Part shown: positions 1 to 64,000 of the stretch, in pieces | How the letters are laid out: every line of letters begins with the position of its first letter | Position numbering within the stretch: position 1 is the first letter of the stretch | DNA from: Escherichia phage vB_EcoM_G8 | Sequence record: NC_054915.1 | Reading direction: 5' to 3' (one strand) | DNA length: 64,000 nucleotides | The notes under the pieces: model-generated | Seen by the model: the letters and a program-made list of their open reading frames with translations, nothing else | Database searches by the model: none | What the model was told of the DNA's origin: nothing | Made by a program: the position numbers and the translations under genes

Positions 1-376
<376 letters not shown>

Positions 377-832
377 TTAAAAGAGGCTGTTCATTATTCG
401 GTAAAGTGAAGGACCCATCACATATTGCCACTGAGTACGAGGAATAAGGGCAAAAGCATCCATCTCTGGAATCATAACACCATCTTTATTTTCAAAATAA
501 GACTCGCAATGACAATTTCTGAACATCTCATGCTCTACTGGAATCGTATAATAAAATAACTGTAAGTCTTTATTACTAGAATATTTAAATACACCTAGGT
601 CTTCTAGAAGGTCTGGATTATAATTGCTAAAACCGGTCTCTTCTGAGCATTCTCTTCGTGCTGCATCTAATGCGCTTAAATCAGAATTTTCTACACGCCC
701 CTTTGGAATATCCCAGCGATGTGCCATCATTCCAGGCTTACGAGAACCAGTAACCCGTCCCATGAATAAATCTTTATCTTCTGTCATAAAGATAATACCA
801 GCTGATAATGTTTTCATTTTAATTTCCTGCAT
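377..832 (-). CDS. nudE: Nudix hydrolase
   Basis: 151 aa; Nudix box GRVENSDLSALDAARRECSEETGF; position immediately downstream of e as in T4 (e.1). Confidence 0.85.
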   Translation of the reverse strand: MQEIKMKTLSAGIIFMTEDKDLFMGRVTGSRKPGMMAHRWDIPKGRVENSDLSALDAARRECSEETGFSNYNPDLLEDLGVFKYSSNKDLQLFYYTIPVEHEMFRNCHCESYFENKDGVMIPEMDAFALIPRTQWQYVMGPSLYRIMNSLF

Positions 833-1302
833 TCGGTGATAAAATTATTTAAATTTTGAGTATATTTCTTTTCATCAAAAATCTTTTGCTGCCTACGTAA
901 ACGCCATGGCATTTCAATGAACGTGTACCATATCCCAGATAATATTGCTGCTGTAAAAATATTAACAAGTATGGTTAAAATAATCCAATCTCCCGTTCTG
1001 TCTACTGGACTTTCTCCAAAGAAGCAAAATACAAATGATGTCACAGGAAAACTAATAATATACCACAGAATCATAATCTTATCTGTGAACCAATCAGCGT
1101 TCGTTAACTTAGCGCGACCATTATGAATACACACGAATTTATCATCTGTTACAGTAAATGGCTTAGCTGCTTGATATCCCATTCTAAACTCCCTAATCAA
1201 CAAATTTTTCATATCTTCGGAACAACCATTCCAGTCAACTCTATCAACTGAAATGCCATCATCCCCATCATCTAAATCATACCAGCGAGTTTTTAAAATC
1301 AT
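814..1302 (-). CDS. hypothetical membrane protein (e.2-like position)
   Basis: 162 aa ORF with hydrophobic segments; 4-nt overlap with neighbours suggests translational coupling. Confidence 0.6.
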   Translation of the reverse strand: MILKTRWYDLDDGDDGISVDRVDWNGCSEDMKNLLIREFRMGYQAAKPFTVTDDKFVCIHNGRAKLTNADWFTDKIMILWYIISFPVTSFVFCFFGESPVDRTGDWIILTILVNIFTAAILSGIWYTFIEMPWRLRRQQKIFDEKKYTQNLNNFITECRKLK

Positions 1303-1661
1303 TTAATTTTCCTACAATCGCTCACAAACTCTTCCATTGATTCTTTTTCAATATAAGACATGTAGCTATTATATTCTTTTAATTGTATTTTGTAATCTTT
1401 TTTTCTTTGCCAATTTATTTTAAAATTATCATAATGAAAATATAACATTGTACCAAAGAATGAAAATAATGAAATCGCTATAGTAAAACGAAGTTCACTC
1501 CAAACCTCTGTTATAATTACTGTGCCGTCGATGTTTAAAATAAAACAGTCAATTAACAATCCAATAAGACTACCTGCAAGAGCTGCAAATGCTGATACGG
1601 CAAGAATTAATAGTGCCTCAGGAAACGAATATTTAACTTTATTTAGTTTTGGCTTTTGCAT
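1299..1661 (-). CDS. hypothetical membrane protein (e.3-like position)
   Basis: 120 aa ORF, two predicted hydrophobic helices. Confidence 0.6.
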   Translation of the reverse strand: MQKPKLNKVKYSFPEALLILAVSAFAALAGSLIGLLIDCFILNIDGTVIITEVWSELRFTIAISLFSFFGTMLYFHYDNFKINWQRKKDYKIQLKEYNSYMSYIEKESMEEFVSDCRKIK

Positions 1662-2056
1662 CGTGATTCCTTAACAAATTTCATAATTTCATCAAATTCA
1701 TACGCGGCAAGTTTAAGCTGATGTTCCTTTTTAATCTTTTTACACTGTGCTTTCCAATCACGTACGCGTTTACGATAATGCCTTCCTTGATACCAGTATC
1801 CTACCCAATTTACGGGTACTAATAAAAGTGGAACTATTAATGGAAGAATTAGCATTAACACAAGTATTTCGCCAGAATCAATATCAGTCATAACATCTAA
1901 AATACCTCCAATAATCAATAGAATTACAAATGATATGAGTATAACAGGACCTATTAATACATCAGTAGGAATTAGCTGACGCTTTAGTTCATACTTCACA
2001 GGTTTACTTGGAAGGTATAGTGATGGCTTTGACATATTCTCTACATTCCTTAACAA
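1643..2056 (-). CDS. hypothetical membrane protein (e.4-like position); start may be the internal Met at about 2035
   Basis: 137 aa ORF with a long hydrophobic core. Confidence 0.55.
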   Translation of the reverse strand: MLRNVENMSKPSLYLPSKPVKYELKRQLIPTDVLIGPVILISFVILLIIGGILDVMTDIDSGEILVLMLILPLIVPLLLVPVNWVGYWYQGRHYRKRVRDWKAQCKKIKKEHQLKLAAYEFDEIMKFVKESRCKSQN

Positions 2057-2609
2057 ATTTTTCTAATAATAAATCGCTTTCAAAATTAGGATTTTCCACG
2101 AATTTATCAAAAAGATCATCAACGATAGTTAAGATATTCTTTTTATTAAGAATACGCTTATTTTCATATTTTGTTTCAGAGTCAACTATAAGAGTAAAGA
2201 AATATTTCTTTCCCTGAAATTTTACCGTAGTATCAATATAGAACAAATTTGACTTTTGTAAATTACGTTTAAACCATGCGTCACTTAAACTGTAAACGCC
2301 AAGATAATCATAATCGTCATTTAAATAACAAACTGTCCATTCAGGAGAAATGAAATCAGTAAATTCAACATCAAAATCACACGTCAATGAATGAATTGAT
2401 TCAATACTTTTAATGAGTATTCCAGGACGTATTAAAGACTTTTTACCTTTATAAAATCCAGAAAGACTTTCATCAGTTTCGTATGAAGACCCCCAATAGT
2501 AATTACGTCCTTCTGCCATACGTTTAAGAGCATTTAGTAATTGATCTGGAACATCAACCTGTCTTTGGAACTCTTCAAACATTGAATTGAAATCACTTTG
2601 CATTTTCAT
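2004..2609 (-). CDS. hypothetical protein (e.5-like position)
   Basis: 201 aa ORF in the conserved e.x series. Confidence 0.6.
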   Translation of the reverse strand: MKMQSDFNSMFEEFQRQVDVPDQLLNALKRMAEGRNYYWGSSYETDESLSGFYKGKKSLIRPGILIKSIESIHSLTCDFDVEFTDFISPEWTVCYLNDDYDYLGVYSLSDAWFKRNLQKSNLFYIDTTVKFQGKKYFFTLIVDSETKYENKRILNKKNILTIVDDLFDKFVENPNFESDLLLEKFVKECREYVKAITIPSK

Positions 2610-2650
2610 TCCTATTTACTCCAAGTAATAGGGGCCGAAGCCCCTTATCA

Positions 2651-3244
2651 TTATTTCAGAGAATTAATATATTCCTGGACATCGGCAGAGGTAGTTTCAA
2701 CCCCAGAAATATTGCCGTTAAAAGTTTCAACTCGAGCAAGGGTATCTTCAATATCAACCTTAGTCAGTGCTGCAATTTCAACTACATCATCGGCAGTACT
2801 AATTCCAAGGGCATTTGCCGCACGAGTTTCACGAATATATTCCAATTTAACTGCAAGTTCTTGGCGAGCATCATCTAACTCAACTACTTTCTTGGCGATT
2901 TCAATTCGCATTTCAGCATAACCGTCAGCTTTAGTAGTCAACTGCTCAGCTGTTCGGCGATATAGTAAACCGAGTTTAGCATGCATTGTTACATCTTGAC
3001 CTTCGGAAAGAAGTTTTCGAATTTCACGCTCTTTTGATTCGGCCTGTCGATTCTTTTCGATAACAAGTTCACGAATACGTTTTTCTTCATTAATAGATTT
3101 AATAGAAGCAGTTTTTAGATCTTTAATTTTATCAAGTAGTTTTGCTGCTGCAGCAGTATACTGTTCTTCAACAGATAGATTTTTAGCCATAGCAGAACCA
3201 AGTTTAGTGCGAATAAACTCAACAATTTTCTTCAGTGTGTTCAT
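2651..3244 (-). CDS. PspA/IM30-like coiled-coil protein (e.6-like position)
   Basis: 197 aa, heptad-rich; segment [10 protein letters not shown] resembles the PspA DDTLARMKKE region; family call from memory only. Confidence 0.5.
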
Positions 3245-3301
3245 AGTATTTCCTTAGATTGATACAATTAGATAATATCACGTTTTTAATAGATTGTAAA
3301 C

Positions 3302-3637
3302 TTATTCTTCGTCTATCTCATCGATAAAGACGTCAATGGCCTCGATAACGGCATCATTGATAGCCAATAAAGTAAAATCATCGTCAGTACCTTTATAAGA
3401 TTCTGAAGCATTGATATATGCTTGATTGACGAGTTCCCAAGCCTTTTTAAAATAAGGAGTTTCATCATCAGGACAAATATCCCGCACACCTTCAAAGATA
3501 CGATTGGCATAATCTAACACCCATTGTACAGGCATGTTTTGAGAACGTTCGTTAAACTCTTTAAATTCCTTAGATTCAAAAAGCTCTTCAGGATAATAAT
3601 TTCGATTACAAAAAGCTTTACTAAAGTTACGTTTCAT
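3302..3637 (-). CDS. hypothetical acidic protein (e.7-like position)
   Basis: 111 aa ORF. Confidence 0.6.
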   Translation of the reverse strand: MKRNFSKAFCNRNYYPEELFESKEFKEFNERSQNMPVQWVLDYANRIFEGVRDICPDDETPYFKKAWELVNQAYINASESYKGTDDDFTLLAINDAVIEAIDVFIDEIDEE

Positions 3638-3692
3638 AATGTTCTCCTCAAGCTACAGGCTCATAATATCTCAATCATGAGCCTGTGTAAAC

Positions 3693-3968
3693 TTATTTCA
3701 TATTATTGAAATATTCTTCTGCGATTTCGTCGTTATCATGGTAAACTTTAGAAGACAGTTTAACATAACCTTCAGCAGTGAACATGTTAATCACAACCTT
3801 TACAGTATACCACTGACCATCTTCATTACCCATTACTGCGTAAGTTTCAAACATCGGATGATCAGGACCGATAACTTTAATATCATTCACTGTACGACCG
3901 AAATCTTCTGAAACACATTTCATAAAGAAGTTGAACAGTTCGCCGTAATTATCCATTTCATTCTCCAA
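3693..3968 (-). CDS. hypothetical protein (e.8-like position)
   Basis: 91 aa ORF. Confidence 0.6.
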   Translation of the reverse strand: MENEMDNYGELFNFFMKCVSEDFGRTVNDIKVIGPDHPMFETYAVMGNEDGQWYTVKVVINMFTAEGYVKLSSKVYHDNDEIAEEYFNNMK

Positions 3969-4161
3969 GTTGTTTTCTGTATCAGTAGTTGATAGTTGTA
4001 TAGTACCATGGAAGAACAGGGATGTAAACAGTTTTGTGAAAAATTTTTAAAAAATTTTAGGGAATTCTAGGGTCAGGAGGGGCAATTAAAAGGTAGGATA
4101 ATATTATTATAAAGGGTATAAACTAAATGATGCCTAGAGAGGCCCGGAAAGGCCTAGATAC

Positions 4162-4190
4162 CAAAAAGCCCCAACCTTTTGGTCGGGGCT
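4162..4190 (-). terminator. rho-independent terminator hairpin (copy 1 of a repeated hairpin)
   Basis: AGCCCCAACC-TTTT-GGTCGGGGCT stem-loop; the A-run on the plus strand gives a U-run on the minus transcript. Confidence 0.6.
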
Positions 4191-4197
4191 AAGAATG

Positions 4198-4659
4198 TTA
4201 TTTGATTTGTTTAGCAGACCAAATGCGGTCTTTGATGATTTTTTGGAGGTCTTCAACATACTCTAGGTCATGAGCATGTGGATTATCTTTGAAACTATAA
4301 GCACGCGCAAGTTTCTGGCCTTCGGTCTTAATTATCAAAAGTTCTTTAAGAATTGCTTCATACCTAGAGATAATTCCTTTAGCAATATTTTTTTCTTGTG
4401 CTGCTTTAGGGTCAGCCTTAGGAGCAGGTTTACCAGAAGGTTTTTCGAAAGCCGCACCAGTAGCAACCAGGCTTTTCCAGGCGGTGGTAACATAGTTACC
4501 CACAAAGCCTTCAGCTCTCATATCGTCATAGAACTTGTACCGAGATTCGTCAGAAGCATCTTTATAAGAATATTTACCAGCTTTAATAGCAGCAGTTGCT
4601 ACAGCGCGAACATCTGAAGCGGATGCTTCGGTCATTAAAAATTGAGCATAAGTTTTCAT
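4198..4659 (-). CDS. hypothetical protein with an N-terminus resembling a capsid targeting sequence
   Basis: 153 aa; N-terminus MKTYAQFLMTEA resembles the T4 internal-protein CTS (MKTYQEFIAEA); Ala/Lys-rich. Confidence 0.6.
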   Translation of the reverse strand: MKTYAQFLMTEASASDVRAVATAAIKAGKYSYKDASDESRYKFYDDMRAEGFVGNYVTTAWKSLVATGAAFEKPSGKPAPKADPKAAQEKNIAKGIISRYEAILKELLIIKTEGQKLARAYSFKDNPHAHDLEYVEDLQKIIKDRIWSAKQIK

Positions 4660-4696
4660 TGTTATTTCCTGTGTTAATTAACTCATCTATTTATAT

Positions 4697-4725
4697 CAAA
4701 AAGCCCCAACCTTTCGGTCGGGGCT
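4697..4725 (-). terminator. rho-independent terminator hairpin (copy 2, 1-nt difference from copy 1)
   Basis: AGCCCCAACC-TTTC-GGTCGGGGCT preceded by an A-run on the plus strand. Confidence 0.6.
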
Positions 4726-4739
4726 AAGCCTTGCTGCAA

Positions 4740-5035
4740 CCTTGTCGGGGTTCCACCTGCTAAGGCAAGTGTTTGTACGAAACGCCGGGACTTGAACCCG
4801 GTTATTAAGTAGTTGACGCTACTCAATATTTTTAAAAGGCCATATCTCGACCATATCCGAACGTTCCGTCAAAAACGCTACTCGGCTTATGGCAAAGATA
4901 TTTCCTCGAATCGATAATTCGGTGCGCCGTTTCTGCTGTGATGTAAGAGGGCATTAGCAGATCGTAAAGATTTGTTAATGCCAGTCCTTAAACAGGGAAC
5001 ATCAGTCCGACGACTTACCGGTAGCGACCCGGTTT
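4740..5035 (-). ncRNA. putative stable small RNA(s), by analogy with T4 species 1/2 RNAs (rnaC/rnaD)
   Basis: No ORF; tRNA-like T-arm motif CCGGGTTCAAGTCCCGG on the minus strand (about 4786-4802); boundaries not determined. Confidence 0.35.
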
Positions 5036-5036
5036 C

Positions 5037-5387
5037 TTAATATTCTTTTAAAGCATCAATTTGTTCACGGCGTTTACGCCATAAATCAATTGCTTCATAC
5101 GCGGATTCAACATTTCGAATTGGTCGGCATTTATATAAAGATTTGTGATTTTGATATTGTGTAGATAACGGAATTTTATCTAAAAGGTCTTTACGTTCAA
5201 AATATTCGTAACCATCTAAACCAAATGAACGATTTTTGAGAAATTGCCAATGACCATATTCGTTTTCGATATAAACATAATCTGCGTGCTGATAAAGCAA
5301 ATTAATTACGCGTTCAGAAATAACAGTGTCATTGTGATTAAAATAGAATGTTAAATCATGAACTACTAAATAAACATTACCTTTCAT
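5037..5387 (-). CDS. hypothetical protein
   Basis: 116 codons from ATG at 5387 with GAGGAAA RBS; the longer ORF-track start at 5435 would overlap tRNA-Arg. Confidence 0.55.
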   Translation of the reverse strand: MKGNVYLVVHDLTFYFNHNDTVISERVINLLYQHADYVYIENEYGHWQFLKNRSFGLDGYEYFERKDLLDKIPLSTQYQNHKSLYKCRPIRNVESAYEAIDLWRKRREQIDALKEY

Positions 5388-5405
5388 ATTTTCCTCACTT
5401 ATAAT

Positions 5406-5482
<77 letters not shown>

Positions 5483-5485
5483 TAA

Positions 5486-6151
5486 TTAAAATTTCATTTT
5501 TCGACCTTTAAACCATCCTTCTGGAATTGGGTCAGTTTTCTTAATACGTTTAGAAACTTTTTCATCTAATGAATGAATCCACATCATACCAAATTGAGAA
5601 TTCTTTTCGCCCTGTTGGTGTTTATTTCTGGCGTGAGATTCTTTCATTTTATTAATAGTTTCAGGAGTATGGGTCTTACCCAAGAAAGATTTAGTATTTA
5701 AAAATTTCTCTCTATACTCAGAATTATCCCAAAGCTGTTTAAACCTTTCTGAACCCATTTTACGATATTTTTCTTTAAGGTCTGGGTCGTTCTCAAATCT
5801 GGTTTTAAAAGCGGCAGCTCCTTTTAAGGAAGCTTCTTTCTTTTTATCCAAATATTCTTTAGTGTTTAAATGGTCCCAACCACCTTCACCACCTAATTTC
5901 AAATTATAAACATCAGGGCGCTTTAAAAACTCTTCAGTCACAATATTCTTTTCTGACTCAAACATAGAGGTTTTATCGTCAAAGAACTCTAATATTTCTT
6001 TAGAAAAATTTTCTATACCATACTTATCTTGGGCTCTTTTTAATAATTTACCAGAACCCATATATCCATCATCTAAATTTTCGGTAGAATGAGCGCCTAT
6101 ATAGATTTTATTATTAATTTTATTTGTTATTTTATAAGTGTAATGGAACAT
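5486..6151 (-). CDS. segB: GIY-YIG homing endonuclease
   Basis: 221 aa; N-terminal YTYKITNKINNKIYIGAHS...YMGSGK GIY-YIG motif; sits between tRNA-Arg and tRNA-Ile as T4 segB does. Confidence 0.85.
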   Translation of the reverse strand: MFHYTYKITNKINNKIYIGAHSTENLDDGYMGSGKLLKRAQDKYGIENFSKEILEFFDDKTSMFESEKNIVTEEFLKRPDVYNLKLGGEGGWDHLNTKEYLDKKKEASLKGAAAFKTRFENDPDLKEKYRKMGSERFKQLWDNSEYREKFLNTKSFLGKTHTPETINKMKESHARNKHQQGEKNSQFGMMWIHSLDEKVSKRIKKTDPIPEGWFKGRKMKF

Positions 6152-6192
6152 AAATATCTCCTATTTCTAGGAGTATTTATGTTCTCAAAATA

Positions 6193-6264
6193 TGGCCCTG
6201 GGTGGAATTGAACCACCATCTGGCGATTATGAGTCGCTTGCTTGAACCTTCCAGCTACAGGGCC
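6193..6264 (-). tRNA. tRNA-Ile (anticodon CAU, presumably modified)
   Basis: Acceptor GGCCCTG/CAGGGCC; anticodon loop CTCATAA; called Ile rather than Met by analogy with the T4 set. Confidence 0.7.
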
Positions 6265-6270
6265 TTGATA

Positions 6271-6343
6271 TGCTGATTGACGGAATCGAACCGCCGACGT
6301 CCTCATTACAAGTGAGGTGCTCTACCTACTGAGCTAAATCAGC
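6271..6343 (-). tRNA. tRNA-Thr (anticodon UGU)
   Basis: Acceptor GCTGATT/AATCAGC; anticodon loop with TGT; T-loop GGTTCGATTCC. Confidence 0.8.
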
Positions 6344-6350
6344 GAAATTA

Positions 6351-6437
6351 CGGAGGCGATAGGATTTGAACCTATGAGTCGCCGGAGCGACTGCCGGTTT
6401 TCAAGACCGGTGCATTAAACCACTCTGCCACGCCTCC
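6351..6437 (-). tRNA. tRNA-Ser (anticodon UGA), long variable arm
   Basis: 87 nt; acceptor GGAGGCG/CGCCTCC; anticodon loop CTTGAAA. Confidence 0.8.
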
Positions 6438-6439
6438 AG

Positions 6440-6513
6440 TCTCCGTGGCAGGATTTGAACCTACGACATTCTGCTCCCAAAGCAGACGCTCTACCAAACT
6501 GAGCTACACGGAG
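6440..6513 (-). tRNA. tRNA-Pro (anticodon UGG)
   Basis: Acceptor CTCCGTG/CACGGAG; anticodon loop TTTGGGA; T-loop GGTTCAAATCC. Confidence 0.8.
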
Positions 6514-6525
6514 TAAATTAAATTT

Positions 6526-6597
<72 letters not shown>

Positions 6598-6604
6598 AAA
6601 CTTT

Positions 6605-6690
6605 GGTACGAGAAGTGGGACTCGAACCCACAAGGAAATCATTCCGCAGCATTTTAAGTGCTGTGCCTTTACCAATTTGACCATTCTCGC
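6605..6690 (-). tRNA. tRNA-Leu (anticodon UAA), CCA encoded
   Basis: Acceptor GCGAGAA; anticodon loop CTTAAAA; long variable arm. Confidence 0.8.
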
Positions 6691-6691
6691 G

Positions 6692-6765
6692 CTGGGAATA
6701 AAGGACTCGAACCTTTGCATCTAGCAGTCAAAGTGCTGTGCCTTTACCAATTTGGCTAATTCCCA
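6692..6765 (-). tRNA. tRNA-Gln (anticodon UUG)
   Basis: Acceptor TGGGAAT/ATTCCCA; anticodon loop with TTG; T-loop GGTTCGAGTCC. Confidence 0.8.
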
Positions 6766-6862
6766 ATTATTAACAAAGGCTCTCAAACAAGAACCCTTGA
6801 TGATAGAGGGTATTAATCAGTGCGGTATGAATTAATAATAACAAATAATTCTTAAAGCATAT

Positions 6863-7150
6863 TTACCATTTATGATAATACATATTTACGATGCATTCAA
6901 GACCCAAAGGATTCTTGAAAATATCATATTCAAGAGGACCTTTTTCTGTTTCAATAAAGAAATCAAAATTTACTGTATTAAATTTACGGTCTTCCTTCAC
7001 TAATTTAACTTGAGAAGATGAACGGTCAACATAAACCTTTTCAACTTCAAAACATGTTAAAACGCCATAATCATCAATCAAGGCTTTAGCCGCGTCTTGA
7101 TCATATTTATATCCATTTTCAATGGATGATACTTTAGCATAAAGAATCAT
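6863..7150 (-). CDS. hypothetical protein in the variable ipI-type locus
   Basis: 95 aa ORF between the tRNA cluster and 57B. Confidence 0.55.
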   Translation of the reverse strand: MILYAKVSSIENGYKYDQDAAKALIDDYGVLTCFEVEKVYVDRSSSQVKLVKEDRKFNTVNFDFFIETEKGPLEYDIFKNPLGLECIVNMYYHKW

Positions 7151-7152
7151 TA

Positions 7153-7533
7153 TCAGCCTTCATCAACAATAGTATGAGTGTGGGCATTTACAATTTGCCA
7201 CCAATCAAAGCGATTAGAACCATACATCAGTTTGTTTTCATTTTCTTTGATAATATCACGGAGTTCATCTTCGGTAGCGGCTTTCGCGATTAAATCAGCA
7301 TATCCACCACGAGGATAATAATTATCACCTGCAAAAAGTAAAAAGTTTGGTTTAATATTATTAAACTCTTCAAGAGTAATAACTGTTCCACCAGGTTGAA
7401 CAATATCTACATAACTATATCCTAATTTTTGAGCAGCATCTACTGCTTCAAGCAGGGTATCATGAGCCCATCCAATTTGGCAATCTGGCTTTTCAGATGG
7501 ATTAGCCTGATAATCCGCGTACACTTTATACAT
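7153..7533 (-). CDS. hypothetical protein in the variable ipI-type locus
   Basis: About 127 aa from Met MYKVYADYQ with AAGGTGA RBS; the ORF track gives a longer start at 7572. Confidence 0.55.
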   Translation of the reverse strand: MYKVYADYQANPSEKPDCQIGWAHDTLLEAVDAAQKLGYSYVDIVQPGGTVITLEEFNNIKPNFLLFAGDNYYPRGGYADLIAKAATEDELRDIIKENENKLMYGSNRFDWWQIVNAHTHTIVDEG

Positions 7534-7534
7534 T

Positions 7535-7720
7535 CTATTCACCTTTAGAAATTTTATCCATAACGATAGCAATTAAACCAATTAAAAATGCTACTACAAG
7601 TGAAAAAACATTTTCTGCTGTAGTCAATAATCCGCATATAAATCCAACAAACATTGAAAAACTAAAAGCGGAAGCAGAAATTGCAATAGCAACATTTCGA
7701 ATTAATTCACAGCGTTTCAT
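7535..7720 (-). CDS. small predicted membrane protein
   Basis: 61 aa with two hydrophobic helices. Confidence 0.45.
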   Translation of the reverse strand: MKRCELIRNVAIAISASAFSFSMFVGFICGLLTTAENVFSLVVAFLIGLIAIVMDKISKGE

Positions 7721-7788
7721 TTTATTCTCCTCAGTAGTTGATAGGGTAATAATATCACTACCCTATCTAAAAGTAAACGGTTTATAAA

Positions 7789-8097
7789 CTATTTTATTCC
7801 GCGTGATGCAATTGTGTTCTGCCGTTTAACACCAGTCTGTTTAAAGTCATGATTGTCGATTTGATCGGTACGAGCAACTCCGAATGATGATTTGATCTTA
7901 GCCTTAGATCCTTTAGTTATAGAAATAAACATCTCGGAAGCCCCTTTCTTAAAGTCCGAGGCGATTACTTCAACGCCGTTCTTAGCAAGTGACTTCAGAA
8001 TTGCCTCAGCATACTCATCGTCAAGACTCGCCTGAGTATTAATAACGAATGTCTTTGGCGCAGCCGCTTCATTGATAAATTCTTTAAATGTTTTCAT
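7789..8097 (-). CDS. internal-protein-like capsid-targeted protein (IPI-like)
   Basis: 102 aa; N-terminus MKTFKEFINE/AAAP matches the T4 internal-protein CTS and the gp21 protease L/I-x-E cleavage motif; sits at the ipI position next to 57B. Confidence 0.65.
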   Translation of the reverse strand: MKTFKEFINEAAAPKTFVINTQASLDDEYAEAILKSLAKNGVEVIASDFKKGASEMFISITKGSKAKIKSSFGVARTDQIDNHDFKQTGVKRQNTIASRGIK

Positions 8098-8169
8098 TTT
8101 ATTTTCCTAATTAATTTTGATGAGATAATAGTATCACTACCTCATCAGTATGTAAACAACTTTATGAAA

Positions 8170-8866
<697 letters not shown>

Positions 8867-8867
<1 letters not shown>

Positions 8868-9592
8868 TATAGTACCTTTAGTGTATTTTTAATTTTAGAA
8901 AAAAGTTCTTCAAGAGAACCATCATTTGTAATTACTAAATCGCCATCACGAATTGGCAATCCAGCTTCTGTAATATGTGTATCATTGGATTTTTGACCAG
9001 GACGAACTACATGAATTACTGTAGCACCCATCGCCCTAGCCGCATCCATTTCATGATCTTGACGGGTATCAGGAACGATATAATAATCATAACCTGATTT
9101 AAATTTATCAAGATAATCTAAAGCAAATAATTTTACCCAGTACATGCGGTCGAAGTTATTAACAATCAAATCCGTACCTAGGGCTTGCATCAGACGACGG
9201 ACTGACCATTGATCTTCAATATTATTTATAACGTCAATAATCTTATTAAATGCTACGGAATTAACTGATTCTTGTCCTTCGTCATCAAAAACAAACACAC
9301 CCTTAATTGGGCTTTTACCGTTAAGATAGCAAAATGCTTGTTCCATAATCGTGATTACTTCTGATTTAGTCAGATTTAAATTAGTCTCACGATCATAGTC
9401 AATTCCTTCAAACTCTTTACGAGTTAAGCAAGGATAGTCAGTGTTTTCTGCAAATACGCCCCATGCATAAGCCAATGCATCCTTAATAGGACCAGCAAGT
9501 TGGTATTTAACTGCAGAATAATTACTCATGATAAAATCAGCAGTAGTATCTTTTCCACTACGCTTTACACCGCTTAAAAAGATTAGTTTCAT
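8867..9592 (-). CDS. 1: deoxynucleoside monophosphate kinase
   Basis: 241 aa from Met MKLIFLSGVKRSGKDT (P-loop); GAGGAGA RBS; the ORF-track start at 9631 is an upstream extension. Confidence 0.85.
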
Positions 9593-9641
9593 GTGTTTCT
9601 CCTCAAATTTAATTAAGATTATAACACACAAAACTGAAGCA

Positions 9642-10172
9642 TTAAACTTCTGCTATAATTTTTCCATCTTTTTCTACTTGAAAATAGGTGTAAGGAATCG
9701 TTGCAGTACATACTAAAGCCGGGTCTGAATCTTCTGTGTAGCTAAATTCTACTTCAGACAGGTCAGAAACCCAAGGCTTATAAAAATTTATTGACATCAC
9801 GATTTCAGTTTTGCTATTATCTAAGATGTAAAGCGTAATGTATTCAGGACCTGTTTTTTGGGCAGTATTTTCACCTGTAAGATAGTTACTAGTTCCTAGC
9901 ATCCATTCATACATTCCTATCCATGACTTAAGTTCTTCATCAACTATAAATCTCACGATGAGTGGATCGTACTCAAATGTAGCACCCGGTCGTTGTGCTC
10001 GGCCCAGCCCAAACGGCCCAGTCACGGTATCAGTAACAGGTATTCTAATTCCTGGAATAGGAACTGACTGAGCATTTAAAGTAAAAGCAGATGTAGTATT
10101 ACTATGTGGTATTGATACTACAAAGTTAGTTGTATTTGCTTGGTTAAAAATTTGTTGCAGAGCTTGTGACAT
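9642..10172 (-). CDS. 3: tail completion / sheath stabilizer protein gp3
   Basis: 176 aa from Met MSQALQQIF with GAGGAA RBS; gene order 1-3-2-4. Confidence 0.8.
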   Translation of the reverse strand: MSQALQQIFNQANTTNFVVSIPHSNTTSAFTLNAQSVPIPGIRIPVTDTVTGPFGLGRAQRPGATFEYDPLIVRFIVDEELKSWIGMYEWMLGTSNYLTGENTAQKTGPEYITLYILDNSKTEIVMSINFYKPWVSDLSEVEFSYTEDSDPALVCTATIPYTYFQVEKDGKIIAEV

Positions 10173-10278
10173 ATATTCCTCATAATGCTTTATAAATGTT
10201 GGTGGTATAATGGGTCTAAGTCCCTTCCATTCAATTCCATTTAGAACAAACAACAGAAAAGAATGGAAGATAATAGAA

Positions 10279-11103
10279 TTAGATATTTGACCAGACTTTG
10301 TTTGCAGAGAAACGTTTTCCTTTTGAAACGAACTGCTGAAGTGGCATCAACACAACGTTCGCCCAGTCTTTCGGGGCGATTTCAACAAGGCTACCCATAA
10401 TATTACCAGGTATATATGCCTTAATCATTTGGTCTGCACCCCTAAATCCTTTCACTTGACTCCAATCAATTTTTAATTTCGTTTTATTAGTAATAGTAGG
10501 TGTATTTGCATATTGCTTTAAAAGCTCTTCTAGGAATTGCTGACGAGCTTTAGGTGGAATATAGTGCAAGTTTAATCCGTACATTAAATTATGCTTACCT
10601 AAACCAAGGTAAATTATCAAAGGAAATTTATCCCAATAAGGAAGAGTTTCCTTGTGTTTAGCATCATAAGCAAAAGCATATATTCGTCCCGGCTGCGGGC
10701 GAACAACTTTATGTCCTTTTACTTGCTTGATAGTTTCAGCAAACCACTTTCTGGTTTTATTATTAATTGCTGCACCTTCATTACGAATTTTATCACGCAA
10801 TGTTTGTCTGAATGAATTTATCATAAGCAGTTGTCTTTCTTGCTTATTGAGTTTATTCATTGGTTTTGATTCAAGCTTTTGAATCTTTTCGGCTGTTTTA
10901 ATTCCTGAAGCATATTTTGACATTGCTGAAGTAAACGTAGAGTATTTGATTCCTCTTTCTTCAGCAAATTGCTTTCCTGTCATTCCTTTTGCTTTGGCCT
11001 TTTTATATTCAAGACCTATTTGAATCCATTTCTTTTCGTTTAATGATTGCTTAACCTTTGGAACTTGGGGAGTGCTTTCATTAATTATTTGAAAAATAGC
11101 CAT
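10279..11103 (-). CDS. 2: DNA end-protector protein gp2
   Basis: 274 aa, basic; size and order match T4 gp2. Confidence 0.8.
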
Positions 11104-11555
11104 TATGCCCCCTTAAAGCCAAGAGCTCGTAATCCATCTTCTGTTAGAATTCTAAATTTTATTCCACGCTTTTCAGCTAAAGATTGTGCTGCTTTCCATT
11201 TATCAGTGTTCACAGACCAGGTATAAATTTCATTCATAAATCTTTTCTTCGCTGCAGTTGTTAGATGCGCTGGTTTAACTGGTGGTTGTGTTTCTTTTTT
11301 AGGTTTTATTTCAATAAAAAATTCTTGTCCAGAAGAATCTTTCATCCAAATATCCATGAAGTATCTACGTTTTTTCCCTTCTGCATTACAAAAATAAGGA
11401 ATTACTGCTGTTTCACTACCCCATGCAATAATTTCTGGATTTTTATCTAACCATTCAAAAAAGAATTTTTCCCAATTTGATCTATACGTAATTTTTTTAG
11501 GGTCACCTCTATACTTTGATATATTTTTAGGAACCCATTTTCCAGAATATGCCAT
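11103..11555 (-). CDS. 4: head completion protein gp4
   Basis: 150 aa; size and order match T4 gp4. Confidence 0.8.
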
Positions 11556-11566
11556 TGGATTCTCCT

Positions 11567-11574
11567 TATAAATA
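11567..11574 (+). promoter_or_regulatory. late promoter TATAAATA upstream of gene 53
   Basis: Exact TATAAATA about 30 nt upstream of the gene 53 ATG. Confidence 0.55.
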
Positions 11575-11582
11575 GATAATAT

Positions 11583-11590
11583 ATTTATAA
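11583..11590 (-). promoter_or_regulatory. late promoter (TATAAATA on minus strand) upstream of gene 4
   Basis: Plus strand TATTTATA about 28 nt upstream of the gene 4 start; divergent partner of the gene 53 promoter. Confidence 0.5.
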
Positions 11591-11602
11591 ACAGGAGGGC
11601 CC

Positions 11603-12193
11603 ATGCTCTTTACATTTTTTGATCCGATTGAATATGCGGCCAAAACGGTGAATAAAAACGCGCCGACTATTCCTATGACAGATATTTTTAGAAACTATAA
11701 AGACTATTTTAAACGTGCTCTTGCGGGATACCGCTTACGTACTTATTATATCAAAGGTTCACCACGCCCGGAAGAATTAGCAAATGCTATATATGGAAAT
11801 CCGCAGTTGTATTGGGTTTTATTGATGTGTAATGATAATTATGATCCGTATTATGGATGGATTACTTCACAAGAAGCAGCTTATCAAGCATCTATACAAA
11901 AATACAAAAATGTAGGTGGAGACCAAATAGTATATCATGTGAATGAGAACGGTGAAAAATTTTATAATTTAATATCATACGATGATAATCCATATGTTTG
12001 GTATGATAAAGGCGATAAAGCTAGAAAATATCCTCAATATGAAGGAGCACTTGCTGCGGTCGATACGTATGAAGATGCTGTTCTTGAAAATGAAAAACTT
12101 CGTCAAATAAAAATAATAGCAAAATCAGACATTAATTCATTTATGAACGACCTTATACGTATAATGGAGAAATCTTATGGAAATGATAAGTAA
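11603..12193 (+). CDS. 53: baseplate wedge protein gp53
   Basis: 196 aa; precedes gene 5 with a 17-nt overlap. Confidence 0.85.
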   Translation: MLFTFFDPIEYAAKTVNKNAPTIPMTDIFRNYKDYFKRALAGYRLRTYYIKGSPRPEELANAIYGNPQLYWVLLMCNDNYDPYYGWITSQEAAYQASIQKYKNVGGDQIVYHVNENGEKFYNLISYDDNPYVWYDKGDKARKYPQYEGALAAVDTYEDAVLENEKLRQIKIIAKSDINSFMNDLIRIMEKSYGNDK

Positions 12194-13949
12194 TAACCTT
12201 AATTGGTTTGTTGGTGTTGTTGAAGATAGAATGGACCCATTAAAATTAGGTCGTGTTCGTGTTCGTGTGGTTGGTTTGCATCCACCTCAAAGAGCACAAG
12301 GCGATGTAATGGGTATTCCAACTGAAAAATTACCATGGATGTCAGTTATTCAACCTATAACTTCTGCAGCAATGTCTGGAATTGGAGGTTCTGTTACTGG
12401 ACCGGTAGAAGGAACTAGAGTTTATGGTCATTTTTTGGACAAATGGAAAACTAACGGAATTGTCCTTGGCACTTATGGCGGAATAGTTCGCGAAAAGCCT
12501 AATAGACTTGAAGGATTTTCTGACCCAACTGGGCAATATCCTAGACGTTTAGGAAATGATACTAACGTACTAAACCAAGGCGGAGAAGTAGGATATGATT
12601 CGTCTTCTAACATTATCCAAGATAGTAACTTAGACACTGCAATAAATCCCGATGATAGACCACTATCAGAGATTCCAACCGATGACAATCCAAATATGTC
12701 AATGGCTGAAATGCTTCGCCGTGATGAAGGATTAAGATTAAAAGTTTATTGGGATACCGAAGGATATCCGACAATTGGTATTGGTCATCTTATCATGAAG
12801 CAGCCAGTTCGTGATATGGCTCAAATTAATAAAGTTTTATCAAAACAAGTTGGTCGTGAAATTACAGGAAATCCAGGTTCTATTACAATGGAAGAGGCGA
12901 CGACTTTATTTGAGCGTGATTTGGCTGATATGCAACGTGACATTAAATCACATTCTAAAGTAGGACCAGTCTGGCAAGCTGTCAACCGTTCTCGTCAAAT
13001 GGCGTTAGAAAATATGGCATTTCAGATGGGTGTTGGCGGTGTAGCTAAATTTAACACAATGTTAACTGCTATGTTAGCTGGAGATTGGGAAAAAGCGTAT
13101 AAAGCCGGTCGTGATTCATTGTGGTATCAACAAACAAAAGGCCGTGCATCCCGTGTTACCATGATTATTCTTACGGGGAATTTGGAATCATATGGTGTTG
13201 AAGTGAAAACCCCAGCTAGGTCTCTATCAGCAATGGCTGCTACTGTAGCTAAATCTTCTGACCCTGCTGATCCTCCTATTCCAAATGACTCGAGAATTTT
13301 ATTCAAAGAACCAGTTTCTTCATATAAAGGTGAATATCCTTATGTGCATACAATGGAAACTGAAAGCGGACATATTCAGGAATTTGATGATACCCCTGGG
13401 CAAGAACGATATAGATTAGTTCATCCAACTGGAACTTATGAAGAAGTATCACCATCAGGAAGAAGAACAAGAAAAACTGTTGATAATTTGTATGATATAA
13501 CCAACGCTGATGGTAATTTTTTGGTAGCCGGTGATAAAAAGACTAACGTCGGTGGATCAGAAATTTATTACAACATGGATAATCGTTTACATCAAATCGA
13601 TGGAAGCAATACGATATTTGTTCGAGGAGATGAAACGAAAACTGTTGAAGGTAATGGAACTATCCTAGTTAAAGGTAATGTTAAAGTAGTTATTCAAGGA
13701 ACAGCAGATATAACCGTTGAACAGGAAGCATACATAACTGTTGAAAAAGACACGACTGTTAATGTTAACCAAAACGCAGACATAAGTGTTAAAAATAAAG
13801 CAACTGTTAATGCTGAAAATATGGATGTCAACGTTGAGCAAGATTTAAATTTTTCAGCGACAAATATTAATTTAAGTGCATCTAATACTGTTCATATGGA
13901 TGGCGGGGTTCTTTCTAAAGTATCAGGTGGAAACGTACAGGTTGGTTAA
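12177..13949 (+). CDS. 5: baseplate central spike / tail-associated lysozyme gp5
   Basis: 590 aa; N-terminus MEMISNNLNWFVGVVEDRMDPLKLGRVRV (OB domain); internal lysozyme domain GLRLKVYWDTEGYPTIGIGHL; C-terminal beta-helix repeats. Confidence 0.9.
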   Translation: MEMISNNLNWFVGVVEDRMDPLKLGRVRVRVVGLHPPQRAQGDVMGIPTEKLPWMSVIQPITSAAMSGIGGSVTGPVEGTRVYGHFLDKWKTNGIVLGTYGGIVREKPNRLEGFSDPTGQYPRRLGNDTNVLNQGGEVGYDSSSNIIQDSNLDTAINPDDRPLSEIPTDDNPNMSMAEMLRRDEGLRLKVYWDTEGYPTIGIGHLIMKQPVRDMAQINKVLSKQVGREITGNPGSITMEEATTLFERDLADMQRDIKSHSKVGPVWQAVNRSRQMALENMAFQMGVGGVAKFNTMLTAMLAGDWEKAYKAGRDSLWYQQTKGRASRVTMIILTGNLESYGVEVKTPARSLSAMAATVAKSSDPADPPIPNDSRILFKEPVSSYKGEYPYVHTMETESGHIQEFDDTPGQERYRLVHPTGTYEEVSPSGRRTRKTVDNLYDITNADGNFLVAGDKKTNVGGSEIYYNMDNRLHQIDGSNTIFVRGDETKTVEGNGTILVKGNVKVVIQGTADITVEQEAYITVEKDTTVNVNQNADISVKNKATVNAENMDVNVEQDLNFSATNINLSASNTVHMDGGVLSKVSGGNVQVG

Positions 13950-13950
13950 T

Positions 13951-15987
13951 ATGAATTATAACGAAATTGTTGATGAATTAGTTGATACCATACAATCAGC
14001 TTGTTCAATTATTCCCGAAGGTTATTATAGACGAGTTAAATGGGAATTATACAATCCCAATAAAGAAATGATTCAACCCGATAATGGGGTTGAATGGGAC
14101 ACTGAAATTATTAAATTAGATACCCATCTTTACACCGAAAATCCATTTGGTCATTCTTCTGATACATTTACTGAATCATCTGATGGAGAAACCCAAACTG
14201 GCGTTTTTTGTCATAAAATCGGCGTGTATTTTCCAACTCAAACTGCGTTAGAAGATTACGTTGAACAAATTGGTGCAACTTTACTTCCGGGTAATACTTG
14301 GTATGGCGCTGATTTATCGAAACGTGAATTTTTTAAAACTGAAATTGAATATGATATATATCGCATTGAAAATCGCGGAGGTACATGGCATCATACGGGT
14401 CCTAGAATAGATGCTAGGACAATGATCGGTGTTAACAATGACTATACAATGTATGTTAACTTTAACGGTTTAGGAGATTATCGAAGAGCATATTTAAAAT
14501 ATTATGAAGATAAACCATGTACATATGTCGGTTTAACACTAAATTTAAATATAGATACATCAATTCCCGGTATTCCTTATTCACCTCCATCAATTATTGG
14601 AGAGCTTCCACTTAATGCAATTTCATGCGTTAATTTTACTGCCCAATTTCCATACAATGGCTTAACATCTGCAATTATTGAGGCTTGGAACACCTCAAGA
14701 GATTCATTTAAACTATATTGGGATATGTTGCCTGGTATGCCGGCAATTAGCGGAAGTGATTTCGAAAAATATTTTAATTCGGCATATACACATTTATCTG
14801 TAGCAATGGAAGAGCTTGGAAATTCGGCAATTGCTATGTGTCAATATGTTCAGCAACAAGCCTTTATGGTTTTTAAAAATTCTGTTTCACAAGTTCTAAA
14901 TATTGTCGGTGGCGGATGGGATTTATTAAAAAGTTTTTTACCTAAAATAACAATAATGGGCATATCTATTGATATTGAAGATTTATGTACATCAACAGAT
15001 GGTGTTCAAAAATTGAAGGAAACCTTTAAAAATTTTAATCTGGAAGATACTATTAGTTCAATTTATTCTGCAATGGGTTCTGCATATGACTATTCTATAG
15101 AACGCGTTAAAATGTATTCGCGGGATTTAGTTGATGCAATAACAGATTTATATGATTGGGCCTGGTCAAAATTAATGATGGCCGGTGTCGCTTTATCAAA
15201 ATTATGTGTTGATTTAGCACAAATCTGGAGCATGCCACCAATTATTCCAAATCCAGTGTGGTCTGTTATCACTTTAGTGAAGGAAATGATGAAACAAATT
15301 CCTCCATTAGATATGATTATGTCAGGTAATTTTCCTGGATTTACTGCTTCTGATGTATATCAGATGGTTATGTCTATCGTATCTGAAAAAATTAAACAAG
15401 TTTATACTGAAATAGAATCATTAAAAACCCAAGCATTGGATGTATGGAATGAAATTAAACTAAAAACACAGGAATATAAAAAGCAAACGATTGAATTTAA
15501 ACAATATTTATCAGGAATGGCTGAAAAGGTTGAAGATGAAATAACTATAGCAAAAGAGAAAGCATTACAAGAAGCTGAATCCGCTTTAAATGTTTTAAAG
15601 GATAAATATAACAGTATTAAAGACTTAATAAAAAATAAGCAGATTTCTGTGTCTGATGTATTAGATTTAGCTTTGACTGAATTTCGAAAAATTCCATTAA
15701 TTTCACAAATGGAATCATTATTATCTTTAGCTGGAGCATCTATCGATGATATAATGAAAGTATATGAAAATAGCGTTACTAAAGCAAAATCATTATATCA
15801 CGAATTCACCGATGGCGCTCGGTCAATGAAAGATCTATGCAAATCATTATACAATCAAATTTCGACTTTATGTTTGAGTAAGGTTGTGCAATGGATTAAT
15901 AAAATGCTTGGAATATTTGGATTAAGTATTACATTTCCAACAGTATCAATATGCATTCCATGCTTAAAAACTCCTATGAGGAATTAA
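13951..15987 (+). CDS. large hypothetical protein of unknown function between genes 5 and 6
   Basis: 678 codons from ATG at 13951, 1 nt after the gene 5 stop; stop 1 nt before the gene 6 ATG; C-terminal third coiled-coil-rich with a hydrophobic, Cys-containing tail; no motif I recognise. Confidence 0.7.
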   Translation: MNYNEIVDELVDTIQSACSIIPEGYYRRVKWELYNPNKEMIQPDNGVEWDTEIIKLDTHLYTENPFGHSSDTFTESSDGETQTGVFCHKIGVYFPTQTALEDYVEQIGATLLPGNTWYGADLSKREFFKTEIEYDIYRIENRGGTWHHTGPRIDARTMIGVNNDYTMYVNFNGLGDYRRAYLKYYEDKPCTYVGLTLNLNIDTSIPGIPYSPPSIIGELPLNAISCVNFTAQFPYNGLTSAIIEAWNTSRDSFKLYWDMLPGMPAISGSDFEKYFNSAYTHLSVAMEELGNSAIAMCQYVQQQAFMVFKNSVSQVLNIVGGGWDLLKSFLPKITIMGISIDIEDLCTSTDGVQKLKETFKNFNLEDTISSIYSAMGSAYDYSIERVKMYSRDLVDAITDLYDWAWSKLMMAGVALSKLCVDLAQIWSMPPIIPNPVWSVITLVKEMMKQIPPLDMIMSGNFPGFTASDVYQMVMSIVSEKIKQVYTEIESLKTQALDVWNEIKLKTQEYKKQTIEFKQYLSGMAEKVEDEITIAKEKALQEAESALNVLKDKYNSIKDLIKNKQISVSDVLDLALTEFRKIPLISQMESLLSLAGASIDDIMKVYENSVTKAKSLYHEFTDGARSMKDLCKSLYNQISTLCLSKVVQWINKMLGIFGLSITFPTVSICIPCLKTPMRN

Positions 15988-15988
15988 A

Positions 15989-17968
15989 ATGACAACTCCT
16001 GTAAATTATCAATTAACAAGAACAGCAAATGCTATTCCCGAGATATTCGTCGGGGGTACGTTTGCTGAAATAAAACAAAACCTCATTGAATGGCTTAATG
16101 GCCAAAATGAATTTTTGGATTATGATTTTGAAGGCTCAAGATTAAACGTTCTGTGTGACCTTTTGGCTTATAATACGCTGTACATTCAACAGTTTGGTAA
16201 TGCTGCTGTGTATGAAAGCTTTATGCGTACTGCTAACTTACGAAGTTCAGTTGTTCAAGCTGCACAAGATAACGGATATTTACCTACTTCAAAATCCGCT
16301 GCGCAGACTGAAATTATGTTAACATGCACTGACGCATTGAATAGGAATTACATTACAATTCCTCGCGGAACTCGCTTTTTAGCATATGCAAAAGATACTT
16401 CTGTTAATCCATATAACTTCGTTTCTACCGAAGACGTTATTGCTATTCGTGATAAAAATAACCAATATTTTCCACGTTTAAAATTGGCTCAGGGACGTAT
16501 AGTAAGAACTGAAATCATTTATGATAAATTAACACCTATTATCATTTATGATAAAAATATTGATAGAAACCAGGTTAAATTATATGTTGATGGAGCGGAA
16601 TGGATTAACTGGACAAGAAAGTCAATGGTTCATGCTGGTTCAACATCAACGATTTACTATATGCGTGAAACTATTGATGGAAACACTGAATTCTATTTTG
16701 GCGAAGGTGAAATTTCTGTTAATGCTTCTGAAGGAGCTTTGACCGCTAATTATATCGGAGGTCTTAAACCTACTCAGAACTCTACGATTGTTATTGAGTA
16801 CATCAGTACTAATGGTGCTGACGCGAACGGAGCAGTCGGATTTTCATATGCAGATACATTAACAAATATAACTGTCATCAATATTAATGAAAATCCAAAC
16901 GACGACCCAGATTTTGTCGGAGCAGATGGCGGCGGTGATCCAGAAGATATTGAGCGTATTCGCGAATTGGGTACTATTAAACGCGAAACCCAGCAACGCT
17001 GCGTAACTGCAACTGACTATGATACATTCGTTTCAGAAAGATTTGGTTCTATTATTCAAGCAGTTCAGACTTTCACTGATTCTACTAAACCTGGTTATGC
17101 ATTTATTGCTGCTAAACCTAAATCAGGTCTGTATTTAACTACCGTACAGCGTGAAGATATTAAAAATTATCTCAAAGACTATAATTTAGCTCCTATTACA
17201 CCATCAATTATTTCTCCTAATTATCTTTTTATTAAGACTAATTTAAAAGTCACATATGCTTTAAATAAACTACAAGAATCCGAACAGTGGCTCGAAGGTC
17301 AAATAATTGATAAAATTGATCGTTATTATACCGAAGATGTAGAAATTTTTAACTCATCTTTCGCTAAATCTAAGATGTTGACATATGTAGATGATGCAGA
17401 TCATTCTATCATTGGTTCATCAGCGACAATTCAAATTGTTCGTGAAGTACAAAACTTCTATAAAACGCCTGAAGCAGGTATTAAATACAATAATCAAATA
17501 AAAGATCGTTCTATGGAATCTAATACGTTTTCATTTAATTCTGGACGAAAGGTTGTAAATCCTGATACTGGTTTAGAAGAAGATGTATTATATGACGTTC
17601 GCATAGTATCAACAGACCGAGATTCTAAAGGAATTGGTAAAGTTATTATTGGTCCATTTGCTTCTGGCGATGTTACAGAAAATGAAAACATTCAGCCGTA
17701 TACAGGCAACGATTTTAACAAATTAGCAAATTCTGATGGACGCGACAAATACTATGTTATCGGTGAAATAAATTATCCGGCTGACATGATTTATTGGAAT
17801 ATCGCTAAAATTAATTTAACATCTGAAAAATTTGAAGCTCAGACTATTGAATTATATTCTGACCCAACCGATGATGTTATCTTTACTCGCGATGGTTCAC
17901 TGATTGTATTTGAAAATGACTTACGTCCACAATACTTAACTATCGATTTGGAGCCTATATCACAATGA
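15989..17968 (+). CDS. 6: baseplate wedge protein gp6
   Basis: 659 aa; GAGGAA RBS; size and order. Confidence 0.9.
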   Translation: MTTPVNYQLTRTANAIPEIFVGGTFAEIKQNLIEWLNGQNEFLDYDFEGSRLNVLCDLLAYNTLYIQQFGNAAVYESFMRTANLRSSVVQAAQDNGYLPTSKSAAQTEIMLTCTDALNRNYITIPRGTRFLAYAKDTSVNPYNFVSTEDVIAIRDKNNQYFPRLKLAQGRIVRTEIIYDKLTPIIIYDKNIDRNQVKLYVDGAEWINWTRKSMVHAGSTSTIYYMRETIDGNTEFYFGEGEISVNASEGALTANYIGGLKPTQNSTIVIEYISTNGADANGAVGFSYADTLTNITVININENPNDDPDFVGADGGGDPEDIERIRELGTIKRETQQRCVTATDYDTFVSERFGSIIQAVQTFTDSTKPGYAFIAAKPKSGLYLTTVQREDIKNYLKDYNLAPITPSIISPNYLFIKTNLKVTYALNKLQESEQWLEGQIIDKIDRYYTEDVEIFNSSFAKSKMLTYVDDADHSIIGSSATIQIVREVQNFYKTPEAGIKYNNQIKDRSMESNTFSFNSGRKVVNPDTGLEEDVLYDVRIVSTDRDSKGIGKVIIGPFASGDVTENENIQPYTGNDFNKLANSDGRDKYYVIGEINYPADMIYWNIAKINLTSEKFEAQTIELYSDPTDDVIFTRDGSLIVFENDLRPQYLTIDLEPISQ

Positions 17969-20900
17969 CAGTAAAAGCACCTTCAGTCACTAGTCTCAGA
18001 ATTTCCAAGTTATCCGCAAATCAGGTGCAAGTACGCTGGGATGACGTTGGTGCTAATTTCTACTATTTTGTAGAAATCGCTGAGACAAAAACAGACTCGG
18101 GGGAAAATCTCCCGAGTGATCAATATCGTTGGATTAATTTAGGGTATACAGCAAATAATAGTTTCTTTTTTGATGATGCTGATCCACTGACATCATATGT
18201 TATTAGAGTAGCTACGGCGGCTCAAGATTTTGAGCAGTCTGACTGGATTTATACCGAAGAGTTTGAAACTTTTGCTACGAATGCTTACACATTTCAAAAC
18301 ATGATTGAAATGCAATTAGCCAATAAATTCATTCAGGAAAAGTTCACTCTTAATAATTCTGATTATGTTAATTTTAATAATGACACCATAATGGCTGCAT
18401 TGATGAATGAATCATTCCAGTTCAGCCCATCGTATGTTGATGTCTCATCAATCAGTAATTTTATTATTGGTGAAAATGAGTATCATGAAATACAAGGTTC
18501 TATTCAGCAAGTATGTAAGGATATTAACCGAGTTTATTTGATGGAATCAGAAGGGATTCTATATCTTTTTGAGCGCTATCAACCCGTAGTTAAAGTATCC
18601 AATGATAAAGGACAAACTTGGAAAGCTGTAAAGCTCTTCAATGACCGCGTAGGATATCCTTTATCTAAGACTGTATATTACCAATCTGCAAACACAACAT
18701 ACGTTCTAGGATACGACAAGATTTTCTACGGCCGTAAATCTACTGATGTTAGATGGTCAGCTGATGATGTCAGATTTAGTTCACAGGATATAACATTTGC
18801 TAAACTTGGTGACCAATTGCATCTAGGATTTGATGTAGAAATTTTTGCCACTTATGCGACTTTACCAGCGAATGTATACCGCATTGCAGAAGCTATTACT
18901 TGCACGGATGATTATATCTATGTTGTTGCCAGAGATAAAGTTAGATACATAAAAACGAGTAATGCACCCATAGATTCTGATCCATTATCTCCAACATATT
19001 CGGAAAGACTTTTTGAACCTGACACAATGACTATAACCGGAAATCCTAAAGCAGTATGCTATAAAATGGATTCTATCGGTGATAAAGTTTTTGCTCTTAT
19101 TATTGGTGAAGTTGAAACATTAAATGCTAATCCGAGGACTTCAAAAATAATTGATTCTGCTGATAAAGGAATATATGTTTTAAATCATGACGAAAAAACG
19201 TGGAAAAGAGTTTTTGGTAATACCGAAGAAGAAAGAAGACGTATTCAACCCGGATATGCGAATATGTCAACTGATGGTAAATTAGTTTCTCTGTCTTCGA
19301 GTAATTTTAAATTTTTAAGTGATAATGTTGTTAATGACCCTGAAACTGCAGCAAAATATCAGTTAATTGGCGCTGTTAAATATGAATTTCCTCGTGAATG
19401 GTTAGCTGATAAGCATTATCATATGATGGCATTTATAGCGGATGAAACATCTGATTGGGAGACTTTTACTCCTCAACCAATGAAATACTACGCAGAACCG
19501 TTCTTTAACTGGTCTAAAAAATCTAACACACGTTGTTGGATAAACAACTCTGATAGAGCTGTAGTAGTTTATGCTGATTTAAAATACACCAAAGTTATAG
19601 AAAATATTCCGGAAACATCACCAGATAGATTAGTTCATGAATACTGGGATGATGGTGATTGTACTATAGTAATGCCAAATGTTAAATTCACTGGATTTAA
19701 AAAATACGCATCAGGAATGCTTTTCTATAAAGCCTCTGGTGAAATAATTTCTTACTATGATTTTAACTATCGTGTGAGAGATACAGTAGAAATTATTTGG
19801 AAGCCAACTGAAGTATTTTTAAAAGCATTTTTACAAAACCAAGAGCATGAGACTCCTTGGTCACCAGAAGAAGAGCGTGGACTAGCTGACCCCGATTTAA
19901 GACCATTAATTGGCACAATGATGCCTGATTCTTATTTGCTACAGGATTCGAATTTTGAAGCATTTTGCGAAGCATATATTCAGTATCTTTCTGATGGATA
20001 CGGAACTCAATACAATAATTTACGAAATTTAATTCGTAACAAATATCCACGAGAAAAGCATGCATGGGAATATTTGTGGTCAGAGATATATAAAAGAAAC
20101 ATTTATTTAAATGCTGATAAACGCGATGCTGTTACGAGATTCTTTGAATCACGTAGCTACGATTTTTATTCTACTAAAGGAATTGAAGCATCATACAAGT
20201 TTCTTTTTAAAGTTCTTTATAATGAAGAAGTTGAAATTGAAATTGAATCTGGGGCTGGTACTGAATATGACATAATCGTTCAATCTGATTCTTTAACTGA
20301 AGATTTAGTAGGACAAACGATTTATACGGCAACAGGAAGATGTAATGTTACTTATATAGAAAGAAGCTATTCTAATGGTAAATTGCAATGGACAGTAACT
20401 ATTCATAATCTTTTGGGAAGATTAATTGCTGGTCAAGAAGTTAAAGCAGAAAGACTCCCTAGTTTTGAAGGCGAAATTATTCGTGGGGTTAAAGGAAAGG
20501 ATTTGCTTCAAAACAATATAGACTATATTAATAGAAGTAGATCATACTATGTAATGAAAATTAAATCCAATTTACCTTCTTCCCGCTGGAAATCTGACGT
20601 TATTCGTTTTGTTCATCCGGTAGGATTTGGATTTATAGCAATTACACTTTTAACAATGTTTATTAATGTTGGTTTAACTCTTAAACACACAGAGACTATA
20701 ATTAATAAATACAAAAACTATAAATGGGATTCTGGATTGCCTACTGAATATGCTGATAGAGTAGCTAAATTGGCTCCAACTGGTGAAATTGAGCATGATT
20801 CGGTAACAGGCGAAGCAATTTATGAGCCTGGCCCAATGGCTGGTGTAAAATATCCTCTTCCTGATGACTATAATGCTGAAAATAATAATTCAATATTTCA

Positions 20901-21063
20901 AGGTCAATTGCCGTCTGAACGACGTAAATTAATGAGTCCTTTATTTGATGCATCTGGAACAACATTTGCGCAATTTAGAGATTTAGTTAATAAACGTCTA
21001 AAAGATAATATAGGAAATCCAAGAGACCCTGAAAATCCAACACAGGTTAAAATAGATGAATGA
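17965..21063 (+). CDS. 7: baseplate wedge protein gp7
   Basis: 1032 aa, the T4 gp7 length; overlaps gene 6 stop. Confidence 0.9.
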   Translation: MTVKAPSVTSLRISKLSANQVQVRWDDVGANFYYFVEIAETKTDSGENLPSDQYRWINLGYTANNSFFFDDADPLTSYVIRVATAAQDFEQSDWIYTEEFETFATNAYTFQNMIEMQLANKFIQEKFTLNNSDYVNFNNDTIMAALMNESFQFSPSYVDVSSISNFIIGENEYHEIQGSIQQVCKDINRVYLMESEGILYLFERYQPVVKVSNDKGQTWKAVKLFNDRVGYPLSKTVYYQSANTTYVLGYDKIFYGRKSTDVRWSADDVRFSSQDITFAKLGDQLHLGFDVEIFATYATLPANVYRIAEAITCTDDYIYVVARDKVRYIKTSNAPIDSDPLSPTYSERLFEPDTMTITGNPKAVCYKMDSIGDKVFALIIGEVETLNANPRTSKIIDSADKGIYVLNHDEKTWKRVFGNTEEERRRIQPGYANMSTDGKLVSLSSSNFKFLSDNVVNDPETAAKYQLIGAVKYEFPREWLADKHYHMMAFIADETSDWETFTPQPMKYYAEPFFNWSKKSNTRCWINNSDRAVVVYADLKYTKVIENIPETSPDRLVHEYWDDGDCTIVMPNVKFTGFKKYASGMLFYKASGEIISYYDFNYRVRDTVEIIWKPTEVFLKAFLQNQEHETPWSPEEERGLADPDLRPLIGTMMPDSYLLQDSNFEAFCEAYIQYLSDGYGTQYNNLRNLIRNKYPREKHAWEYLWSEIYKRNIYLNADKRDAVTRFFESRSYDFYSTKGIEASYKFLFKVLYNEEVEIEIESGAGTEYDIIVQSDSLTEDLVGQTIYTATGRCNVTYIERSYSNGKLQWTVTIHNLLGRLIAGQEVKAERLPSFEGEIIRGVKGKDLLQNNIDYINRSRSYYVMKIKSNLPSSRWKSDVIRFVHPVGFGFIAITLLTMFINVGLTLKHTETIINKYKNYKWDSGLPTEYADRVAKLAPTGEIEHDSVTGEAIYEPGPMAGVKYPLPDDYNAENNNSIFQGQLPSERRKLMSPLFDASGTTFAQFRDLVNKRLKDNIGNPRDPENPTQVKIDE

Positions 21064-22060
21064 TTCAAGTGTTATCTATCGTGCGATAGTTACTTCAAAA
21101 TTTAGAACAGAAAAAATGTTGAATTTTTATAATTCAATTGGAAGTGGTCCGGATAAAAACACTATCTTTATCACATTTGGAAGATCAGAACCGTGGTCAT
21201 CAAATGAAAATGAGGCGGGCTTTGCCCCGCCTTATCCCACTGATTCTGTATTAGGTGTAACTGACATGTGGACGCATATGATGGGAACAGTAAAAGTTCT
21301 TCCATCAATGCTTGATGCAGTTATTCCTCGTAGAGATTGGGGAGATACTCGATATCCTGATCCATACACATTTAGAATTAATGACATTGTAGTGTGTAAC
21401 TCAGCTCCTTACAACGCTACTGAATCAGGCGCAGGCTGGTTAGTATATCGTTGTTTAGATGTTCCTGATACCGGAATGTGTTCAATCGCATCTTTAACTG
21501 ATAAGGATGAATGCCTTAAATTGGGTGGAAAATGGACTCCTTCTGCTAGGTCAATGACTCCTCCTGAAGGTCGAGGAGATGCTGAAGGAACAATTGAACC
21601 TGGGGACGGGTATGTGTGGGAATATCTATTTGAGATTCCGCCTGATGTATCTATAAATAGATGCACGAATGAATATATCGTGGTTCCTTGGCCTGAGGAA
21701 TTAAAAGAAGACCCGACTAGATGGGGGTATGAAGATAATCTCACTTGGCAACAAGATGATTTTGGATTAATTTACCGTGTTAAGGCAAATACTATCCGTT
21801 TTAAAGCATATTTAGATTCAGTTTATTTTCCTGAAGCTGCATTGCCAGGAAATAAAGGATTTAGACAAATATCAATAATCACGAATCCTCTTGAAGCTAA
21901 AGCTCATCCAAATGACCCAAACGTTAAAGCTGAAAAGGATTATTATGATCCGGAAGATTTAATGAGGCATTCGGGCGAAATGATTTATATGGAAAATAGG
22001 CCACCTATTATCATGGCAATGGATCAAACAGAAGAAATCAATATTCTGTTTACATTTTAA
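21056..22060 (+). CDS. 8: baseplate wedge protein gp8
   Basis: 334 aa; size and order. Confidence 0.9.
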   Translation: MNDSSVIYRAIVTSKFRTEKMLNFYNSIGSGPDKNTIFITFGRSEPWSSNENEAGFAPPYPTDSVLGVTDMWTHMMGTVKVLPSMLDAVIPRRDWGDTRYPDPYTFRINDIVVCNSAPYNATESGAGWLVYRCLDVPDTGMCSIASLTDKDECLKLGGKWTPSARSMTPPEGRGDAEGTIEPGDGYVWEYLFEIPPDVSINRCTNEYIVVPWPEELKEDPTRWGYEDNLTWQQDDFGLIYRVKANTIRFKAYLDSVYFPEAALPGNKGFRQISIITNPLEAKAHPNDPNVKAEKDYYDPEDLMRHSGEMIYMENRPPIIMAMDQTEEINILFTF

Positions 22061-22065
22061 ATTAA

Positions 22066-22090
22066 GGGAGCCCATGGGCTCCCTTTTTCT
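22066..22090 (+). terminator. rho-independent terminator after gene 8
   Basis: GGGAGCC-CATG-GGCTCCC hairpin followed by TTTTTCTTT. Confidence 0.7.
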
Positions 22091-22091
22091 T

Positions 22092-22099
22092 TATAAATA
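22092..22099 (+). promoter_or_regulatory. late promoter TATAAATA upstream of gene 9
   Basis: Exact TATAAATA about 25 nt upstream of the gene 9 ATG. Confidence 0.55.
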
Positions 22100-22123
22100 C
22101 TATAAACTCATAAGGAAACCGCT

Positions 22124-22990
22124 ATGTTCATTCAAGAACCAAAGAAATTGATTGATACCGGCGAAATTGGTAACGCTTCTACTGGTGATATCTTATTCGA
22201 CGGTGGTAATAAAATTAATAGTGATTTTAACGCAATTTATAATGCGTTTGGCGATCAGCGTAAAATGGCAGTAGCAAATGGCACTGGAGCAGATGGTCAA
22301 ATTATCCATGCTACTGGATATTATCAAAAACACACTATCGCAGAGTACGCAACTCCAGTGAAAGTTGGCACTAGACATGATATTGATACCTCTACTGTAG
22401 GTGTTAAAGTTATCATTGAAAGAGGCGAACTCGGCGATTGTGTTGAATTCATTAACTCTAATGGATCAATATCAGTTACTAATCCTTTGACAATTCAAGC
22501 TATTGATTCAATTAAAGGTGTTTCAGGTAATTTAGTAGTAACTAGCCCATATAGTAAAGTAACTTTACGCTGTATTTCATCTGATAATTCTACTTCGGTT
22601 TGGAATTATTCTATTGAAAGCATGTTTGGACAAAGGGAATCACCAGCTGAAGGTACATGGAATATTTCTACATCCGGATCAGTCGATATTCCATTATTTC
22701 ATCGTACTGAATACAATATGGCTAAATTGCTAGTTACGTGCCAATCGGTAGATGGAAGAAAAATTAAAACAGCAGAAATAAATATTCTTGTGGATACTGT
22801 TAATTCAGAGGTCATTTCTTCTGAATATGCTGTCATGCGAGTTGGGAATGAAACCGAAGAAGACGAAATCGCTAATATTGCATTTAGTATTAAAGAAAAC
22901 TATGTAACGGCGACTATAAGTTCTTCAACTGTCGGTATGAGAGCAGCAGTTAAAGTTATCGCTACGCAGAAAATCGGGGTGGCTCAATAA
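22124..22990 (+). CDS. 9: baseplate wedge / long tail fiber socket protein gp9
   Basis: 288 aa; size and order. Confidence 0.9.
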   Translation: MFIQEPKKLIDTGEIGNASTGDILFDGGNKINSDFNAIYNAFGDQRKMAVANGTGADGQIIHATGYYQKHTIAEYATPVKVGTRHDIDTSTVGVKVIIERGELGDCVEFINSNGSISVTNPLTIQAIDSIKGVSGNLVVTSPYSKVTLRCISSDNSTSVWNYSIESMFGQRESPAEGTWNISTSGSVDIPLFHRTEYNMAKLLVTCQSVDGRKIKTAEINILVDTVNSEVISSEYAVMRVGNETEEDEIANIAFSIKENYVTATISSSTVGMRAAVKVIATQKIGVAQ

Positions 22991-24798
22991 TGAAACAAAA
23001 TATTAATATCGGTAATGTTGTAGATGATGGTACCGGTGACTACCTGCGTAAAGGTGGTATAAAAATAAATGAAAACTTTGATGAGCTTTATTATGAACTC
23101 GGTGATGGTGATGTTCCATATTCAGCCGGTGCCTGGAAAACTTATAATGCTTCATCAGGACAAACATTAACAGCAGAATGGGGAAAATCATACGCTATTA
23201 ATACATCTTCTGGAAGAGTGACTATAAATCTTCCAAAGGGTACAGTTAATGATTACAACAAGGTAATTAGAGCTAGAGACGTATTTGCTACATGGAACGT
23301 CAACCCAGTTACACTAGTAGCTGCTTCCGGTGATACGATTAAAGGGTCTGCAGTACCAGTTGAAATTAATGTTCAATTCAGCGATTTAGAACTAGTGTAT
23401 TGTGCCCCAGGACGTTGGGAATATGTCAAAAATAAACAAATTGACAAAATTACCAGTTCAGACATTAGTAATGTAGCTCGTAAAGAATTTTTAGTCGAAG
23501 TCCAAGGACAAACGGACTTTTTAGATGTTTTCCGTGGAACTAGTTATAATGTAAATAACATCAGAGTAAAACATCGCGGTAACGAATTGTATTACGGTGA
23601 TGTGTTTAGCGAAAACAGCGATTTTGGCTCTCCGGGCGAAAATGAAGGAGAACTAGTTCCTCTTGATGGATTTAATATTCGATTAAGACAGCCTTGTAAT
23701 ATTGGTGACACTGTTCAAATTGAAACATTTATGGATGGTGTATCGCAGTGGAGAAGTTCATATACAAGACGTCAAATTAGATTGTTAGATTCAAAATTAA
23801 CGTCAAAAACTTCTTTAGAAGGAAGCATTTACGTTACTGATTTATCAACAATGAAATCAATTCCATTTTCTGCTTTTGGATTAATTCCAGGAGAACCTAT
23901 TAATCCTAACTCTCTTGAGGTTCGTTTTAACGGAATTTTGCAGGAATTGGCTGGCACAGTTGGAATGCCATTATTTCATTGTATTGGTGCCGATTCAGAC
24001 GATGAAGTAGAATGCTCTGTTTTAGGTGGAACTTGGGAACAATCTCATACCGATTATTCAGTTGAAACTGATGAAAATGGCATACCGGAAATTTTACATT
24101 TTGATAGAGTATTTGAGCATGGTGACATTATCAATATCACCTGGTTTAATAATGATTTGGGTACATTATTGACAAAAGATGAGATTATTGATGAAACTGA
24201 TAATCTCTATGTATCGCAAGGACCGGGAGTAGATATTTCTGGTGATGTAAATTTAACAGACTTCGATAAAATTGGTTGGCCAAATGTAGAAGCAGTTCAA
24301 TCTTATCAACGCGAATTTAATGCTGTTTCAAATATCTTTGATACGATTTATCCTATTGGAACTATATATGAAAACGCTGTTAATCCAAACAACCCTGTTA
24401 CATATATGGGATTCGGCTCATGGAAATTATTTGGGCAAGGAAAAGTTTTAGTTGGATGGAATGAAGATATTTCGGACCCTAACTTTGCTCTAAATAACAA
24501 CGATTTAGATTCGGGTGGAAGTCCTTCGCATACTGCAGGTGGAACAGGTGGTTCTACTTCGGTTACATTGGAAAATGCTAATCTTCCTGCAACTGAAACA
24601 GATGAAGAAGTTCTAATAGTTGATGAAAATGGATCAGTCATTGTTGGTGGGTGTCAATACGATCCAGATGAATCCGGTCCAATTTACACTAAATACCGTG
24701 AAGCTAAAGCATCTACTAACTCTACTCACACTCCGCCAACATCAATAACTAACATTCAACCATATATTACAGTTTATCGTTGGATAAGGATTGCATAA
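22990..24798 (+). CDS. 10: baseplate wedge protein gp10
   Basis: 602 aa; size and order. Confidence 0.9.
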
Positions 24799-25457
24799 TG
24801 AGTTTACTTAATAATAAAGCGGGAGTTATTTCCCGCTTAGCTGATTTTCTTGGTTTTAGACCTAAAGCTGGTAATATAGATGTAATGAATCGTCAATCAG
24901 TTGGGTCAGTGACAATTTCTCAATTAGCGAAAGGATTTTATGAACCAAACGTAGAATCAGCTATTAATGACGTTCATAATTTTTCTATAAAAGACGTTGG
25001 TACAATTATTACTAATAAAACTGGTGTTTCTCCTGAGGGTGTTTCTCAAACTGATTATTGGGCATTTTCTGGAACTGTAACAGACGATTCTCTTCCTCCT
25101 GGTTCTCCTGTTACGGTATTAGTATTTGGTCTTCCAGTTTCAGCAACAACTGGAATGACGGCGATTGAGTTTGTTGCAAAAGTTCGTGTTGCCCTTCAAG
25201 AAGCTATTGCGTCATTTACTGCTATCAACTCATATAAAGACCATCCAACAGATGGTAGTAAATTAGAAGTTACTTATTTAGATAATCAAAAACATGTATT
25301 AAGCACATATTCTACATATGGAATAACTATTTCGCAGGAAATTATTTCTGAGTCTAAACCTGGCTATGGTACATGGAATTTATTGGGCGCACAAACGGTA
25401 ACTTTAGATAATCAGCAGACTCCTACAGTATTTTATCATTTTGAGAGAACAGCATGA
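24798..25457 (+). CDS. 11: baseplate wedge / short tail fiber connector gp11
   Basis: 219 aa from ATG overlapping the gene 10 stop (TAATG); the ORF-track start at 24780 is an upstream extension. Confidence 0.85.
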
Positions 25458-27037
25458 GTAATAATACATATCAACACGTTTCTAATGAATCTCGTTATGT
25501 AAAATTTGATCCTACCGATACGAATTTTCCACCAGAGATTACTGATGTTCAGGCTGCTATAGCAGCCATTTCTCCTGCTGGCGTAAATGGAGTTCCTGAT
25601 GCATCGTCAACAACAAAGGGAATTTTATTTCTTGCCACTGAACAGGAAGTTATAGATGGAACTAATAATACCAAAGCAGTTACACCAGCAACGTTGGCAA
25701 CAAGATTATCATATCCAAACGCAACTGAAACTGTTTACGGATTAACAAGATATTCAACCAATGATGAAGCCATTGCCGGAGTTAATAACGAATCTTCTAT
25801 AACTCCAGCTAAATTTACTGTTGCTCTTAATAATGCGTTTGAAACACGAGTTTCAACTGAATCCTCGAATGGTGTTATTAAAATTTCATCTCTACCGCAA
25901 GCATTAGCTGGTGCAGATGATACTACTGCAATGACTCCATTAAAAACACAGCAGTTAGCTATTAAATTAATTGCGCAAATTGCTCCTTCTGAAACCACAG
26001 CTACCGAATCGGACCAAGGCGTTGTTCAATTAGCAACAGTAGCGCAGGTTCGTCAGGGAACTTTAAGAGAAGGCTATGCAATTTCTCCTTATACGTTTAT
26101 GAATTCATCTGCTACTGAAGAATATAAAGGCGTAATTAAATTAGGAACACAATCAGAAGTTAACTCGAATAATGCTTCTGTTGCGGTTACTGGCGCAACT
26201 CTTAATGGTCGTGGTTCTACAACGTCAATGAGAGGCGTAGTTAAATTAACAACAACGGCCGGTTCACAAAGCGGAGGCGATGCTTCATCAGCACTAGCTT
26301 GGAATGCTGACGTTATCCACCAAAGAGGCGGTCAAACTATTAATGGAACACTCCGCATTAATAACACGCTCACGATAGCTTCAGGTGGAGCAAATATTAC
26401 CGGAACAGTTAACATGACCGGTGGTTATATTCAAGGTAAGCGTGTCGTAACACAAAATGAAATTGATAGAACTATTCCTGTCGGAGCTATTATGATGTGG
26501 GCCGCTGATAGTCTTCCTAGTGATGCTTGGCGTTTTTGTCACGGTGGAACTGTTTCAGCGTCAGATTGTCCATTATATGCTTCTAGAATTGGAACAAGAT
26601 ACGGCGGAAGCTCATCAAATCCTGGATTGCCTGACATGCGTGGTCTTTTTGTTCGTGGCTCTGGTCGTGGCTCTCACTTAACAAATCCAAATGTTAATGG
26701 TAATGACCAATTTGGTAAACCTAGATTAGGTGTAGGTTGTACTGGTGGATATGTCGGTGAAGTACAAAAACAGCAGATGTCTTATCATAAACATGCTGGT
26801 GGATTTGGTGAGCATGATGATTCTGGGGCATTCGGTAATACCCGTAGATCAAATTTTGTTGGTACACGTAAAGGACTTGACTGGGATAACCGTTCATACT
26901 TCACCAATGACGGATATGAAATTGACCCAGAATCGCAGCGTAATTCCAAATATACATTAAATCGTCCTGAATTAATTGGAAATGAAACACGTCCATGGAA
27001 CATTTCTTTAAACTACATAATTAAGGTAAAAGAATGA
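25454..27037 (+). CDS. 12: short tail fiber protein gp12
   Basis: 527 aa; Gly/Thr/Ala-rich fibrous repeats. Confidence 0.9.
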
Positions 27038-28497
27038 CAGATATTGTACTGAATGACTTACCATTCGTTGACGGCCCTCCTGCAAAGGGCCAGAGCCGCA
27101 TTTCCTGGATTAAAAACGGCGAAGAAATATTAGGAGCTGACACGCAGTATGGAAGCGAAGGTTCAATGAATAGACCTACAGTTTCTGTACTAAGAAATGT
27201 CGAAGTTCTCGATAAAAACATTGGAATACTTAAAACATCTTTAGAAACCGCAAATAGTGATATTAAAACAATTCAGGGCATCTTAGATGTATCTGGTGAT
27301 ATTGAAGCTTTAGCCCAAATAGGTATCAATAAAAAGGATATTTCTGACCTCAAAACGCTAACCAGTGAACATACAGAAATATTAAATGGAACTAATAGTA
27401 CGGTTGACAGTATTCTTGCTGATATTGGTCCATTTAACTCTGAGGCCAACTCTGTATACAGAACAATCAGAAATGATTTACTGTGGATAAAGCGTGAACT
27501 TGGACAATACACTGGTCAAGATATTAATGGTCTTCCTGTTGTAGGAAATCCTAGTAGTGGAATGAAGCATCGCATTATTAATAATACTGATGCCATTACT
27601 TCACAGGGAATACGTTTAAGCGAATTAGAAACAAAATTTATTGAATCTGATGTAGGTTCTTTGACTATTGAAGTTGGTAATCTTCGTGAAGAGCTTGGAC
27701 CGAAACCACCATCATTTTCACAAAACGTTTATAGTCGTTTAAATGAAATTGACACTAAACAGACAACAGTTGAGTCTGACATTAGTGCTATTAAGACCTC
27801 AATAGGATATCCAGGAAATAATTCGATTATCACGAGTGTTAATACAAACACTGATAATATTGCATCTATTAATTTAGAGCTAAATCAAAGTGGAGGTATT
27901 AAACAACGTTTAACCGTTATTGAAACTTCTATTGGTTCAGACGATATTCCTTCGAGTATTAAAGGTCAAATCAAAGATAATACAACTTCAATCGAATCTC
28001 TGAATGGAATCGTCGGTGAAAACACTTCATCTGGTTTAAGAGCGAATGTTTCATGGTTAAACCAAATTGTTGGAACTGATTCTAGCGGTGGACAACCTTC
28101 TCCTCCTGGGTCTCTTTTAAACCGAGTTTCTACAATTGAAACTTCTGTTTCAGGCTTGAATAACGATGTTCAAAACCTACAAGTAGAGATTGGGAATAAC
28201 AGCACAGGAATTAAAGGGCAAGTTGTAGCGTTAAATACTTTAGTAAATGGAACTAATCCAAACGGTTCAACAGTCGAAGAACGTGGATTAACCAATTCAA
28301 TAAAAGCTAACGAAACTAACATTGCATCAGTTACACAAGAAGTGAATACAGCTAAAGGCAATATATCTTCTTTACAAGGCGATGTTCAAGCTCTCCAAGA
28401 AGCCGGTTATATTCCTGAAGCGCCAAGAGATGGGCAAGCTTACGTTCGTAAAGACGGCGAATGGGTATTGCTTTCTACCTTTTTATCACCAGCATAA
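27034..28497 (+). CDS. wac: fibritin (whisker antigen control)
   Basis: 487 aa; heptad-rich; C-terminal foldon-like [27 protein letters not shown]. Confidence 0.92.
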
Positions 28498-28528
28498 CAT
28501 GGGGCCGCAAGGCCCCAAAGGATTTTAA

Positions 28529-30230
<1,702 letters not shown>

Positions 30231-30271
30231 TAAATATTATAAACTAATTAAAGCCCAGATTAGGAGAAATC

Positions 30272-33412
<3,141 letters not shown>

Positions 33413-33440
33413 TATTAAAGCATATTAAAGAGGATTAAAA

Positions 33441-35420
33441 ATGACTTTATTATCTCCGGGCATTGAGCTCAAAGAAACTACGGTTCAAAGCACCGTGGTT
33501 AATAACTCTACTGGTACAGCAGCTTTGGCCGGTAAATTCCAGTGGGGTCCTGCTTTTCAGATTAAACAGGTTACAAACGAAGTAGATTTAGTTAATACTT
33601 TTGGTCAACCAACCGCTGAAACTGCTGACTATTTTATGTCTGCGATGAATTTCTTGCAGTACGGAAATGACTTACGAGTAGTTCGTGCTGTCGATAGAGA
33701 TACCGCTAAAAACTCATCTCCGATTGCCGGTAATATTGAATACACTATTTCTACCCCAGGTAGTAACTACGCGGTTGGAGATAAAATCACTGTCAAATAT
33801 GTTTCAGATGATATTGAAACTGAAGGTAAAATTACTGAAGTAGACGCAGATGGAAAAATTAAGAAAATTAATATTCCTACTGCAAAAATTATCGCTAAAG
33901 CGAAAGAAGTCGGTGAATATCCAACACTAGGTTCTAACTGGACTGCAGAAATTTCTTCCTCTTCCTCTGGTTTAGCTGCAGTAATAACTCTTGGAAAAAT
34001 TATTACTGATTCTGGTATTTTATTAGCTGAAATTGAAAATGCTGAAGCTGCTATGACAGCTGTTGACTTTCAAGCAAGTCTCGAAAAATATGGAATTCCA
34101 GGAGTAGTAGCTCTTTATCCAGGCGAATTAGGCGATAAAATTGAAATTGAAATCGTATCTAAAGCTGACTACGCAAAAGGAGCTTCTGCATTACTCCCAA
34201 TTTATCCGGGCGGTGGTACTCGTGCATCTACTGCTAAAGCAGTGTTTGGATATGGACCGCAAACTGATTCGCAGTACGCTATTATAGTTCGTCGTAATGA
34301 TGCTATTGTTCAAAGCGTTGTTCTTTCAACTAAGCGTGGTGAAAAAGATATTTACGATAGTAACATCTATATCGATGACTTTTTCGCAAAAGGCGGCTCA
34401 GAATATATTTTCGCAACTGCACAAAACTGGCCAGAAGGCTTCTCTGGAATTTTAACTCTGTCTGGTGGATTATCATCAAATGCTGAAGTAACAGCAGGAG
34501 ATTTGATGGAAGCTTGGGACTTCTTTGCTGACCGTGAATCTGTTGACGTTCAACTGTTTATTGCGGGTTCTTGTGCCGGTGAATCTTTAGAAACAGCATC
34601 TACTGTCCAAAAACACGTCGTTTCAATCGGGGATGCTCGCCAAGATTGCTTAGTATTGTGCTCTCCTCCGCGTGAAACTGTAGTTGGAATTCCTGTAACT
34701 CGTGCAGTAGATAATTTAGTTAACTGGAGAACTGCAGCAGGTTCATACACTGATAATAACTTTAATATCAGTTCAACCTACGCAGCAATCGACGGCAACT
34801 ACAAATATCAGTATGACAAATATAATGATGTGAATCGTTGGGTTCCATTAGCAGCTGATATTGCTGGTTTATGCGCAAGAACTGATAACGTATCTCAGAC
34901 TTGGATGTCTCCAGCTGGTTATAATCGTGGTCAGATTCTTAACGTTATTAAACTGGCTATTGAAACTCGCCAGGCTCAGCGCGACCGTTTATACCAAGAA
35001 GCTATCAACCCAGTAACTGGTACAGGTGGTGATGGTTACGTATTGTATGGTGATAAAACAGCTACTTCTGTTCCTTCTCCATTTGATCGTATTAACGTTC
35101 GTCGTCTGTTTAATATGTTGAAAACGAATATCGGACGTAGTTCAAAATATCGTTTGTTCGAATTAAACAACGCGTTTACTCGTTCATCATTCCGCACAGA
35201 AACTGCCCAGTACTTACAGGGAATTAAAGCTCTCGGTGGAATTTATGAATATCGTGTAGTTTGCGATACAACAAATAACACTCCGTCAGTAATTGATAGA
35301 AATGAGTTTGTTGCAACATTCTACATCCAACCTGCACGCAGTATAAATTATATCCAACTTAACTTCGTTGCGACTGCTACTGGTGCAGATTTCGATGAGT
35401 TGACTGGTCTTGCAGGTTAA
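33441..35420 (+). CDS. 18: tail sheath protein gp18
   Basis: 659 aa; size and order. Confidence 0.92.
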   Translation: MTLLSPGIELKETTVQSTVVNNSTGTAALAGKFQWGPAFQIKQVTNEVDLVNTFGQPTAETADYFMSAMNFLQYGNDLRVVRAVDRDTAKNSSPIAGNIEYTISTPGSNYAVGDKITVKYVSDDIETEGKITEVDADGKIKKINIPTAKIIAKAKEVGEYPTLGSNWTAEISSSSSGLAAVITLGKIITDSGILLAEIENAEAAMTAVDFQASLEKYGIPGVVALYPGELGDKIEIEIVSKADYAKGASALLPIYPGGGTRASTAKAVFGYGPQTDSQYAIIVRRNDAIVQSVVLSTKRGEKDIYDSNIYIDDFFAKGGSEYIFATAQNWPEGFSGILTLSGGLSSNAEVTAGDLMEAWDFFADRESVDVQLFIAGSCAGESLETASTVQKHVVSIGDARQDCLVLCSPPRETVVGIPVTRAVDNLVNWRTAAGSYTDNNFNISSTYAAIDGNYKYQYDKYNDVNRWVPLAADIAGLCARTDNVSQTWMSPAGYNRGQILNVIKLAIETRQAQRDRLYQEAINPVTGTGGDGYVLYGDKTATSVPSPFDRINVRRLFNMLKTNIGRSSKYRLFELNNAFTRSSFRTETAQYLQGIKALGGIYEYRVVCDTTNNTPSVIDRNEFVATFYIQPARSINYIQLNFVATATGADFDELTGLAG

Positions 35421-35514
35421 TACGGTGCATTCTAAAGGCCTGTTTCGGCAGGCCATATAAATACACTATATCCTTAATTCTTTAATTCTATATGCCCTAG
35501 GTTAAACATAGGGA

Positions 35515-35522
35515 TATAAATA
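35515..35522 (+). promoter_or_regulatory. late promoter TATAAATA upstream of gene 19
   Basis: Exact TATAAATA about 15 nt upstream of the gene 19 ATG. Confidence 0.55.
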
Positions 35523-35536
35523 CTACAGAGGCTAAT

Positions 35537-36028
35537 ATGTTTGTAGATGATGTAACACGCGCGTTTGAATCGGGTGATTTTGCGCGACCTAACTTATTCC
35601 AAGTAGAAATTTCTTATCTTGGACAAAATTTTACGTTTCAATGTAAAGCCACTGCTTTACCAGCTGGTATTGTAGAAAAAATTCCAGTCGGATTTATGAA
35701 CCGTAAAATTAACGTAGCAGGCGATCGTACATTCGATGACTGGACCGTTACAGTAATGAACGATGAGGCACATGATGCTCGCCAGAAGTTCGTTGATTGG
35801 CAAAGCATTGCTGCGGGGCAAGGAAACGAAATTACTGGTGGAAAACCTGCAGAGTATAAAAAGAGCGCTATCGTTCGTCAATATGCTCGTGACGCTAAAA
35901 CAGTAACAAAAGAAATTGAAATTAAAGGTCTGTGGCCTACTAACGTGGGTGAACTTCAATTAGATTGGGATTCAAACAATGAAATCCAAACCTTTGAAGT
36001 AACTCTTGCTCTCGATTATTGGGAATAA
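35537..36028 (+). CDS. 19: tail tube protein gp19
   Basis: 163 aa; follows the sheath gene. Confidence 0.92.
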   Translation: MFVDDVTRAFESGDFARPNLFQVEISYLGQNFTFQCKATALPAGIVEKIPVGFMNRKINVAGDRTFDDWTVTVMNDEAHDARQKFVDWQSIAAGQGNEITGGKPAEYKKSAIVRQYARDAKTVTKEIEIKGLWPTNVGELQLDWDSNNEIQTFEVTLALDYWE

Positions 36029-36060
36029 AATGAATGGGGAGAAATCCCCATCCTGCTTAA

Positions 36061-37685
<1,625 letters not shown>

Positions 37686-37686
<1 letters not shown>

Positions 37687-37925
37687 TGGAAGGTTTAATT
37701 GAAGCTATTAAATCAAACGACCTCGTAGCCGCTCGTAAATTATTTGCTGAAGCCATGGCTGCAAGAACGATTGATTTAATTAAAGAAGAAAAAATCGCTA
37801 TCGCTCGTAATTTCTTAATCGAAGGTGAAGAACCTGAAGACGAGGATGATGACGAAGACGAAGATAGTGATGATAAAGACGACAAAAAAGACGAAGACTC
37901 TGACGAAGACGAGGATGATGAATAA
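37686..37925 (+). CDS. 67: prohead core protein gp67 with poly-acidic C-terminus
   Basis: 79 aa; Asp/Glu-rich tail; position between 20 and 68. Confidence 0.85.
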
Positions 37926-38350
37926 TGCTTCTGATCCCTGAAACTCATGAATTAGTTCTCGAGAATGTCGAAGCACTTATTCCTGAAGCACAGGGTCGCT
38001 TTGACGAATTGTCTTCTGCTTTAAATAAAGACGATATAAATACAATTGTCGAGAATATGCTTGATGATGAAACTGATTTAGCGGTTGCATTAGCTTCTAT
38101 TAATGAAAATATGCCGTTAAATGAATTCATCGTTAAACATGTTTCTGCCCGTGGTGAAATTACTCGCACTAAAGATCGCAAAACCCGCGAACGTAATGCA
38201 TTTCAAACTACCGGGTTGTCTAAAGCAAAACGTAGACAAATTGCTCGTAAAGCTACCAAAACGAAGATTGCCAATCCAGCAGGTCAATCTCGTGCTCAGC
38301 GTAAGCGTAAAAAAGCTCTTAAACGCCGTAAAGCATTAGGATTAAGCTAA
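37925..38350 (+). CDS. 68: prohead core protein gp68
   Basis: 141 aa; basic C-terminus; order 67-68-21. Confidence 0.85.
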
Positions 38351-38988
38351 TGAATGAACCCCAATTACTAATTGAAACTTGGGGTCAACCTGGCGAAATT
38401 ATTGATGGCGTACCAATGCTTGAATCTCATGATGGAAAAGACTTAGGTTTAAAACCTGGTTTATACATCGAAGGAATATTCATGCAAGCGGAAGTCGTCA
38501 ATAGAAATAAACGTCTTTATCCAAAACGTATATTAGAAAAAGCGGTAAAAGACTATATTAATGAGCAAGTTTTAACTAAACAAGCTCTCGGAGAATTAAA
38601 TCATCCTCCACGCGCTAATGTTGACCCGATGCAAGCCGCTATCATTATAGAAGATATGTGGTGGAAAGGAAATGACGTATACGGACGAGCTCGTGTTATT
38701 GAAGGTGACCACGGTCCTGGAGATAAATTAGCAGCTAATATTCGTGCCGGATGGATTCCAGGAGTTTCTTCTCGTGGATTAGGTTCATTGACTGACACAA
38801 ATAAAGGTTATCGTATCGTAAACGAAGGATTCAAATTAACTGTAGGTGTTGATGCAGTATGGGGTCCAAGTGCTCCAGATGCATGGGTAACTCCTAAGGA
38901 AATTACCGAATCACAGACGGCGGAAGCCGATACAAGTGCCGATGACGCCTATATGGCTCTCGCAGAGGCCATGAAAAAAGCGTTATAA
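38350..38988 (+). CDS. 21: prohead core protease gp21
   Basis: 212 aa; size and order. Confidence 0.9.
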   Translation: MNEPQLLIETWGQPGEIIDGVPMLESHDGKDLGLKPGLYIEGIFMQAEVVNRNKRLYPKRILEKAVKDYINEQVLTKQALGELNHPPRANVDPMQAAIIIEDMWWKGNDVYGRARVIEGDHGPGDKLAANIRAGWIPGVSSRGLGSLTDTNKGYRIVNEGFKLTVGVDAVWGPSAPDAWVTPKEITESQTAEADTSADDAYMALAEAMKKAL

Positions 38989-38991
38989 ATA
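38984..38991 (+). promoter_or_regulatory. late promoter TATAAATA upstream of gene 22
   Basis: Exact TATAAATA overlapping the gene 21 stop, about 28 nt upstream of gene 22. Confidence 0.5.
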
Positions 38992-39018
38992 TTATTATCT
39001 AAACAACAGGACTACAAA

Positions 39019-39828
39019 ATGCTTAAAGAACAACTGATTGCTGAAGCGCAGAAAATTGATGCTTCCGTTGCTCTTGATAGTATTTTCGAATCAGTTAATA
39101 TTTCTCCGGAAGCAAAAGAAACTTTCGGCACTGTATTCGAAGCTACCGTCAAGCAGCACGCCGTTAAATTAGCTGAATCTCATATCGCTAAAATTGCTGA
39201 AAAAGCAGAAGAAGAAGTAGAAAAAAATAAAGAAGAAGCAGAAGAAAAAGCTGAGAAGAAAATCGCTGAGCAAGCTTCTAAATTCCTTGACCATCTTGCA
39301 AAAGAATGGCTCACTGAAAATAAATTAGCAGTAGATAAAGGCATCAAAGCCGAACTGTTTGAATCCATGCTTGGTGGATTGAAAGAGCTCTTCGTTGAAC
39401 ACAACGTTGTTGTTCCAGAAGAATCAGTTGATGTTGTAGCTGAAATGGAAGAAGAACTGCAAGAACATAAAGAAGAATCAGCTCGTCTGTTCGAAGAACT
39501 CAATAAGCGTGACGCATATATCAATTATGTGCAGCGTGAAGTGGCATTGAGCGAAAGTACTAAAGATCTGACTGAGTCTCAAAAAGAAAAAGTCTCTGCT
39601 CTGGTCGAAGGTATGGATTATTCAGATGCATTCTCAAGTAAATTGAGTGCAATCGTAGAAATGGTGAAGAAATCTAATAAAGATGAAAGCACTATTACTG
39701 AGAGTATAAATACTCCTGATACTGAAGCAGCCGGACTAAATTTCGTCACTGAAGCTGTAGAAGATAAAGCTGCACAGGGTGCAGAAGATATTGTAAGTGT
39801 ATATGCGAAAGTCGCATCTCGTTTCTAA
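39019..39828 (+). CDS. 22: prohead core scaffold protein gp22
   Basis: 269 aa, highly charged coiled-coil; size and order. Confidence 0.9.
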   Translation: MLKEQLIAEAQKIDASVALDSIFESVNISPEAKETFGTVFEATVKQHAVKLAESHIAKIAEKAEEEVEKNKEEAEEKAEKKIAEQASKFLDHLAKEWLTENKLAVDKGIKAELFESMLGGLKELFVEHNVVVPEESVDVVAEMEEELQEHKEESARLFEELNKRDAYINYVQREVALSESTKDLTESQKEKVSALVEGMDYSDAFSSKLSAIVEMVKKSNKDESTITESINTPDTEAAGLNFVTEAVEDKAAQGAEDIVSVYAKVASRF

Positions 39829-39846
39829 TTTTAAAGGTTAACACAA

Positions 39847-41412
39847 ATGACTATCAAAACTAAAGCTGAACTTTTGAACAAATGGAAGCCATTACTGGAA
39901 GGTGAAGGTTTACCGGAAATTGCTAATAGCAAACAAGCGATTATCGCTAAAATCTTTGAAAACCAGGAAAAAGATTTCCAGACAGCTCCGGAATATAAAG
40001 ACGAAAAAATTGCTCAGGCATTCGGTCCTTTCTTAACAGAAGCTGAAATCGGTGGTGACCACGGTTACAATGCTACCAACATCGCTGCAGGTCAGACTTC
40101 TGGCGCAGTAACTCAGATTGGCCCAGCTGTTATGGGTATGGTACGTCGTGCTATTCCTAACCTGATTGCTTTCGATATTTGTGGTGTTCAGCCGATAAAC
40201 AGCCCGACTGGCCAGGTATTCGCAATGCGTGCAGTATACGGTAAAGACCCAATCGCTTCCGGTGCTAAAGAAGCATTCCACCCAATGTATGGTCCAGATG
40301 CAATGTTCTCTGGTCAAGGTGCTGCTAAGAAATTCCCGGCTCTGGCTGCTAGCACACAAACCGTTGTAGGTGATATCTATACTCACTTCTTCCAGGAAAC
40401 TGGTACTGTATATCTGCAAGCTTCCGCTGTAGTAACAATCGATGCTAGTGCTAGTGATGCAGCTAAATTAGATGCTGAAATTAAGAAACAAATGGAAGCT
40501 GGTGTACTGGTAGAAATCGCTGAAGGTATGGCTACTTCTATCGCTGAACTCCAGGAAGGTTTCAATGGTTCTACCGATAACCCATGGAATGAAATGGGCT
40601 TCCGTATCGATAAACAAGTTATCGAAGCTAAATCTCGCCAGCTGAAAGCTGCTTACTCTATCGAATTAGCACAAGACCTCCGCGCTGTTCACGGTATGGA
40701 TGCTGACGCTGAACTGTCTGGTATTCTGGCTACAGAAATTATGCTGGAAATCAACCGTGAAGTAGTTGATTGGATTAACTACTCCGCTCAGGTTGGTAAA
40801 TCTGGTATGACCCTGACTCCGGGTTCTAAAGCTGGTGTATTTGACTTCCAGGACCCAATCGATATTCGTGGTGCTCGCTGGGCAGGTGAATCCTTTAAAG
40901 CTCTGTTGTTCCAGATTGACAAAGAAGCAGTTGAAATTGCTCGTCAGACCGGTCGTGGTGAAGGTAACTTCATTATCGCTTCCCGTAACGTAGTTAACGT
41001 TCTGGCTTCAGTTGATACCGGCATTTCTTATGCTGCACAAGGTCTGGCAACCAGCTTTAACACTGATACTACCAAGTCAGTATTTGCTGGTGTTCTGGGT
41101 GGTAAATACCGTGTATATATCGACCAGTATGCTAAACAGGATTATTTCACTGTAGGTTATAAAGGTCCGAACGAAATGGATGCTGGTATTTACTATGCTC
41201 CATATGTAGCTCTGACTCCGCTGCGTGGTTCCGATCCGAAGAACTTCCAACCGGTAATGGGATTCAAAACTCGTTACGGTATCGGTATCAACCCATTTGC
41301 AGAATCCGCTGCTCAGGCTCCGGCTTCTCGCATCCAGAGCGGTATGCCTTCTATTCTGAATAGCCTTGGTAAAAACGCTTACTTCCGCCGTGTATATGTT
41401 AAAGGTATCTAA
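39847..41412 (+). CDS. 23: major capsid protein gp23
   Basis: 521 aa; N-terminus MTIKTKAELLNKWKPLLEGEGLPEIANSKQAIIAKIFENQ as in T-even gp23; high-expression codon bias. Confidence 0.95.
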   Translation: MTIKTKAELLNKWKPLLEGEGLPEIANSKQAIIAKIFENQEKDFQTAPEYKDEKIAQAFGPFLTEAEIGGDHGYNATNIAAGQTSGAVTQIGPAVMGMVRRAIPNLIAFDICGVQPINSPTGQVFAMRAVYGKDPIASGAKEAFHPMYGPDAMFSGQGAAKKFPALAASTQTVVGDIYTHFFQETGTVYLQASAVVTIDASASDAAKLDAEIKKQMEAGVLVEIAEGMATSIAELQEGFNGSTDNPWNEMGFRIDKQVIEAKSRQLKAAYSIELAQDLRAVHGMDADAELSGILATEIMLEINREVVDWINYSAQVGKSGMTLTPGSKAGVFDFQDPIDIRGARWAGESFKALLFQIDKEAVEIARQTGRGEGNFIIASRNVVNVLASVDTGISYAAQGLATSFNTDTTKSVFAGVLGGKYRVYIDQYAKQDYFTVGYKGPNEMDAGIYYAPYVALTPLRGSDPKNFQPVMGFKTRYGIGINPFAESAAQAPASRIQSGMPSILNSLGKNAYFRRVYVKGI

Positions 41413-41425
41413 TCTTTGACGATTT

Positions 41426-41455
41426 AAGGGACCTTCGGGTCCCTTTAGTTGTTTT
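41426..41455 (+). terminator. rho-independent terminator after gene 23
   Basis: AAGGGACC-TTCG-GGTCCCTT hairpin followed by a T-rich run. Confidence 0.7.
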
Positions 41456-41460
41456 TATGG

Positions 41461-41468
41461 TATAAATA
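41461..41468 (+). promoter_or_regulatory. late promoter TATAAATA upstream of gene 24
   Basis: Exact TATAAATA about 28 nt upstream of the gene 24 ATG. Confidence 0.55.
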
Positions 41469-41495
41469 AATCATATAAACCAAAAGGAAAGCGCA

Positions 41496-42779
41496 ATGGC
41501 TAAAATCAACGAACTTCTGCGCGAATCAACCACAACGAATAGCAACTCAATCGGTCGCCCAAATCTCGTTGCTTTGACTCGCGCTACCACTAAATTAATA
41601 TATTCTGACATTGTAGCAACGCAAAGAACTAATCAACCTGTTGCTGCTTTTTATGGTATCAAATACCTTAATCCAGACAATGAATTTACATTTAAAACTG
41701 GTGCTACTTATGCTGGCGAAGCTGGATATGTAGACCGAGAACAAATCACAGAATTAACAGAAGAGTCTAAATTAACTCTCAATAAAGGCGATTTATTCAA
41801 ATATAATAATATCGTTTATAAAGTATTAGAAGATACACCATTTGCTGATATTGAAGAAAGCGATTTAGAATTGGCTCTTCAGATTGCAATTGTTCTTTTA
41901 AAGGTTCGTCTATTTTCTGACGCAGCGTCAACAAGCAAATTTGAAAGCTCTGATAGTGAAATTGCGGATGCTAGATTCCAGATTAATAAATGGCAAACCG
42001 CAGTTAAATCTCGCAAACTTAAAACTGGTATCACAGTTGAATTAGCACAAGATTTAGAAGCAAATGGATTCGATGCTCCTAATTTCTTGGAAGATTTGCT
42101 TGCAACTGAAATGGCAGATGAAATCAATAAAGATATTCTGCAGTCTTTGATTACAGTATCAAAACGTTATAAAGTTACAGGAATTACTGATACTGGATTC
42201 ATTGATTTGAGTTATGCATCTGCACCTGAAGCTGGTCGTTCATTATACCGAATGGTATGTGAAATGGTTTCGCATATCCAAAAAGAATCAACTTATACAG
42301 CAACGTTCTGTGTTGCTTCTGCTCGTGCCGCCGCGATTCTTGCTGCATCAGGTTGGTTAAAACATAAACCAGAAGATGATAAATATCTTTCACAAAATGC
42401 CTATGGGTTTTTAGCTAATGGATTACCTCTTTACTGCGATACCAACAGTCCGTTAGATTATGTTATTGTGGGTGTTGTAGAAAATATCGGCGAAAAAGAA
42501 ATTGTAGGGTCCATCTTTTATGCTCCATACACTGAAGGAGTAGATTTAGATGACCCGGAACATGTCGGTGCATTTAAAGTTGTAGTTGATCCGGAAAGTT
42601 TGCAACCGTCTATCGGTTTATTAGTTAGATATGCTTTATCAGCAAATCCTTATACCGTAGCAAAAGATGAAAAAGAAGCAAGAGTAATTGACGGTGGAGA
42701 CATGGATAAAATGGCGGGTCGTTCAGATTTGTCTGTTTTATTAGGTGTTAAACTACCAAAAATTATCGTTGATGAATAA
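41496..42779 (+). CDS. 24: capsid vertex protein gp24
   Basis: 427 aa; gp23-like paralog by size and position. Confidence 0.9.
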   Translation: MAKINELLRESTTTNSNSIGRPNLVALTRATTKLIYSDIVATQRTNQPVAAFYGIKYLNPDNEFTFKTGATYAGEAGYVDREQITELTEESKLTLNKGDLFKYNNIVYKVLEDTPFADIEESDLELALQIAIVLLKVRLFSDAASTSKFESSDSEIADARFQINKWQTAVKSRKLKTGITVELAQDLEANGFDAPNFLEDLLATEMADEINKDILQSLITVSKRYKVTGITDTGFIDLSYASAPEAGRSLYRMVCEMVSHIQKESTYTATFCVASARAAAILAASGWLKHKPEDDKYLSQNAYGFLANGLPLYCDTNSPLDYVIVGVVENIGEKEIVGSIFYAPYTEGVDLDDPEHVGAFKVVVDPESLQPSIGLLVRYALSANPYTVAKDEKEARVIDGGDMDKMAGRSDLSVLLGVKLPKIIVDE

Positions 42780-42784
42780 AACAA

Positions 42785-42809
42785 AGGGACCAAAAGGTCC
42801 CTTTTTATT
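42785..42809. terminator. bidirectional terminator between gene 24 and rnlB
   Basis: AGGGACC-AAAA-GGTCCCT hairpin flanked by A-run and T-run. Confidence 0.7.
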
Positions 42810-43813
42810 TAACTTACCAACTCAATCCAAGCTGGACGAAGTACATCTTGTACCATTTTAACTAATTCCTTCTTAATCAAAGAAGGATTATCTGCTTGAG
42901 TTAGAGTAATACCTTCACGAGAAGTTTCTTCCAAAATATCTTGAACAGTTAGTCCCATCACCTTTCCAAAATCTTTTGGACCAATTTCGCCAATTTTAGA
43001 AATAACGTTATTTACTCGGTTTAGTGTAACGTAACAAGCTAAAATCCCCACCAATTTGTTATCAGCTTCTGACAGTTCAACTTTAGCTTTAATAGGCTTA
43101 TCAGACTTTTTCTTTTCACTAAATTTAGAATTCTTGCATTTAATTGCTACACGATTGCGATTAGGCAGCCAAGAAGGATAACAAGGTTTCAATACATATC
43201 CTTCAGCGGTAAATACTTCGCCTTTTGCTTCGGCATTCCAAACGCATTTATTTGCATCAACTAATCCAGCATGGTCTACTGTAAAATTATAATCTTGGAC
43301 GACAGAATCTAAATCATTTGGCAATTTAATAAGCTCTTCAAATTTACCGCGACCTAAAAGTGGAGCCATTTTAAATTTAAATGTATTGCAGAATGATTCC
43401 ATCATATAATCGTCGACATAAGTCACATCGCCACTTTCTGTAGTGACAATAATGTCAAATACATAAAAATCTTTATCACCATAATCGACATTCTTCTGAA
43501 TGCCAGGTCCAGCGAATTCGCCAAAGACTTGATAAGATACAACCGCTGAGGTTTCCATAATATCTTGTACTGCTTTAATGGAATCAGCGTAATTCTTTAA
43601 AATAATTTCATACCCAAAGAAATCTTCAGCAGGAAGAATAGGACCAGTACGTTTAGCGCAAGTTACTTTATCACGCTCAATAATCAATGAGAAATTTGTG
43701 CCGTGAATCTTTTCACGAGCTACCCATTCGCCGCCAGTCAATCCCAAGCTATAAAGTTTTTCAATAAATTTAGAGTTGTAATGATTTTCAAGACTGCTAT
43801 ACTTTTTAAACAT
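42809..43813 (-). CDS. rnlB: RNA ligase 2
   Basis: 334 aa; nucleotidyltransferase motif I KIHGTN; position after gene 24 on the opposite strand. Confidence 0.9.
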
Positions 43814-43822
43814 AATTAATCC

Positions 43823-44101
43823 TCAAAATGTAATTTCTAACCAATCACCATCACGCTGATCACTATTAACTTTAAAGCTGAATCCTTCTTTTCTCAGCCA
43901 ATCACCAATTTCTTCAGTAATCAATTTATCGCGAGCAGTACAATAATAACTAAAATATGTTTTACCTTGTTCAGCTGCTTTATTAGCAAGTTCCGAAAAA
44001 TCTTTAATAAAACACTCTAGCTTAAACTGTTTACTTTTGAATGCTTTTTCGCGTAATTGATTAGCAAAAGATTCATTTTCATAAAGATCATACTGTTCCA
44101 T
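43823..44101 (-). CDS. hypothetical protein (24.2-like position)
   Basis: 92 aa ORF. Confidence 0.6.
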   Translation of the reverse strand: MEQYDLYENESFANQLREKAFKSKQFKLECFIKDFSELANKAAEQGKTYFSYYCTARDKLITEEIGDWLRKEGFSFKVNSDQRDGDWLEITF

Positions 44102-44303
44102 TTTTCACCTTTTTATTAATATGTCTTTTTCTATAGACAACTTTTTCTCGAGTTTCAAATTTATTTTTAGCAGTCATAGCTCGAGCCCATAATACAGCCA
44201 CTTCTTTCGCCTGTAAATTTAATTCACGAGCAATTTCAATGAATGACTTTCCAGACTCATGGAGAGTAAACACCACAACCTCAGTTCTCATAATCAATCT
44301 CAT
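44088..44303 (-). CDS. hypothetical basic protein (24.3-like position)
   Basis: 71 aa ORF. Confidence 0.55.
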   Translation of the reverse strand: MRLIMRTEVVVFTLHESGKSFIEIARELNLQAKEVAVLWARAMTAKNKFETREKVVYRKRHINKKVKNGTV

Positions 44304-44370
44304 GTTATCGGGTTGGTGCCATTATATACATCATTTTCTGATTGTGTTTTGTGTGCTTTCAAAATGAAGA

Positions 44371-44392
44371 AAGGGGCCGAAGCCCCTTATGA
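44371..44392 (-). terminator. terminator hairpin downstream of hoc (member of the GGGGCCGAAGCCCC hairpin family)
   Basis: AGGGGC-CGAA-GCCCCT; the minus transcript has a U-rich tail. Confidence 0.6.
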
Positions 44393-45529
44393 TTATGGAT
44401 AGGTATAGATGATACCAGTTTCTAAAGCAGTTTTATGAATGATGTATCCATTACGCGATTCTTGGACATCAACTTCTGGATAATCTTTCATCATCTTCTG
44501 GAGAGTGTAACGATGCAAGTAGTACTTACTATCTGGATCGTCAGTTTTCCAATCTTTACCTTCTTCAGTCATTTTTTGGATTTCATCCATAACCCACCAA
44601 CCGCACCAGATATAAGCTGAAGTACGATGTGGAAGAGGATGAACATAAGGTAATTCACCTTCTGGTTCTGGAGCAACTTTATCAGTTACCTGAACTTGAC
44701 CTGTTGCTGTAATAGTTTTGCTATCATAATCAGCAGCAGTAACAGTTGCAGTAACTTCAATAGTTTGACTTCCAATAGATGAGGTATCAACGGTATATAC
44801 ATTAGTTGACCCTTCTACAGGAGAAGAATCTTTCTTCCATGAATAAGCAATTTGTGCTTCTTCTGGTGCGCCAGTAACATTAGCAGTAAATGTAGCCGAA
44901 GCATCTTGTTGAACGTTAATAGAAGGAGGAGTCAATGTAACCTGTGGATTCATTGTCTTCTTATTAACCGTTAATGATACTTCATTAGAAGTAACTTCTT
45001 TTGCATCATAATCTGTCGCGGTTACTTGAGCTACACACTTGATTTTTTTAACTCCACTTATAGTTGGAGTATAGCTAAATGTAGAGTTAGTTTCTCCACC
45101 AACTTGTGAATCATCTACATACCACTGATACGTAGCAGACGCTCCAACGGGTTGAGAAGCTAAGGCAGCAGTAAATTCAACAGCTGTTCCGATTACGCCA
45201 GCATCAGGGCTACCAGGAGTTACGGCTAAAGTAGTTGTTTGTGTCTTATTTTGAACTGTGATAGTTGTAGTAGCTTCTGCTGTTTCAGCTTCAGCTTCAG
45301 CTTCTGGAACTGTATTTGTTGCAACTACTTTAATAGTCTTTTGACCGGCAGGTCCTTTTAATACATAATTAAAAGTTGCTGACGTTTCTTCCTGTTGAAC
45401 ATTATCTACGCTCCAAGCATAGGTAATAGTTCCACCTCCAGTTTCACCACTGGGTGTAGCAGTAAACTGCTGAGTCTGATCTATAACTCCAGTAGGTGTT
45501 TTAGGAGTTATATCAACTGTAAAAGTCAT
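44393..45529 (-). CDS. hoc: highly immunogenic outer capsid protein Hoc
   Basis: 378 aa; repeated Thr/Val-rich Ig-like segments; position before inh. Confidence 0.88.
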   Translation of the reverse strand: MTFTVDITPKTPTGVIDQTQQFTATPSGETGGGTITYAWSVDNVQQEETSATFNYVLKGPAGQKTIKVVATNTVPEAEAEAETAEATTTITVQNKTQTTTLAVTPGSPDAGVIGTAVEFTAALASQPVGASATYQWYVDDSQVGGETNSTFSYTPTISGVKKIKCVAQVTATDYDAKEVTSNEVSLTVNKKTMNPQVTLTPPSINVQQDASATFTANVTGAPEEAQIAYSWKKDSSPVEGSTNVYTVDTSSIGSQTIEVTATVTAADYDSKTITATGQVQVTDKVAPEPEGELPYVHPLPHRTSAYIWCGWWVMDEIQKMTEEGKDWKTDDPDSKYYLHRYTLQKMMKDYPEVDVQESRNGYIIHKTALETGIIYTYP

Positions 45530-45538
45530 AAGTTATCC

Positions 45539-46219
45539 TTATTTTAATGTTACGAAAGAAGAGTTGCGTGTTTCACGAATTAAAACTGATCCATCACGAT
45601 TAATGTAATAAATTAAGCTAAATAAAGTTTGGTGTGCTGACGCATGCTCAAAACTAGTTGGGTGAGATTTCCAATCCGGAGTTTCAGCTATCCATTGATA
45701 AATCCACCAAGGAACAGTGCAGAATCCTGGATTTTTTCCAATCAGCTGAAGATTCGGACTAAAGTTTTCCGGAAGAGTAAATACAGACGGCTTTTCAGAT
45801 TCAATAATCTCAGCTACAGCCTGTTCAAATTTTTCTTCAACAAAAGGAGTATCTTCAATCAAAACTGAGGTATTTTCAGGAATTTTATCCGTTTCTACTA
45901 CTTCAATTTTAATGTCAGATTTAACCGGAGAATCAATCAGAAGTGCTGCTTCTGGATTGACTTCTTCATCGTCATATTTTAATCCCTCTGCGGCATCAGC
46001 AGCATCAATTAAGTCTTTAATAGATAACCCATCAGTCTCTGGCATAGGTTCACTAGCGAGCTTCTGGAGGGCTTCTTCAATATCATTAACGATATTATCA
46101 AAAGATTTATTCTTTTTGACCTTTATACCAAACTGTTCAGCATATTCAGCTAATTTAGCTTTAGCTTCTTTGTTATCATCAAGAGCCTTCAGCTCTGCAA
46201 TATAATCTTTATCTATCAT
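45539..46219 (-). CDS. inh: inhibitor of prohead protease Inh
   Basis: 226 aa; position between hoc and uvsW. Confidence 0.8.
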   Translation of the reverse strand: MIDKDYIAELKALDDNKEAKAKLAEYAEQFGIKVKKNKSFDNIVNDIEEALQKLASEPMPETDGLSIKDLIDAADAAEGLKYDDEEVNPEAALLIDSPVKSDIKIEVVETDKIPENTSVLIEDTPFVEEKFEQAVAEIIESEKPSVFTLPENFSPNLQLIGKNPGFCTVPWWIYQWIAETPDWKSHPTSFEHASAHQTLFSLIYYINRDGSVLIRETRNSSFVTLK

Positions 46220-46232
46220 AATATTTCCTCAG

Positions 46233-46240
46233 TATAAATA
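46233..46240 (+). promoter_or_regulatory. late promoter TATAAATA upstream of uvsW
   Basis: Exact TATAAATA about 30 nt upstream of the uvsW ATG. Confidence 0.5.
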
Positions 46241-46269
46241 TAGATATATTTATTACATGGTATTTAGAC

Positions 46270-47781
46270 ATGACTGACATTAAAGTACATTTTTATGATT
46301 TTAGTCACGTGAGAATTGATTGTGAAGAAAGTACATTTCATGAACTCCGTGATTTCTTTAGCTTTGAAGCTGATGGGTATCGTTTTAATCCGAAGTACAG
46401 ATATGGCCACTGGGATGGACGAATCCGTCTTTTAGATTATAATCGACTTCTTCCATTCGGCTTAGTCGGGCAAATTAAAAAGTTCTGTGATAACTTTGGC
46501 TATAAAGCCTGGATTGACCCACAAATTAACGAAAAAGAAGAATTATCAAGAAAAGATTTTGATGAATGGCTTTCTAAATTAGAAATCTATTCAGGAAATA
46601 AAAGAATTGAACCACATTGGTATCAAAAAGATGCAGTGTTCGAAGGATTAGTTAATCGTCGTAGAATTCTTAATCTTCCAACATCCGCTGGTAAATCGTT
46701 AATTCAAGCTTTGCTTGCGCGATATTATTTGGAAAATTATGAAGGTAAAATTCTTATCATTGTTCCAACAACTGCTCTGACAACTCAGATGGCTGATGAC
46801 TTCGTCGACTATCGTTTATTCAGCCATGCAATGATAAAGAAAATTGGTGGCGGAGCATCAAAAGATGATAAATATAAAAATGATGCACCAGTCGTTGTTG
46901 GTACATGGCAAACTGTAGTAAAACAACCGAAAGAATGGTTCTCACAGTTTGGAATGATGATGAATGATGAATGCCATCTTGCTACAGGAAAAAGTATTTC
47001 ATCTATCATATCAGGTTTAAATAACTGCATGTTCAAATTCGGTTTGTCTGGTTCATTACGTGATGGCAAAGCCAATATCATGCAGTATGTTGGAATGTTT
47101 GGTGAAATATTTAAGCCAGTAACGACTTCTAAGTTAATGGAAGATGGACAAGTAACTGAGCTAAAAATTAATAGTATTTTTCTTCGCTATCCCGATGAGT
47201 TCACTACTAAATTAAAGGGAAAAACTTATCAAGAAGAAATAAAAATTATTACTGGGCTTAGTAAAAGAAATAAATGGATCGCTAAATTAGCTATTAAGCT
47301 TGCACAAAAAGATGAAAACGCTTTTGTCATGTTTAAACATGTATCGCATGGTAAAGCTATTTTCGATTTAATTAAAAATGAATACGATAAAGTTTATTAC
47401 GTATCAGGGGAAGTTGATACCGAAACCCGCAACGTAATGAAAACTTTAGCTGAAAACGGTAAAGGAATAATTATAGTAGCGAGTTATGGTGTATTTTCTA
47501 CTGGTATTTCAGTTAAAAATCTGCATCACGTTGTTTTAGCGCATGGTGTTAAATCAAAAATCATTGTATTACAAACAATCGGTCGTGTATTACGTAAGCA
47601 TGGTTCTAAGACAATAGCAACGGTCTGGGACCTCATAGATGACGCGGGCGTAGTTTCTAAATCAAAAACATCTTCTAAAAAATACTCGCATTTAAACTAT
47701 CTTTTAAAACATGGACTTGATCGTATTCAGCGTTATGCTGATGAAAAGTTTAATTATGTGATGAAAGAGGTTAAACTTTGA
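46270..47781 (+). CDS. uvsW: ATP-dependent DNA helicase UvsW (SF2)
   Basis: 503 aa; Walker A PTSAGKS; DECH box MMMNDECHLA. Confidence 0.92.
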   Translation: MTDIKVHFYDFSHVRIDCEESTFHELRDFFSFEADGYRFNPKYRYGHWDGRIRLLDYNRLLPFGLVGQIKKFCDNFGYKAWIDPQINEKEELSRKDFDEWLSKLEIYSGNKRIEPHWYQKDAVFEGLVNRRRILNLPTSAGKSLIQALLARYYLENYEGKILIIVPTTALTTQMADDFVDYRLFSHAMIKKIGGGASKDDKYKNDAPVVVGTWQTVVKQPKEWFSQFGMMMNDECHLATGKSISSIISGLNNCMFKFGLSGSLRDGKANIMQYVGMFGEIFKPVTTSKLMEDGQVTELKINSIFLRYPDEFTTKLKGKTYQEEIKIITGLSKRNKWIAKLAIKLAQKDENAFVMFKHVSHGKAIFDLIKNEYDKVYYVSGEVDTETRNVMKTLAENGKGIIIVASYGVFSTGISVKNLHHVVLAHGVKSKIIVLQTIGRVLRKHGSKTIATVWDLIDDAGVVSKSKTSSKKYSHLNYLLKHGLDRIQRYADEKFNYVMKEVKL

Positions 47782-48470
47782 ATTATAAATTAATATATGA
47801 TAATTTAATTAATAGAGCCCAGAATCGGGCTCGCCTTAATGGATACACTGAAACACATCATATAATTCCTAGATGTATGGGTGGTACAAATGATAAGTGT
47901 AATTTAGTAGAACTAACGGCTGAAGAACATTTTATAGCCCATAAACTTTTAGCTAAAATTCATCCAAACCATTACGGTATAATTAAAGCTGTTATATGTA
48001 TGGGGATGAATTCAAATACTCATGAAAGACACGTCAATAAATCTTACGCATGGGAACGTCGTAAAATGGCAGAACTTCAATCCGGCGAAGGTAATCCATT
48101 TTACGGAAAACACCATACGGAAGAACATAAACAATATATGTCAAAACTCATGAAAAGTCGTCCAATTACATGGGGAAATAAAATTAGTAAAACTAAAAGA
48201 ATGAACCCAACGAAATGGACTGAAGAAGCTAAAAGATTACATTCAATCAATCAATCGGGTAAAAATAACGGCATGTATGGAAGGAAACATTCCGCTAAAT
48301 CTATTCAGAAAATTAAAGATAACATGCCAGATAATTCAGGAGCTAATAACCCAGCTGCTAAACCTATAGAAGTAAATGGTGTTAAGTATAAATGTATGAA
48401 AGATGCTTCTAAAGCTACTGGATTATCAATGTACAAACTAAGAATACTTAGAAAAACAGTCAATTTATAA
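47778..48470 (+). CDS. HNH homing endonuclease with NUMOD repeats, TTG start
   Basis: 230 aa; HNH core ETHHIIPRCMGGTNDKCNLVELTAEEHFIAH; two NUMOD3-like repeats (GEGNPFYGKHHTEEHK, GKNNGMYGRKHSAKS); AAAGAGG RBS 8 nt before a TTG that overlaps the uvsW stop. Confidence 0.8.
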   Translation: MNYKLIYDNLINRAQNRARLNGYTETHHIIPRCMGGTNDKCNLVELTAEEHFIAHKLLAKIHPNHYGIIKAVICMGMNSNTHERHVNKSYAWERRKMAELQSGEGNPFYGKHHTEEHKQYMSKLMKSRPITWGNKISKTKRMNPTKWTEEAKRLHSINQSGKNNGMYGRKHSAKSIQKIKDNMPDNSGANNPAAKPIEVNGVKYKCMKDASKATGLSMYKLRILRKTVNL

Positions 48471-48495
48471 GGGCTTCGGCCCTTTGGAGAAAAAG

Positions 48496-48726
48496 ATGTT
48501 ACTAAAATTTAAACAATTTCTTTATGAAGCTTCTATTGATGAATTTATGGGTAAAATTGCCTCTTGTCAAACATTAGAAGGTTTAGAAGAACTTGAAGCT
48601 TATTACAAGAAAAGAGTCAAAGAAACTGAATTAAAAGATACTGATGACATCTCTGTGAGAGATGCTTTGGCAGGAAAAAGAGCTGAATTAGAAGATTCAG
48701 ACGATGAAGTAGAAGAAAGCTTTTAA
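48496..48726 (+). CDS. uvsW.1: UvsW.1
   Basis: 76 aa from Met MLLKFKQFLYEAS; acidic C-terminus; the ORF track extends 4 codons upstream. Confidence 0.75.
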   Translation: MLLKFKQFLYEASIDEFMGKIASCQTLEGLEELEAYYKKRVKETELKDTDDISVRDALAGKRAELEDSDDEVEESF

Positions 48727-48782
48727 ATTAAAAAAAGGCCCAACCAAAAAGGAAGGGCCAAAACTATAGACTAAAGGTCACA

Positions 48783-48950
48783 CTATAGCAAAAGTTGTGT
48801 TTCATTTAATTGTTCTTCCGAACTTTCTGAAACTGGTAGTTCTTTAATGTAATTATAGCAAGGCCCAGGATGTACAGGACCTTTGTCTGTTTCAACAACC
48901 AATGCAGAATCGATTGGAGTTTTACAGACAACACAAATCTTATCTGACAT
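48783..48950 (-). CDS. small zinc-ribbon-like protein (uvsY.-2-like position)
   Basis: 55 aa hand-translated (MSDKICVVCKTPIDS...CYNYIKE...), below the 60-aa ORF-track cutoff; GAGGAGA RBS. Confidence 0.55.
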   Translation of the reverse strand: MSDKICVVCKTPIDSALVVETDKGPVHPGPCYNYIKELPVSESSEEQLNETQLLL

Positions 48951-48978
48951 GATTGTCTCCTCTGAATTATATATCTAT

Positions 48979-49203
48979 TTATACAACTCTCATATGCATA
49001 TCAATGCCCATATCTTTAGAATAAAAATATTCATCAAGATATCCGGCAAATTTTCCTTTAATATAAAGGACATCTTCACCACACGGGTGGTCGGCCAGGA
49101 TACGAATATCCTGACGCTTAAGATTATGCTTTTTCATTAAGAATTGAATTTCCGTTTCAAATTCTTCTTCATAATTAAAAGCATCATCAATGCTATATTT
49201 CAT
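48979..49203 (-). CDS. hypothetical protein (uvsY.-1-like position)
   Basis: 74 aa; stop overlaps the uvsY region. Confidence 0.65.
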   Translation of the reverse strand: MKYSIDDAFNYEEEFETEIQFLMKKHNLKRQDIRILADHPCGEDVLYIKGKFAGYLDEYFYSKDMGIDMHMRVV

Positions 49204-49616
49204 TATTTTCCAGCCTCAAATGCTCGCATGTCTTGAATATGCTTAATAGCAAATCCACGTGATTTAATAGCATCAAGAGCTCCGCTACAGAAATCTAATA
49301 AAATTCCCCAATATTGTAATGAAGTATCAACCTTTAAAACATCCTTATCAGCTGATAAAACTGTCTTCATTTCTGATTTCTCGTAACGATCCATACTAAA
49401 TTCATCACCATCTCCTCGTCCCGAGTAGTAGTCTAATCTAGCTTTAAGAGCAACTTTTTTCTGTGCGTCAATTCTAAGCATTTCCTTTTTAATACTTGAA
49501 TGCTTATTAAGCCATTTACTATATAACATCACATTATTAGCTGCTTCATACTGTAATTTAGTCGAATCTATAAACACATCTTTCTTCAATTCTTCTTGAA
49601 GATCTTCTAATCTCAT
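49203..49616 (-). CDS. uvsY: recombination mediator protein UvsY
   Basis: 137 aa; size and position before gene 25. Confidence 0.88.
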   Translation of the reverse strand: MRLEDLQEELKKDVFIDSTKLQYEAANNVMLYSKWLNKHSSIKKEMLRIDAQKKVALKARLDYYSGRGDGDEFSMDRYEKSEMKTVLSADKDVLKVDTSLQYWGILLDFCSGALDAIKSRGFAIKHIQDMRAFEAGK

Positions 49617-49682
49617 ATTGTTCTCTATTCAATTGTTATTGGATGGACTTAGATTCATTATACCACGTTTTAACGTGAAGCA

Positions 49683-50081
49683 TTATACCCTATTACTCGA
49701 AGCCAGTTGCAGTTTTATCTGCTCAATATCATCAGGGTTATCGATGACCGAAAAGCGTATTTCTACTATCAGAGTATAATCATCATAAACTGGTATTACA
49801 TTAACTGATAATTTATCAATACGTGGCTCATAGTTTCTTACTGCGCTTTCGATATTGCGCTCAACTGTGTCAGCAGTAAGAGGAGTCATATTCTCAAAAA
49901 GCTGGTCTGATAAATCACATCCAAATTCAGGGTCAAACGGTCTTGAACCTTTTCTTGTTGTAATAATTCCCAAAAGACTGTTTTTAATTGACCTTAATCC
50001 AAGTGATCTGGAAACATCTTTGTTCCAATCCATTTTCATTTCCGGGTCAATGTCAGAATAAAGCTTATTAATATTTGCCAT
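49683..50081 (-). CDS. 25: baseplate wedge / sheath initiator gp25
   Basis: 132 aa; size and order 25-26 opposite 51. Confidence 0.88.
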   Translation of the reverse strand: MANINKLYSDIDPEMKMDWNKDVSRSLGLRSIKNSLLGIITTRKGSRPFDPEFGCDLSDQLFENMTPLTADTVERNIESAVRNYEPRIDKLSVNVIPVYDDYTLIVEIRFSVIDNPDDIEQIKLQLASSNRV

Positions 50082-50707
50082 TATAGTAACTCAAAGAACT
50101 CTTTGAGGCCTCTTATTACGTGAGCATGGGTTTTTCCACACTCTGGACACTTAATTGGAACAGCCAAATAAACGGTAGGTTTTAAAAGCATATCTTTTAT
50201 AGCTACAATATCTGACTCTGTGATGATAGAATATAAATCTTCTAGTTCCTTTTCATTTAAGTCTTCAACTGGAATGCTTTCCCCGTTAGCATGAATCGTT
50301 TCTATACATGATACTATCATGTGGGCTATATTTTTATCATCAAAAATTTTAGGGTATCGTAATTTAATTTTAATGTCACCCAGTGTATACCAGAGGTCTT
50401 CTGGTGCATCTATTTGTGTGTGTAATAGATTTATATGGGTTGGTATTTCAGTTCCACAGGTGCACTTCCAGGAGTTTTCGTGATTAACTTCGCCGAGAGA
50501 ATGTGCCCATAAATGAATCAACAATAGTTCTGATTCTTGGCGGTTTAAATCTTTTGCATTTGTGCAGTCTTTGATTAGCTTTTTAACAACTACTTCTACT
50601 GAACCATTATTTTTGGCAGTAATAAGTTCTAGATATTCTTTAAGCGTGAATGCGCGACAATTGATTATTTTAGAACCAACTCTCACATCAAATTTGTATT
50701 CATACAT
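50081..50707 (-). CDS. 26: baseplate hub protein gp26
   Basis: 208 aa; Cys-rich; size and order. Confidence 0.85.
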
Positions 50708-50729
50708 ATTTTAGCTCCTTTATTTATCA

Positions 50730-50741
50730 TATTTATAAATA
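50730..50741. promoter_or_regulatory. overlapping divergent late promoters (palindrome TATTTATAAATA) for gene 26 and gene 51
   Basis: TATAAATA on the plus strand 18 nt before gene 51; TATTTATA (minus TATAAATA) about 23 nt before the gene 26 start. Confidence 0.55.
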
Positions 50742-50758
50742 GAATAAAAGGAGCATCT

Positions 50759-51508
50759 ATGGCAAACATTATTCGTTGTAAATTACCAGATGGTGTTCAT
50801 CGTTTTAAACCATTTACGGTAGAAGATTATCGAGATTTTTTGTTAGTTCGAAACGATATAGAACATCGGTCACCACAAGAACAAAAAGAAATAATTACTG
50901 ATTTAATTGATGATTATTTTGGAGACTATCCGAAGACTTGGCAACCATTTATATTTTTGCAGGTATTTGTAGGGTCAATAGGTAAAACTAAAGTACCGGT
51001 CACATTTGTATGTCCAAAATGTAAAAAAGAAAAGACAGTTCCATTTGAAATATATCAAAAAGAATTAAAGGAACCTGTTTTTGATGTAGCTAATGTTAAA
51101 ATTAAATTAAAGTTTCCTTCTGAGTTTTATGAAAATAAAGCAAAGATGATTACTGAAAATATTCATTCTGTTCAAGTAGATGAAACTTGGTATGATTGGA
51201 AGGAAATTAGCGAATCAAGTCAAATAGAACTCGTTGACGCCATCGAGATAGAAACATTAGAACAAATTCTCGATGCAATGAATCCTATTAATTTAACTCT
51301 ACATATGTCATGCTGTAATAAGTACATTAAAAAATACACTGATATAGTAGACGTGTTTAAGCTATTAGTTAACCCAGATGAGATATTTACTTTTTATCAA
51401 ATTAATCACACACTCGTAAAAAGTAATTATAGCTTAAATTCAATAATGAAAATGATTCCTGCTGAGCGCGGATTCGTATTAAAACTGATTGAGAAGGATA
51501 AACAATAA
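50759..51508 (+). CDS. 51: baseplate hub assembly protein gp51
   Basis: 249 aa; size and order. Confidence 0.88.
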
Positions 51509-52683
51509 TGAGTATGTTGCAACGCCCCGGATATCCAAATCTCAGCGTTAAATTATTTGATAGCTACGACGCTTGGAGTAATAATAGATTTGTTGAATTA
51601 GCTGCTACTATTACCACATTAACTATGCGGGATTCTCTTTATGGCCGAAATGAAGGAATGCTGCAGTTTTATGATTCTAAAAACATCCATACAAAAATGG
51701 ATGGAAATGAAATAATTCAGATTTCTGTAGCTAATGCAAATGATATTAATAATGTTAAAACACGAATTTATGGATGTAAGCATTTTTCCGTGTCAGTAGA
51801 TTCAAAAGGCGATAACATCATTGCTATTGAATTGGGAACTATTCATTCTATAGAAAATCTTAAATTTGGTAGACCATTTTTCCCTGATGCAGGTGAATCT
51901 ATAAAAGAAATGCTTGGTGTCATTTATCAGGATCGCACATTATTAACTCCAGCGATAAATGCTATAAATGCTTATGTTCCTGATATTCCATGGACTAGCA
52001 CATTTGAAAACTATTTGTCATATGTAAGAGAAGTTGGTCTAGCTGTAGGAAGTGACAAATTTGTATTTGTGTGGCAAGACATCATGGGAGTTAACATGAT
52101 GGACTATGATATGATGATAAATCAAGAACCATATCCAATGATTGTCGGTGAGCCATCTTTAATAGGTCAATTCATCCAAGAATTAAAATACCCATTAGCA
52201 TATGATTTCGTTTGGTTGACTAAATCGAATCCTCACAAACGTGACCCAATGAAAAATGCTACTATCTATGCGCATTCATTTTTAGATTCTTCATTACCAA
52301 TGATTACTACAGGAAAGGGTGAAAACTCTATTGTAGTGTCAAGGTCAGGTGCTTATTCTGAAATGACTTATAGGAATGGATATGAAGAAGCTATTCGTCT
52401 TCAAACTATGGCACAATATGACGGTTATGCTAAATGTTCTACTGTCGGTAATTTTAACTTGACTCCTGGTGTTAAAATTATTTTTAATGATAGTAAAAAT
52501 CAATTTAAAACCGAATTTTACGTTGATGAAGTCATCCATGAATTATCCAATAATAATTCAGTAACTCATCTATATATGTTCACTAATGCAACGAAACTGG
52601 AAACAATAGACCCAGTTAAGGTTAAAAATGAATTTAAATCTGATACTACCACTGAAGAAAGTAGTTCTTCCAATAAGCAATAA
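51508..52683 (+). CDS. 27: baseplate hub protein gp27
   Basis: 391 aa; size and order. Confidence 0.9.
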
Positions 52684-53216
52684 AGAAGTTTCTATTCCTA
52701 AAATGGGTCTTAAACACTATAACATTTTAAAAGATGTTAAAGGTCCTGATGAAAATTTAAAACTTCTTATTGATTCTATTTGTCCGAATTTATCACCGGC
52801 AGAAGTTGATTTCGTTTCTATTCATTTATTGGAATTTAATGGAAAGATTAAATCTCGTAAAGAAATAGATGGCTATACTTATGACATTAATGATGTTTAT
52901 GTATGCCAAAGATTAGAATTTCAATGGCTATACTTATGACATTAATGATGTTTATGTATGCCAAAGATTAGAATTTCAATACCAAGGAAACACATTTTAT
53001 TTTAGACCTCCTGGAAAATTTGAACAATTTTTAACGGTGAGCGATATGTTATCTAAATGCTTACTTAAGGTCAATGATGAAGTTAAAGAAATTAATTTTC
53101 TTGAGATGCCAGCATTCGTTTTAAAATGGGCAAATGATATTTTTACAACTTTAGCAATTCCTGGCCCTAATGGTCCAATAACTGGAATTGGCAATATTAT
53201 TGGATTATTTGAATGA
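52628..53216 (+). pseudogene. 28: baseplate hub distal subunit gene 28, disrupted by a 55-bp tandem duplication
   Basis: N-terminal frame stops at TGA 52937-52939 after 103 codons, inside the second repeat copy; the remaining 78 codons are intact in the +1 frame and end at TGA 53214-53216 overlapping the gene 29 ATG. Confidence 0.85.
52871..52980 (+). repeat. perfect tandem direct duplication, 2 x 55 bp
   Basis: Unit GGCTATACTTATGACATTAATGATGTTTATGTATGCCAAAGATTAGAATTTCAAT at 52871-52925 and again at 52926-52980, 55/55 identical. Confidence 0.9.
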
Positions 53217-54985
53217 AAAAGCCACAAGAAATGCAAACGATGCGTAGAAAAGTTATTTCAGATAATAAACCAACACAGGAAGCGGCTAAATCCGCTTCCA
53301 ACACTTTATCTGGACTTAACGATATATCTACGAAATTGGATGATGCTCAAGCTGCTTCTGAATTAATTGCTCAAACTGTCGAAGAAAAATCGAATGAAAT
53401 AATTGGAGCAATTGACAATGTAGAAAGCGCAGTGAGTGATACTACTGCCGGTTCTGAGTTAATTGCTGAAACTGTCGAAATTGGCAACAATATTAATAAA
53501 GAAATCGGTGAATCACTCGGGAGCAAATTAGATAAATTAACAAGTTTACTAGAGCAAAAAATTCAGACAGCTGGAATTCAACAGACGGGAACTAGTTTAG
53601 CCACGGTTGAAAGCGCTATTCCTGTTAAAGTCGTTGAGGATGATACTGCCGAATCTGTGGGTCCTTTATTACCAGCTCCTGAAGCAGTTAATAATGATCC
53701 TGACGCTGATTTTTTCCCTACCCCTCAACCAGTTGAACCCAAACAAGAATCACCAGAAGAAAAACAGAAAAAAGAAGCATTTAACTTAAAATTATCACAA
53801 GCTTTAGATAAATTAACAAAGACAGTTGATTTTGGATTTAAGAAATCCATTTCAATTACTGATAAAATATCAAGCATGCTATTTAAGTACACCGTCAGTG
53901 CTGCTATTGAAGCCGCTAAAATGACTGCAATGATATTGGCTGTTGTTGTTGGAATAGATCTGTTGATGGTTCATTTTAAATACTGGTCAGATAAATTTTC
54001 AAAAGCCTGGGATTTATTTAATACTGACTTTACTAAATTCTCTAGCGAAACCGGAACGTGGGGTCCTTTATTACAGAGCATCTTTGGTTCTATTGATAAA
54101 ATTAAGAAGCTGTGGGAAGCTGGAGACTGGGGCGGATTGACAACAGCTATTGTCGAAGGACTTGGAAAGGTTCTTTTTAATTTAGGAGAGCTTATTCAAC
54201 TTGGAATGGCTAAATTATCTGCGGCAATTCTTCGAGTTATTCCTGGTATGAAGGATACTGCTGATGAAGTAGAAGGAAGAGCACTAGAAAATTTCCAAAA
54301 TACTACAAATGCTTCTCTTAGCAAAGAAGACCAAGAAAAAGTTGCAAATTATCAATATAAAAGAATGAATGGCGATCTTGGTCCAATAGCAAAAGGGCTA
54401 GACAAAATTGCGAACTGGAAAACTCGTGCATCTAACTGGATTCGTGGTGTTGATAATAAAGAAGCACTAACGACTGATGAAGAGAGAGCAGAGGAAGAAG
54501 AAAAATTAAAGCAACTTTCTCCGGAGGAAGCTAAAATTGCTTTAATGAAAGCTAATGAAGCTCGTGCTGCTATGAATCGTTTTGATGAATACGCTAATTC
54601 AGCTGATATGAGTAAAGACTCAACGGTTAAATCAGTTGAAGCTGCTTATGAAGATCTTAAAAAACGGATGGATGACCCGGATTTAAATAATTCACCGGCA
54701 GTTAAAAAAGAACTTGCTGCTAGATTTTCTAAAATTGATGCTACTTATCAAGAGCTCAAGAAAAATCAGCCTAATGCCAAACCTCAAACTTCTGCTAAAT
54801 CGCCAGAAGCGAAACAGGTCCAGGTTATTGAAAAGAACAAAGCACAGCAAGCTCCTGTTCAGCAAGCATCTCCTTCAATCAATAATACTAATAATGTTAT
54901 TAAGAAAAATACTGTCGTTCATAATATGACACCTGTCACAAGCACAACTGCTCCTGGTGTATTTGATGCGACTGGAGTTAATTAA
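53213..54985 (+). CDS. 29: tail tube length determinator (tape measure) gp29
   Basis: 590 aa; Ala/Glu-rich helical; size and order. Confidence 0.9.
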   Translation: MKKPQEMQTMRRKVISDNKPTQEAAKSASNTLSGLNDISTKLDDAQAASELIAQTVEEKSNEIIGAIDNVESAVSDTTAGSELIAETVEIGNNINKEIGESLGSKLDKLTSLLEQKIQTAGIQQTGTSLATVESAIPVKVVEDDTAESVGPLLPAPEAVNNDPDADFFPTPQPVEPKQESPEEKQKKEAFNLKLSQALDKLTKTVDFGFKKSISITDKISSMLFKYTVSAAIEAAKMTAMILAVVVGIDLLMVHFKYWSDKFSKAWDLFNTDFTKFSSETGTWGPLLQSIFGSIDKIKKLWEAGDWGGLTTAIVEGLGKVLFNLGELIQLGMAKLSAAILRVIPGMKDTADEVEGRALENFQNTTNASLSKEDQEKVANYQYKRMNGDLGPIAKGLDKIANWKTRASNWIRGVDNKEALTTDEERAEEEEKLKQLSPEEAKIALMKANEARAAMNRFDEYANSADMSKDSTVKSVEAAYEDLKKRMDDPDLNNSPAVKKELAARFSKIDATYQELKKNQPNAKPQTSAKSPEAKQVQVIEKNKAQQAPVQQASPSINNTNNVIKKNTVVHNMTPVTSTTAPGVFDATGVN

Positions 54986-54993
54986 GGAATAAT

Positions 54994-56088
54994 ATGGCAA
55001 TTGTTAAAGAAATAACTACTGATTTAATTAAAAAGTCCGGTGAGAAAATTTCAGCCGGACAGAGCACTAAATCAGAAGTAGTAACTAAAACATACACTGC
55101 CCAGTTTCCAACTGGGCGTGCTAGTGGTAATGACACTACAGGGGACTTCCAGGTAACAGATCTGTATAAGAATGGATTATTATTTACTGCATACAATATG
55201 TCATCTAGGGATTCTGGAAGTCTTAGATCGATGAGATCTAACTACTCTTCTTCATCTTCGAGTATTTTAAGTACAGCTAGAAACACTATTAGTAGTACAG
55301 TATCAAAACTATCAAATGGATTAATATCAAATAATAATTCAGGAACAATAAGTAAAGCTCCTGTCGCAAACATTCTTTTACCGAGATCTAAATCTGATGT
55401 TGACACATCATCACATAGATTTAATGATGTTCAAGAAAGCCTTATTAGTAGAGGCGGAGGTACTGCTACTGGTGTGCTAAGTAATATTGCTTCAACCGCA
55501 GTATTTGGGGCACTGGAAAGTATAACACAAGGTATAATGGCTGATAATAATGAGCAGATTTATACGACAGCCAGAAGTATGTACGGTGGCGCTGAAAATA
55601 GAACTAAAGTGTTTACATGGGATTTGACTCCACGTTCAACAGAAGATTTAATGGCTATTATTAATATCTATCAATATTTTAACTATTTTTCTTATGGTGA
55701 AACAGGTAAATCTCAATACGCTGCTGAAATAAAGGGGTATTTAGATGATTGGTATCGTTCTACGTTAATTGAACCTTTATCTCCGGAAGACGCAGCTAAA
55801 AATAAAACACTATTTGAGAAAATGACAGCAAGTTTAACGAACGTTCTTGTAGTTTCAAACCCGACAGTTTGGATGGTGAAAAACTTTGGTGCAACATCTA
55901 AGTTTGATGGAAAAACGGAAATATTTGGTCCATGCCAAATACAGAGCATTAGATTTGATAAAACACCTAATGGTAACTTTAACGGATTAGCTATTGCTCC
56001 AAACCTCCCTAGTACATTTACTCTCGAGATTACTATGAGAGAAATTATCACGTTAAACCGTGCTTCTTTATATGCGGGGACTTTTTAA
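54994..56088 (+). CDS. 48: baseplate tail tube cap protein gp48
   Basis: 364 aa; size and order. Confidence 0.88.
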   Translation: MAIVKEITTDLIKKSGEKISAGQSTKSEVVTKTYTAQFPTGRASGNDTTGDFQVTDLYKNGLLFTAYNMSSRDSGSLRSMRSNYSSSSSSILSTARNTISSTVSKLSNGLISNNNSGTISKAPVANILLPRSKSDVDTSSHRFNDVQESLISRGGGTATGVLSNIASTAVFGALESITQGIMADNNEQIYTTARSMYGGAENRTKVFTWDLTPRSTEDLMAIINIYQYFNYFSYGETGKSQYAAEIKGYLDDWYRSTLIEPLSPEDAAKNKTLFEKMTASLTNVLVVSNPTVWMVKNFGATSKFDGKTEIFGPCQIQSIRFDKTPNGNFNGLAIAPNLPSTFTLEITMREIITLNRASLYAGTF

Positions 56089-57011
56089 TGTATTCTTTAG
56101 AGGAATTTAATAATCAAGCAATAAACGCAGATTTCCAACGTAATAATATGTTTAGCTGCGTTTTTGCAACAACTCCATCAACTAAAAGCTCTTCGTTGAT
56201 AAGTTCAATTAGCAACTTTTCTTATAATAACTTGGGCCTAAATTCAAATTGGTTAGGATTAACTCAAGGTGATATTAATCAGGGAATTACCACGCTAATT
56301 ACAGCTGGCACACAAAAACTAATAAGAAAATCAGGAGTCAGTAAATATCTTATTGGTGCCATGAGTCAACGTACTGTCCAGAGTTTATTAGGATCATTTA
56401 CAGTCGGTACATATTTAATCGATTTCTTTAATATGGCGTATAATTCATCTGGATTGATGATATATTCTGTAAAAATGCCAGAGAATAGATTATCCTATGA
56501 AACTGACTGGAACTATAATTCTCCTAATATTCGTATAACTGGGAGAGAATTAGACCCTTTGGTTATTTCATTTAGAATGGATTCAGAAGCTTGTAACTAT
56601 CGTGCAATGCAAGACTGGGTTAACTCCGTTCAAGACCCAGTAACTGGACTACGTGCTTTGCCGCAAGATGTCGAGGCAGATATTCAGGTTAATCTTCATT
56701 CTCGTAATGGATTGCCTCATACTGCGGTGATGTTCACCGGATGCATTCCAATATCAGTGAGCGCTCCTGAGTTATCATATGATGGAGATAACCAAATAAC
56801 TACATTTGATGTTACTTTTGCGTATAGAGTGATGCAGGCTGGAGCAGTTGATAGGCAAGCTGCGCTTGAATGGCTTGAATCTGCTGCTATAAATGGTATT
56901 CAAAGCGTTCTCGGAAATAGTGGAGGTGTTACTGGACTATCTAATTCGCTTTCACGACTCAGTAGACTAGGAGGAACCTCAGGAAGCATTTCAAATATTA
57001 GTATACTATGA
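56088..57011 (+). CDS. 54: baseplate tail tube initiator gp54
   Basis: 307 aa; position after gene 48. Confidence 0.85.
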   Translation: MYSLEEFNNQAINADFQRNNMFSCVFATTPSTKSSSLISSISNFSYNNLGLNSNWLGLTQGDINQGITTLITAGTQKLIRKSGVSKYLIGAMSQRTVQSLLGSFTVGTYLIDFFNMAYNSSGLMIYSVKMPENRLSYETDWNYNSPNIRITGRELDPLVISFRMDSEACNYRAMQDWVNSVQDPVTGLRALPQDVEADIQVNLHSRNGLPHTAVMFTGCIPISVSAPELSYDGDNQITTFDVTFAYRVMQAGAVDRQAALEWLESAAINGIQSVLGNSGGVTGLSNSLSRLSRLGGTSGSISNISIL

Positions 57012-57059
57012 CAGGGATTGTCAATTCGCAGAGTAAAATATTAGGAGCAATATAACAAC

Positions 57060-57088
57060 GGGGACCTTTCGGTCCCCATATTTTTATT
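57060..57088. terminator. terminator hairpin after gene 54
   Basis: GGGGACC-TTTC-GGTCCCC followed by ATATTTTTATTT. Confidence 0.65.
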
Positions 57089-57374
57089 TGCGGAATGAAA
57101 TGAAAGCAGAAACTGAAGCAACTAAACTGTCTTCAATATAAACTTCAATTTTTACCGGAGCTTCTGACTCAAATTTACCTGTTACTACACCCTGAAAAAT
57201 ACTTTCAGTCTGTTCTGGCTTTGAAAAATTTTCAGAAGGAAAAATTCCAAACTTTTTATCTGTTCCGAAAATTTTGATAAATTCATCATAAACTGCTTCA
57301 TTAAAAGCATTATCAGCAGGAATAACGCCTTCAACTACAAGTTCTTGACCTAAAAAGCGTAAAGAAGATTTCAT
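57084..57374 (-). CDS. hypothetical protein (alt.-3-like position)
   Basis: 96 aa ORF downstream of alt. Confidence 0.6.
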   Translation of the reverse strand: MKSSLRFLGQELVVEGVIPADNAFNEAVYDEFIKIFGTDKKFGIFPSENFSKPEQTESIFQGVVTGKFESEAPVKIEVYIEDSLVASVSAFISFRK

Positions 57375-57406
57375 TTTGTGTTCCTCATGTTATGTCAGTA
57401 AGACTA

Positions 57407-57610
57407 CTATAACACAACACGAGGGACTTGTAAACTACATTTTGAACTTTTTAGTACGCGTAATAGGCATGCGTCGATTTTATACTGTTTCATTGTTTGA
57501 AGAGCAGTATCAAAAACAGCATTAATGACACCAATTGGATTTCCACCCAAGTTTTTAAGCTTAACTAATGATAGTTTCTCATTAACACCTATCATTACGA
57601 TATGCATCAT
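57407..57610 (-). CDS. Alt N-terminal-region paralog, part 2 (alt.-2-like)
   Basis: 67 aa; MMHIV...INAVFDTALQTMKQYKIDACLLRVLKS aligns with Alt residues about 63-120. Confidence 0.6.
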   Translation of the reverse strand: MMHIVMIGVNEKLSLVKLKNLGGNPIGVINAVFDTALQTMKQYKIDACLLRVLKSSKCSLQVPRVVL

Positions 57611-57792
57611 TTTATCGCCCGGCTTAACGTTTTATTCGTATCACCGCCAGAGGTGTATGTACAAAATCTAAATCCAGGAAGCACGCTTTCTTCGCCGGCT
57701 TGAATAGCAAAAATTTGTGGTATTTTATGCTTAGGATTTAAGTTAACAGCCGGCGCCGAAGCGCCGTCAAATAATTCTGTAATAAGTTCCAT
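57607..57792 (-). CDS. Alt N-terminal-region paralog, part 1 (alt.-1-like)
   Basis: 61 aa; MELITELFD...NLNPKHKIPQIF...PGFRFCTYTSGGDTN aligns with Alt residues 2-55; 4-nt ATGA overlap with the next ORF. Confidence 0.6.
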   Translation of the reverse strand: MELITELFDGASAPAVNLNPKHKIPQIFAIQAGEESVLPGFRFCTYTSGGDTNKTLSRAIK

Positions 57793-57795
57793 GAT

Positions 57796-59847
57796 TTATC
57801 CTTGAACGAACTTGTAAGGCATGTTTGCAATATCTATGCAAGACGCAATAATTCCAAGAGATGATTCTACTTTCTGTTTAACATTTGATGAAACAAATGA
57901 TGCAAAGTCAACTCTATCTTCTATATCACCTGTCATTGTAACCAATTCACCAGTTTCCATTAAACGGTCACCGTCATAAATTACCGATTCGGTGAGTTCT
58001 TCTGTGGTCATAACTTCAGCTTGAATAAGCTTGTTGTTAGTTCTAACTGTTCCATCGTTGTAAGATGCATCGGTTATTTTATTAACTTTGACCATTAATC
58101 CACGTGGCAAAATGACTTCCATTTCATTTGAAGGCGCTAAACTTCCACCGGGTAAAACAACATTGACCTTATCAGCCCCAGTAATAACCCATCCAATTCC
58201 AACTAAATTATCACTAGAATTTACAAGTCCTTCATCAGTTTTATCAATAGAAACACTTAAACGCTTTTCGTCTGGTAAAACACCCACAGATGAATCAGTC
58301 ATCCAAGTACCAAAAATATTTGGATATAATGATGTTGACACAAAGTTTCTAAAATAAAAAACTCGATTTTTTACCATTGCTTCATATATTGAAGGTAACA
58401 TTCGTTGTGAACGATACAAAGTAATACCTTTTGGTAATCGTTCACCATTTTTAAAGGCTGAATCTAAATTATCAATGGCTTGTTCTATTTCAGGTGCTGT
58501 TAAAATACTTGTACGCTCATCTGGATTATATAATCCCAAAAGAGCATTATTCATGTCTACATATCCTGAACCTACATATTCACGAATTCCGCGTTTTTGC
58601 GCTGGTGTGTATTTAGATGAATCTTTATTTTCGACTATAGGATGTAATGACCATCCAGCGGTAAGAGCATATCCACGTAATTCTCTTCGAATAATCTTTG
58701 TTTTTATTGCATTCCAAGAATTTTGTACTAACTCATTTGCAGCATCTTGGTTTAAATGCGAATGTCTGTTAATATTTCTTTCAAACCAAGCACCTTTATA
58801 TTTTTCTAAAGTATCATCAACTATAGAAGCAATAGTTTCTAAAGTTTTTATTGAAGTAATAGATTCTTTTCGTAATCTTTCTAAAGCTTTATTTTTTATT
58901 TCTGCATTAATAATGGATTCTTTATCTTCAGGAATTATAGAAGCTTCTCTGAATGCCATTCCAGCTGTAACACTACTAAGAGCATTCTCTAATGCAAATC
59001 CTGAAGTAGAAATAACAGTTAATTCATTAGCGTCAGAAATTAAAGGAGCGTCCGCTGGTTTATTTAATTCTGCCGCTGAAGCCTCAAATTTTTGAAACAT
59101 CGGTGTTTCAAATCTAGAAGATTCCAATGACTGACTTTGTGCAATTGCTCTACGGGAAATTTTAACTTTAACGATTACAGCTTGGTCAGAACGTTTATCA
59201 TTTTCTTGTGCAATAGATGCTGCAATTGCCTCATTTTTAGTTACTTGAGCTCCAGTATCTTTATTGATATAAACATCACCGACCTTCGATTCAACTTTAG
59301 TAAAGAGCTCGGTACTAATTTCCGGAACCCCTGGAATGTCTTCTAGTGATACATTTTTGCGATGTATAAGAATATATGCATACTTTTTATCATAATCCCA
59401 GAGTTCCTTAAGAAGGACGTATCTGCCACCTGAACGACTACGGATAAGTCTATCAGCAATAACTTGAATTTGTCGAGCTTGACCGGCGGTTTTAGACTTA
59501 AGAATACGAAGCATACAAGCATCAATTTTATACTGACGCATTGTTTGCATTGCAACAGTAAAAACCGAATTGATATAATTAATTGGGCTTGGACCAAGAC
59601 CTTTCAATTTAGCAATTGAACCTTTAGCGGTTAATGTAAAAGGAACAATATGCATCATTTTATCGCCCATCTTTAAATCACGATTAGTATCACCTCCAGA
59701 TGTATAGGTACATAAACGAAAGCCTGGTTGTTCAATTGCGTCATCAACATGAACTGAAAAAATTTGCGGTATTTTCTTCTTTGGATTTAAGTTTGTAATC
59801 GGAAGAGTAGTATCTTCGTCAAATAATTCTGTAATTAGTTCCATCAT
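57796..59847 (-). CDS. alt: ADP-ribosyltransferase Alt (packaged and injected)
   Basis: 683 aa; size and position between gene 54 and gene 30; N-terminus MMELITELFDEDTTLPITNLNPKKKIPQIF. Confidence 0.85.
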   Translation of the reverse strand: MMELITELFDEDTTLPITNLNPKKKIPQIFSVHVDDAIEQPGFRLCTYTSGGDTNRDLKMGDKMMHIVPFTLTAKGSIAKLKGLGPSPINYINSVFTVAMQTMRQYKIDACMLRILKSKTAGQARQIQVIADRLIRSRSGGRYVLLKELWDYDKKYAYILIHRKNVSLEDIPGVPEISTELFTKVESKVGDVYINKDTGAQVTKNEAIAASIAQENDKRSDQAVIVKVKISRRAIAQSQSLESSRFETPMFQKFEASAAELNKPADAPLISDANELTVISTSGFALENALSSVTAGMAFREASIIPEDKESIINAEIKNKALERLRKESITSIKTLETIASIVDDTLEKYKGAWFERNINRHSHLNQDAANELVQNSWNAIKTKIIRRELRGYALTAGWSLHPIVENKDSSKYTPAQKRGIREYVGSGYVDMNNALLGLYNPDERTSILTAPEIEQAIDNLDSAFKNGERLPKGITLYRSQRMLPSIYEAMVKNRVFYFRNFVSTSLYPNIFGTWMTDSSVGVLPDEKRLSVSIDKTDEGLVNSSDNLVGIGWVITGADKVNVVLPGGSLAPSNEMEVILPRGLMVKVNKITDASYNDGTVRTNNKLIQAEVMTTEELTESVIYDGDRLMETGELVTMTGDIEDRVDFASFVSSNVKQKVESSLGIIASCIDIANMPYKFVQG

Positions 59848-59896
59848 ATCCTCTCTAGTGTTTATTCTATTTATAAAATTAAAGGCCCGAAGGCCT

Positions 59897-60085
59897 TTAG
59901 TAATCTAGTGGTAAGAGAGTACGATATATTTCAAACTTTGGTCCTTTTTCATAGGCATCAAATGTTTCTGTGAATTTATTATAAGCGTATGCATCTACAA
60001 ATTCGAGAATGACTTGTGATACAGAAGTAGAAACATCTCCACCTTCTTTTTGAGCAATGACAATTGTTTCTAAGTAAGCTTTCAT
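59897..60085 (-). CDS. hypothetical small protein
   Basis: 62 aa; 4-nt overlap with the gene 30 stop. Confidence 0.5.
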   Translation of the reverse strand: MKAYLETIVIAQKEGGDVSTSVSQVILEFVDAYAYNKFTETFDAYEKGPKFEIYRTLLPLDY

Positions 60086-61545
60086 AGACCAGTTACCTCA
60101 TGAAAATCGCCAAATACATCTTCGAACGTATTAGCTTTAGTTTTATCTTCACGTAAACGAATCGCAATCGGAAGAAATAATTTAACGTAATCAGTGCGGC
60201 CATCAGATTTTAACCAACCGTTGCATTCGCACTCTAGAATTTTTCCAATATAATAATTTTGGTTTTCCATAATGCGAGTACGGTCAAGTTCATGCGATTT
60301 TACACCGGCTTTATCTTTTAAGCCTGAACCAGCATTTACCTTAATTTTTCCACACTCTGACTCAAGAATAAATCCACCTGCTTTAGTAGGGTCTTTACGG
60401 TGAGGATAAATTCCTACAATTTTTAAATCAACATCAATTACTTCTTTAAATTTATAGATATTTTTTGAACGAGCATTTTCCCATAATCCATCGATATTTT
60501 TGAGAATAATACCTTCAAGACCTTGGTCAATATACTTTTTATAAATTACCTTAGCTTCATCTAGGTTATTTACTACCTGGTTTTCAATTAAAATTACTTT
60601 ATCATAGCCTGATGTCATTTGTTCTAGTTTAGAAAAACGTACATCATATTTCAAACGAAATGCAGGAAGACCGTATATTTCTACCAACGGGACATAATCC
60701 CAGACCTGAAACTTCATGCATTGAGCTTCTTTTTCAGAAATGGTTCCCTTTAAAGATTTATTGGCGATTCCATTAGAAGTAGTACGTGATTCAGCTACTT
60801 CGGCGAATTCTTTGGCTTTACTAATTTCAGGATAAGCATCAAAAAGAAAATCTAGGCCTTCTGGCTCCTTTTTAACTTGCTCATGGTATACCAATTCGCC
60901 ATCAATTAACACGCCTTCTGGATGAATCTGGCGGGCTTCAGCGGTCATTTTGATTAATTCTTCCTTAAGAAGATCTAATCCTAGATATTCATTACCGGCT
61001 CGTGATAAAAGACGAACATCATCTAATTCATCACCTCTGACTTCGGCAAAGCACCGAGCCCCATCAGCTTTTAACTGGGCAAAGGCTGGAAATTTGATAT
61101 TCTTATTAATGCCTTTTTCATCATAAGAACTTGCAAGCATTTGAGGTTGTTCAGGAATTAAACCTGGCCAAACTTTGTTTGCAATAGATACTGAAGCACC
61201 ACATTCAAGGTCTCGCATCATCACTCGACGCAAAACTTCAACATCATCTTTTTTACCATCGGTGATATATCCAGTTAATTCCTCAATTGCTGCATTTCCA
61301 GTCAATTTCCGAGTAGCTAATGTGAATTCAATGAAGTCAAGCATATCGGTAAGAGTCAACATTCCAAAACTCTGGGTAGCAATACCAGGTTTAGGCCATT
61401 TCTTGATATAATACTGCAACCCACGAGAATAAGTCAGACGATATACTCGTTTAAGCAATTCATTATCTTCATTCTTTTCAAGAATTGCTTGCTTCTGCTT
61501 AGTTGAACCAATAGATGCTATTTCGTTCAGAATTTTAAGAATCAT
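60082..61545 (-). CDS. 30: ATP-dependent DNA ligase gp30
   Basis: 487 aa; adenylation motif AQLKADGARCF (KxDG). Confidence 0.92.
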   Translation of the reverse strand: MILKILNEIASIGSTKQKQAILEKNEDNELLKRVYRLTYSRGLQYYIKKWPKPGIATQSFGMLTLTDMLDFIEFTLATRKLTGNAAIEELTGYITDGKKDDVEVLRRVMMRDLECGASVSIANKVWPGLIPEQPQMLASSYDEKGINKNIKFPAFAQLKADGARCFAEVRGDELDDVRLLSRAGNEYLGLDLLKEELIKMTAEARQIHPEGVLIDGELVYHEQVKKEPEGLDFLFDAYPEISKAKEFAEVAESRTTSNGIANKSLKGTISEKEAQCMKFQVWDYVPLVEIYGLPAFRLKYDVRFSKLEQMTSGYDKVILIENQVVNNLDEAKVIYKKYIDQGLEGIILKNIDGLWENARSKNIYKFKEVIDVDLKIVGIYPHRKDPTKAGGFILESECGKIKVNAGSGLKDKAGVKSHELDRTRIMENQNYYIGKILECECNGWLKSDGRTDYVKLFLPIAIRLREDKTKANTFEDVFGDFHEVTGL

Positions 61546-61811
61546 TATTCATCCTTCAGAGTTTGGTTTACAGCTCTATTATAAATCAATTCATCATTAA
61601 GCTCAGTCAAAGACTTATGATATGTGGTTCTAACTTTATTTCCTTGCATCCAGTGCTTGATATAAATGAAACCTTGCTCTACACATTTTTTAAAAATTCG
61701 TTCGTCTTTTTGAGCTCGGAATTCTGGATTGCATCTAAAAAATTGATTTACGTGACCGTAATCACGTGTAGTATTACCTTCATTTTCATAAATAGTGTGA
61801 ACAACAAACAT
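61545..61811 (-). CDS. hypothetical protein (30.1-like position)
   Basis: 88 aa ORF immediately upstream of the ligase gene. Confidence 0.65.
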   Translation of the reverse strand: MFVVHTIYENEGNTTRDYGHVNQFFRCNPEFRAQKDERIFKKCVEQGFIYIKHWMQGNKVRTTYHKSLTELNDELIYNRAVNQTLKDE

Positions 61812-62659
61812 TAGAATGCTCCTTGGAAAATATTATCACCACTAGTAAGTCTATTAAAATACCCTGCGTCGCCAGGCTTAATATAACTCCACGTATGGAA
61901 TGGATGCATCTGGTGTGAGTGCGTATAATATGGATGATATGGATTATAAGGATTAAATCCAGGAGTTCTCCAGGTAGTGTTCCAGCGAAAAGAATCGTTT
62001 TTAATCATCTTCTCAATTACATCTTTTATAGCTTTTTCACTATCAAAACTTTCTTTATTTTCCTTTGATGGAAAAAGCTTATTCTCTACATCATTCCATG
62101 TATAAACTCGCTGTGCAGTTTTTGGAATACTGTCACGCTCTCCTCGAGCCATCCAATAAACTGGAACATTTAATATTTCACTCGCATGATCGCAGTGGTG
62201 AGCGAGATCGTCAATATAACAAATTACGTTATATTTCTCTTTTGCCTTTTTGAACAACTCTTCTTTTGAAGAATCATGACCACACATCAATACTTCTGAG
62301 AAGGCACCAGGAAAAAGAGCATTCAAATTAAATTGACGATTCAGCAGAGCGTCAATAGAATCACCCAATGCTGTAACAGCTACAAAATTATAATCTTCTT
62401 TTAATTTGTTAATTACACACAGGGCATCTTTATATGGCGACAAGTAACGAATAAAATCTGAACGATTGTATTTTTCAATTAGCTTAACGCCAAGTTCTTC
62501 ATCACAATTAAAAAGTTTACCAGGAGAAATAAATTTCTCATCTTGGATCATTTTTAAAATATGTTCCAATGGAAGATTATATTTCTGAGCAAAATAAGGA
62601 AGGCCTGATTGCCAGCTTAAACATACTCCATCAATATCAGTTAAAATAGTAGGCTTCAT
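61811..62659 (-). CDS. HAD-superfamily hydrolase-like protein (30.2-like position)
   Basis: 282 aa; N-terminal ILTDIDGV matches HAD motif I (DxDG). Confidence 0.6.
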   Translation of the reverse strand: MKPTILTDIDGVCLSWQSGLPYFAQKYNLPLEHILKMIQDEKFISPGKLFNCDEELGVKLIEKYNRSDFIRYLSPYKDALCVINKLKEDYNFVAVTALGDSIDALLNRQFNLNALFPGAFSEVLMCGHDSSKEELFKKAKEKYNVICYIDDLAHHCDHASEILNVPVYWMARGERDSIPKTAQRVYTWNDVENKLFPSKENKESFDSEKAIKDVIEKMIKNDSFRWNTTWRTPGFNPYNPYHPYYTHSHQMHPFHTWSYIKPGDAGYFNRLTSGDNIFQGAF

Positions 62660-63120
62660 AGAGAGTCTCTTAATAGGTTTAACACATCAATAAATTCAGC
62701 TTCGGTTAGTATTGTATCATCTTTTGTTAGACCACTAGCCATGCTGTGCTTCAAAACTTTTCCTTTCGAGACTTGTAATGCATCACGAAAGCCCTTGTTT
62801 TGGATCGCTGCTTCAAAATATGCATTTGTGTATAATTCTTTCCACGCCGGGGAGTATCTTGAAAACGGAACTCCGAGCCAGAAGAGGGTCCCACGGTCCT
62901 GAGCTCTTGCATAAGACCTTCCAGCTTGCTGTGCGGCCAATCCAGACAACCCAAATATACGACGTTGTTGTTCAACATTTTTCACCTTGCACTCTTGGAG
63001 GAATCCTTCAAGACCTCCAAATTGAATACCATCCATAACGAAAGGCCATTGGGCGAAATTACTTAATGCGCATGATGGCCATCTAAAACTACTTCTAATC
63101 TCTAACTCAGACATTTTCAA
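62656..63120 (-). CDS. NADAR (YbiA-like) family protein (30.3-like position)
   Basis: 154 aa; LSNFAQWPFVMDG...EGFLQECK and AAQQAGR segments resemble E. coli YbiA as recalled from memory. Confidence 0.5.
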   Translation of the reverse strand: MKMSELEIRSSFRWPSCALSNFAQWPFVMDGIQFGGLEGFLQECKVKNVEQQRRIFGLSGLAAQQAGRSYARAQDRGTLFWLGVPFSRYSPAWKELYTNAYFEAAIQNKGFRDALQVSKGKVLKHSMASGLTKDDTILTEAEFIDVLNLLRDSL

Positions 63121-63312
63121 TACTTATAATTTCAACATCAGCCCAATGACCATAGCAAGGAAGACGAAATTCAACTGGCCAGTTAGGGTCCTTTCTAATA
63201 TAATAGACTCAACTCGTGGTTCTTCATGTTCATCAGTATATGGATTTTTATCTGTTACTTTATATGTGACCTTAATGTACTGAATTCCAAAAATCTTATT
63301 AATTAATTATAT

Positions 63313-63510
63313 TCATACTAATTCCTTTAATCCGTAAATAGGAGATAATTCATCACCCATGCGAAGGTCTTCATTTCCATCTACCCAGGAAACAATATAA
63401 GCCTCTTTTATTTGAATACCACTCCATTTAAATGGAGGTAGAACCTTAGAAATTAATCCAGGTATACCAACTCCCTTTAATTCAACAGTTTGACCTAAAA
63501 AGAATTTCAT
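63313..63510 (-). CDS. hypothetical protein
   Basis: 65 aa ORF. Confidence 0.5.
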   Translation of the reverse strand: MKFFLGQTVELKGVGIPGLISKVLPPFKWSGIQIKEAYIVSWVDGNEDLRMGDELSPIYGLKELV

Positions 63511-63797
63511 TAGAACCTCATCTGAAAACCATGCGATTTAACATTACCGCCACCAATATCAGAGATATTAATTTCGCGCGCAATTGAAGGGTCAATGTCA
63601 ATTTCGCGATTGAGTTTAGTGATAGCTAAAGTATCGCGCCCATTTACAGTACGAAACTCTAAAGGACAAACCACATCAACGTAGTTTTTAATCGATTCGC
63701 TAGTAGGTTGCAAATGTGCAGGAAGGTCTTTAGGCGCCTTTGAGAAAACAACTTCACAGAAATTTTTGCGGGTATCAAAATAAGTAGTCATAAACAT
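63510..63797 (-). CDS. hypothetical protein
   Basis: About 95 aa from Met MFMTTYFDTRKNF with GAGGAAA RBS; the ORF-track GTG start at 63983 would run through a terminator hairpin. Confidence 0.55.
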   Translation of the reverse strand: MFMTTYFDTRKNFCEVVFSKAPKDLPAHLQPTSESIKNYVDVVCPLEFRTVNGRDTLAITKLNREIDIDPSIAREINISDIGGGNVKSHGFQMRF

Positions 63798-63892
63798 AAC
63801 ATTTTCCTCAATAGGGGCCGAAGCCCTTTTCTTTTGTTTGTATAAGATAATACTATCACAAAGGAACCGTACTGTAAACAACTTTGTGCAAT

Positions 63893-63929
63893 CTTTGGAA
63901 AATAAAAAAAGGACTCCCGAAGGAGTCCT
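63893..63929 (-). terminator. rho-independent terminator (minus strand)
   Basis: AGGACTCC-CGAA-GGAGTCCT hairpin with a long A-run on the plus strand giving a U-tract in the minus transcript. Confidence 0.7.
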
Positions 63930-63933
63930 CAAC

Positions 63934-64000
63934 TTATGCTTTCTGCTTACCAAAACGAGAAGCATCATCTCGAAGAACCGCACGTGCTCGGCGCATGATC
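63934..64000 (-). CDS. C-terminal end of an unidentified gene running off the right edge
   Basis: In-frame reading ...RRARAVLRDDASRFGKQKA-stop ends just upstream of the terminator hairpin. Confidence 0.3.
   Translation of the reverse strand, partial: IMRRARAVLRDDASRFGKQKA

What the first reader, a model, noticed from the sequence alone, without database searches (positions are those of the whole stretch)
4161..4729. Capsid-targeting-sequence-like ORF bracketed by two near-identical terminator hairpins
ORF 4198-4659 begins MKTYAQFLMTEA, close to the T4 internal-protein targeting sequence MKTYQEFIAEA that directs proteins into the prohead and is removed by the gp21 protease. It is flanked by two roughly 30-bp hairpins (about 4162-4190 and 4697-4725) differing by one loop base. 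That makes a discrete cassette between the e.x genes and the stable-RNA/tRNA region. Injected internal proteins in T-even phages are typically anti-restriction factors, so this is a candidate anti-defense cargo gene.
Basis: inference. Interest (0 to 1): 0.5.

Follow-up and report, generated by a model that had tools for sequence, protein, structure and literature searches.

The report
Unannotated T4-type internal head protein cassette
A small gene in a T4-like phage carries the short N-terminal tag that T4 uses to load proteins into its head. It sits between two copies of one terminator hairpin as a swappable cassette that T4 lacks, so it is probably one more injected "internal protein", a known kind of likely anti-defence factor.

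Summary
ORF 4198-4659 lies on the minus strand, is 153 aa long and starts MKTYAQFLMTEA. Only one other ORF in the 64 kb has such a start, and that one is the annotated internal-head-protein gene at the ipI locus.

The ORF is bracketed by two 36-nt direct repeats (34/36 identical). Each is a 10-bp-stem intrinsic terminator on the gene's strand. A TATAAATA late-promoter motif abuts the upstream copy.

T4, T2 and PST have one hairpin and no gene at this site, between e.8 and rnaC. RB69 has a different leader-bearing gene there, and Nami, DalCa and PhAPEC2 have both genes.

DNA identity to relatives is 95-100% in the flanks and 50-90% between the hairpins. dN/dS is about 0.1.

Distant homologues, including one in a Klebsiella phage, keep the EFL-x-E leader and the terminator/TATAAATA arrangement. 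The predicted mature protein (15.8 kDa, pI 9.4, 13% Lys) resembles T4 IPI*-III* in composition. Its fD1 homologue was detected in purified virions, in a low-specificity proteome.

All 510 GenBank copies are annotated "hypothetical", and the fold gives no functional clue.

Verdict: a new member of a known kind, namely T-even internal proteins in PeSL-like cassettes. Packaging is likely. An anti-defence role is inferred. In this allele the protease site is off-register (LMTE).

The parts
4158..4193 (-). Downstream copy of the 36-nt repeat. It is an intrinsic terminator (stem 4167-4190, loop AAAA, then UUUUU) that ends the cassette transcript before the e.8 early promoter.
   Evidence: Its left flank is identical to the T4 flank of the single T4 hairpin.
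4198..4659 (-). Cassette gene 'A': 153 aa, phrog_2280, no Pfam match. Candidate internal head protein. The predicted mature form is residues 12-153 (142 aa, 15.8 kDa, pI 9.36, 13.4% Lys).
   Evidence: dN/dS is about 0.1. The AF2 model is all-helical with a disordered leader.
4627..4659 (-). Codons 1-11, MKTYAQFLMTE. This is the capsid-targeting-sequence-like leader, with the putative prohead-protease cut after Glu11, before Ala12.
   Evidence: CTS determinants are taken from PMC9026906.
4665..4670 (-). Shine-Dalgarno-like AGGAAA, 5 nt upstream of the ATG.
   Evidence: Read directly from the sequence.
4688..4695 (-). TATAAATA, the T4 late-promoter consensus. It lies 28 nt upstream of the ATG and directly abuts the T-run of the upstream hairpin.
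   Evidence: It is conserved upstream of the homologues in VEc20, Nami, DalCa, Kha5h, fD1 and Klebsiella phage Nispero.
4693..4728 (-). Upstream copy of the 36-nt repeat (stem 4702-4725, loop GAAA). Its hairpin core is identical to the single T4 hairpin, which is the terminator following rnaC.
3693..3968 (-). Left flank: e.8 homologue (phrog_2678). A sigma-70-like early promoter lies at 4028-4000.
4777..4914 (-). Right flank: homologue of T4 stable RNA rnaC (species 1 RNA), mapped by alignment with the annotated T4 feature.
   Evidence: No Rfam model matched.

Best explanation
This is a self-contained late transcription unit: terminator hairpin, TATAAATA late promoter, ribosome-binding site, gene, terminator hairpin. 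It encodes a previously unannotated member of the T-even 'internal protein' class.

Proposed mechanism:
1. The 11-residue leader MKTYAQFLMTE acts as a capsid targeting sequence and brings the protein into the scaffolding core of the prohead (inferred from sequence).
2. The prohead protease gp21 probably removes the leader after Glu11 (inferred, and uncertain in this allele).
3. The basic, lysine-rich 15.8-kDa helical product stays with the packaged DNA and is injected with it (inferred).
4. It then most likely neutralises a host defence such as a GmrSD-type type IV restriction enzyme, as T4 Ip1, Ip2 and Ip3 each do (analogy only).

The unit sits at the rnaC terminator. The duplicated 36-nt hairpin serves as the homology patch at which the cassette is gained, lost or replaced by recombination between co-infecting T-even phages. 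This is shown by comparative mosaicism; the recombination mechanism itself is inferred.
For: Leader. Tyr4 and Phe7 are conserved. These are the targeting determinants of the IPIII CTS (PMC9026906). The leader falls within the range of nine annotated IP leaders. Only 2 ORFs in 64 kb start this way, and the other is the ipI-locus IP gene. Homologues at 34-60% identity have diverged leaders that still read EFL-x-E followed by A or G: MLKFNEFLAEG, MKFKEFLIEA, MKFKEFLAEA. Most close alleles have a canonical L-x-E: FLTE|Q, VLNE|A, VLTE|A.

Neighbour. The second cassette gene found in relatives (187 aa) shares only the leader with this one: 10/13 identities, and nothing else significant. That is the defining pattern of IPs.

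Expression. TATAAATA sits directly after the upstream hairpin and is conserved across three genera. The same hairpin+TATAAATA layout precedes gp24 and alt in this window.

Composition. pI 9.36 and 13.4% Lys, against 9.0-9.65 and 13-15.6% for T4 IPI*, IPII* and IPIII*. Only 6 of 65 window ORFs share this composition.

Virion. The 82%-identical fD1 Gp140 is listed as a particle-associated protein by LC-MS/MS at the strict threshold (PMC8309999 Table S3).

Real gene. dN/dS is about 0.1. It is present in 510 phage records.

Cassette. The site is empty with one hairpin in T4, T2 and PST. RB69 has B only. Nami, Pu-Krd-SF3, DalCa and PhAPEC2 have A+B. Against fD1, dS is 0.99 inside the gene and 0.04 in adjacent e.8. 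Identity is 95-100% in the flanks and 50-90% between the hairpins, with a sharp edge at 4688.

Function by analogy. Ip1, Ip2 and Ip3 each inhibit a different GmrSD (PMC12373910).
Against: - No direct evidence exists for this phage: no virion data and no N-terminal mapping.
- In this allele the protease motif is off-register. Glu is at position 11, so the site reads L-M-T-E with Met at P3, not L/I-x-E. Position 6 is Gln, where all annotated IP leaders examined have Glu.
- The fD1 proteome called 113-137 of 277 phage proteins, plus 672 host proteins, particle-associated. These include lysozyme, NudE and DenV. Detection there is therefore only weak support.
- T4's own ip genes have early-promoter/stem-loop upstream regions and no TATAAATA in the 90 nt shown. 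The regulation therefore differs.
- The AF2 model (pLDDT 77.6) has no informative match in PDB or BFVD and does not resemble IPI*. No Pfam or NCBIfam family matches.
- Nothing links the protein to any particular defence system.
Confidence: 0.65

Rival explanations
1. The protein is packaged, but it has a generic structural or DNA-condensing role in the head, such as neutralising DNA charge or filling the core. It is not a specific inhibitor of a host defence.
For: It is basic and lysine-rich like the other IPs. The T4 head review notes that lysines of the internal proteins contact DNA phosphates (PMC3012670). The fold gives no inhibitor-like clue. dN/dS of about 0.1 shows no sign of gene-wide diversifying selection.
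Against: The gene is dispensable: T4, T2 and PST lack it. Deeply diverged alleles are shuffled between near-identical backbones. All three T4 IPs that have been tested proved to be specific GmrSD inhibitors.
Confidence: 0.2
2. It is an ordinary non-packaged late accessory protein. The leader resemblance is a relic of recombination with ip genes or a chance similarity, and the protein acts in the infected cell.
For: The Glu6-to-Gln change and the off-register LMTE site depart from annotated leaders. The only virion evidence comes from a proteome that also lists many non-structural proteins. Every database copy is annotated 'hypothetical'.
Against: The leader pattern EFL-x-E followed by A or G persists in homologues down to about 35-50% identity and in another genus. 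A relic would have decayed. The AF2 model places residues 1-11 outside the folded domain. The adjacent unrelated cassette gene carries the same leader. The gene has a late promoter and IP-like composition.
Confidence: 0.13
3. The two hairpins are simply two terminators doing transcriptional insulation. Their near-identity reflects one duplication event, and they play no continuing role in moving the gene.
For: Hairpin+TATAAATA units also precede the core late genes gp24 and alt, so the layout is normal T4 late-gene punctuation. Cassette B is flanked by two different hairpin sequences. A double crossover in the conserved e.8 and rnaC flanks would move the cassette without any help from the hairpins.
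Against: The empty sites in T4, T2 and PST collapse exactly to one hairpin copy. The divergence edge against fD1 and Kha5h falls at 4688, at the hairpin/promoter junction. RB69 (B only) relates to Nami (A+B) by a deletion between two identical hairpins. T4-type recombination between PeSL stem-loops of this GGGG...CCCC type has been shown experimentally (PMC2839356).
Confidence: 0.25

Closest known systems
T4 internal proteins IPII and IPIII (and IPI), with the polymorphic Ip4-Ip10-type proteins of other T-even phages
   Same: N-terminal leader MKTY..F with Tyr4 and Phe7 and a Glu-Ala junction. Small, basic, lysine-rich and non-essential. Presence/absence polymorphism among close relatives. No similarity between family members apart from the leader (PMC12373910; PMC9026906).
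   Different: No sequence or fold similarity to any named IP; it matches phrog_2280 'unknown function'. It sits at a third site, between e.8 and rnaC, not at the ipI or ipII/ipIII loci. It is driven by a TATAAATA motif rather than the early promoter/stem-loop seen upstream of T4 ipI-III. The protease site in this allele is L-M-T-E.
PeSL (promoter-early stem-loop) cassettes of T4-type phages (Arbiol et al. 2010, PMC2839356; Comeau et al. 2014, PMC4122927)
   Same: A single accessory gene is bracketed by repeated GC-rich (GGGG...CCCC) stem-loop terminators joined to a promoter. Indels between close relatives have their ends in these elements. The cassette is transcriptionally insulated.
   Different: The promoter joined to the stem-loop is a late TATAAATA motif, not a strong sigma-70-like early promoter. 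No sigma-70-like site lies between the hairpin and the ATG. Mini-circle formation was not tested.
T4 alt, an injected ADP-ribosyltransferase processed by gp21
   Same: In this window alt is also preceded by a hairpin plus TATAAATA. It encodes a protein that is packaged, processed and injected (PMC9026906).
   Different: Alt is a large enzyme with a different leader (MELITELFDE) and is conserved rather than cassette-like.
Morons of lambdoid phages (Hendrix et al. 2000, as discussed in PMC2839356)
   Same: A single extra gene with its own promoter and terminator inserted between two resident genes.
   Different: Morons are typically expressed from the prophage and inserted by illegitimate recombination without conserved linkers. 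This cassette is in a virulent phage, is late-expressed and is bounded by repeated homology.

Membership tests
T-even internal proteins (CTS-bearing IPs) | N-terminal capsid targeting sequence of about 10 residues resembling MKTYQEFIAE, with the targeting determinants at positions 4 (Tyr/Phe) and 7 (Phe) | tested here: met
   MKTYAQFLMTE has Y4 and F7. Determinants are from PMC9026906. Only 2 ORFs in 64 kb match the pattern.
T-even internal proteins (CTS-bearing IPs) | gp21 prohead-protease site L/I-x-E followed by a small residue at the end of the leader | tested here: inconclusive
   This allele reads L8-M9-T10-E11|A12, so P3 is Met or the Leu is one residue out of register. Homologues have canonical sites: FLTE|Q, VLNE|A, FLAE|G, FLIE|A. 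The window's own gp23 site is FLTE|A.
T-even internal proteins (CTS-bearing IPs) | Physically present inside the mature virion | tested here: inconclusive
   The 82%-identical fD1 Gp140 is listed as particle-associated by LC-MS/MS (PMC8309999 Table S3). That data set also lists 113-137 of 277 phage proteins. There are no data for this phage.
T-even internal proteins (CTS-bearing IPs) | Leader removed during head maturation, giving a new N-terminus | not testable with these tools
   This needs N-terminal sequencing or semi-tryptic MS. The predicted peptide is ASASDVR.
T-even internal proteins (CTS-bearing IPs) | Small, basic, lysine-rich, non-essential and variable between related phages | tested here: met
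   The mature form is 15.8 kDa, pI 9.36, 13.4% Lys, against pI 9.0-9.65 and 13-15.6% Lys for T4 IPs. It is absent from T4, T2 and PST.
T-even internal proteins (CTS-bearing IPs) | Sequence or fold homology to a named IP family (a supporting feature, not a defining one) | tested here: not met
   phrog_2280 'unknown function'. No Pfam or NCBIfam match. No PDB or BFVD fold match outside its own family.
PeSL regulatory cassettes | GC-rich stem-loop that acts as a terminator, repeated on both sides of an accessory gene | tested here: met
PeSL regulatory cassettes | Strong sigma-70-like early promoter joined to the stem-loop | tested here: not met
   No sigma-70-like site lies between 4660 and 4700. 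A TATAAATA late motif is there instead.
PeSL regulatory cassettes | Indel and replacement end-points between close relatives fall in the elements | tested here: met
PeSL regulatory cassettes | Excision as mini-circles by recombination between flanking elements | not testable with these tools
   This needs inverse PCR on infected cells.
Inhibitors of GmrSD type IV restriction (Ip1/Ip2/Ip3-like function) | Relieves restriction of glucosyl-hmC phage by a specific GmrSD variant | not testable with these tools
   Analogy only (PMC12373910). There is no structural resemblance to IPI*.

The most novel reading that the evidence does not exclude
The rnaC terminator is a third landing pad for internal-protein genes in T-even phages, apparently not described before and additional to the ipI and ipII/ipIII loci. 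A terminator/late-promoter composite, a 'late' counterpart of PeSLs, serves there as the recombination linker. The two cassette proteins found at the site are A (this gene) and B (187 aa, in relatives). They would be new injected inhibitors of host defence systems that have not yet been matched to any phage counter-measure.
Probability: 0.35. Interest if true: 0.6.

Novelty: new member of a known kind. Interest (0 to 1): 0.42.

Why it matters
T4 Ip1, Ip2 and Ip3 were recently shown each to disarm a different GmrSD-type restriction enzyme. Every further leader-bearing protein is therefore a ready-made candidate for an unknown phage counter-defence and for finding its host target.

This family is in about 510 sequenced T4-like phages, many of them therapy candidates, and is labelled 'hypothetical' in all of them. 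Recognising it and its neighbour cassette B would:
- correct the annotation;
- add a third polymorphic internal-protein site to the T-even map;
- give a compact 535-bp natural cassette for loading cargo into T4-type heads.

Tried and rejected
- Fold-based function assignment. The AF2 model (pLDDT 77.6) was searched against PDB and BFVD and returned only members of its own family. A PDB sequence-profile search gave nothing below E = 0.3.
- Family libraries. Pfam and NCBIfam gave no match.
- Homology between cassette proteins A and B. Both hit phrog_2280 over their full length. BLASTP finds only the leader. hhalign gives 9% probability for a C-terminal helix. I do not claim homology.
- A named literature precedent for this gene. 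Searches on CTS, internal proteins, PeSL and GmrSD found none. Repoila et al. 1994 is not held, and the PST supplement is not held. Prior mention therefore cannot be excluded.
- Rfam. It has no model for rnaC or rnaD, and the hairpins match no family.
- A more distant genus. Gaprivervirus VR25 has unrelated ORFs without the leader at the equivalent place, so the landing pad is not universal.
- The 41-aa ORF 4134-4259 that overlaps the downstream hairpin. I rejected it as spurious.

Full report
**Context.** The window comes from a T4-like phage (Tequatrovirus). Region 1-10,000 is collinear with T4 from nudE to gene 3, with all genes on the minus strand:
- nudE (377-832)
- e.2 to e.8 (e.8 = 3693-3968)
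- the candidate ORF
- homologues of the stable RNAs rnaC and rnaD
- tRNA-Arg, segB and seven more tRNAs
- trna.2 to trna.4
- an ipI-locus gene (7789-8097)
- 57B, 57A and gene 1

The ORF product is identical to proteins of Escherichia phages Pu-Krd-SF3 and vB_EcoM_G8.

**Observation.**
- The ORF is 4198..4659 on the minus strand, 153 aa, and starts MKTYAQFLMTEA.
- T4 IPII and IPIII start MKTYQEFIAEA. IPI starts MKTFKEF...ITEA.
- A regular-expression scan of all ATG ORFs of at least 40 aa on both strands finds this kind of start only twice in 64 kb. The other is 7789-8097 (MKTFKEFINEA), which matches phrog_2667 'internal head protein'.
- The two hairpins are a 36-nt direct repeat (4158-4193 and 4693-4728, 34/36 identical). 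One difference is in the loop and one is in the 5' flank.
- The core pattern occurs twice, against zero expected in shuffles.
- Both copies score as intrinsic terminators on the gene's strand: 10-bp stem, 7 G-C pairs, 4-nt loop, T-run. Their folding energies are -19.5 and -21.3 kcal/mol.

**Anatomy of the unit.** Read in the direction of transcription, the order is:
1. rnaC
2. upstream hairpin
3. TTTTT
4. GA
5. TATAAATA (4695-4688)
6. 17 nt
7. AGGAAA
8. 5 nt
9. ATG (4659)
10. 153 codons
11. 4 nt
12. downstream hairpin
13. about 130 nt
14. the sigma-70-like early promoter of e.8 (4028-4000)

- TATAAATA is the T4 late-promoter consensus.
- No sigma-70-like site lies between the upstream hairpin and the ATG.
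- The same hairpin-plus-TATAAATA layout precedes gp24 and alt in this window. It is therefore normal punctuation for late head genes.
- T4's own ipI, ipII and ipIII have early-promoter/stem-loop upstream regions and no TATAAATA within 90 nt.

**It is a cassette.** At the same place, between e.8 and rnaC, related phages show four states.

| State | Phages |
|---|---|
| Empty: one hairpin, no ORF | T4, T2, PST and others |
| Gene A only | this window, VEc20, Kha5h, fD1, RB32 |
| Gene B only (here split by a frameshift) | RB69, HY03 |
| A and B, three hairpins delimiting two cassettes | Nami, Pu-Krd-SF3, DalCa, PhAPEC2 |

- In T4 the flanks match the left flank of window copy 1 and the right flank of window copy 2. 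The window therefore differs from T4 by a 535-bp unit of gene plus one hairpin.
- Gene B is a different gene of 187 aa, and it also starts with the leader: MKTYAEFLTEA|AKLPSE.
- Gene A occurs in 510 phage records and B in 165.
- All are annotated 'hypothetical protein'.

**Mosaic history.**
- Against fD1, Kha5h and DalCa, gene A has dS of 0.9-1.2. The adjacent e.8 has dS of 0.04-0.14.
- dN/dS of A is about 0.1, so A is a real gene under purifying selection.
- A sliding comparison shows 95-100% identity in e.8, in both hairpins and in rnaC. Identity is 50-90% between the hairpins.
- There is a sharp edge at 4688, the hairpin/promoter junction. The transition inside the 3' end of the gene is softer.
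- Deeply diverged alleles of A (153-aa FLMTE type and 157-aa FLNE..LNE type) are thus exchanged between near-identical backbones, with one breakpoint at the upstream hairpin.
- This matches the PeSL model of modular shuffling, in which repeated stem-loop/promoter elements of GGGG...CCCC type flank accessory genes and recombine (PMC2839356; PMC4122927). The difference is that the promoter here is late, not early.

**Is the leader a capsid targeting sequence?**
- The published dissection of the IPIII CTS places targeting mainly at residues 4 and 7, and processing at residues 8 and 10. gp21 cuts after L/I-x-E (PMC9026906).
- The candidate has Y4, F7 and L8, but Glu at position 11, giving L-M-T-E|A. 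Either Met sits at P3 or the Leu is one residue out of register.
- Nine annotated IP leaders from T4, PST, VR25, Pu-Krd-SF3 and fD1 vary considerably after position 7. All of them have Glu6, where this allele has Gln.
- Close alleles carry canonical sites: FLTE|Q, FLNE|V plus VLNE|A, and VLTE|A.
- Homologues at 34-60% identity have different leaders that still read EFL-x-E followed by A or G: MLKFNEFLAEG, MLEYSEFLKELFCEA, MKFKEFLIEA.
- Klebsiella Jiaodavirus Nispero gp113 starts MKFKEFLAEA. It sits just downstream of the tRNA cluster and is preceded by a different terminator hairpin followed directly by TATAAATA.
- A leader pattern and regulatory layout that persist across three genera while the rest diverges argue for function.
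- AlphaFold places residues 1-11 outside the fold with pLDDT below 50. The fold itself is a three-helix N-domain, a Lys/Pro/Ala-rich linker and a C-terminal helical hairpin.
- The window's own gp23 (FLTE|A), gp24 (LRE|S) and gp22 (IAE|A) carry standard protease sites.

**Other class features.**
- The predicted mature protein is 142 aa, 15.8 kDa, pI 9.36 and 13.4% Lys. This is within the range of T4 IPI*, IPII* and IPIII*.
- Only 6 of 65 ORFs in the window share this composition. They include both leader-bearing ORFs and the head/DNA-end proteins gp2 and gp4.
- A and B share 10 of 13 leader residues and nothing else that BLASTP or hhalign finds significant. PHROGs nevertheless lumps them in phrog_2280.

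**Virion evidence.**
- The 82%-identical homologue fD1 Gp140 is marked PPAP, meaning identified by LC-MS/MS in purified particles at the strict threshold. The source is Table S3 of PMC8309999.
- e.8, the gene directly next to it, and two small ORFs nearby were not detected.
- That study called 113-137 of 277 phage proteins and 672 host proteins particle-associated. The list includes lysozyme, NudE and DenV.
- This is therefore weak support, roughly a two-fold likelihood ratio.

**Function.**
- No Pfam or NCBIfam family matches, no solved relative exists, and no fold match appears beyond its own family.
- The best-supported guess is by analogy. Ip1, Ip2 and Ip3 share only the leader, and each inhibits a distinct GmrSD-type type IV restriction enzyme (PMC12373910).
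- IPs have long been viewed as a diverse set of injected anti-defence proteins (PMC3012670).
- I rate packaging as likely (about 0.7-0.75), proteolytic processing of this particular allele as uncertain (about 0.5), and a specific anti-defence role at about 0.35-0.45.

**Novelty.**
- The kinds are all known: polymorphic CTS-bearing internal proteins (Repoila 1994, cited in PMC12373910), CTS-directed packaging, and hairpin/promoter-bounded accessory cassettes.
- Three things appear not to be recorded. This family is not annotated as an IP candidate anywhere (0 of 510 annotations; PHROG 'unknown'). The e.8-rnaC terminator is not described as a third IP site holding up to two cassettes. The late-promoter version of the PeSL-like linker is not described either.
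- I could not read Repoila 1994, Comeau 2007 or the PST supplement, so an earlier mention cannot be excluded.
- The classification is therefore 'new member of a known kind', of moderate interest.

Noticed in passing
window 7789-8097 (-): The ipI-locus gene is 102 aa and starts MKTFKEFINEA|AAPK. It matches phrog_2667 'internal head protein' and is unrelated to mature T4 IPI. Its 90-nt upstream region (early promoter plus stem-loop) is almost identical to that of T4 ipI. This is the classical conserved-linker, variable-cargo pattern.
   Followed up: partly
L003 863-1426 (Nami); L004 3581-4147; L005 696-1258 (RB69); L012 2089-2652: A second leader-bearing cassette gene, 'B' (187 aa, MKTYAEFLTEA|AKLPSE), lies next to gene A in many phages and alone in RB69, where it is split by a frameshift into ORF148c/149c. 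It is at least 95% identical in 164 of 165 records, whereas A spans 60-100%. The two cassettes therefore have very different evolutionary dynamics.
   Followed up: partly
window 5037-5435 (-): An ORF of 114-132 aa (phrog_3355, RB69ORF150c-like, probable start MKGNVYLVV) lies between rnaD and tRNA-Arg, where T4 has no gene. The longest reading (TTG start) overlaps tRNA-Arg at 5406-5482.
   Followed up: no
window 22092 (+), 41461 (+), 59875 (-): Strong hairpins (-12 to -20 kcal/mol) directly followed by TATAAATA also precede an ORF starting MFIQEPKK, gp24 (MAKINELLRE) and alt (MELITELFDE). Terminator/late-promoter composites are a recurring punctuation of late head genes here.
   Followed up: partly
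L013 2495-3028 (Klebsiella phage Nispero gp113); P0013, P0015: Jiaodavirus homologues share the leader and the roughly 60-aa N-terminal domain (AGKYSYKD..ESRFQFARDM..GF) with gene A, but their C-terminal halves differ. This suggests domain shuffling within the family.
   Followed up: partly
P0009, P0010 (metagenomic proteins): These are chimeric proteins. One joins a trna.3-like N-terminus to the last 31 residues of A. The other joins residues 9-39 of A to a NudE-like C-terminus. They are either deletion variants of the e-tRNA region or assembly chimeras.
   Followed up: no
L010 677-2466 (Gaprivervirus VR25): At the equivalent position, between e.6 and rnaC, VR25 carries four unrelated ORFs without the leader. 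Two of them share a C-terminal motif, ARRA.ID..V......K..VQSYASNFRK.
   Followed up: no

Follow-up and report, generated by a model that had tools for sequence, protein, structure and literature searches.

The interval between gene 57B and the tRNA cluster of Escherichia phage vB_EcoM_G8 is very probably the ipI locus long known from T-even phages, here in a coliphage of the T4 genus (Tequatrovirus), and is made up of a slot that holds the internal head protein gene ip7 and of the conserved trna.4-trna.3-trna.2 operon. Published work already covers the locus, the name of the gene, its targeting signal and the cassettes by which such genes are shuffled. A first-pass annotation of the window (the whole stretch of 64,000 nucleotides analyzed here) had listed four ORFs at 6863-7150, 7153-7533, 7535-7720 and 7789-8097, located between the tRNA cluster and 57B. 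These ORFs are real, their coordinates and position are right, and all of them lie on the minus strand (Table 1). The claim that they take the place of a lone internal protein I gene does not hold: the same interval of T4 (NC_000866) holds ipI, trna.4, trna.3 and trna.2. Hence, the contrast that made the locus look unusual is mistaken.

Table 1. Features of the ip7 locus and DNA identity to T4 by segment (positions in the window)
Feature	Position	Strand	Description
57B (Acb1 anti-CBASS phosphodiesterase)	8170..8625	-	Pfam Acb1, E = 2.6e-60
PeSL-type cassette 1	8098..8169	-	Early-promoter-like site 8156-8128: TTTACA, 17 nt, TACTAT, TG upstream
ip7 (internal head protein precursor)	7789..8097	-	102 aa; predicted mature protein 92 aa, pI 9.65
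PeSL-type cassette 2	7721..7788	-	Early-promoter-like site 7777-7749: TTTACT, 17 nt, TATTAT, TG upstream
trna.4 (T4 Y07D)	7535..7720	-	61-aa two-TM hairpin membrane protein; 61/61 identical to T4 Trna.4
trna.3 (T4 Y07C)	7153..7533	-	126-aa acidic two-domain protein; N-domain 1-60, C-domain 63-126
trna.2 (T4 Y07B)	6863..7150	-	95-aa acidic protein; 89/95 identical to T4 Trna.2
Spacer before tRNA cluster	6766..6862	-	MotA-box-like middle promoter; 11-bp hairpin 6799-6774
tRNA-Gln	6691..6765	-	ARAGORN; Rfam tRNA 61.5 bits
gp21 prohead protease	38350..38988	+	Pfam Peptidase_S77, E = 1.5e-111
DNA identity to T4: 57A, 57B	8900-8120		93-100%
DNA identity to T4: ip7 vs ipI	8120-7780		30-51%
DNA identity to T4: cassette 2, trna.4	7760-7580		95-98%
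DNA identity to T4: trna.3 5' half	7520-7350		48-58%
DNA identity to T4: trna.3 3' half, trna.2, tRNA-Gln	7340-6740		76-100%

Layout of the locus and comparison with T4

Along the minus strand, gene 1 (dNMP kinase), 57A and 57B precede the four ORFs, which are followed by tRNA-Gln and, beyond it, by the other genes of a T4-type tRNA cluster with segB; the order in the T4 reference is 57B, ipI, trna.4, trna.3, trna.2, tRNA-Gln. The upstream flank of the ip slot is formed by the conserved 57B, whose product is identical to T4 57B in 151 of 152 residues (pairwise alignment), and the downstream flank of the locus by tRNA-Gln, the first gene of the tRNA cluster. Directly past the trna.2 stop, upstream of tRNA-Gln, there is a MotA-box-like middle promoter (TATGCTTTA..., from 6861 on the minus strand; a consensus match only). 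The tRNA gene at 6193-6264 (minus strand) is called tRNA-Met(CAT) by ARAGORN, and its positional counterpart in the T4 record is listed as tRNA-Ile.

Gene order and flanks are those of the T4 ipI locus, with 57B, trna.4 and trna.2 being 94-100% identical and the same promoter-hairpin cassettes present on either side of the ip gene. What differs is that ip7 replaces ipI, with a DNA identity of 30-51% across 8120-7780, and that the 5' half of trna.3 is another allele. The three ORFs for which no homolog had been recognized at first are T4 Trna.4, Trna.3 and Trna.2, as judged by identities of 61/61 (100%), 75/136 (55%) and 89/95 (94%) residues together with their conserved order downstream of the ip slot. 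All four ORFs are far above chance, with PHROG matches at E = 6e-35 to 1e-55 and homologs in 282-802 phage records each; every one of them has a Shine-Dalgarno-like motif, and all four proteins are present letter for letter in public records.

Database searches with the four proteins yielded names, and none of the structural or family matches assigned a function to any of them. NCBIfam and PADLOC gave nothing above threshold for any of the four, and neither did a Pfam set lacking the Phage_T4_Y07D, Phage_T4_Y07C and Phage_T4_Y07B models; for the three trna proteins, this empty scan is explained by the missing models. In the newest Pfam, these names are precomputed on proteins identical or near-identical to Trna.4, Trna.3 and Trna.2, and no family has a function attached to it. 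The cluster listing mixed the 61-aa and 102-aa queries with clusters of 134-136-aa Trna.3 proteins, and only names on the queried sequences were used. Some GenBank entries carry the old Swiss-Prot names [quoted passage not shown], which indicates that the trio has been catalogued for a long time. A PDB sequence search with Ip7, Trna.3 and Trna.2 returned chance-level matches only, and Rfam reported zero RNA families within 6863-8169.

The internal head protein Ip7

As had been claimed, the ORF at 7789-8097 carries a CTS, reading MKTFKEFINE and then AAAP. The CTS comprises residues 1-10 (nt 8097-8068) and contains the aromatic residues F4 and F7. Cleavage by gp21 is predicted after E10, where I8-N9-E10 fits the L/I-x-E rule and an A follows (rules for the CTS and the gp21 cleavage motif in PMC9026906). 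The gp21 prohead protease encoded in the window (Table 1) is the enzyme expected to remove the CTS of Ip7.

Over all 102 aa, CTS included, Ip7 matches the already named RB15 Ip7 at 100% identity, without any difference at the protein level, and it is 99% identical to Ip7 of RB32; it matches PHROG 2667 at E = 2.2e-41 over the full length of the family. Judged by sequence, the CTS protein is not new and is the named RB15 Ip7, whose GenBank entry presumably dates to 1994. The same gene occupies the slot between 57B and trna.4 in RB32, P922, Lv5cm and JoYop, and this slot is one of the two polymorphic IP loci, flanked by cassettes of early promoter and inverted repeat. Homologs of Ip7 were retrieved from 282 records of several genera by translated search of 50,697 phage records, among them RB69 as well as Klebsiella and Enterobacter phages. 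The combination of ip7 alone with the present trna.3 allele is found in 31 of the 723 matching records at a coverage of at least 80%.

Two other assignments were considered and rejected. Ip7 is not a diverged IPI: only the CTS aligns (23/103 residues identical, the first seven shared), and the mature domain of Ip7 has no homology to IPI*. What Ip7 and T4 IPI* have in common is the CTS MKTFKEF, a small and basic mature protein (pI 9.65 and 9.0, respectively), the genomic slot and the early-promoter cassette. Nor is Ip7 the McrBC inhibitor Bas37_0260 of phage KarlGJung (Bas37, MZ501089), which shares the slot and has a CTS (MKTYQEFIAE), but is a protein of 77 aa with an unrelated mature sequence and a near-neutral pI of 6.5.

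The predicted ferredoxin-like core of Ip7 resembles RRM, ACT and HMA domains, and a conserved C-terminal motif, R-x-N-T-I-x-x-x-G, lies in a low-confidence part of the model. IpI and Ip7 are encoded side by side in P922, and Ip7 together with another CTS gene in Lv5cm, a co-occurrence which fits non-redundant specificities. A late promoter was not found directly upstream of ip7, the nearest TATAAATA being located at 9230 (minus strand) inside gene 1, and expression of ip7 during head assembly is therefore an assumption. The late-promoter-like TATAAATA is also seen at 7111 (minus strand) inside trna.2, as a consensus match only.

Possible role of Ip7

Ip7 would be made as a precursor of 102 aa, which MKTFKEFINE would direct to the prohead core. 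After cleavage by gp21 behind E10, the basic product of 92 aa would enter the head along with the DNA and be injected upon infection, where it would bind and inactivate one host modification-dependent (type IV) restriction nuclease. Packaging of Ip7 in the capsid is very likely. Conditional on packaging, we lean towards Ip7 being an injected inhibitor of one particular type IV nuclease.

This reading is guided by precedent. Among the T4 internal proteins, Ip1, Ip2 and Ip3 are inhibitors of GmrSD, every one of a different variant (PMC12373910): IPI* acts on the type IV nuclease CT596 GmrSD, Ip2 on ECOR21 GmrSD and Ip3 on ECOR17 GmrSD, and no cross-protection among the three was seen (PMC12373910). 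Bas37_0260, which comes from the same slot, inhibits McrBC (bioRxiv 10.1101/2025.11.20.689424). With these four as precedents, Ip7 is most likely an injected anti-restriction protein, and the early proposal of the CTS protein as a candidate anti-defense factor appears plausible. The argument is one by analogy alone, as only the CTS is common to Ip7 and IPI or Bas37_0260. The literature search found no paper on the function or target of Ip7.

Alternatively, Ip7 may be injected and act on a target other than a type IV restriction enzyme, either against another early defense or by condensing or escorting the DNA via its basic tail, which we consider possible, though on the unlikely side. The basic mature protein (pI 9.65), the conserved R-x-N-T-I-x-x-x-G motif and the resemblance of the core to RRM, ACT and HMA domains would agree with such a role, and so would the occurrence of homologs in RB69 and in Klebsiella and Enterobacter phages. 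RB69 DNA carries arabinosyl-hmC and not glucosyl-hmC (PMC6024577), and homologs in these phages suggest that the target of Ip7 need not be glucose-specific. However, for each of the four T-even CTS proteins whose target is known, this target is a type IV nuclease that the protein inhibits, and the patchy spread of Ip7 (282 of ~800 related records) together with the mobility of the cassettes fits strain-specific counter-defense better than a general structural role. In addition, PMC12373910 describes the internal proteins of T4 as non-essential. We retain inhibition of a type IV nuclease as the preferred reading of Ip7.

Cassettes of putative promoter and hairpin

The gene ip7 is flanked by two cassettes (Table 1) of the kind reportedly described by Repoila et al. 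in 1994, namely a sequence of ~70 bp with an early promoter and an overlapping inverted repeat on both sides of IP genes. In cassette 1, a 13-bp hairpin at 8147-8118 (-14.8 kcal/mol, z = -2.7) overlaps the -10 box and is followed by the Shine-Dalgarno motif AGGAAA; in cassette 2, a 12-bp hairpin at 7767-7740 (-16.4 kcal/mol, z = -2.4) overlaps the -10 box and is followed by GAGGAG. The two cassettes form direct repeats of 41 nt (76%) and 25 nt (84%), spaced 377-379 nt apart. The motif TTTACW-N10-GTAGTGATAYTATTA has just two matches without mismatch in 64 kb, one in each cassette, against 0.02 expected by chance.

Both sites (8156-8128 and 7777-7749) are intergenic, have a stem-loop and match TTTACW-N17-TAYWAT, the sigma-70-type early promoter consensus of the T4/PST PeSL cassettes (Comeau et al., 2014; PMC4122927), the PeSL architecture as such having been defined by Arbiol et al. 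(2010; PMC2839356). The likeness to the PeSL cassettes of T4-type phages includes an AT-rich stop region, a TTTACW -35 box, a 17-nt spacer, a TAYWAT -10 box overlapped by the stem-loop, a Shine-Dalgarno motif, the ATG, and copies on both sides of a variable ORF. Promoter and terminator activity as well as mini-circles were proved for the RB49 and phi1 cassettes, whereas the present assignment is made from the sequence.

In Tequatrovirus loci, a cassette with covarying (compensatory) stems precedes the ip genes and trna.4; the same cassette is found before trna.4 in T4, Bas37, P922 and Lv5cm, and more distant loci have related upstream regions with hairpins that fall outside the promoter pattern searched. 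Cassette 2 is a conserved putative promoter of the trna.4-trna.3-trna.2 operon. It would drive these three genes from a position ~1 kb upstream of the tRNA genes.

The variable slot in related genomes

Homologous recombination between the early-promoter-plus-hairpin cassettes of ~66-70 nt would swap, add or delete ip genes. Indirect support comes from the breaks in identity to T4, which adjoin the cassettes, and from related genomes, which differ by whole cassettes. The first break-points fall in or beside the two cassettes, since identity drops at ~8120-7780 and recovers from ~7760 downward (Table 1).

For comparison, 25 loci were parsed: the window, T4, Bas37, P922, Lv5cm, JoYop and 19 IMG/VR contigs, including those of JS98-like and VR-like phages. 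The variable slot has gp1 and 57B upstream and Trna.4 downstream in 25 of 25 loci, and wherever 57A, Trna.3 and Trna.2 were detected, they flank the slot genes in the same order. Between 57B and Trna.4, these loci encode zero to three different genes with a CTS, the window having a single one, ip7, between its two cassettes. The description of a hyperplastic ipI-type locus is hence borne out, as the 57B-trna.4 interval may hold 0, 1, 2 or 3 CTS genes. Natural empty slots are seen in two contigs, L032 (1857-1928) and L034 (1860-1931), in which Acb1 is followed by Trna.4 after ~70 nt. Both contigs encode a Trna.2 identical to that of the window, and a third further contig with an identical Trna.2 has a single 77-aa gene in the slot.

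In Tequatrovirus and RB69, Ip7 homologs are located in the 57B-trna.4 slot. Homologs with 46-50% identity occupy the second IP locus, in the vicinity of e, ipII/ipIII and denV, of IME08 (Dhakavirus), CIP9 (Kanagawavirus) and VAC36 (Marfavirus), the compared coordinates being 2483-2800 in L028, 2447-2800 in L029 and 2501-2800 in L031 versus 2501-2827 in L030. This distribution over different IP loci by genus indicates that the cassette has moved between the two.

Two further observations concern the neighborhood. Lv5cm, JoYop and Bas37 have an ORF of ~203 aa between tRNA-Leu and trna.2 (L001 888-1496, L002 888-1496 and L006 394-1011), whose product is labeled an HNH or homing endonuclease in the annotation of JoYop and Bas37 and hypothetical in that of Lv5cm. 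At this place, tRNA-Gln is found in the window (6691-6765) and in T4, and the identity of the window to JoYop falls from 96% to 40% at the tRNA-Gln position. A second CTS-like ORF of 153 aa is located at 4198-4659 (minus strand) downstream of tRNA-Arg and starts with MKTYAQFLMTEASA. It has homologs in 510 phage records, named "hypothetical" in every match listed, and may be an unannotated internal protein with an atypical cleavage motif (M-T-E).

The predicted trna.4-trna.3-trna.2 operon

The three genes downstream of the slot had been taken for variable accessory genes; instead, they are part of a conserved frame across the Tevenvirinae that includes T4. Only 1-2 nt separate trna.4, trna.3 and trna.2, and the trio thus reads as a translationally coupled operon. 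We propose a tightly packed early operon, which would be co-transcribed and encode a membrane protein with two TM helices as well as a pair of small acidic proteins.

The small membrane protein pointed out in the first-pass annotation is the product of the ORF at 7535-7720, a two-helix membrane hairpin with Kyte-Doolittle means over 19 residues of up to 2.03 and 2.35. Homologs of Trna.4 (PF26870, Phage_T4_Y07D) were detected in 789 phage records by translated search of 50,697, and in 427 records Trna.4 is at least 99% identical. Trna.2 (PF27001, Phage_T4_Y07B) has homologs in 802 and Trna.3 in 767 phage records of the same search. In a pull-down with active DRT1, enrichment among the phage proteins was limited to T4 Trna.2 and Inh, a finding that the authors did not pursue (Neville et al., 2026; PMC13275509). 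This pull-down is the only result on the function of Ip7 or of trna.2 to trna.4 that the literature searches found.

Within the trio, Trna.3 differs most from T4, its C-terminal half being conserved and its N-terminal half diverged (75/136 identical, 55%). In the ORF list, the frame reaches back to a TTG at 7572; its true start codon is the ATG at 7533, as all homologs begin with MYKVY or a close variant. The mean pairwise identity among homologs is 48% in the N-domain versus 76% in the C-domain, which has 27 invariant columns, so that the N-domain evolves faster. The 5' half of the gene (7350-7530, minus strand) has a DNA identity of 85-91% with loci of the JS98-like and VR-like phages (L011, L019, L014), whereas the flanks of these loci are only 55-75% identical to the window. 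This points to an exchange of the N-domain segment between genera by intragenic recombination. One homolog (P0067) joins an N-domain of the window type to a C-variant otherwise seen with a T4-type N-domain. Taken together, these data show that trna.3 itself is mosaic.

The fold of Trna.3 is confidently predicted, and a search of this fold against BFVD returned uncharacterized phage proteins only. The C-domain (7153-7341, minus strand; residues 63-126) is the widespread small phage domain Phage_T4_Y07C, with 546 cluster representatives that are mostly standalone proteins of 60-70 aa; in one case (P0162) it is fused to an HTH domain. Structural matches of the C-domain are found in Staphylococcus and Bacillus phages.

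One may speculate that trna.4-trna.3-trna.2 is a counter-defense or host-takeover module which went unnoticed owing to its presence in T4; we regard this as doubtful, yet worth keeping in mind. The idea is kept open by Trna.3, which joins the widespread Phage_T4_Y07C domain to a fast-evolving N-domain exchanged between genera, and by Trna.2, which was one of two T4 proteins enriched with active DRT1. The N-domain of Trna.3 could serve as a module for target recognition that evolves under arms-race selection, and Trna.4 could be the membrane anchor of a complex of the trio.

It is very improbable that the three frames serve mainly as leader of a tRNA precursor transcript and that their proteins are dispensable by-products. 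The cassette-2 promoter is indeed located ~1 kb upstream of tRNA-Gln without a strong terminator in between, and according to Broida and Abelson (1985), transcription of the T4 tRNAs reportedly starts ~1 kb upstream of the cluster. However, the proteins are strongly conserved (Trna.4 at least 99% identical in 427 records, 27 invariant columns in the C-domain of Trna.3), a Shine-Dalgarno motif is present for every ORF, gene gaps of 1-2 nt suggest translational coupling, the fold of Trna.3 is predicted with confidence, Trna.2 was detected by mass spectrometry in infected cells (PMC13275509), and RB69 retains the trio despite a different tRNA cluster. A conserved, protein-coding operon is hence the reading that we prefer for the trio.

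Equally far-fetched is the view that ipI has been replaced by an insertion of four ORFs which are all variable accessory or host-range genes. This view could draw on the variable N-terminal half of trna.3 (48-58% DNA identity to T4 over 7520-7350) and on the co-purification of T4 Trna.2 with the defense protein DRT1, but is contradicted by the same three genes in T4, by identities to T4 of 100% for Trna.4 and 94% for Trna.2, and by the trio being present with its order kept in 767-802 records of several genera, the ip slot alone changing. The first-pass annotation had itself named a match of all four ORFs to conserved T4 genes with known non-accessory roles as evidence against this view; three ORFs do match conserved T4 genes, and these genes are without a known role.

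Implications

The annotation of this locus should be corrected, in that the variable unit is the cassette slot and not the trna.2 to trna.4 trio. Among internal proteins, Ip7 is comparatively widespread, and four of its sister proteins recently proved to be highly specific inhibitors of type IV restriction. Ip7 may hence serve as a pointer for pairing one more inhibitor with one more nuclease variant.

What the first reader, a model, noticed from the sequence alone, without database searches (positions are those of the whole stretch)
13951..15987. Single 678-codon ORF of unknown function between spike gene 5 and gene 6
The gene 5 stop and the gene 6 start are bridged by one ORF with 1-nt gaps on both sides and no promoter or terminator between, so it should be co-expressed late with the baseplate genes. 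As I recall T4, this interval holds several small ORFs (5.1-5.4, including the PAAR-like spike tip gp5.4, and the oriE-associated repEA/repEB), not one large gene. No small PAAR-like ORF is evident in this interval. The protein has a long coiled-coil C-terminal third and a hydrophobic Cys-containing tail (GIFGLSITFPTVSICIPCL). Its placement directly after the puncturing spike suggests a spike-associated structural or cargo protein, by analogy with VgrG-adjacent effectors in type VI secretion. That is inference only.
Basis: inference. Interest (0 to 1): 0.7.

Follow-up and report, generated by a model that had tools for sequence, protein, structure and literature searches.

The report
Large non-PAAR spike-tip gene cassette
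In this close relative of phage T4, the small tip protein that caps the cell-puncturing spike has been swapped, together with the matching end of the spike, for a 678-residue protein related to the proposed RB43 tip protein and containing a domain with no known fold.

Summary
The ORF is real: 13951-15987 (+), 678 codons, with 1-nt gaps to gene 5 and gene 6, inside the late 53-5-ORF-6-7 transcription unit. It is not an orphan. It belongs to PHROG 5296 and is a full-length homologue (42% identity) of RB43 orf205w. A 2025 preprint tentatively proposes orf205w as a non-PAAR spike tip, based on a 17.7 Å map.

Homologues occur in 214 phage records, always directly after gene 5. The window matches T4 at 98% up to gene 5 codon 502 and again from the gene 6 start. 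The 2.3 kb between them replaces the gp5 tip, 5.1, segC, 5.3 and 5.4 (PAAR).

The same two alternative alleles segregate in Tequatrovirus and in Dhakavirus, each with its own type of gp5 C-terminus. No gene 5.4 is found in the window or in the whole genome of a close relative.

AlphaFold gives a confident model (pLDDT 88). The N-terminal domain has no PDB neighbour, followed by long helical hairpins and a conserved hydrophobic C-terminal strand.

Best reading: it is a spike-tip protein that displaces PAAR. Direct proof that it is in the virion is lacking.

The parts
11567..11574 (+). T4-type late promoter box TATAAATA upstream of gene 53. The next one on the + strand is at 21652.
12177..13949 (+). 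Gene 5 (spike and tail lysozyme), 590 aa. Residues 1-502 are 99.8% identical to T4 gp5.
13683..13949 (+). Variant gp5 beta-helix tip (codons 503-590 plus the stop codon), ending ...DGGVLSKVSGGNVQVG. It is 89.8% identical to the tip of Dhakavirus E33 and 33% identical to the T4 tip.
13684..15978 (+). Replaced cassette of 2,295 bp with no nucleotide similarity to T4. It is flanked by 98.4% identity on the left and 96.8% on the right. It stands in for the T4 gp5 tip, 5.1, segC, 5.3 and 5.4.
13951..15987 (+). The 678-codon ORF: a PHROG 5296 member, homologue of RB43 orf205w and putative non-PAAR spike-tip protein.
13951..14799 (+). N-terminal alpha/beta region (aa 1-283). The core, aa ~20-195, folds confidently on its own, holds most of the invariant residues and has no structural neighbour in the PDB.
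14803..15915 (+). Helical region (aa 285-655) with long antiparallel hairpins. Residues 466-600 are the least conserved (35% identity). Residues 284-465 are the most conserved (58%).
15904..15969 (+). Conserved hydrophobic C-terminal segment (aa 652-673), predicted as a beta-strand. Its family-average hydropathy (19-residue Kyte-Doolittle window) is 1.77.
15989..17968 (+). Gene 6 (baseplate wedge). T4-like sequence resumes at about 15979.

Best explanation
The ORF encodes the spike-tip protein of this phage. It is a large, non-PAAR alternative to T4 gp5.4.

**Shown.**
- The ORF sits in the late 53-5-ORF-6-7 transcription unit, and its start lies one base after the gene 5 stop codon.
- It arrived as one cassette together with the last 88 codons of gene 5. 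The exchange points lie in sequence that T4, Dhakavirus and the window share: the gp5 beta-helix near codon 502 and the start of gene 6.
- Two alternative alleles exist at this locus. One has a T4-type gp5 end plus 5.1 and 5.4 (PAAR). The other has a gp5 end of the '...GGxVQVG' type plus this ORF.

**Inferred.**
- The cassette was exchanged by homologous recombination in those conserved flanks.
- The protein is made together with gp5, probably by translational coupling.
- It binds the blunt C-terminal platform of the gp5 trimer, most likely through its highly conserved N-terminal domain. It then sits at the apex of the central spike under the baseplate.
- On sheath contraction it is the first part to meet the outer membrane, and it enters the periplasm with the gp5 beta-helix.

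**Speculative.** Its long helical hairpins and conserved hydrophobic C-terminal segment then act on a membrane, or engage a periplasmic or inner-membrane partner, to help DNA entry. The number of copies per spike is not known.
For: **Homology and position.**
- Full-length match to PHROG 5296 (E = 0).
- 41.8% identity over 99% of the length to RB43ORF205w.
- The preprint PMC12407873 reports that RB43, RB16 and Lw1 lack gene 5.4, that RB43 carries a larger density on its spike tip (17.7 Å map), and that orf205w is the proposed occupant.
- The gene lies directly after gene 5 in Tequatrovirus, Dhakavirus, Bragavirus, Slopekvirus and Pseudotevenvirus. It does so too in a 29%-identical metagenomic relative.

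**Cassette exchange.**
- The window is 98.4% identical to T4 over 11001-13683 and 96.8% over 15979-19000, with no similarity in between.
- gp5 residues 1-502 are 99.8% identical to T4. The tip is 89.8% identical to Dhakavirus E33 and 33% to T4.
- All gp5 proteins of ORF-bearing phages examined end in ...GxLxKxxGxxVQVG, whereas T4 and QL01 end in ...TIDGSRIDIG.
- About 522 records match the gene 5-6 flanks at 90% identity or more. Only 8 of them (6 phages) carry this cassette. Every flank-only record listed carries 5.1 and 5.4.
- In Dhakavirus, 12 records carry the ORF. QL01, JS98, JS10 and others, up to 98.9% identical in the flanks, carry 5.1 and 5.4. The breakpoints fall in the same places.

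**No PAAR gene.** Gene 5.4 is absent from the window and from the whole F26 genome, by tblastn at E ≤ 10 and by HMM, with T4 as positive control.

**Expression and selection.**
- The only late promoter nearby lies upstream of gene 53.
- Differences from the closest relatives are mostly synonymous (9 of 12 and 5 of 7 changed codons).

**Structure.** A confident model was obtained with a 61-sequence alignment (pLDDT 87.9, pTM 0.79).
Against: - There is no direct evidence that the protein is in the virion. I found no virion proteomics that detects a family member.
- The one T4-like mass-spectrometry table I read (Morganella MP1) did not detect gp5 either, and I did not check that MP1 carries the gene, so it is uninformative.
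- The RB43 assignment in the preprint is explicitly tentative ('possibly'). Its map is at 17.7 Å, and co-expression with the gp5 beta-helix fragment failed.
- No complex could be modelled here, so the binding surface and copy number are guesses.
- Co-inheritance with the gp5 tip would also be expected for an assembly factor specific to that tip.
- The absence of 5.4 genome-wide was tested in F26, which is 97-98% identical to the window but not the same phage. The rest of this phage's genome is not in the window.
Confidence: 0.6

Rival explanations
1. It is an ejected membrane-active protein or cargo rather than a mere cap. It rides on the spike, and after penetration its helical hairpins refold into a membrane. 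There it would form or anchor a conduit for DNA, or act as an effector on the host envelope.
For: - A hydrophobic C-terminal segment is conserved across the family (family-average 19-residue Kyte-Doolittle hydropathy 1.77; 46 of 61 members reach 1.6).
- There is a conserved, moderately hydrophobic hairpin around residues 404-447 with a Pro-rich turn.
- The top PDB profile hit is the Hbl-B pore-forming toxin component, at a non-significant E of 0.013.
- The protein is about seven times larger than a PAAR cap.
Against: - No sequence match is significant.
- AlphaFold places the C-terminal segment as a beta-strand within the fold, not as a free helix.
- No toxin or enzyme domain is found.
- This reading builds on the spike-tip reading rather than excluding it.
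Confidence: 0.2
2. It is a non-virion assembly factor or chaperone specific for the variant gp5 beta-helix end. It would be co-inherited with that end because of specificity, but absent from the finished particle.
For: - The co-transfer with the gp5 tip fits a dedicated chaperone equally well.
- T4 has dedicated tail-assembly chaperones, and the preprint authors could not produce a stable complex with the beta-helix fragment.
- There is no proteomic detection.
Against: - RB43 shows extra density exactly at the spike tip and has no PAAR gene to account for it.
- A 78 kDa, confidently folded multidomain protein is large for a chaperone of an 88-residue segment.
- It is mutually exclusive with the structural tip gene 5.4 in two genera.
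Confidence: 0.12
3. It is a tail length tape measure protein, as some GenBank records annotate its homologues.
For: - Weak PHROG matches to tape-measure families (E 3.5e-5 to 1.3e-4).
- Automatic annotations in phages Roth22, Roth88, M26a and phi1_146007.
Against: - The same scan gives E = 0 to PHROG 5296 (unknown function), so the tape-measure hits are weak by comparison. They span the helix-rich part of the protein.
- The true gp29 homologue (baseplate hub and tail length determinator, phrog_1283, E 4e-247) is present in the window at 53213-54985.
- Near-identical phages do without this ORF.
Confidence: 0.02
4. It is an accessory gene unrelated to the spike, for example for superinfection exclusion or anti-defence, that happens to occupy a variable region between genes 5 and 6.
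For: - The T4 interval does hold mobile and accessory genes (segC, 5.1, 5.3).
- T4-like genomes have known hyperplastic regions.
- The function is untested.
Against: - The left breakpoint is inside gene 5, not in the intergenic space.
- The position is fixed across five genera plus a distant metagenomic relative.
- It sits in a late structural operon, one base downstream of the gene 5 stop codon.
- It always excludes 5.4.
Confidence: 0.06

Closest known systems
RB43 orf205w (RB43ORF205w, YP_239181.1), the putative RB43 spike-tip protein (Mattenberger et al., bioRxiv 2025, PMC12407873)
   Same: - Full-length homologue: 41.8% identity over 99% of the length.
- Same position between genes 5 and 6.
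- Same architecture: an alpha/beta N-terminal part followed by an all-helical remainder.
- Same type of gp5 C-terminus.
- No gene 5.4 in the genome.
   Different: - Here the gene sits in a true Tequatrovirus that is otherwise 97-98% identical to T4 around it, as a sharply bounded cassette.
- It is only 42% identical to the RB43 protein and 72.5% identical to the nearest sequenced lineage (Dhakavirus).
- The RB43 function is itself only proposed.
T4 gp5.4, a PAAR-repeat spike-tip protein (PDB 4KU0, as given in PMC12407873)
   Same: - Same genomic slot just before gene 6.
- Mutually exclusive with it in two genera.
- Presumed same partner: the blunt end of the gp5 beta-helix.
   Different: - 97 aa versus 678 aa.
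- No sequence or profile similarity (hhalign probability 0.1%).
- No PAAR Pfam match, whereas gp5.4 scores E 9e-10.
- The fold is not PAAR-like.
- The gp5 platform it goes with is different (33% identity, one extra strand's worth of length).
Fused spike-apex domains of P2 gpV and phi92 gp138 (HxH iron site)
   Same: They serve as the sharp end of a contractile-tail spike without a separate PAAR protein (background from PMC12407873).
   Different: - Those are short C-terminal domains of the spike protein itself, with an HxH motif.
- Here the tip is a separate 78 kDa protein, and gp5 ends in a flat beta-helix with no HxH.
Extended PAAR proteins and VgrG-linked effectors of type VI secretion
   Same: The general idea of a large protein carried on the spike tip and delivered on contraction.
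   Different: - No PAAR domain, no adaptor domain and no recognisable toxin domain.
- The N-terminal domain is found only in this one architecture among 1.84 billion representative proteins, so there is no sign of modular cargo swapping.
Helical-hairpin membrane proteins such as the type III secretion translocator IpaB (PDB 3U0C)
   Different: Identity is only 5-16%, and the hits are typical of any long hairpin. This is not evidence of homology or of shared function.

Membership tests
RB43 orf205w family / PHROG 5296 | Full-length sequence homology (~670-760 aa, same domain order) | tested here: met
   - PHROG 5296: E = 0, residues 1-673 aligned to profile positions 1-684 of 685.
- 41.8% identity over 99% of the length to the RB43 gene.
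- 65 database clusters, nearly all 664-764 aa.
RB43 orf205w family / PHROG 5296 | Located immediately downstream of gene 5, in the baseplate gene block | tested here: met
RB43 orf205w family / PHROG 5296 | Partnered with a gp5 of the '...GGxVQVG' C-terminal type, in a genome without gene 5.4 | tested here: met
   - gp5 C-terminus type.
- 5.4 absent from the window and from the whole F26 genome.
RB43 orf205w family / PHROG 5296 | Physically located on the spike tip of the virion | not testable with these tools
   Only a 17.7 Å map of RB43 exists. No solved structure of any relative is in the PDB.
PAAR-repeat superfamily | PAAR motif domain (Pfam PF05488) | tested here: not met
   - No PAAR hit for the window protein at E ≤ 1.
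- PAAR is not among the 25 Pfam families listed (of 55) for the 61 members scanned.
- The T4 gp5.4 positive control scores 39 bits, E 9.4e-10.
- hhalign probability against gp5.4 is 0.1%.
PAAR-repeat superfamily | Small conical beta fold with a His/Cys metal site | tested here: not met
   - Foldseek finds nothing in the PDB at E < 0.1.
- Conserved Cys residues exist (C18, C190, C226, C668), but their geometry could not be examined.
Tail length tape measure proteins | It is the single length-determining protein of the tail, homologous to gp29 in T4-like phages | tested here: not met
   - gp29 is present at 53213-54985 (phrog_1283, E 4e-247).
- Only weak tape-measure PHROG hits are found for the ORF.
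T6SS-type spike cargo effectors | A recognisable toxin or enzyme domain, or a modular adaptor plus variable cargo | tested here: not met
   - Pfam and NCBIfam find no such domain (Pfam gives only weak coiled-coil-type hits), and the PDB sequence search has nothing significant.
- The N-terminal domain profile finds only the same architecture.
Alpha-helical pore-forming or translocator proteins (ClyA/Hbl, IpaB) | Significant sequence or fold similarity beyond a generic coiled-coil hairpin | tested here: inconclusive
   - Hbl-B E 0.013.

The most novel reading that the evidence does not exclude
The protein is a new class of contractile-tail spike tip, built on an N-terminal fold with no known relative. 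It is not just a sharpener. It is delivered into the envelope, where its helical hairpins and hydrophobic C-terminus insert into a membrane to open or anchor the DNA path. On this reading, the PAAR-type and orf205w-type cassettes are interchangeable 'penetration modules'. They would set which cell envelopes a T4-like phage can breach, independently of its receptor-binding fibres.
Probability: 0.2. Interest if true: 0.8.

Novelty: new member of a known kind. Interest (0 to 1): 0.58.

Why it matters
How the spike tip of a contractile tail gets through the envelope, and what it does afterwards, is still open. The preprint reports that T4 gp5.4 is needed for DNA injection into deep-rough LPS mutants.

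This locus offers natural, nearly isogenic pairs within T4's own genus and within Dhakavirus. The members of a pair differ essentially in which tip module they carry: a 97-aa PAAR cap or a 678-aa protein of unknown fold. That makes several questions directly testable with T4 genetics:
- how specific the tip-platform match is;
- what the tip contributes to host range;
- where the tip goes after injection.

It also corrects 'tape measure' annotations that are spreading in databases for this family.

Tried and rejected
**Searches that found nothing.**
- Pfam on the protein and on all 61 aligned relatives gave only coiled-coil noise.
- NCBIfam found nothing.
- The PDB profile search found nothing significant.
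- Foldseek against the PDB found nothing below E 0.1.
- hhalign of the family against T4 gp5.4 and gp5.1 showed no relationship. The ORF is therefore not a grown or fused version of the genes it replaces.

**Family breadth.** The N-terminal domain profile was run against 1.84 billion representative proteins to look for the domain joined to other cargo. It returned only 12 hits, 11 of them from this family. The twelfth (P0070) is a repetitive artefact.

**Virion proteomics.** I searched the literature for detection of a family member and found none.
- The KP15/KP27 paper has no mass spectrometry.
- The ValerieMcCarty Klebsiella phages belong to another genus (Jiaodavirus).
- vB_EcRAM-01 has only SDS-PAGE.
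- The Morganella MP1 table lacks gp5 itself, so it says nothing.

**Rejected reading.** The tape-measure idea was rejected because gp29 is present.

**Limits.** I could not inspect model coordinates. Whether the four conserved cysteines cluster, and which strands pair with the C-terminal strand, remain unknown.
Full report
**1.

One search lists a single open frame, 13876..15987, on the + strand. The ATG at 13951 gives 678 codons beginning MNYNEIV, and all homologues start at the same point. The gene 5 stop (TAA, 13947-13949) is followed by one base and then this ATG. The ORF stop (TAA, 15985-15987) is followed by one base and then the gene 6 ATG at 15989.

T4-type late promoter boxes (TATAAATA) on the + strand lie at 11567, just before gene 53, and next at 21652. 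No + strand terminator-like site lies between genes 5 and 6. The ORF is therefore an internal cistron of the late 53-5-ORF-6-7 unit, and its start lies one base after the gene 5 stop codon.

In T4 the same interval holds 5.1, segC, 5.3 and 5.4, the last annotated as PAAR. repEB, repEA and oriE lie inside gene 5 on the other strand, not in the interval.

**2. What the window is**

The neighbourhood is a Tequatrovirus: genes 3, 2, 4, 53, 5, 6, 7 and 8 in T4 order. It is 98.4% identical to T4 over 11001-13683 and 96.8% over 15979-19000. The closest records over the ORF are phages vB_Eco_F26, SG1, BYEP01, JEP6, PD112 and sutha, at 99.3-99.7%. The window is not F26 itself. It is 97-98% identical overall, with several indels.

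**3. The ORF belongs to a conserved family that has been flagged but not characterised**

- It matches PHROG 5296 (function unknown) end to end, with E = 0.
- tblastn finds it in 214 phage records:
  - 72% identity in a subset of Dhakavirus (Bp7, WG01, SP18, E33 and others);
  - 60% in Salmonella phage KM16;
  - about 55% in the Proteus and Providencia phages;
  - 41-46% in RB43, RB16, Lw1, Citrobacter Miller, the KP15/KP27 Slopekviruses and Cronobacter phages.
- The large protein database adds 65 clusters, nearly all 664-764 aa.
- The RB43 copy is RB43ORF205w.

The preprint by Mattenberger et al. (PMC12407873) states the following:
- RB43, RB16 and Lw1 have no gene 5.4.
- orf205w occupies the 5.1-5.4 locus.
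- orf205w is about 690 residues, with an alpha/beta N-terminal 220 residues and a helical remainder.
- A 17.7 Å reconstruction shows a larger body on the RB43 spike tip.
- The authors' attempt to produce the complex failed, and their AlphaFold model had low confidence.

**4. New evidence from this window: a cassette swap that includes the end of the spike**

The window's gp5 is 99.8% identical to T4 gp5 through residue 502 and then diverges completely. At the DNA level, identity ends at 13683 and resumes at about 15979, ten bases before the gene 6 start. The replaced segment is 2,295 bp. It encodes the last 88 residues of gp5 plus the ORF. It stands in for T4's last 73 gp5 residues plus 5.1, segC, 5.3 and 5.4.

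The new gp5 tip is 89.8% identical to the tip of Dhakavirus E33, although the rest of gp5 is only 66% identical to E33.

Every ORF-bearing phage examined has a gp5 ending in ...D(S/G)GxLxKxxGxxVQVG (window, E33, PM2, KP15, RB43). A 29%-identical metagenomic relative ends in ...FTGGTVSVG. T4 and QL01 end in ...TIDGSRIDIG.

**5. The two alleles segregate within two genera**

A megablast of gene 5 + ORF + gene 6 finds 649 records, about 522 of them at 90% identity or more. Only 8 records, representing 6 phages, contain the middle part. Every other record listed matches the flanks only and is annotated with 5.1 and 5.4/PAAR, plus segC in the T4 records.

The same test with Dhakavirus E33 finds 12 records with the ORF. 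QL01, PSD9, JS98, JS10, MX01, IME08 and others are up to 98.9% identical in the flanks but carry 5.1 and 5.4. Between E33 and QL01, identity stops near gp5 codon 519 and resumes 11 bases before gene 6. These are the same breakpoints as in the window.

The two cassettes are thus alternative, mutually exclusive alleles, each with its own gp5 end. The likely mechanism is recombination in the conserved beta-helix repeats and the conserved start of gene 6. This pattern is what one expects if the downstream protein docks on the gp5 C-terminal platform.

**6. No PAAR gene elsewhere**

T4 gp5.4 and gp5.1 give no tblastn hit at E ≤ 10 in the window or in the complete F26 genome (L008-L011). T4 serves as the positive control. 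An HMM built from the T4 and QL01 gp5.4 sequences, run with filters off against all six-frame ORFs, finds only the T4 control.

Pfam detects PAAR in T4 gp5.4 (E 9.4e-10). It detects none in the ORF and none among the families listed for its 60 aligned relatives. Profile comparison of the family with gp5.4 and with gp5.1 gives probabilities of 0.1% and 0.5%.

**7. Structure**

With a 61-sequence alignment, AlphaFold2 gives a confident model (mean pLDDT 87.9, pTM 0.79). It has three parts:
- an alpha/beta region to about residue 283;
- a helical region with long helices at 285-319, 389-426, 466-520, 529-566 and 622-655;
- a C-terminal beta-strand at 664-673.

Modelled alone, residues ~20-195 remain above pLDDT 90, while 198-283 lose confidence. 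The autonomous N-terminal domain is therefore about 195 residues, and the next ~90 residues lean on the rest of the protein.

Fold comparisons gave no informative match:
- Foldseek against the PDB finds nothing (best E 0.11).
- The PDB profile search has no significant hit, so no relative has a solved structure.

Most invariant residues lie in the N-terminal 210 residues, for example W117, G119, A120, D121, K124, E133, Y137, E140, N141 and G143. The coiled-coil stretch 466-600 is the least conserved, at 35%.

The C-terminal hydrophobic segment is conserved as a property. Its family-average hydropathy, over a 19-residue Kyte-Doolittle window, is 1.77, and 46 of 61 members reach 1.6. C18 and C190 are invariant, and C226 and C668 are 95% conserved.

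The N-terminal domain profile, searched against 1.84 billion representative proteins, finds only 12 proteins. Eleven are members or fragments of this family, and the twelfth is a repeat artefact. The domain is not a shared adaptor for varied cargo.

**8. Interpretation**

The best-supported reading is that this is the spike-tip protein of the phage, functionally displacing PAAR gp5.4.

*Shown:* the homology to orf205w, the fixed position, the late-operon context, the cassette boundaries, the co-variation with the gp5 end, the mutual exclusion with 5.4, and the lack of any PAAR or other known domain.

*Inferred:* binding to the gp5 platform, presence in the virion, and entry into the periplasm.

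*Speculative:* a membrane-active role for the helical hairpins and the hydrophobic C-terminus.

Rivals:
- An assembly factor specific for the variant gp5 end remains possible, because there is no virion proteomics for any family member.
- The 'tape measure' label found in some GenBank records is wrong. The gp29 homologue is in the window at 53213-54985.
- An unrelated accessory gene is unlikely, given the breakpoint inside gene 5.

**9. Novelty and score**

The family and its probable role were pointed out in a 2025 preprint, so this is a new member of a known, still unproven, kind.

This analysis adds:
- the finding that the gene occurs in T4's own genus as a rare allele (about 1.5% of records);
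- the repeated, sharply bounded swap that carries the gp5 tip with it;
- a confident model;
- the absence of any structural neighbour for the N-terminal domain.

Interest is moderate to fairly high (0.58). A specialist would not be astonished. However, the near-isogenic allele pairs make the role of spike tips directly testable.

Noticed in passing
window 5861-6148 (-): A stretch encoding a SegC-like GIY-YIG homing-endonuclease fragment (55% identity to T4 SegC over 96 aa, E 5e-32). It lies outside the 5-6 interval, in a region that has no megablast match to T4 or F26. T4's segC copy between genes 5 and 6 is lost with the cassette swap.
   Followed up: no
window ~13303-13573: The repEA frame and the position equivalent to T4 oriE (about 13573, by coordinate offset from T4) are retained. 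They lie only about 110 bp upstream of the left recombination breakpoint at 13683. Whether origin activity favours exchange here is unknown.
   Followed up: partly
window 13951-15987, residues C18, C190, C226, C668: Four cysteines are conserved in 95-100% of 61 family members. One is in the N-terminus, two are in the alpha/beta region and one is in the C-terminal strand. They could form a metal site, as in other phage spike tips, but the coordinates could not be inspected. The most distant relative (P0068) appears to lack the C226 equivalent.
   Followed up: partly
homologues in GenBank (Klebsiella phages Roth22, Roth88 and phi1_146007; Raoultella phage M26a): These records annotate the family as 'tail length tape measure protein'. 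This probably stems from weak PHROG tape-measure hits to the helical region. The real gp29 homologue is at window 53213-54985.
   Followed up: yes
window 29436-29456 versus F26 96352-97181: F26 carries an HNH endonuclease gene between neck genes 13 and 14 that is absent from the window. Several other indels separate the two (for example window 44668-45527 and 58119-59106), so the window comes from a different isolate of this allele group.
   Followed up: partly
L013 (QL01) 2576-2869 versus L002 (T4) 8780-9070: gp5.4 is about 95% identical between T4 and Dhakavirus QL01. By contrast, the bulk of gp5 is about 66% identical between a T4-type sequence and Dhakavirus E33, whose gp5 is 99% identical to QL01's. 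The PAAR-type tip module is far more conserved than the spike body and may itself move between genera.
   Followed up: no

Follow-up and report, generated by a model that had tools for sequence, protein, structure and literature searches.

In phages that have nothing inserted between uvsW and uvsW.1, the two genes are adjacent and already separate reading frames (PMC1524935). In Escherichia phage vB_EcoM_G8 an open reading frame of 230 codons stands at the junction, which raises the questions of what it encodes, how it came to occupy the end of a helicase gene, and whether it is a mobile element. The window analysed is a stretch of 64,000 nucleotides of this T6-like Tequatrovirus (record NC_054915.1); coordinates refer to it, and features lie on the plus strand unless stated otherwise. 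The uvsW gene (46270–47781) encodes a helicase of 503 amino acids with matches to Pfam UvsW_N (5e-43), ResIII, DEAD and Helicase_C. The downstream gene, uvsW.1 (48496–48726; 76 amino acids), was identified by Pfam UvsW-1 (PF11637, 1.7e-30) and from the PST annotation. It begins with ATG at 48496, has GGAG at 48486–48489, and is 99% identical to T4.

The intervening frame (47778–48470) starts with a TTG at 47778–47780 that overlaps the uvsW stop codon, TGA at 47779–47781, in the string cTTTGAa. The sequence AAAGAGG at 47764–47770, 7 nt before the TTG, is its Shine-Dalgarno sequence. A start upstream of the TTG is ruled out by an in-frame TAA at 47772–47774; the next in-frame ATG is codon 34, and starting there would lose the first catalytic histidine. 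Orthologues begin with TTG, GTG or ATG at exactly this point, and their N-terminus, NY(K/Q)KIYD, is conserved. The start proposed in a preliminary description of this DNA is thus seen in the sequence and in the orthologues. That description had also called non-AUG starts and tight coupling to the upstream gene typical of phage homing endonucleases. The coupling finds a parallel in mobE, with its UAAUGA, but the start codon does not generalise: among T4 free-standing endonucleases only mobA uses a GUG (PMC2988022).

The frame is a separate one with its own start, in a different phase from uvsW, and no Rfam group I or group II intron was found in 45500–49500. The string CUU UGA behind a Shine-Dalgarno-like GAGG might suggest a prfB-like +1 frameshift; this was considered and rejected, as the +1 frame reads GAA TTA TAA and stops after two codons. 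Because this frame closes and the endonuclease occupies the other one, the sequence makes a fusion of UvsW to the endonuclease impossible. The gene is not new to databases, being annotated as "homing endonuclease" in T6, PST and some 45 further records; our literature search found no paper that describes the endonuclease gene at the end of uvsW. Several public annotations are wrong or too short on account of the TTG start. Examples are the labels "group I intron endonuclease" and "hypothetical protein", and the UPEC01 entry, in which the gene starts at an internal ATG.

Sequence and structure comparisons support assignment of the predicted product to the T4 Mob (MobE-like) family of free-standing HNH homing endonucleases. 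It matched PHROG 655, "homing endonuclease" (E 3.9e-60), and BLASTP against T4 MobE gave 42% identity over amino acids 1–181 (E 8e-34). The HNH (beta-beta-alpha-metal) nuclease core spans amino acids 20–61 (47835–47960) and has the motif HHIIPRCMGG-x5-N-x8-H-x3-H. In an alignment of 28 homologous sequences, His28, Asn42, His51 and His55 were invariant and His27 was invariant or nearly so. The AF2 model of the N-domain places strands at residues 25–28 and 43–46 and a helix at 48–61, in an apparent beta-beta-alpha arrangement with pLDDT above 93; fold searches with the whole model returned weak HNH matches only. The preliminary description had named an HNH core and NUMOD-type repeats. NUMOD3 (Pfam PF07460) was recovered well above its cut-off, in two stretches (E 7.6e-14; 51.8 bits against 20.4), whereas HNH (PF01844) scored 16.2 bits (E 0.012), under the 21.4-bit gathering threshold that the HNH of T4 MobE clears with 24.6 bits. 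The identification as a free-standing HNH/NUMOD enzyme stands all the same, on PHROG 655, the homology to MobE, the conserved HNH residues and the lack of an intron.

The DNA-binding region is modular. The first NUMOD3 motif covers amino acids 94–122 (48057–48143; PF07460). Amino acids 157–216 (48246–48425) comprise a second NUMOD3-like motif and a putative I-TevI-type C-terminal module, found with phmmer and Foldseek. In phmmer this segment matched the I-TevI DNA-binding domain (PDB 1i3j; E 0.006), which was also the best Foldseek match (probability 1.0, TM 0.47 on target) and is thus the top PDB match by sequence and by fold alike. The corresponding Pfam profile, I-TevI_DNA-bd (PF20987), scored 14.7 bits, under its 27-bit cut-off. 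A Seg-type enzyme was considered as well; the Pfam search gave no GIY-YIG match. TIGR01453 aligned with amino acids 97–216 only, at 30 bits against a cut-off of 56. Since GIY-YIG is missing and TIGR01453 covers only the DNA-binding region, the GenBank label "group I intron endonuclease" is misleading.

To define the insertion, we aligned the locus with the empty sites of LH2, T4 and metagenomic contigs. Relative to these T4/LH2-type sites the insert is 689 bp long (47767–48455), and the empty site reads ...ATGAAA^ACAGTTAATTTATAAGGGCTTCGGCCC..., which puts the insertion point 15 nt (five codons) inside the uvsW coding sequence and not exactly between uvsW and uvsW.1, as had first been supposed. 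The end of uvsW in the window is a substitute, K-E-V-K-L-stop (AAAGAGGTTAAACTTTGA; 47764–47781), which is insert-borne from 47767 on, holds the AAAGAGG and TTG of the endonuclease, and is identical at 15 of 18 nt to the native Bragavirus uvsW tail AGAGAGGTTAAATTATGA. The displaced resident tail, ACAGTCAATTTATAA (T-V-N-L-stop; 48456–48470), now supplies the final codons and the stop codon of the endonuclease frame. It matches the uvsW end of T4/LH2 at 14 of 15 nt, and the sequence beyond it is identical. At the protein level uvsW ends in KEVKL-stop and the endonuclease in KTVNL-stop, which is the resident ending of empty-site phages. A further hairpin, GGGCUUCGGCCC, with a UUCG tetraloop (48471–48482; −9.3 kcal/mol), directly follows the uvsW stop at empty sites and is here kept 3′ of the endonuclease gene.

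The same arrangement was seen in Dhakavirus PSD2002 by comparison with JS98 and MX01: uvsW ends in KEVQI-stop, and the endonuclease has taken over the resident MKQVDL-stop. In UPEC01 the gene is flanked by a perfect direct repeat of 17 nt, and in PM2 by an 18-nt repeat with one mismatch. Not every lineage shows the tail swap: five of ten lack the tail copy, and Roth77 has only a partial one (NL-stop). The length of uvsW is the same with the insert and in insert-free phages. The alignments show, for the predicted genes, that the insert supplies the last four uvsW codons and borrows the resident tail and stop, so that the length of UvsW is kept, and that the start context of uvsW.1 is unaltered. 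The difference between T6-type and T4-type phages at the end of uvsW results from this tail swap.

At the other end of uvsW, the start codon (46270) is 50 bp from inh (45539–46219, minus strand), and this gap contains no segE or other seg-type gene. T4 does carry segE between inh and uvsW (PMC2988022 Table 1), as do T6 and PST. With segE absent and the uvsW-end endonuclease present, the endonuclease complement at this locus therefore differs from that of T4, as the preliminary description had proposed. Absence of segE is the majority state in Tequatrovirus and is not peculiar to this phage.

The gene was found in about 47 of about 496 Tequatrovirus records (~9.5%), T6 and PST among them; T4 lacks it. 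All 47 copies are at least 95% identical. Orthologues 54–100% identical were present in ten T4-like lineages (Tequatrovirus, Klebsiella phage Roth77, Gaprivervirus, a Dhakavirus-like phage, Bragavirus, a Morganella phage and four metagenomic contigs), always in the order uvsW, endonuclease, uvsW.1 and always with an NTGA overlap. Aligning the junction in relatives uncovered empty sites in T4, LH2, Roth51, JS98, MX01 and Pm5461 and in 31 metagenomic or viral contigs, and a degenerate junction pattern searched against IMG/VR and metagenomes recovered 32 loci, one of which had the gene. Among close relatives the gene is thus sporadic but always at one site, which can also be recognised in its empty form.

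Sliding identity revealed a block at the 3′ end of uvsW (47641–47766) that is about 78% identical to T4, whereas the remainder of uvsW is 96–100% identical. A haplotype table showed that the block is common to all eight carrier Tequatrovirus genomes (8/8) and that non-carriers all have the other haplotype. LH2 is a recombinant without the gene in which one part of the tract is carrier-type and another T4-type. Polymorphisms upstream of the block are shuffled among carriers. When carriers and non-carriers were compared in three genus pairs, the 125–200 bp upstream of the gene were 62–88% identical and the downstream flank (uvsW.1) 98–100%. These patterns, which represent population-level linkage and not a cross, indicate that flanking uvsW sequence is co-inherited with the gene. 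As the downstream flank is alike in carriers and non-carriers, the 3′ end of uvsW is where the target would be expected. The haplotype could, however, simply have hitch-hiked, as what is left of a single ancient introgression whose ~50% divergent core blocks crossovers and so holds it together. A search for a donor of the divergent tract gave nothing closer than 82% among phage records other than those of carriers. A candidate target signature, TACGTAATGAAA, containing the 10-bp palindrome ATTACGTAAT, occurs in most of the 31 empty sites and is altered in carriers to TATGTG, TATGTT or TATGTC; it is a candidate only, as numbers are small and F2/RB69-like empty sites also have TAT. The difference between GTA in non-carriers and GTG, GTT or GTC in carriers is statistically not decisive as a specificity position.

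Signals for expression were also sought. An exact match to the T4 late-promoter motif, TATAAATA, lies at 46233–46240, 30 nt before uvsW, and is the likely source of a transcript carrying uvsW, the endonuclease gene and uvsW.1. No exact late motif was found between uvsW and uvsW.1. The search for a uvsW.1 promoter inside the endonuclease gene gave only late-like motifs with one mismatch (TATAAATG at 48387) and, at 48404, a MotA-like TGCTTC, all at about the background rate, and a sigma-70 scan was at background level. The beginning of the endonuclease frame contains a GC-rich hairpin, GAGCCC-AGAAUC-GGGCUC (47815–47832, nt 38–55 of the frame, within a conserved hairpin region at nt 33–57; −12 kcal/mol, z −2.8), the counterpart of an internal hairpin of mobE that has been shown experimentally to be an intrinsic terminator (PMC2790892). 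Sequences were folded individually, the best 30-nt window was scanned for, and base pairs were tabulated counting outward from the loop. The hairpin was the most stable 30-nt window of the frame in 10 of 10 orthologue lineages and covaried, with 3–5 canonical pair types per stem position. RNAalifold applied to a MAFFT alignment of the 5′ regions reported no structure, since the hairpins are offset from one another by 3–6 nt. With a stem of 6 bp and no U-tract, the window hairpin is a doubtful terminator.

We favour the reading, with a probability of roughly 0.7, that the gene encodes an active or recently active free-standing MobE-like HNH homing endonuclease with the 3′ end of uvsW, where it meets uvsW.1, as its home site. 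The cassette, which appears to have no promoter of its own, would be carried on the uvsW late transcript from near TATAAATA at 46233. Its translation would be coupled to termination of uvsW through the TTG that overlaps the TGA, 7 nt past AAAGAGG. Given this anatomy, the weak TTG should mean low expression, and the conserved hairpin 12 codons into the frame probably attenuates the transcript, like the homologous hairpin of mobE. The protein would combine an N-terminal HNH nuclease with two NUMOD3 motifs and an I-TevI-like helix-turn-helix and, judged by its homologues, should act as an elongated monomer, recognising a long asymmetric site and nicking or cutting it. The linkage pattern suggests that in a mixed infection the uvsW 3′ end of the gene-less phage would be broken, and that T4-type recombination repair would then copy the gene, with at least 125 bp of the donor uvsW end, into the recipient. 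Carriers differ from non-carriers only in the insertion and the divergent upstream tract, so protection from self-cleavage would have to come from these. Harm to the host phage would be low, as the mobile unit begins within uvsW and replaces its last four codons with sequence that also serves as ribosome-binding site and start of the endonuclease. The unit lacks a stop codon of its own and runs into the displaced resident tail and stop.

A different reading of the same distribution is that the endonuclease is inactive or decaying, a remnant fixed in the T6-like sublineage and passed on vertically or by ordinary recombination after homing was lost. Decay is common in homing endonucleases once they are fixed, T4 I-TevIII being defunct (PMC2790892), and the close similarity of the 47 Tequatrovirus copies, with their single flanking haplotype, fits a single introduction. 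The frame is intact, though, with the HNH residues all kept in every lineage, and dN/dS among orthologues is 0.05–0.38 (0.05 within Tequatrovirus, window versus ZN18). Outside the tract, carriers have mosaic genomes that differ, so the cassette has moved between backgrounds. The same site, moreover, is occupied in ten lineages with host-specific junctions. On this evidence we consider decay unlikely.

An active endonuclease might instead have its target elsewhere, in uvsW.1, further downstream or at a distant locus, with the uvsW haplotype merely hitch-hiking. MobE nicks nrdB, downstream of its insertion (PMC2790892), and free-standing endonucleases can cut hundreds of base pairs from their own gene (PMC2988022). 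A site in the downstream flank, 99–100% identical in carriers and non-carriers of three genera, would be cut in the carrier too, and the consistent differences between the two groups are found only upstream and at the junction. We regard a target elsewhere as decidedly improbable. Least probable of all is that the protein is no homing element but has been domesticated, to bind DNA or regulate and so modulate uvsW/uvsW.1 expression, or to act in phage competition: the strong modular DNA-binding region (two NUMOD3 plus a putative helix-turn-helix), the operon shared with a recombination helicase and the example of I-TevI, which also works as a repressor, would suit such a role, but the sporadic distribution speaks against a needed function, the catalytic residues are strictly conserved, and T4 UvsW and UvsW.1 work without the endonuclease.

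The uvsW/uvsW.1 split has been without an explanation since 2004. A highly speculative extension of the homing reading is that an ancestral insertion of the Mob lineage itself created the split, which is conserved throughout T4-like phages, and that most lineages later lost the endonuclease. The ATGA stop/start overlap would be the scar of the lost gene, and duplication at the junction of the tail, Shine-Dalgarno sequence and start codon would have made the split viable. No fused uvsW+uvsW.1 proteins were found; all 75 UvsW.1 clusters stand alone, at 52–96 amino acids.

The gene adds a further predicted Mob-type enzyme, from a T6-like phage, to a well-known phage type. What is newly described is the anatomy: orthologues fixed at the junction, an insert-borne uvsW tail, a linked tract of ~125 bp and a hairpin matching that of mobE. 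For free-standing homing endonucleases the T-even phages serve as the model system, and experimental characterisation exists for only a few Mob enzymes (MobA, MobE). With this gene the Mob family gains a distinct sublineage whose single home site, roughly the last 140 bp of uvsW, is easy to assay. Natural alleles are at hand in the carrier T6, the non-carrier T4 and the recombinant LH2, so that target mapping and marker exclusion between T6 and T4/T2 can be studied directly. The tail swap illustrates a harmless way for a selfish gene to settle in the end of a core gene, by bringing a surrogate host end that is also its own ribosome-binding site and start.

Among the closest known systems is T4 MobE, which shares PHROG 655 and 42% identity over the N-terminal 181 amino acids with the window protein, including the N-terminus MNY.KIY.DLI and the motif HHIIPRCMGG...N...EHFIAH. 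Both genes are promoterless and start on the upstream stop codon (UAAUGA in mobE, UUUGA in the window), mobE being coupled to its upstream gene (PMC2790892, PMC2988022). Both also have a GC-rich hairpin about 30 nt into the frame (PMC2790892), are sporadic, and are co-inherited with flanking polymorphisms. They differ in their home, nrdA/nrdB for mobE and the uvsW 3′ end here, and in start codon (AUG against TTG). The MobE tail is CPHC...C zinc-finger-like, whereas the window protein ends in a putative I-TevI-like helix-turn-helix, and the window hairpin is shorter and without a U-tract. MobE nicks the downstream gene, whereas the divergent tract linked to the window gene lies in the upstream gene, and the tail-swap anatomy is not described for mobE.

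T4 SegE likewise neighbours and targets uvsW (PMC2988022 Table 1) and is sporadic in Tequatrovirus. It too has a divergent block of ~200 bp at the adjacent uvsW end, the window being 76–90% identical to T4/T6 over 46276–46475. It belongs to the GIY-YIG family, however, lies at the opposite end of uvsW and is absent from the window; T6 and PST carry both segE and the uvsW-end endonuclease. With I-TevI (1i3j) the window protein would have only the DNA-binding module in common, amino acids 157–216 aligning with the minor-groove helix and helix-turn-helix region and belonging to the NUMOD3 motif family, whereas I-TevI is encoded in an intron and its catalytic domain is GIY-YIG. Aeh1 mobE in nrdA and T4 mobA in gene 39/60 are also Mob-type genes within a host coding region whose function is kept (PMC2988022). 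Unlike these, the window insert displaces and replaces only the last four codons of its host gene and causes no functional split.

A 230-codon open reading frame (47778-48470, +, in the ORF list) lies between uvsW and uvsW.1 in the window, as the preliminary description had stated. Pfam confirmed both neighbours: the upstream gene matched UvsW_N (5e-43), ResIII, DEAD and Helicase_C, and the downstream gene matched PF11637 (1.7e-30). The TTG start described for this ORF (47778-47780, +) is indeed seen to overlap the uvsW TGA (47779-47781) in cTTTGAa, with the SD sequence AAAGAGG (47764-47770, +) 7 nt upstream. Any earlier start is excluded by an in-frame TAA two codons 5′ of the TTG. Starting instead at the next ATG in frame, codon 34, would drop the first catalytic histidines. 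The true start of uvsW.1 is the ATG at 48496, behind GGAG, in agreement with the annotation of phage PST. The factual description of the locus was correct.

An HNH core and NUMOD repeats had been proposed for the encoded protein, and both were upheld. In a Pfam profile search NUMOD3 was matched over two stretches at 51.8 bits, well over threshold; the HNH match was sub-threshold (16.2 versus 21.4 bits), as was that to the I-TevI DNA-binding domain. Alignment of 28 homologs showed no variation at residues H28, N42, H51 and H55, nor at C33, G35 and G36. The AlphaFold2 model (mean pLDDT 84; >93 over the N-terminal 77 residues) has a beta-beta-alpha arrangement, with strands at 25-28 and 43-46 followed by a helix at 48-61. 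The protein falls in phrog_655 'homing endonuclease' (PHROGs, E 3.9e-60), and is 42% identical over aa 1-181 (E 8e-34) to T4 MobE, which passes the Pfam HNH cut-off. The top PDB match, over aa 157-216, was the I-TevI DNA-binding domain (sequence E 0.006; Foldseek probability 1.0). No GIY-YIG domain was found in the protein, and no intron was detected by Rfam in 45500-49500. Together, these domain, family, fold and intron searches identify the product as a predicted free-standing Mob-type HNH endonuclease with a NUMOD3/I-TevI-type DNA-binding tail. A match to 'group I intron endonuclease' (TIGR01453) was below cut-off, restricted to the DNA-binding part, and was rejected.

The empty site was found by aligning the junctions of relatives, in Escherichia phage LH2 and in T4-type metagenomic contigs, where it reads ...GTAATGAAA-ACAGTTAATTTATAA-GGGCTTCGGCCCTTTGGAGAAAAAGATG. 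Homology of the window to this site stops at 47766 (ATGAAA) and restarts at 48456 (ACAGTCAATTTATAAGGGC...). This places the 689-bp insert at 47767-48455, five codons inside uvsW relative to the empty site. The junction had thus been named correctly, but the insert is not 'exactly between' the two genes, as it sits inside the last codons of uvsW. It begins with a surrogate uvsW tail, GAGGTTAAACTTTGA (E-V-K-L-stop), so that UvsW stays 503 aa long, and within this tail lie the endonuclease SD and its TTG start. Lacking its own stop, the endonuclease ORF continues through the displaced resident tail (T-V-N-L-stop) and uses the original stop codon of uvsW.

A hybrid tail of this kind is found independently in Dhakavirus. 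In the carrier PSD2002 uvsW ends in MKEVQI-stop and the endonuclease in MKQVDL-stop, the uvsW ending of the non-carriers JS98 and MX01. The endonuclease of Gaprivervirus is flanked by a perfect 17-nt direct repeat, ATTAAACAGGTGGAAAT: the copy upstream provides the endonuclease with its SD (AGGTGG) and TTG, and the one downstream is used by uvsW.1; an 18-nt repeat in Bragavirus PM2, AAAGAGGTTAAATT(G/A)TGA, has the same roles. In Pm5461, a non-carrier Bragavirus, the native uvsW tail is REVKL-stop (AGAGAGGTTAAATTATGA) and overlaps the uvsW.1 ATG. The 'foreign' tail of the window is identical to it at 15/18 nt, which suggests that the cassette originated in a lineage whose uvsW ends in (K/R)EVKL. 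The tail copy is absent in five other lineages and partial (NL-stop) in Klebsiella phage Roth77; in these the endonuclease ends ...KLRKLL(K)-stop at or near the uvsW.1 start, mostly overlapping uvsW.1.

Carriers were counted among 496 phage records matching the final 378 bp of uvsW. Matches were at 95-99% in 47 records and at 80-90% in 444, the latter alignments breaking off 11 nt before the uvsW stop; LH2 and five other records were in the 90-95% class. The endonuclease DNA was present at ≥95% identity in 47 records, and a 2.2-kb query spanning it was at least 80% covered in 47. Carriers therefore make up about 9.5% of Tequatrovirus records (47 of 496), and T4 is not among them; as the preliminary description implied, the ORF is not carried by all relatives. 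A protein search yielded a tight orthologous group of 13 clusters (54-100% identity, 224-233 aa, E ≤6e-68), set well apart from paralogs (E 1e-35 or weaker). Its lineages are Tequatrovirus (the window, T6, PST, ZN18 and others), Roth77, Gaprivervirus (UPEC01, MT446411), Dhakavirus-like PSD2002, Bragavirus PM2, Morganella phage Rgz1 and four metagenomic contigs. All orthologs placed in a genome have the order uvsW, endonuclease, uvsW.1, and their first codon overlaps the stop codon of uvsW. This overlap always reads NTGA: four lineages start with TTG, two with GTG and four with ATG. Non-AUG starts had been called typical of phage homing endonucleases, which does not hold for those of T4. With dN/dS of 0.05-0.38 between them, the orthologs form a site-specific lineage under purifying selection.

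Outside two blocks, the first and last ~200 bp, uvsW of the window (or T6) is 96-100% identical to that of T4. The 3′ block (47576-47775, ~200 bp) has 72-80% identity to T4, and uvsW.1 99%. In a table of variable sites in Tequatrovirus genomes, the 8 carriers all had a single haplotype over 47641-47766 and the 7 non-carriers all had the alternative; polymorphisms 5′ of ~47630 were shuffled across both. In the non-carrier LH2 (locus L005, OQ378934; 2740-2882) carrier-type sequence at 47641-47692 is joined to T4-type sequence at 47695-47766. LH2 arose either by natural recombination or through loss of the gene, and would be the ideal substrate on which to locate specificity determinants. A tract diverging on the upstream side alone recurs in two further pairs. 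The carrier Roth77 and non-carrier Roth51 are 72-88% identical over ~150 bp upstream, ~98% elsewhere and 100% downstream; PM2 and Pm5461 are 62-80% identical over ~200 bp upstream and 98-100% downstream. Since carrier DNA has to resist the enzyme it encodes and is unchanged downstream of the gene, we infer that the recognition site must lie within the divergent uvsW 3′ end or across the insertion point. One candidate stretch, AAATTTAAYTACGTAATGAAA, is conserved in 29/31 empty sites, save for a TAT variant in one lineage, and reads TATGTG, TATGTT or TATGTC in carriers, with weak statistics.

The 3′ pattern is mirrored at the inh-uvsW end (46220-46475), where the first ~200 bp of uvsW are only 76-90% identical to T4 and T6. 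These phages, and PST, have segE between inh and uvsW; as had been noted, no seg gene is present there in the window, only a 50-bp spacer. The contiguous inh-uvsW junction of the window was matched by 340 records at ≥95%, and about 148 matched in two pieces around a segE insert; the junction without segE is therefore the majority state in Tequatrovirus. The divergent 5′ tract is probably the SegE target/co-conversion region, and agrees with the uvsW target reported for SegE (PMC2988022 Table 1).

The adjacency of uvsW and uvsW.1 in T4 was also confirmed. The T4 RefSeq record (locus L003, NC_000866.4; 1874-3637) still has a fused 587-aa uvsW because of an old sequencing error, AATTTAATAAGCTTCGG in place of AATTTATAAGGGCTTCGG; two ORFs have been confirmed for T4 (PMC1524935), and T4-type contigs and LH2 have the two-ORF arrangement with a GGGCTTCGGCCC hairpin. 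The speculative idea that the endonuclease lineage originally split uvsW from uvsW.1 is not supported, because 75/75 UvsW.1 clusters, in a search reaching only fairly close relatives, stand alone and none is fused to UvsW.

The endonuclease is already annotated in public genomes. The window is a T6-like Tequatrovirus (98.9% identity to T6 over 47000-49200), and the same ORF is labelled 'homing endonuclease' in T6 (AP018814), 'mobD' with the note 'MobE' in Yersinia phage PST, and 'group I intron endonuclease' or 'hypothetical protein' in further records. A full-text literature search found no publication describing it. The Edgell review gives only segE at the T4 uvsW locus (PMC2988022), and the UFV-AREG1 genome paper calls both flanking CDSs 'UvsW helicase' and passes over the one between them. 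The interpretation in the preliminary description is thus supported with three corrections, concerning the insertion point, non-AUG starts and existing annotation, and the endonuclease is a new, experimentally uncharacterised Mob family member with a defined home site.

Several records contain errors. The 'group I intron endonuclease' label on this HNH gene is one. The UPEC01 endonuclease (locus L006, MW233709; 2501-3196) has been given an internal ATG (locus 2597) as its start, losing 32 codons including the HNH histidines, as the real start is TTG; the T6 record (locus L001) labels segE 'tail tape measure protein' and uvsY 'ribonucleotide reductase large subunit'. In Proteus phage PM2 (locus L007, MF001355; 1-2503) uvsW is annotated as two 'DNA helicase' pieces around a 291-aa ORF (745-1620). 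This ORF contains Cys-rich motifs, has a weak TnsA-like endonuclease N-terminal match (E 2.6e-4, below cut-off), and may be a second mobile nuclease, one that interrupts uvsW in PM2. Further variability occurs just downstream of the locus, from uvsY.-2 to uvsY. In a metagenomic Dhakavirus-like contig (L090, 2897-3595, -) the DUF2685 gene (uvsY.-2) and uvsY are separated by a 232-aa ORF which has a faint NUMOD3 match and may be another endonuclease, and G2540-3 (L135, ~2050-2174), HY03 and F26 have ~97 extra bp between uvsY.-2 and uvsY.-1.

A hairpin and an inverted repeat flank uvsW.1. A GGGCUUCGGCCC hairpin with a UUCG tetraloop (48471-48482), directly 3′ of the original uvsW stop and 5′ of the uvsW.1 SD, is conserved in Tequatrovirus and F2-like phages and absent from genera in which uvsW and uvsW.1 overlap by ATGA; it may act in RNA stability or in uncoupling translation. 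The GC-rich inverted repeat GGCCCAACCAAAAAGGAAGGGCC (48729-48765), between the converging uvsW.1 and uvsY.-2, was not reported by a simple terminator scan. Nolan et al. 2006 (PMC1524935) noted a conserved bidirectional terminator to which it corresponds.

The inh-uvsW spacer contains an exact match to the T4 late-promoter motif, TATAAATA (46233-46240). No exact late promoter was found between uvsW and uvsW.1, where one-mismatch motifs occurred at background rate, and sigma-70-like matches were at background level only. With the promoter scans at background, the cassette appears to have no promoter of its own, to be transcribed together with uvsW and to be coupled to it in translation. The tight coupling to the upstream gene that had been proposed is as documented for mobE, which is likewise promoterless and co-transcribed (PMC2790892; PMC2988022). 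Within the ORF, a GC-rich hairpin at 47815-47832 (nt 38-55) has a predicted energy of -12 kcal/mol (z -2.8), and the stablest 30-nt window of the entire ORF falls at nt 24-57 in 10/10 ortholog lineages. Stem sequence varies between lineages, six positions each showing 3-5 types of canonical pair, and the peptide encoded across the hairpin is poorly conserved. T4 mobE has a homologous hairpin at nt 33-54, which experimentally terminates ~30% of transcripts (PMC2790892); the effect of the window hairpin is uncertain because its stem is shorter and it lacks a U-tract. Nothing here is surprising for T-even phages, and the tail swap or junction duplication, complete flanking linkage and conserved 5′ hairpin together provide a useful anatomy that makes target mapping straightforward.

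Follow-up and report, generated by a model that had tools for sequence, protein, structure and literature searches.

Gene 28 and its neighbours

The window, by which we mean the whole 64-kb stretch of DNA analysed, covers the late-gene region of a T4-like phage (Tequatrovirus), and the ORF that is broken in it is gene 28. The gene order is 27-28-29, and the phage records that match the 651 nt around the repeat described below annotate baseplate hub genes 27, 28, and 29 at these positions (Table 1). Gene 28 starts with an ATG 56 nt inside gene 27, an overlap geometry that is alike in ten related loci; at the other end, the ATG of gene 29 overlaps the gene 28 stop codon (ATGA). The other large late genes in the window (genes 5-24, hoc, inh, uvsW, uvsY, 25, 26, 51, 27, 29, 48, alt, and 30 were compared) are ORFs of the size expected from their T4 counterparts.

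Table 1. Genes and repeat copies at the gene 28 locus (positions in the window)
Feature	Position	Strand	Basis
Gene 27, baseplate hub, 391 aa, intact	51508..52683	+	ORF list; Pfam PF09097/PF09096 on identical product
Gene 28 as written: gp28 residues 1-99, then 4 out-of-frame codons (WLYL) and TGA	52628..52939	+	ORF list
Copy 1 of the 55-nt unit	52869..52923	+	TRF period 55, 100% identity; exact string check
Copy 2 of the 55-nt unit, with AT as 2 further matching bases	52924..52980	+	TRF and exact string check
+1-frame remainder of gene 28 (residues 82-177)	52926..53216	+	Translation, ORF list, codon listing
Gene 29, tape measure/hub, 590 aa, intact	53213..54985	+	ORF list, related loci

Because the 55-nt repeat shifts the reading frame of gene 28, translation in the zero frame stops after 103 codons, at the TGA at 52937-52939. 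The +1 frame that carries the tail of the gene opens only past a TAG at 52914-52916 and closes at the TGA at 53214-53216. Both stops had been described in an earlier note on this DNA, which held that the gene 28 ORF runs into the TGA after 103 codons and that its remainder is intact in the +1 frame, with a stop overlapping the gene 29 ATG; the ORF list and the translation agree with it on each point. The note had further expected that removing one copy would leave a single ORF of about 176 codons. Removal in silico did give a single gene 28 ORF, but its length is 177 codons. The 103-aa shortened product was not on record as an exact protein.

In classical T4 genetics (Epstein 1963; Kikuchi and King 1975), gene 28 is reportedly conditional-lethal. 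A search of the open-access literature for evidence that gene 28 is essential found none, and we take the gene to be essential on the basis of this classical genetics, its universal conservation, and its role in the hub. Gene 28 is part of the hub assembly pathway, and it is uncertain where gp28 sits in the mature hub (PMC3004832). The sequence as written is without an intact copy of this hub gene, which is conserved in every relative, and the frameshift should be lethal.

The 55-nt repeat

TRF reported a repeat at 52869..52980 with a period of 55, 2.0 copies, 100% matches, 0 indels, and a score of 224, and a scripted string comparison found positions 52871-52925 to be the same as 52926-52980 letter for letter, which bears out the claim of the earlier note that identical head-to-tail copies of a 55-nt unit lie here. 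The period-55 identity spans 57 positions (52869-52925 versus 52924-52980), the surplus beyond the unit being the dinucleotide AT; the register of the repeat is ambiguous by 2 nt, and 52871-52925 is an equally valid choice of copy 1. The copies directly adjoin each other with no spacer between them, and the novel sequence at the junction consists of AGATTAGAATTTCAA at the end of copy 1 followed by TGGCTATACTTATGAC at the beginning of copy 2; the longer string across the junction is AGATTAGAATTTCAATGGCTATACTTATGAC.

The window contains the 31-nt junction just once, and 100 shuffles of its sequence never produced it, so that the duplication is not due to chance. For periods of 20-300 nt, no other perfect tandem duplication was present in the 64 kb scanned of a ~168-kb genome, and 132 kb of related loci contained none at all. 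At the window's base composition, at least 2 extra matching bases are expected at the repeat edges with a probability of 0.18; the AT microhomology was considered as a discriminator between explanations and was dropped because 2 extra bases arise by chance 18% of the time.

An imperfect, GAA-rich tandem repeat with a 24-nt unit was also seen at 39199-39260 on the + strand (2.9 copies, 67% matches). It sits in a 269-aa ORF at 39019-39828, presumably gene 22, which encodes the scaffold protein, and is probably an ordinary acidic low-complexity coding repeat.

A single copy in related phages

The 651 nt around the repeat matched 498 phage records at 95-99.4% identity. In each of the 40 best of these and of 59 more, sampled evenly by rank from the 498, the 651-nt query corresponds to 596 nt, as expected of a single copy; the second 55-nt copy was thus found in none of the ~100 inspected Tequatrovirus records among the 498 that match the region. 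Likewise, when an 80-nt query across the junction was run against phage records, 15 of 15 among the matches listed aligned as two overlapping pieces with a span of 57 nt, i.e., as a single copy. In IMG/VR, JGI metagenome contigs, and GTDB genome contigs, exact searches found neither the junction 31-mer nor a strain-specific 70-mer from gene 29, and a search for other carriers of the junction gave none in E. coli complete genomes or plasmids.

The best phage record had only ~96.9% identity over 24 kb. Ten comparison contigs (from NCBI, ENA, and Logan) were picked by their exactly identical gp27 (391 aa). All ten have a single, unbroken gene 28 between genes 27 and 29, assigned to Pfam family PF11110; its product is called as 177 aa in eight of them and, from a later start, as 152 aa in the other two. 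The restored 177-aa gp28 is identical at 177/177 residues to the gp28 of every one of these relatives, and the restored gene matches theirs at 525-529 of 534 nt. Only with one copy removed does the gene between 27 and 29 fit PF11110 (Phage_hub_GP28), a hit that was precomputed on the identical products of the relatives. Since the relatives have no second copy and the other late genes are normal, the disruption is unique to this sequence. It is also clean, and the sequence downstream of it has not decayed.

Other differences from the related loci

Several other features set the window apart from some or all of the ten related loci. The centre of gene 29 (54074-54685, + strand) has a dense cluster of private substitutions, and the exact 590-aa gp29 had no entry in a collection of 15 billion proteins. 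The gene 54 ORF (baseplate-tail tube junction; 56088-57011, + strand) encodes 307 aa here and 321 aa in nine of the ten; the 307-aa form is shared with one Logan contig (L010) and may be a natural C-terminal variant or a start/stop difference. Directly after uvsW there is a 230-aa ORF (47778-48470, + strand). The same position holds a 230-aa product with a NUMOD3 domain, likely a homing endonuclease, in one related locus (L001) and is empty in the other nine; in another (L005), an ORF of 205 aa whose product faintly matches SegE GIY-YIG lies in front of uvsW. This looks like typical mobile-endonuclease mosaicism. Lastly, 1275 nt inside alt, the ADP-ribosyltransferase gene (57425-58699, - strand), have no 31-mer in common with any of the ten related loci, and the genes flanking this stretch are ~98-99% identical to theirs; the stretch is a locally divergent or recombinant allele.

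Origin of the second copy

The second 55-nt copy is probably an artefact of assembly or curation, most likely an assembler overlap of 55 bases that was left untrimmed. A clue to this reading is the length of the repeat. SPAdes has default k values of 21, 33, 55, 77, 99, and 127, and the largest that it uses by default is 55 for reads of ~150 nt or less, as it is in metaSPAdes; the repeat length is therefore a SPAdes default k value, a match that the earlier note overlooked. T4-like genomes are circularly permuted, and because of this a de Bruijn graph assembler returns such a genome as a cycle. SPAdes builds its final graph at the largest k, and on writing the cycle as a linear contig makes the last k bases equal to the first k bases. 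Were the contig then rotated to a conventional start with the overlap untrimmed, the two copies would come to stand head to tail inside the genome. Pasting two graph-adjacent contigs end to end would lead to the same outcome, and so would a window that was read from the end of such a contig on into its start. The site of the duplicate would be the arbitrary point at which the assembler cut the circle, in this case inside gene 28. That the record passed through a SPAdes pipeline with k = 55 we infer solely from the length of the repeat.

Supporting this reading, a default-parameter SPAdes 3.12 assembly of the T4-like phage 132 yielded a contig whose ends overlapped by 55 bp; the authors trimmed one end and only then re-opened the sequence to align it with T4 (PMC8483715). 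The same procedure minus the trimming step would yield a perfect 55-nt head-to-tail duplication at an arbitrary cut point. Relatedly, the Unicycler preprint states that SPAdes makes overlapping sequence at contig ends and that circular replicons get a slight start/end overlap from it, which needs manual repair. The repeat has three features to be expected of such an overlap: 100% identity with no spacer, a k-sized length, and restoration of the relatives' sequence on deletion. A fourth, single occurrence, holds within the 64-kb window, and the position of the repeat cuts through a conserved ORF. Three explanations had been listed in the earlier note with none chosen, namely a spontaneous duplication, an assembly or consensus artefact, and a recoding event; the artefact, much the best supported of the three, gains from the match of 55 nt to a SPAdes k and from the overlap documented in phage 132, and recoding loses from the lack of signals for it.

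We consider it unlikely that the sequenced DNA carried a real and very recent spontaneous tandem duplication, produced by replication slippage or by illegitimate recombination between two AT dinucleotides, that knocked out gene 28. Frameshift mutations of T4 classically include small tandem duplications, and the unit is flanked by the 2-nt AT microhomology that slipped mispairing would leave, but a microhomology of this size is within chance expectation (P = 0.18). With two identical copies and no decay in the ORF downstream, any real duplication must be very recent. As a defective variant, it could have persisted by complementation at high multiplicity or have been sampled from a mixed lysate, and it would in time be lost through recombination or selection. 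A lethal allele should not, however, end up as the consensus of a plaque-purified stock. The duplication was also in no other T4-like record or contig inspected, and a chance coincidence would be needed for its length to equal a default assembler k-mer.

Recoding or splitting of gene 28

A duplication that is real could in principle be tolerated by recoding that yields functional gp28. Ribosomes might hop 55 nt from a codon to its identical partner, pass over the TGA from one TTA to another, or shift by +1 at TTA-TGA. For the first route, each codon of copy 1 does have an identical partner 55 nt downstream, and such a hop would restore the wild-type protein. The codon listing shows no zero-frame stop in copy 1, however, so there is nothing to trigger it. 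For the second, the TTA at 52934-52936 is followed by the TGA and has an in-frame TTA counterpart 31 nt away at 52968-52970. This is the only stop-adjacent pair, and a hop between the two would insert 7 residues (predicted peptide ...EFQWLYLEFQYQG, against the wild-type ...RLEFQ/YQGNTF across this site). The third would insert 18 residues and give a 195-aa product (predicted peptide ...EFQWLYLDINDVY), and the stretch in which a rescue could take place is just 7 codons long, from the TAG at 52914-52916 to the TGA at 52937.

The local sequence offers little to promote any of these events. In the context UAC UUA UGA C, a +1 shift moves UUA to UAU, which allows no re-pairing, and this is not an RF2-type CUU-UGA-C slippery site. 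None of the Shine-Dalgarno-like motifs AGGA, GGAG, GAGG, GGGG, and GGTG was present in 52880-52984; prfB-type +1 frameshifting combines a slippery codon with a Shine-Dalgarno-like stimulator, and the site has no such combination. The predicted RNA fold of 52916-52995 (-13.3 kcal/mol, z = -1.64) is unremarkable and contains no significant stem-loop of the gene 60 type, as a fold equally good or better was seen in 11 of 200 shuffles. Finally, the extra 55 nt are conserved in no relative inspected. We thus concur with the earlier note, which saw none of the bypass signals of gene 60: a take-off stop for the wild-type-restoring hop, a significant stem-loop, and a conserved gap were each absent. 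That recoding makes functional gp28 across the duplication is accordingly very improbable, and we give just as little credence to the specific case of a viable phage whose DNA does contain the 55-nt duplication and that makes gp28 by a gene 60-like hop or a frameshift with no canonical signals.

It is equally far-fetched that the duplication is real and gene 28 is split into a 103-aa N-terminal product and a separately initiated C-terminal one: the C-terminal frame does have a GTG at 53037, its first possible start, and then an ATG at 53046, with a weak GGTG just upstream, but the first start falls past residue 136, so that neither product would contain ~37 residues (100-136) that are 100% conserved in the ten relatives, and gene 28 is split in 0 of the 10 related loci.

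Consequences for the record

Returning to the reading that we favour, an untrimmed assembler overlap, we class the 55-nt duplication as not a real biological feature, and gene 28 of the phage itself is almost certainly normal. The consequences are practical rather than biological: one 55-nt copy has to come out of the record. As long as it stays, annotation will make gene 28 a pseudogene or break it into two fragments, and the length given for the genome will be off by 55 nt. In general, perfect tandem repeats exactly as long as an assembler k (55, 77, 99, or 127) are a recognizable signature, and scans of genomes should screen out such k-length repeats before a mutation or a recoding site is called. 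Should reads show the duplication to be real in a viable phage, it would be a noteworthy example of a hub gene that is recoded or whose disruption is tolerated.

Comparison with known systems

The likeness to the translational bypass of T4 gene 60 is superficial, consisting in matching codons that flank a non-translated stretch of ~50 nt. Unlike gene 60, the present locus has no take-off stop for the hop that would restore the wild-type protein, no significant stem-loop, and no conserved gap.

Spontaneous duplications in the T4 rII and e genes are another parallel: these too are head to tail, with a length that is not a multiple of 3, microhomology at the edges, and an early stop. On the other hand, those mutations were isolated in genes that are not essential or where conditions were permissive, whereas the duplication here affects a gene required for plaque formation, is part of a consensus genome, and matches an assembler parameter in length.

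Among artefacts, a published parallel inside phage genomes comes from przondoviruses, in which internal repeats of ~79 bp were found in Shovill/SPAdes short-read assemblies of 7 of 10 phages and, by Sanger sequencing, proved to be artefacts in most (PMC10438801). As here, these are short, perfect repeats of assembler-k size inside phage genomes, whether draft or deposited; they had no read-depth support and caused annotation errors (PMC10438801). They differ in phage group and in length (79 versus 55), and they lie near true terminal repeats, which przondoviruses have, unlike T4-like phages, whose genomes have no fixed ends.

The closest match overall is the terminal k-mer overlap of SPAdes contigs. 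There the copies are at the two ends of a contig and here they are adjacent inside the genome, so that an additional step of rotation or joining would have to be supposed; in perfect identity, in a length of 55 nt, in single occurrence (within the 64-kb window), and in a position unrelated to gene boundaries, the two are alike.
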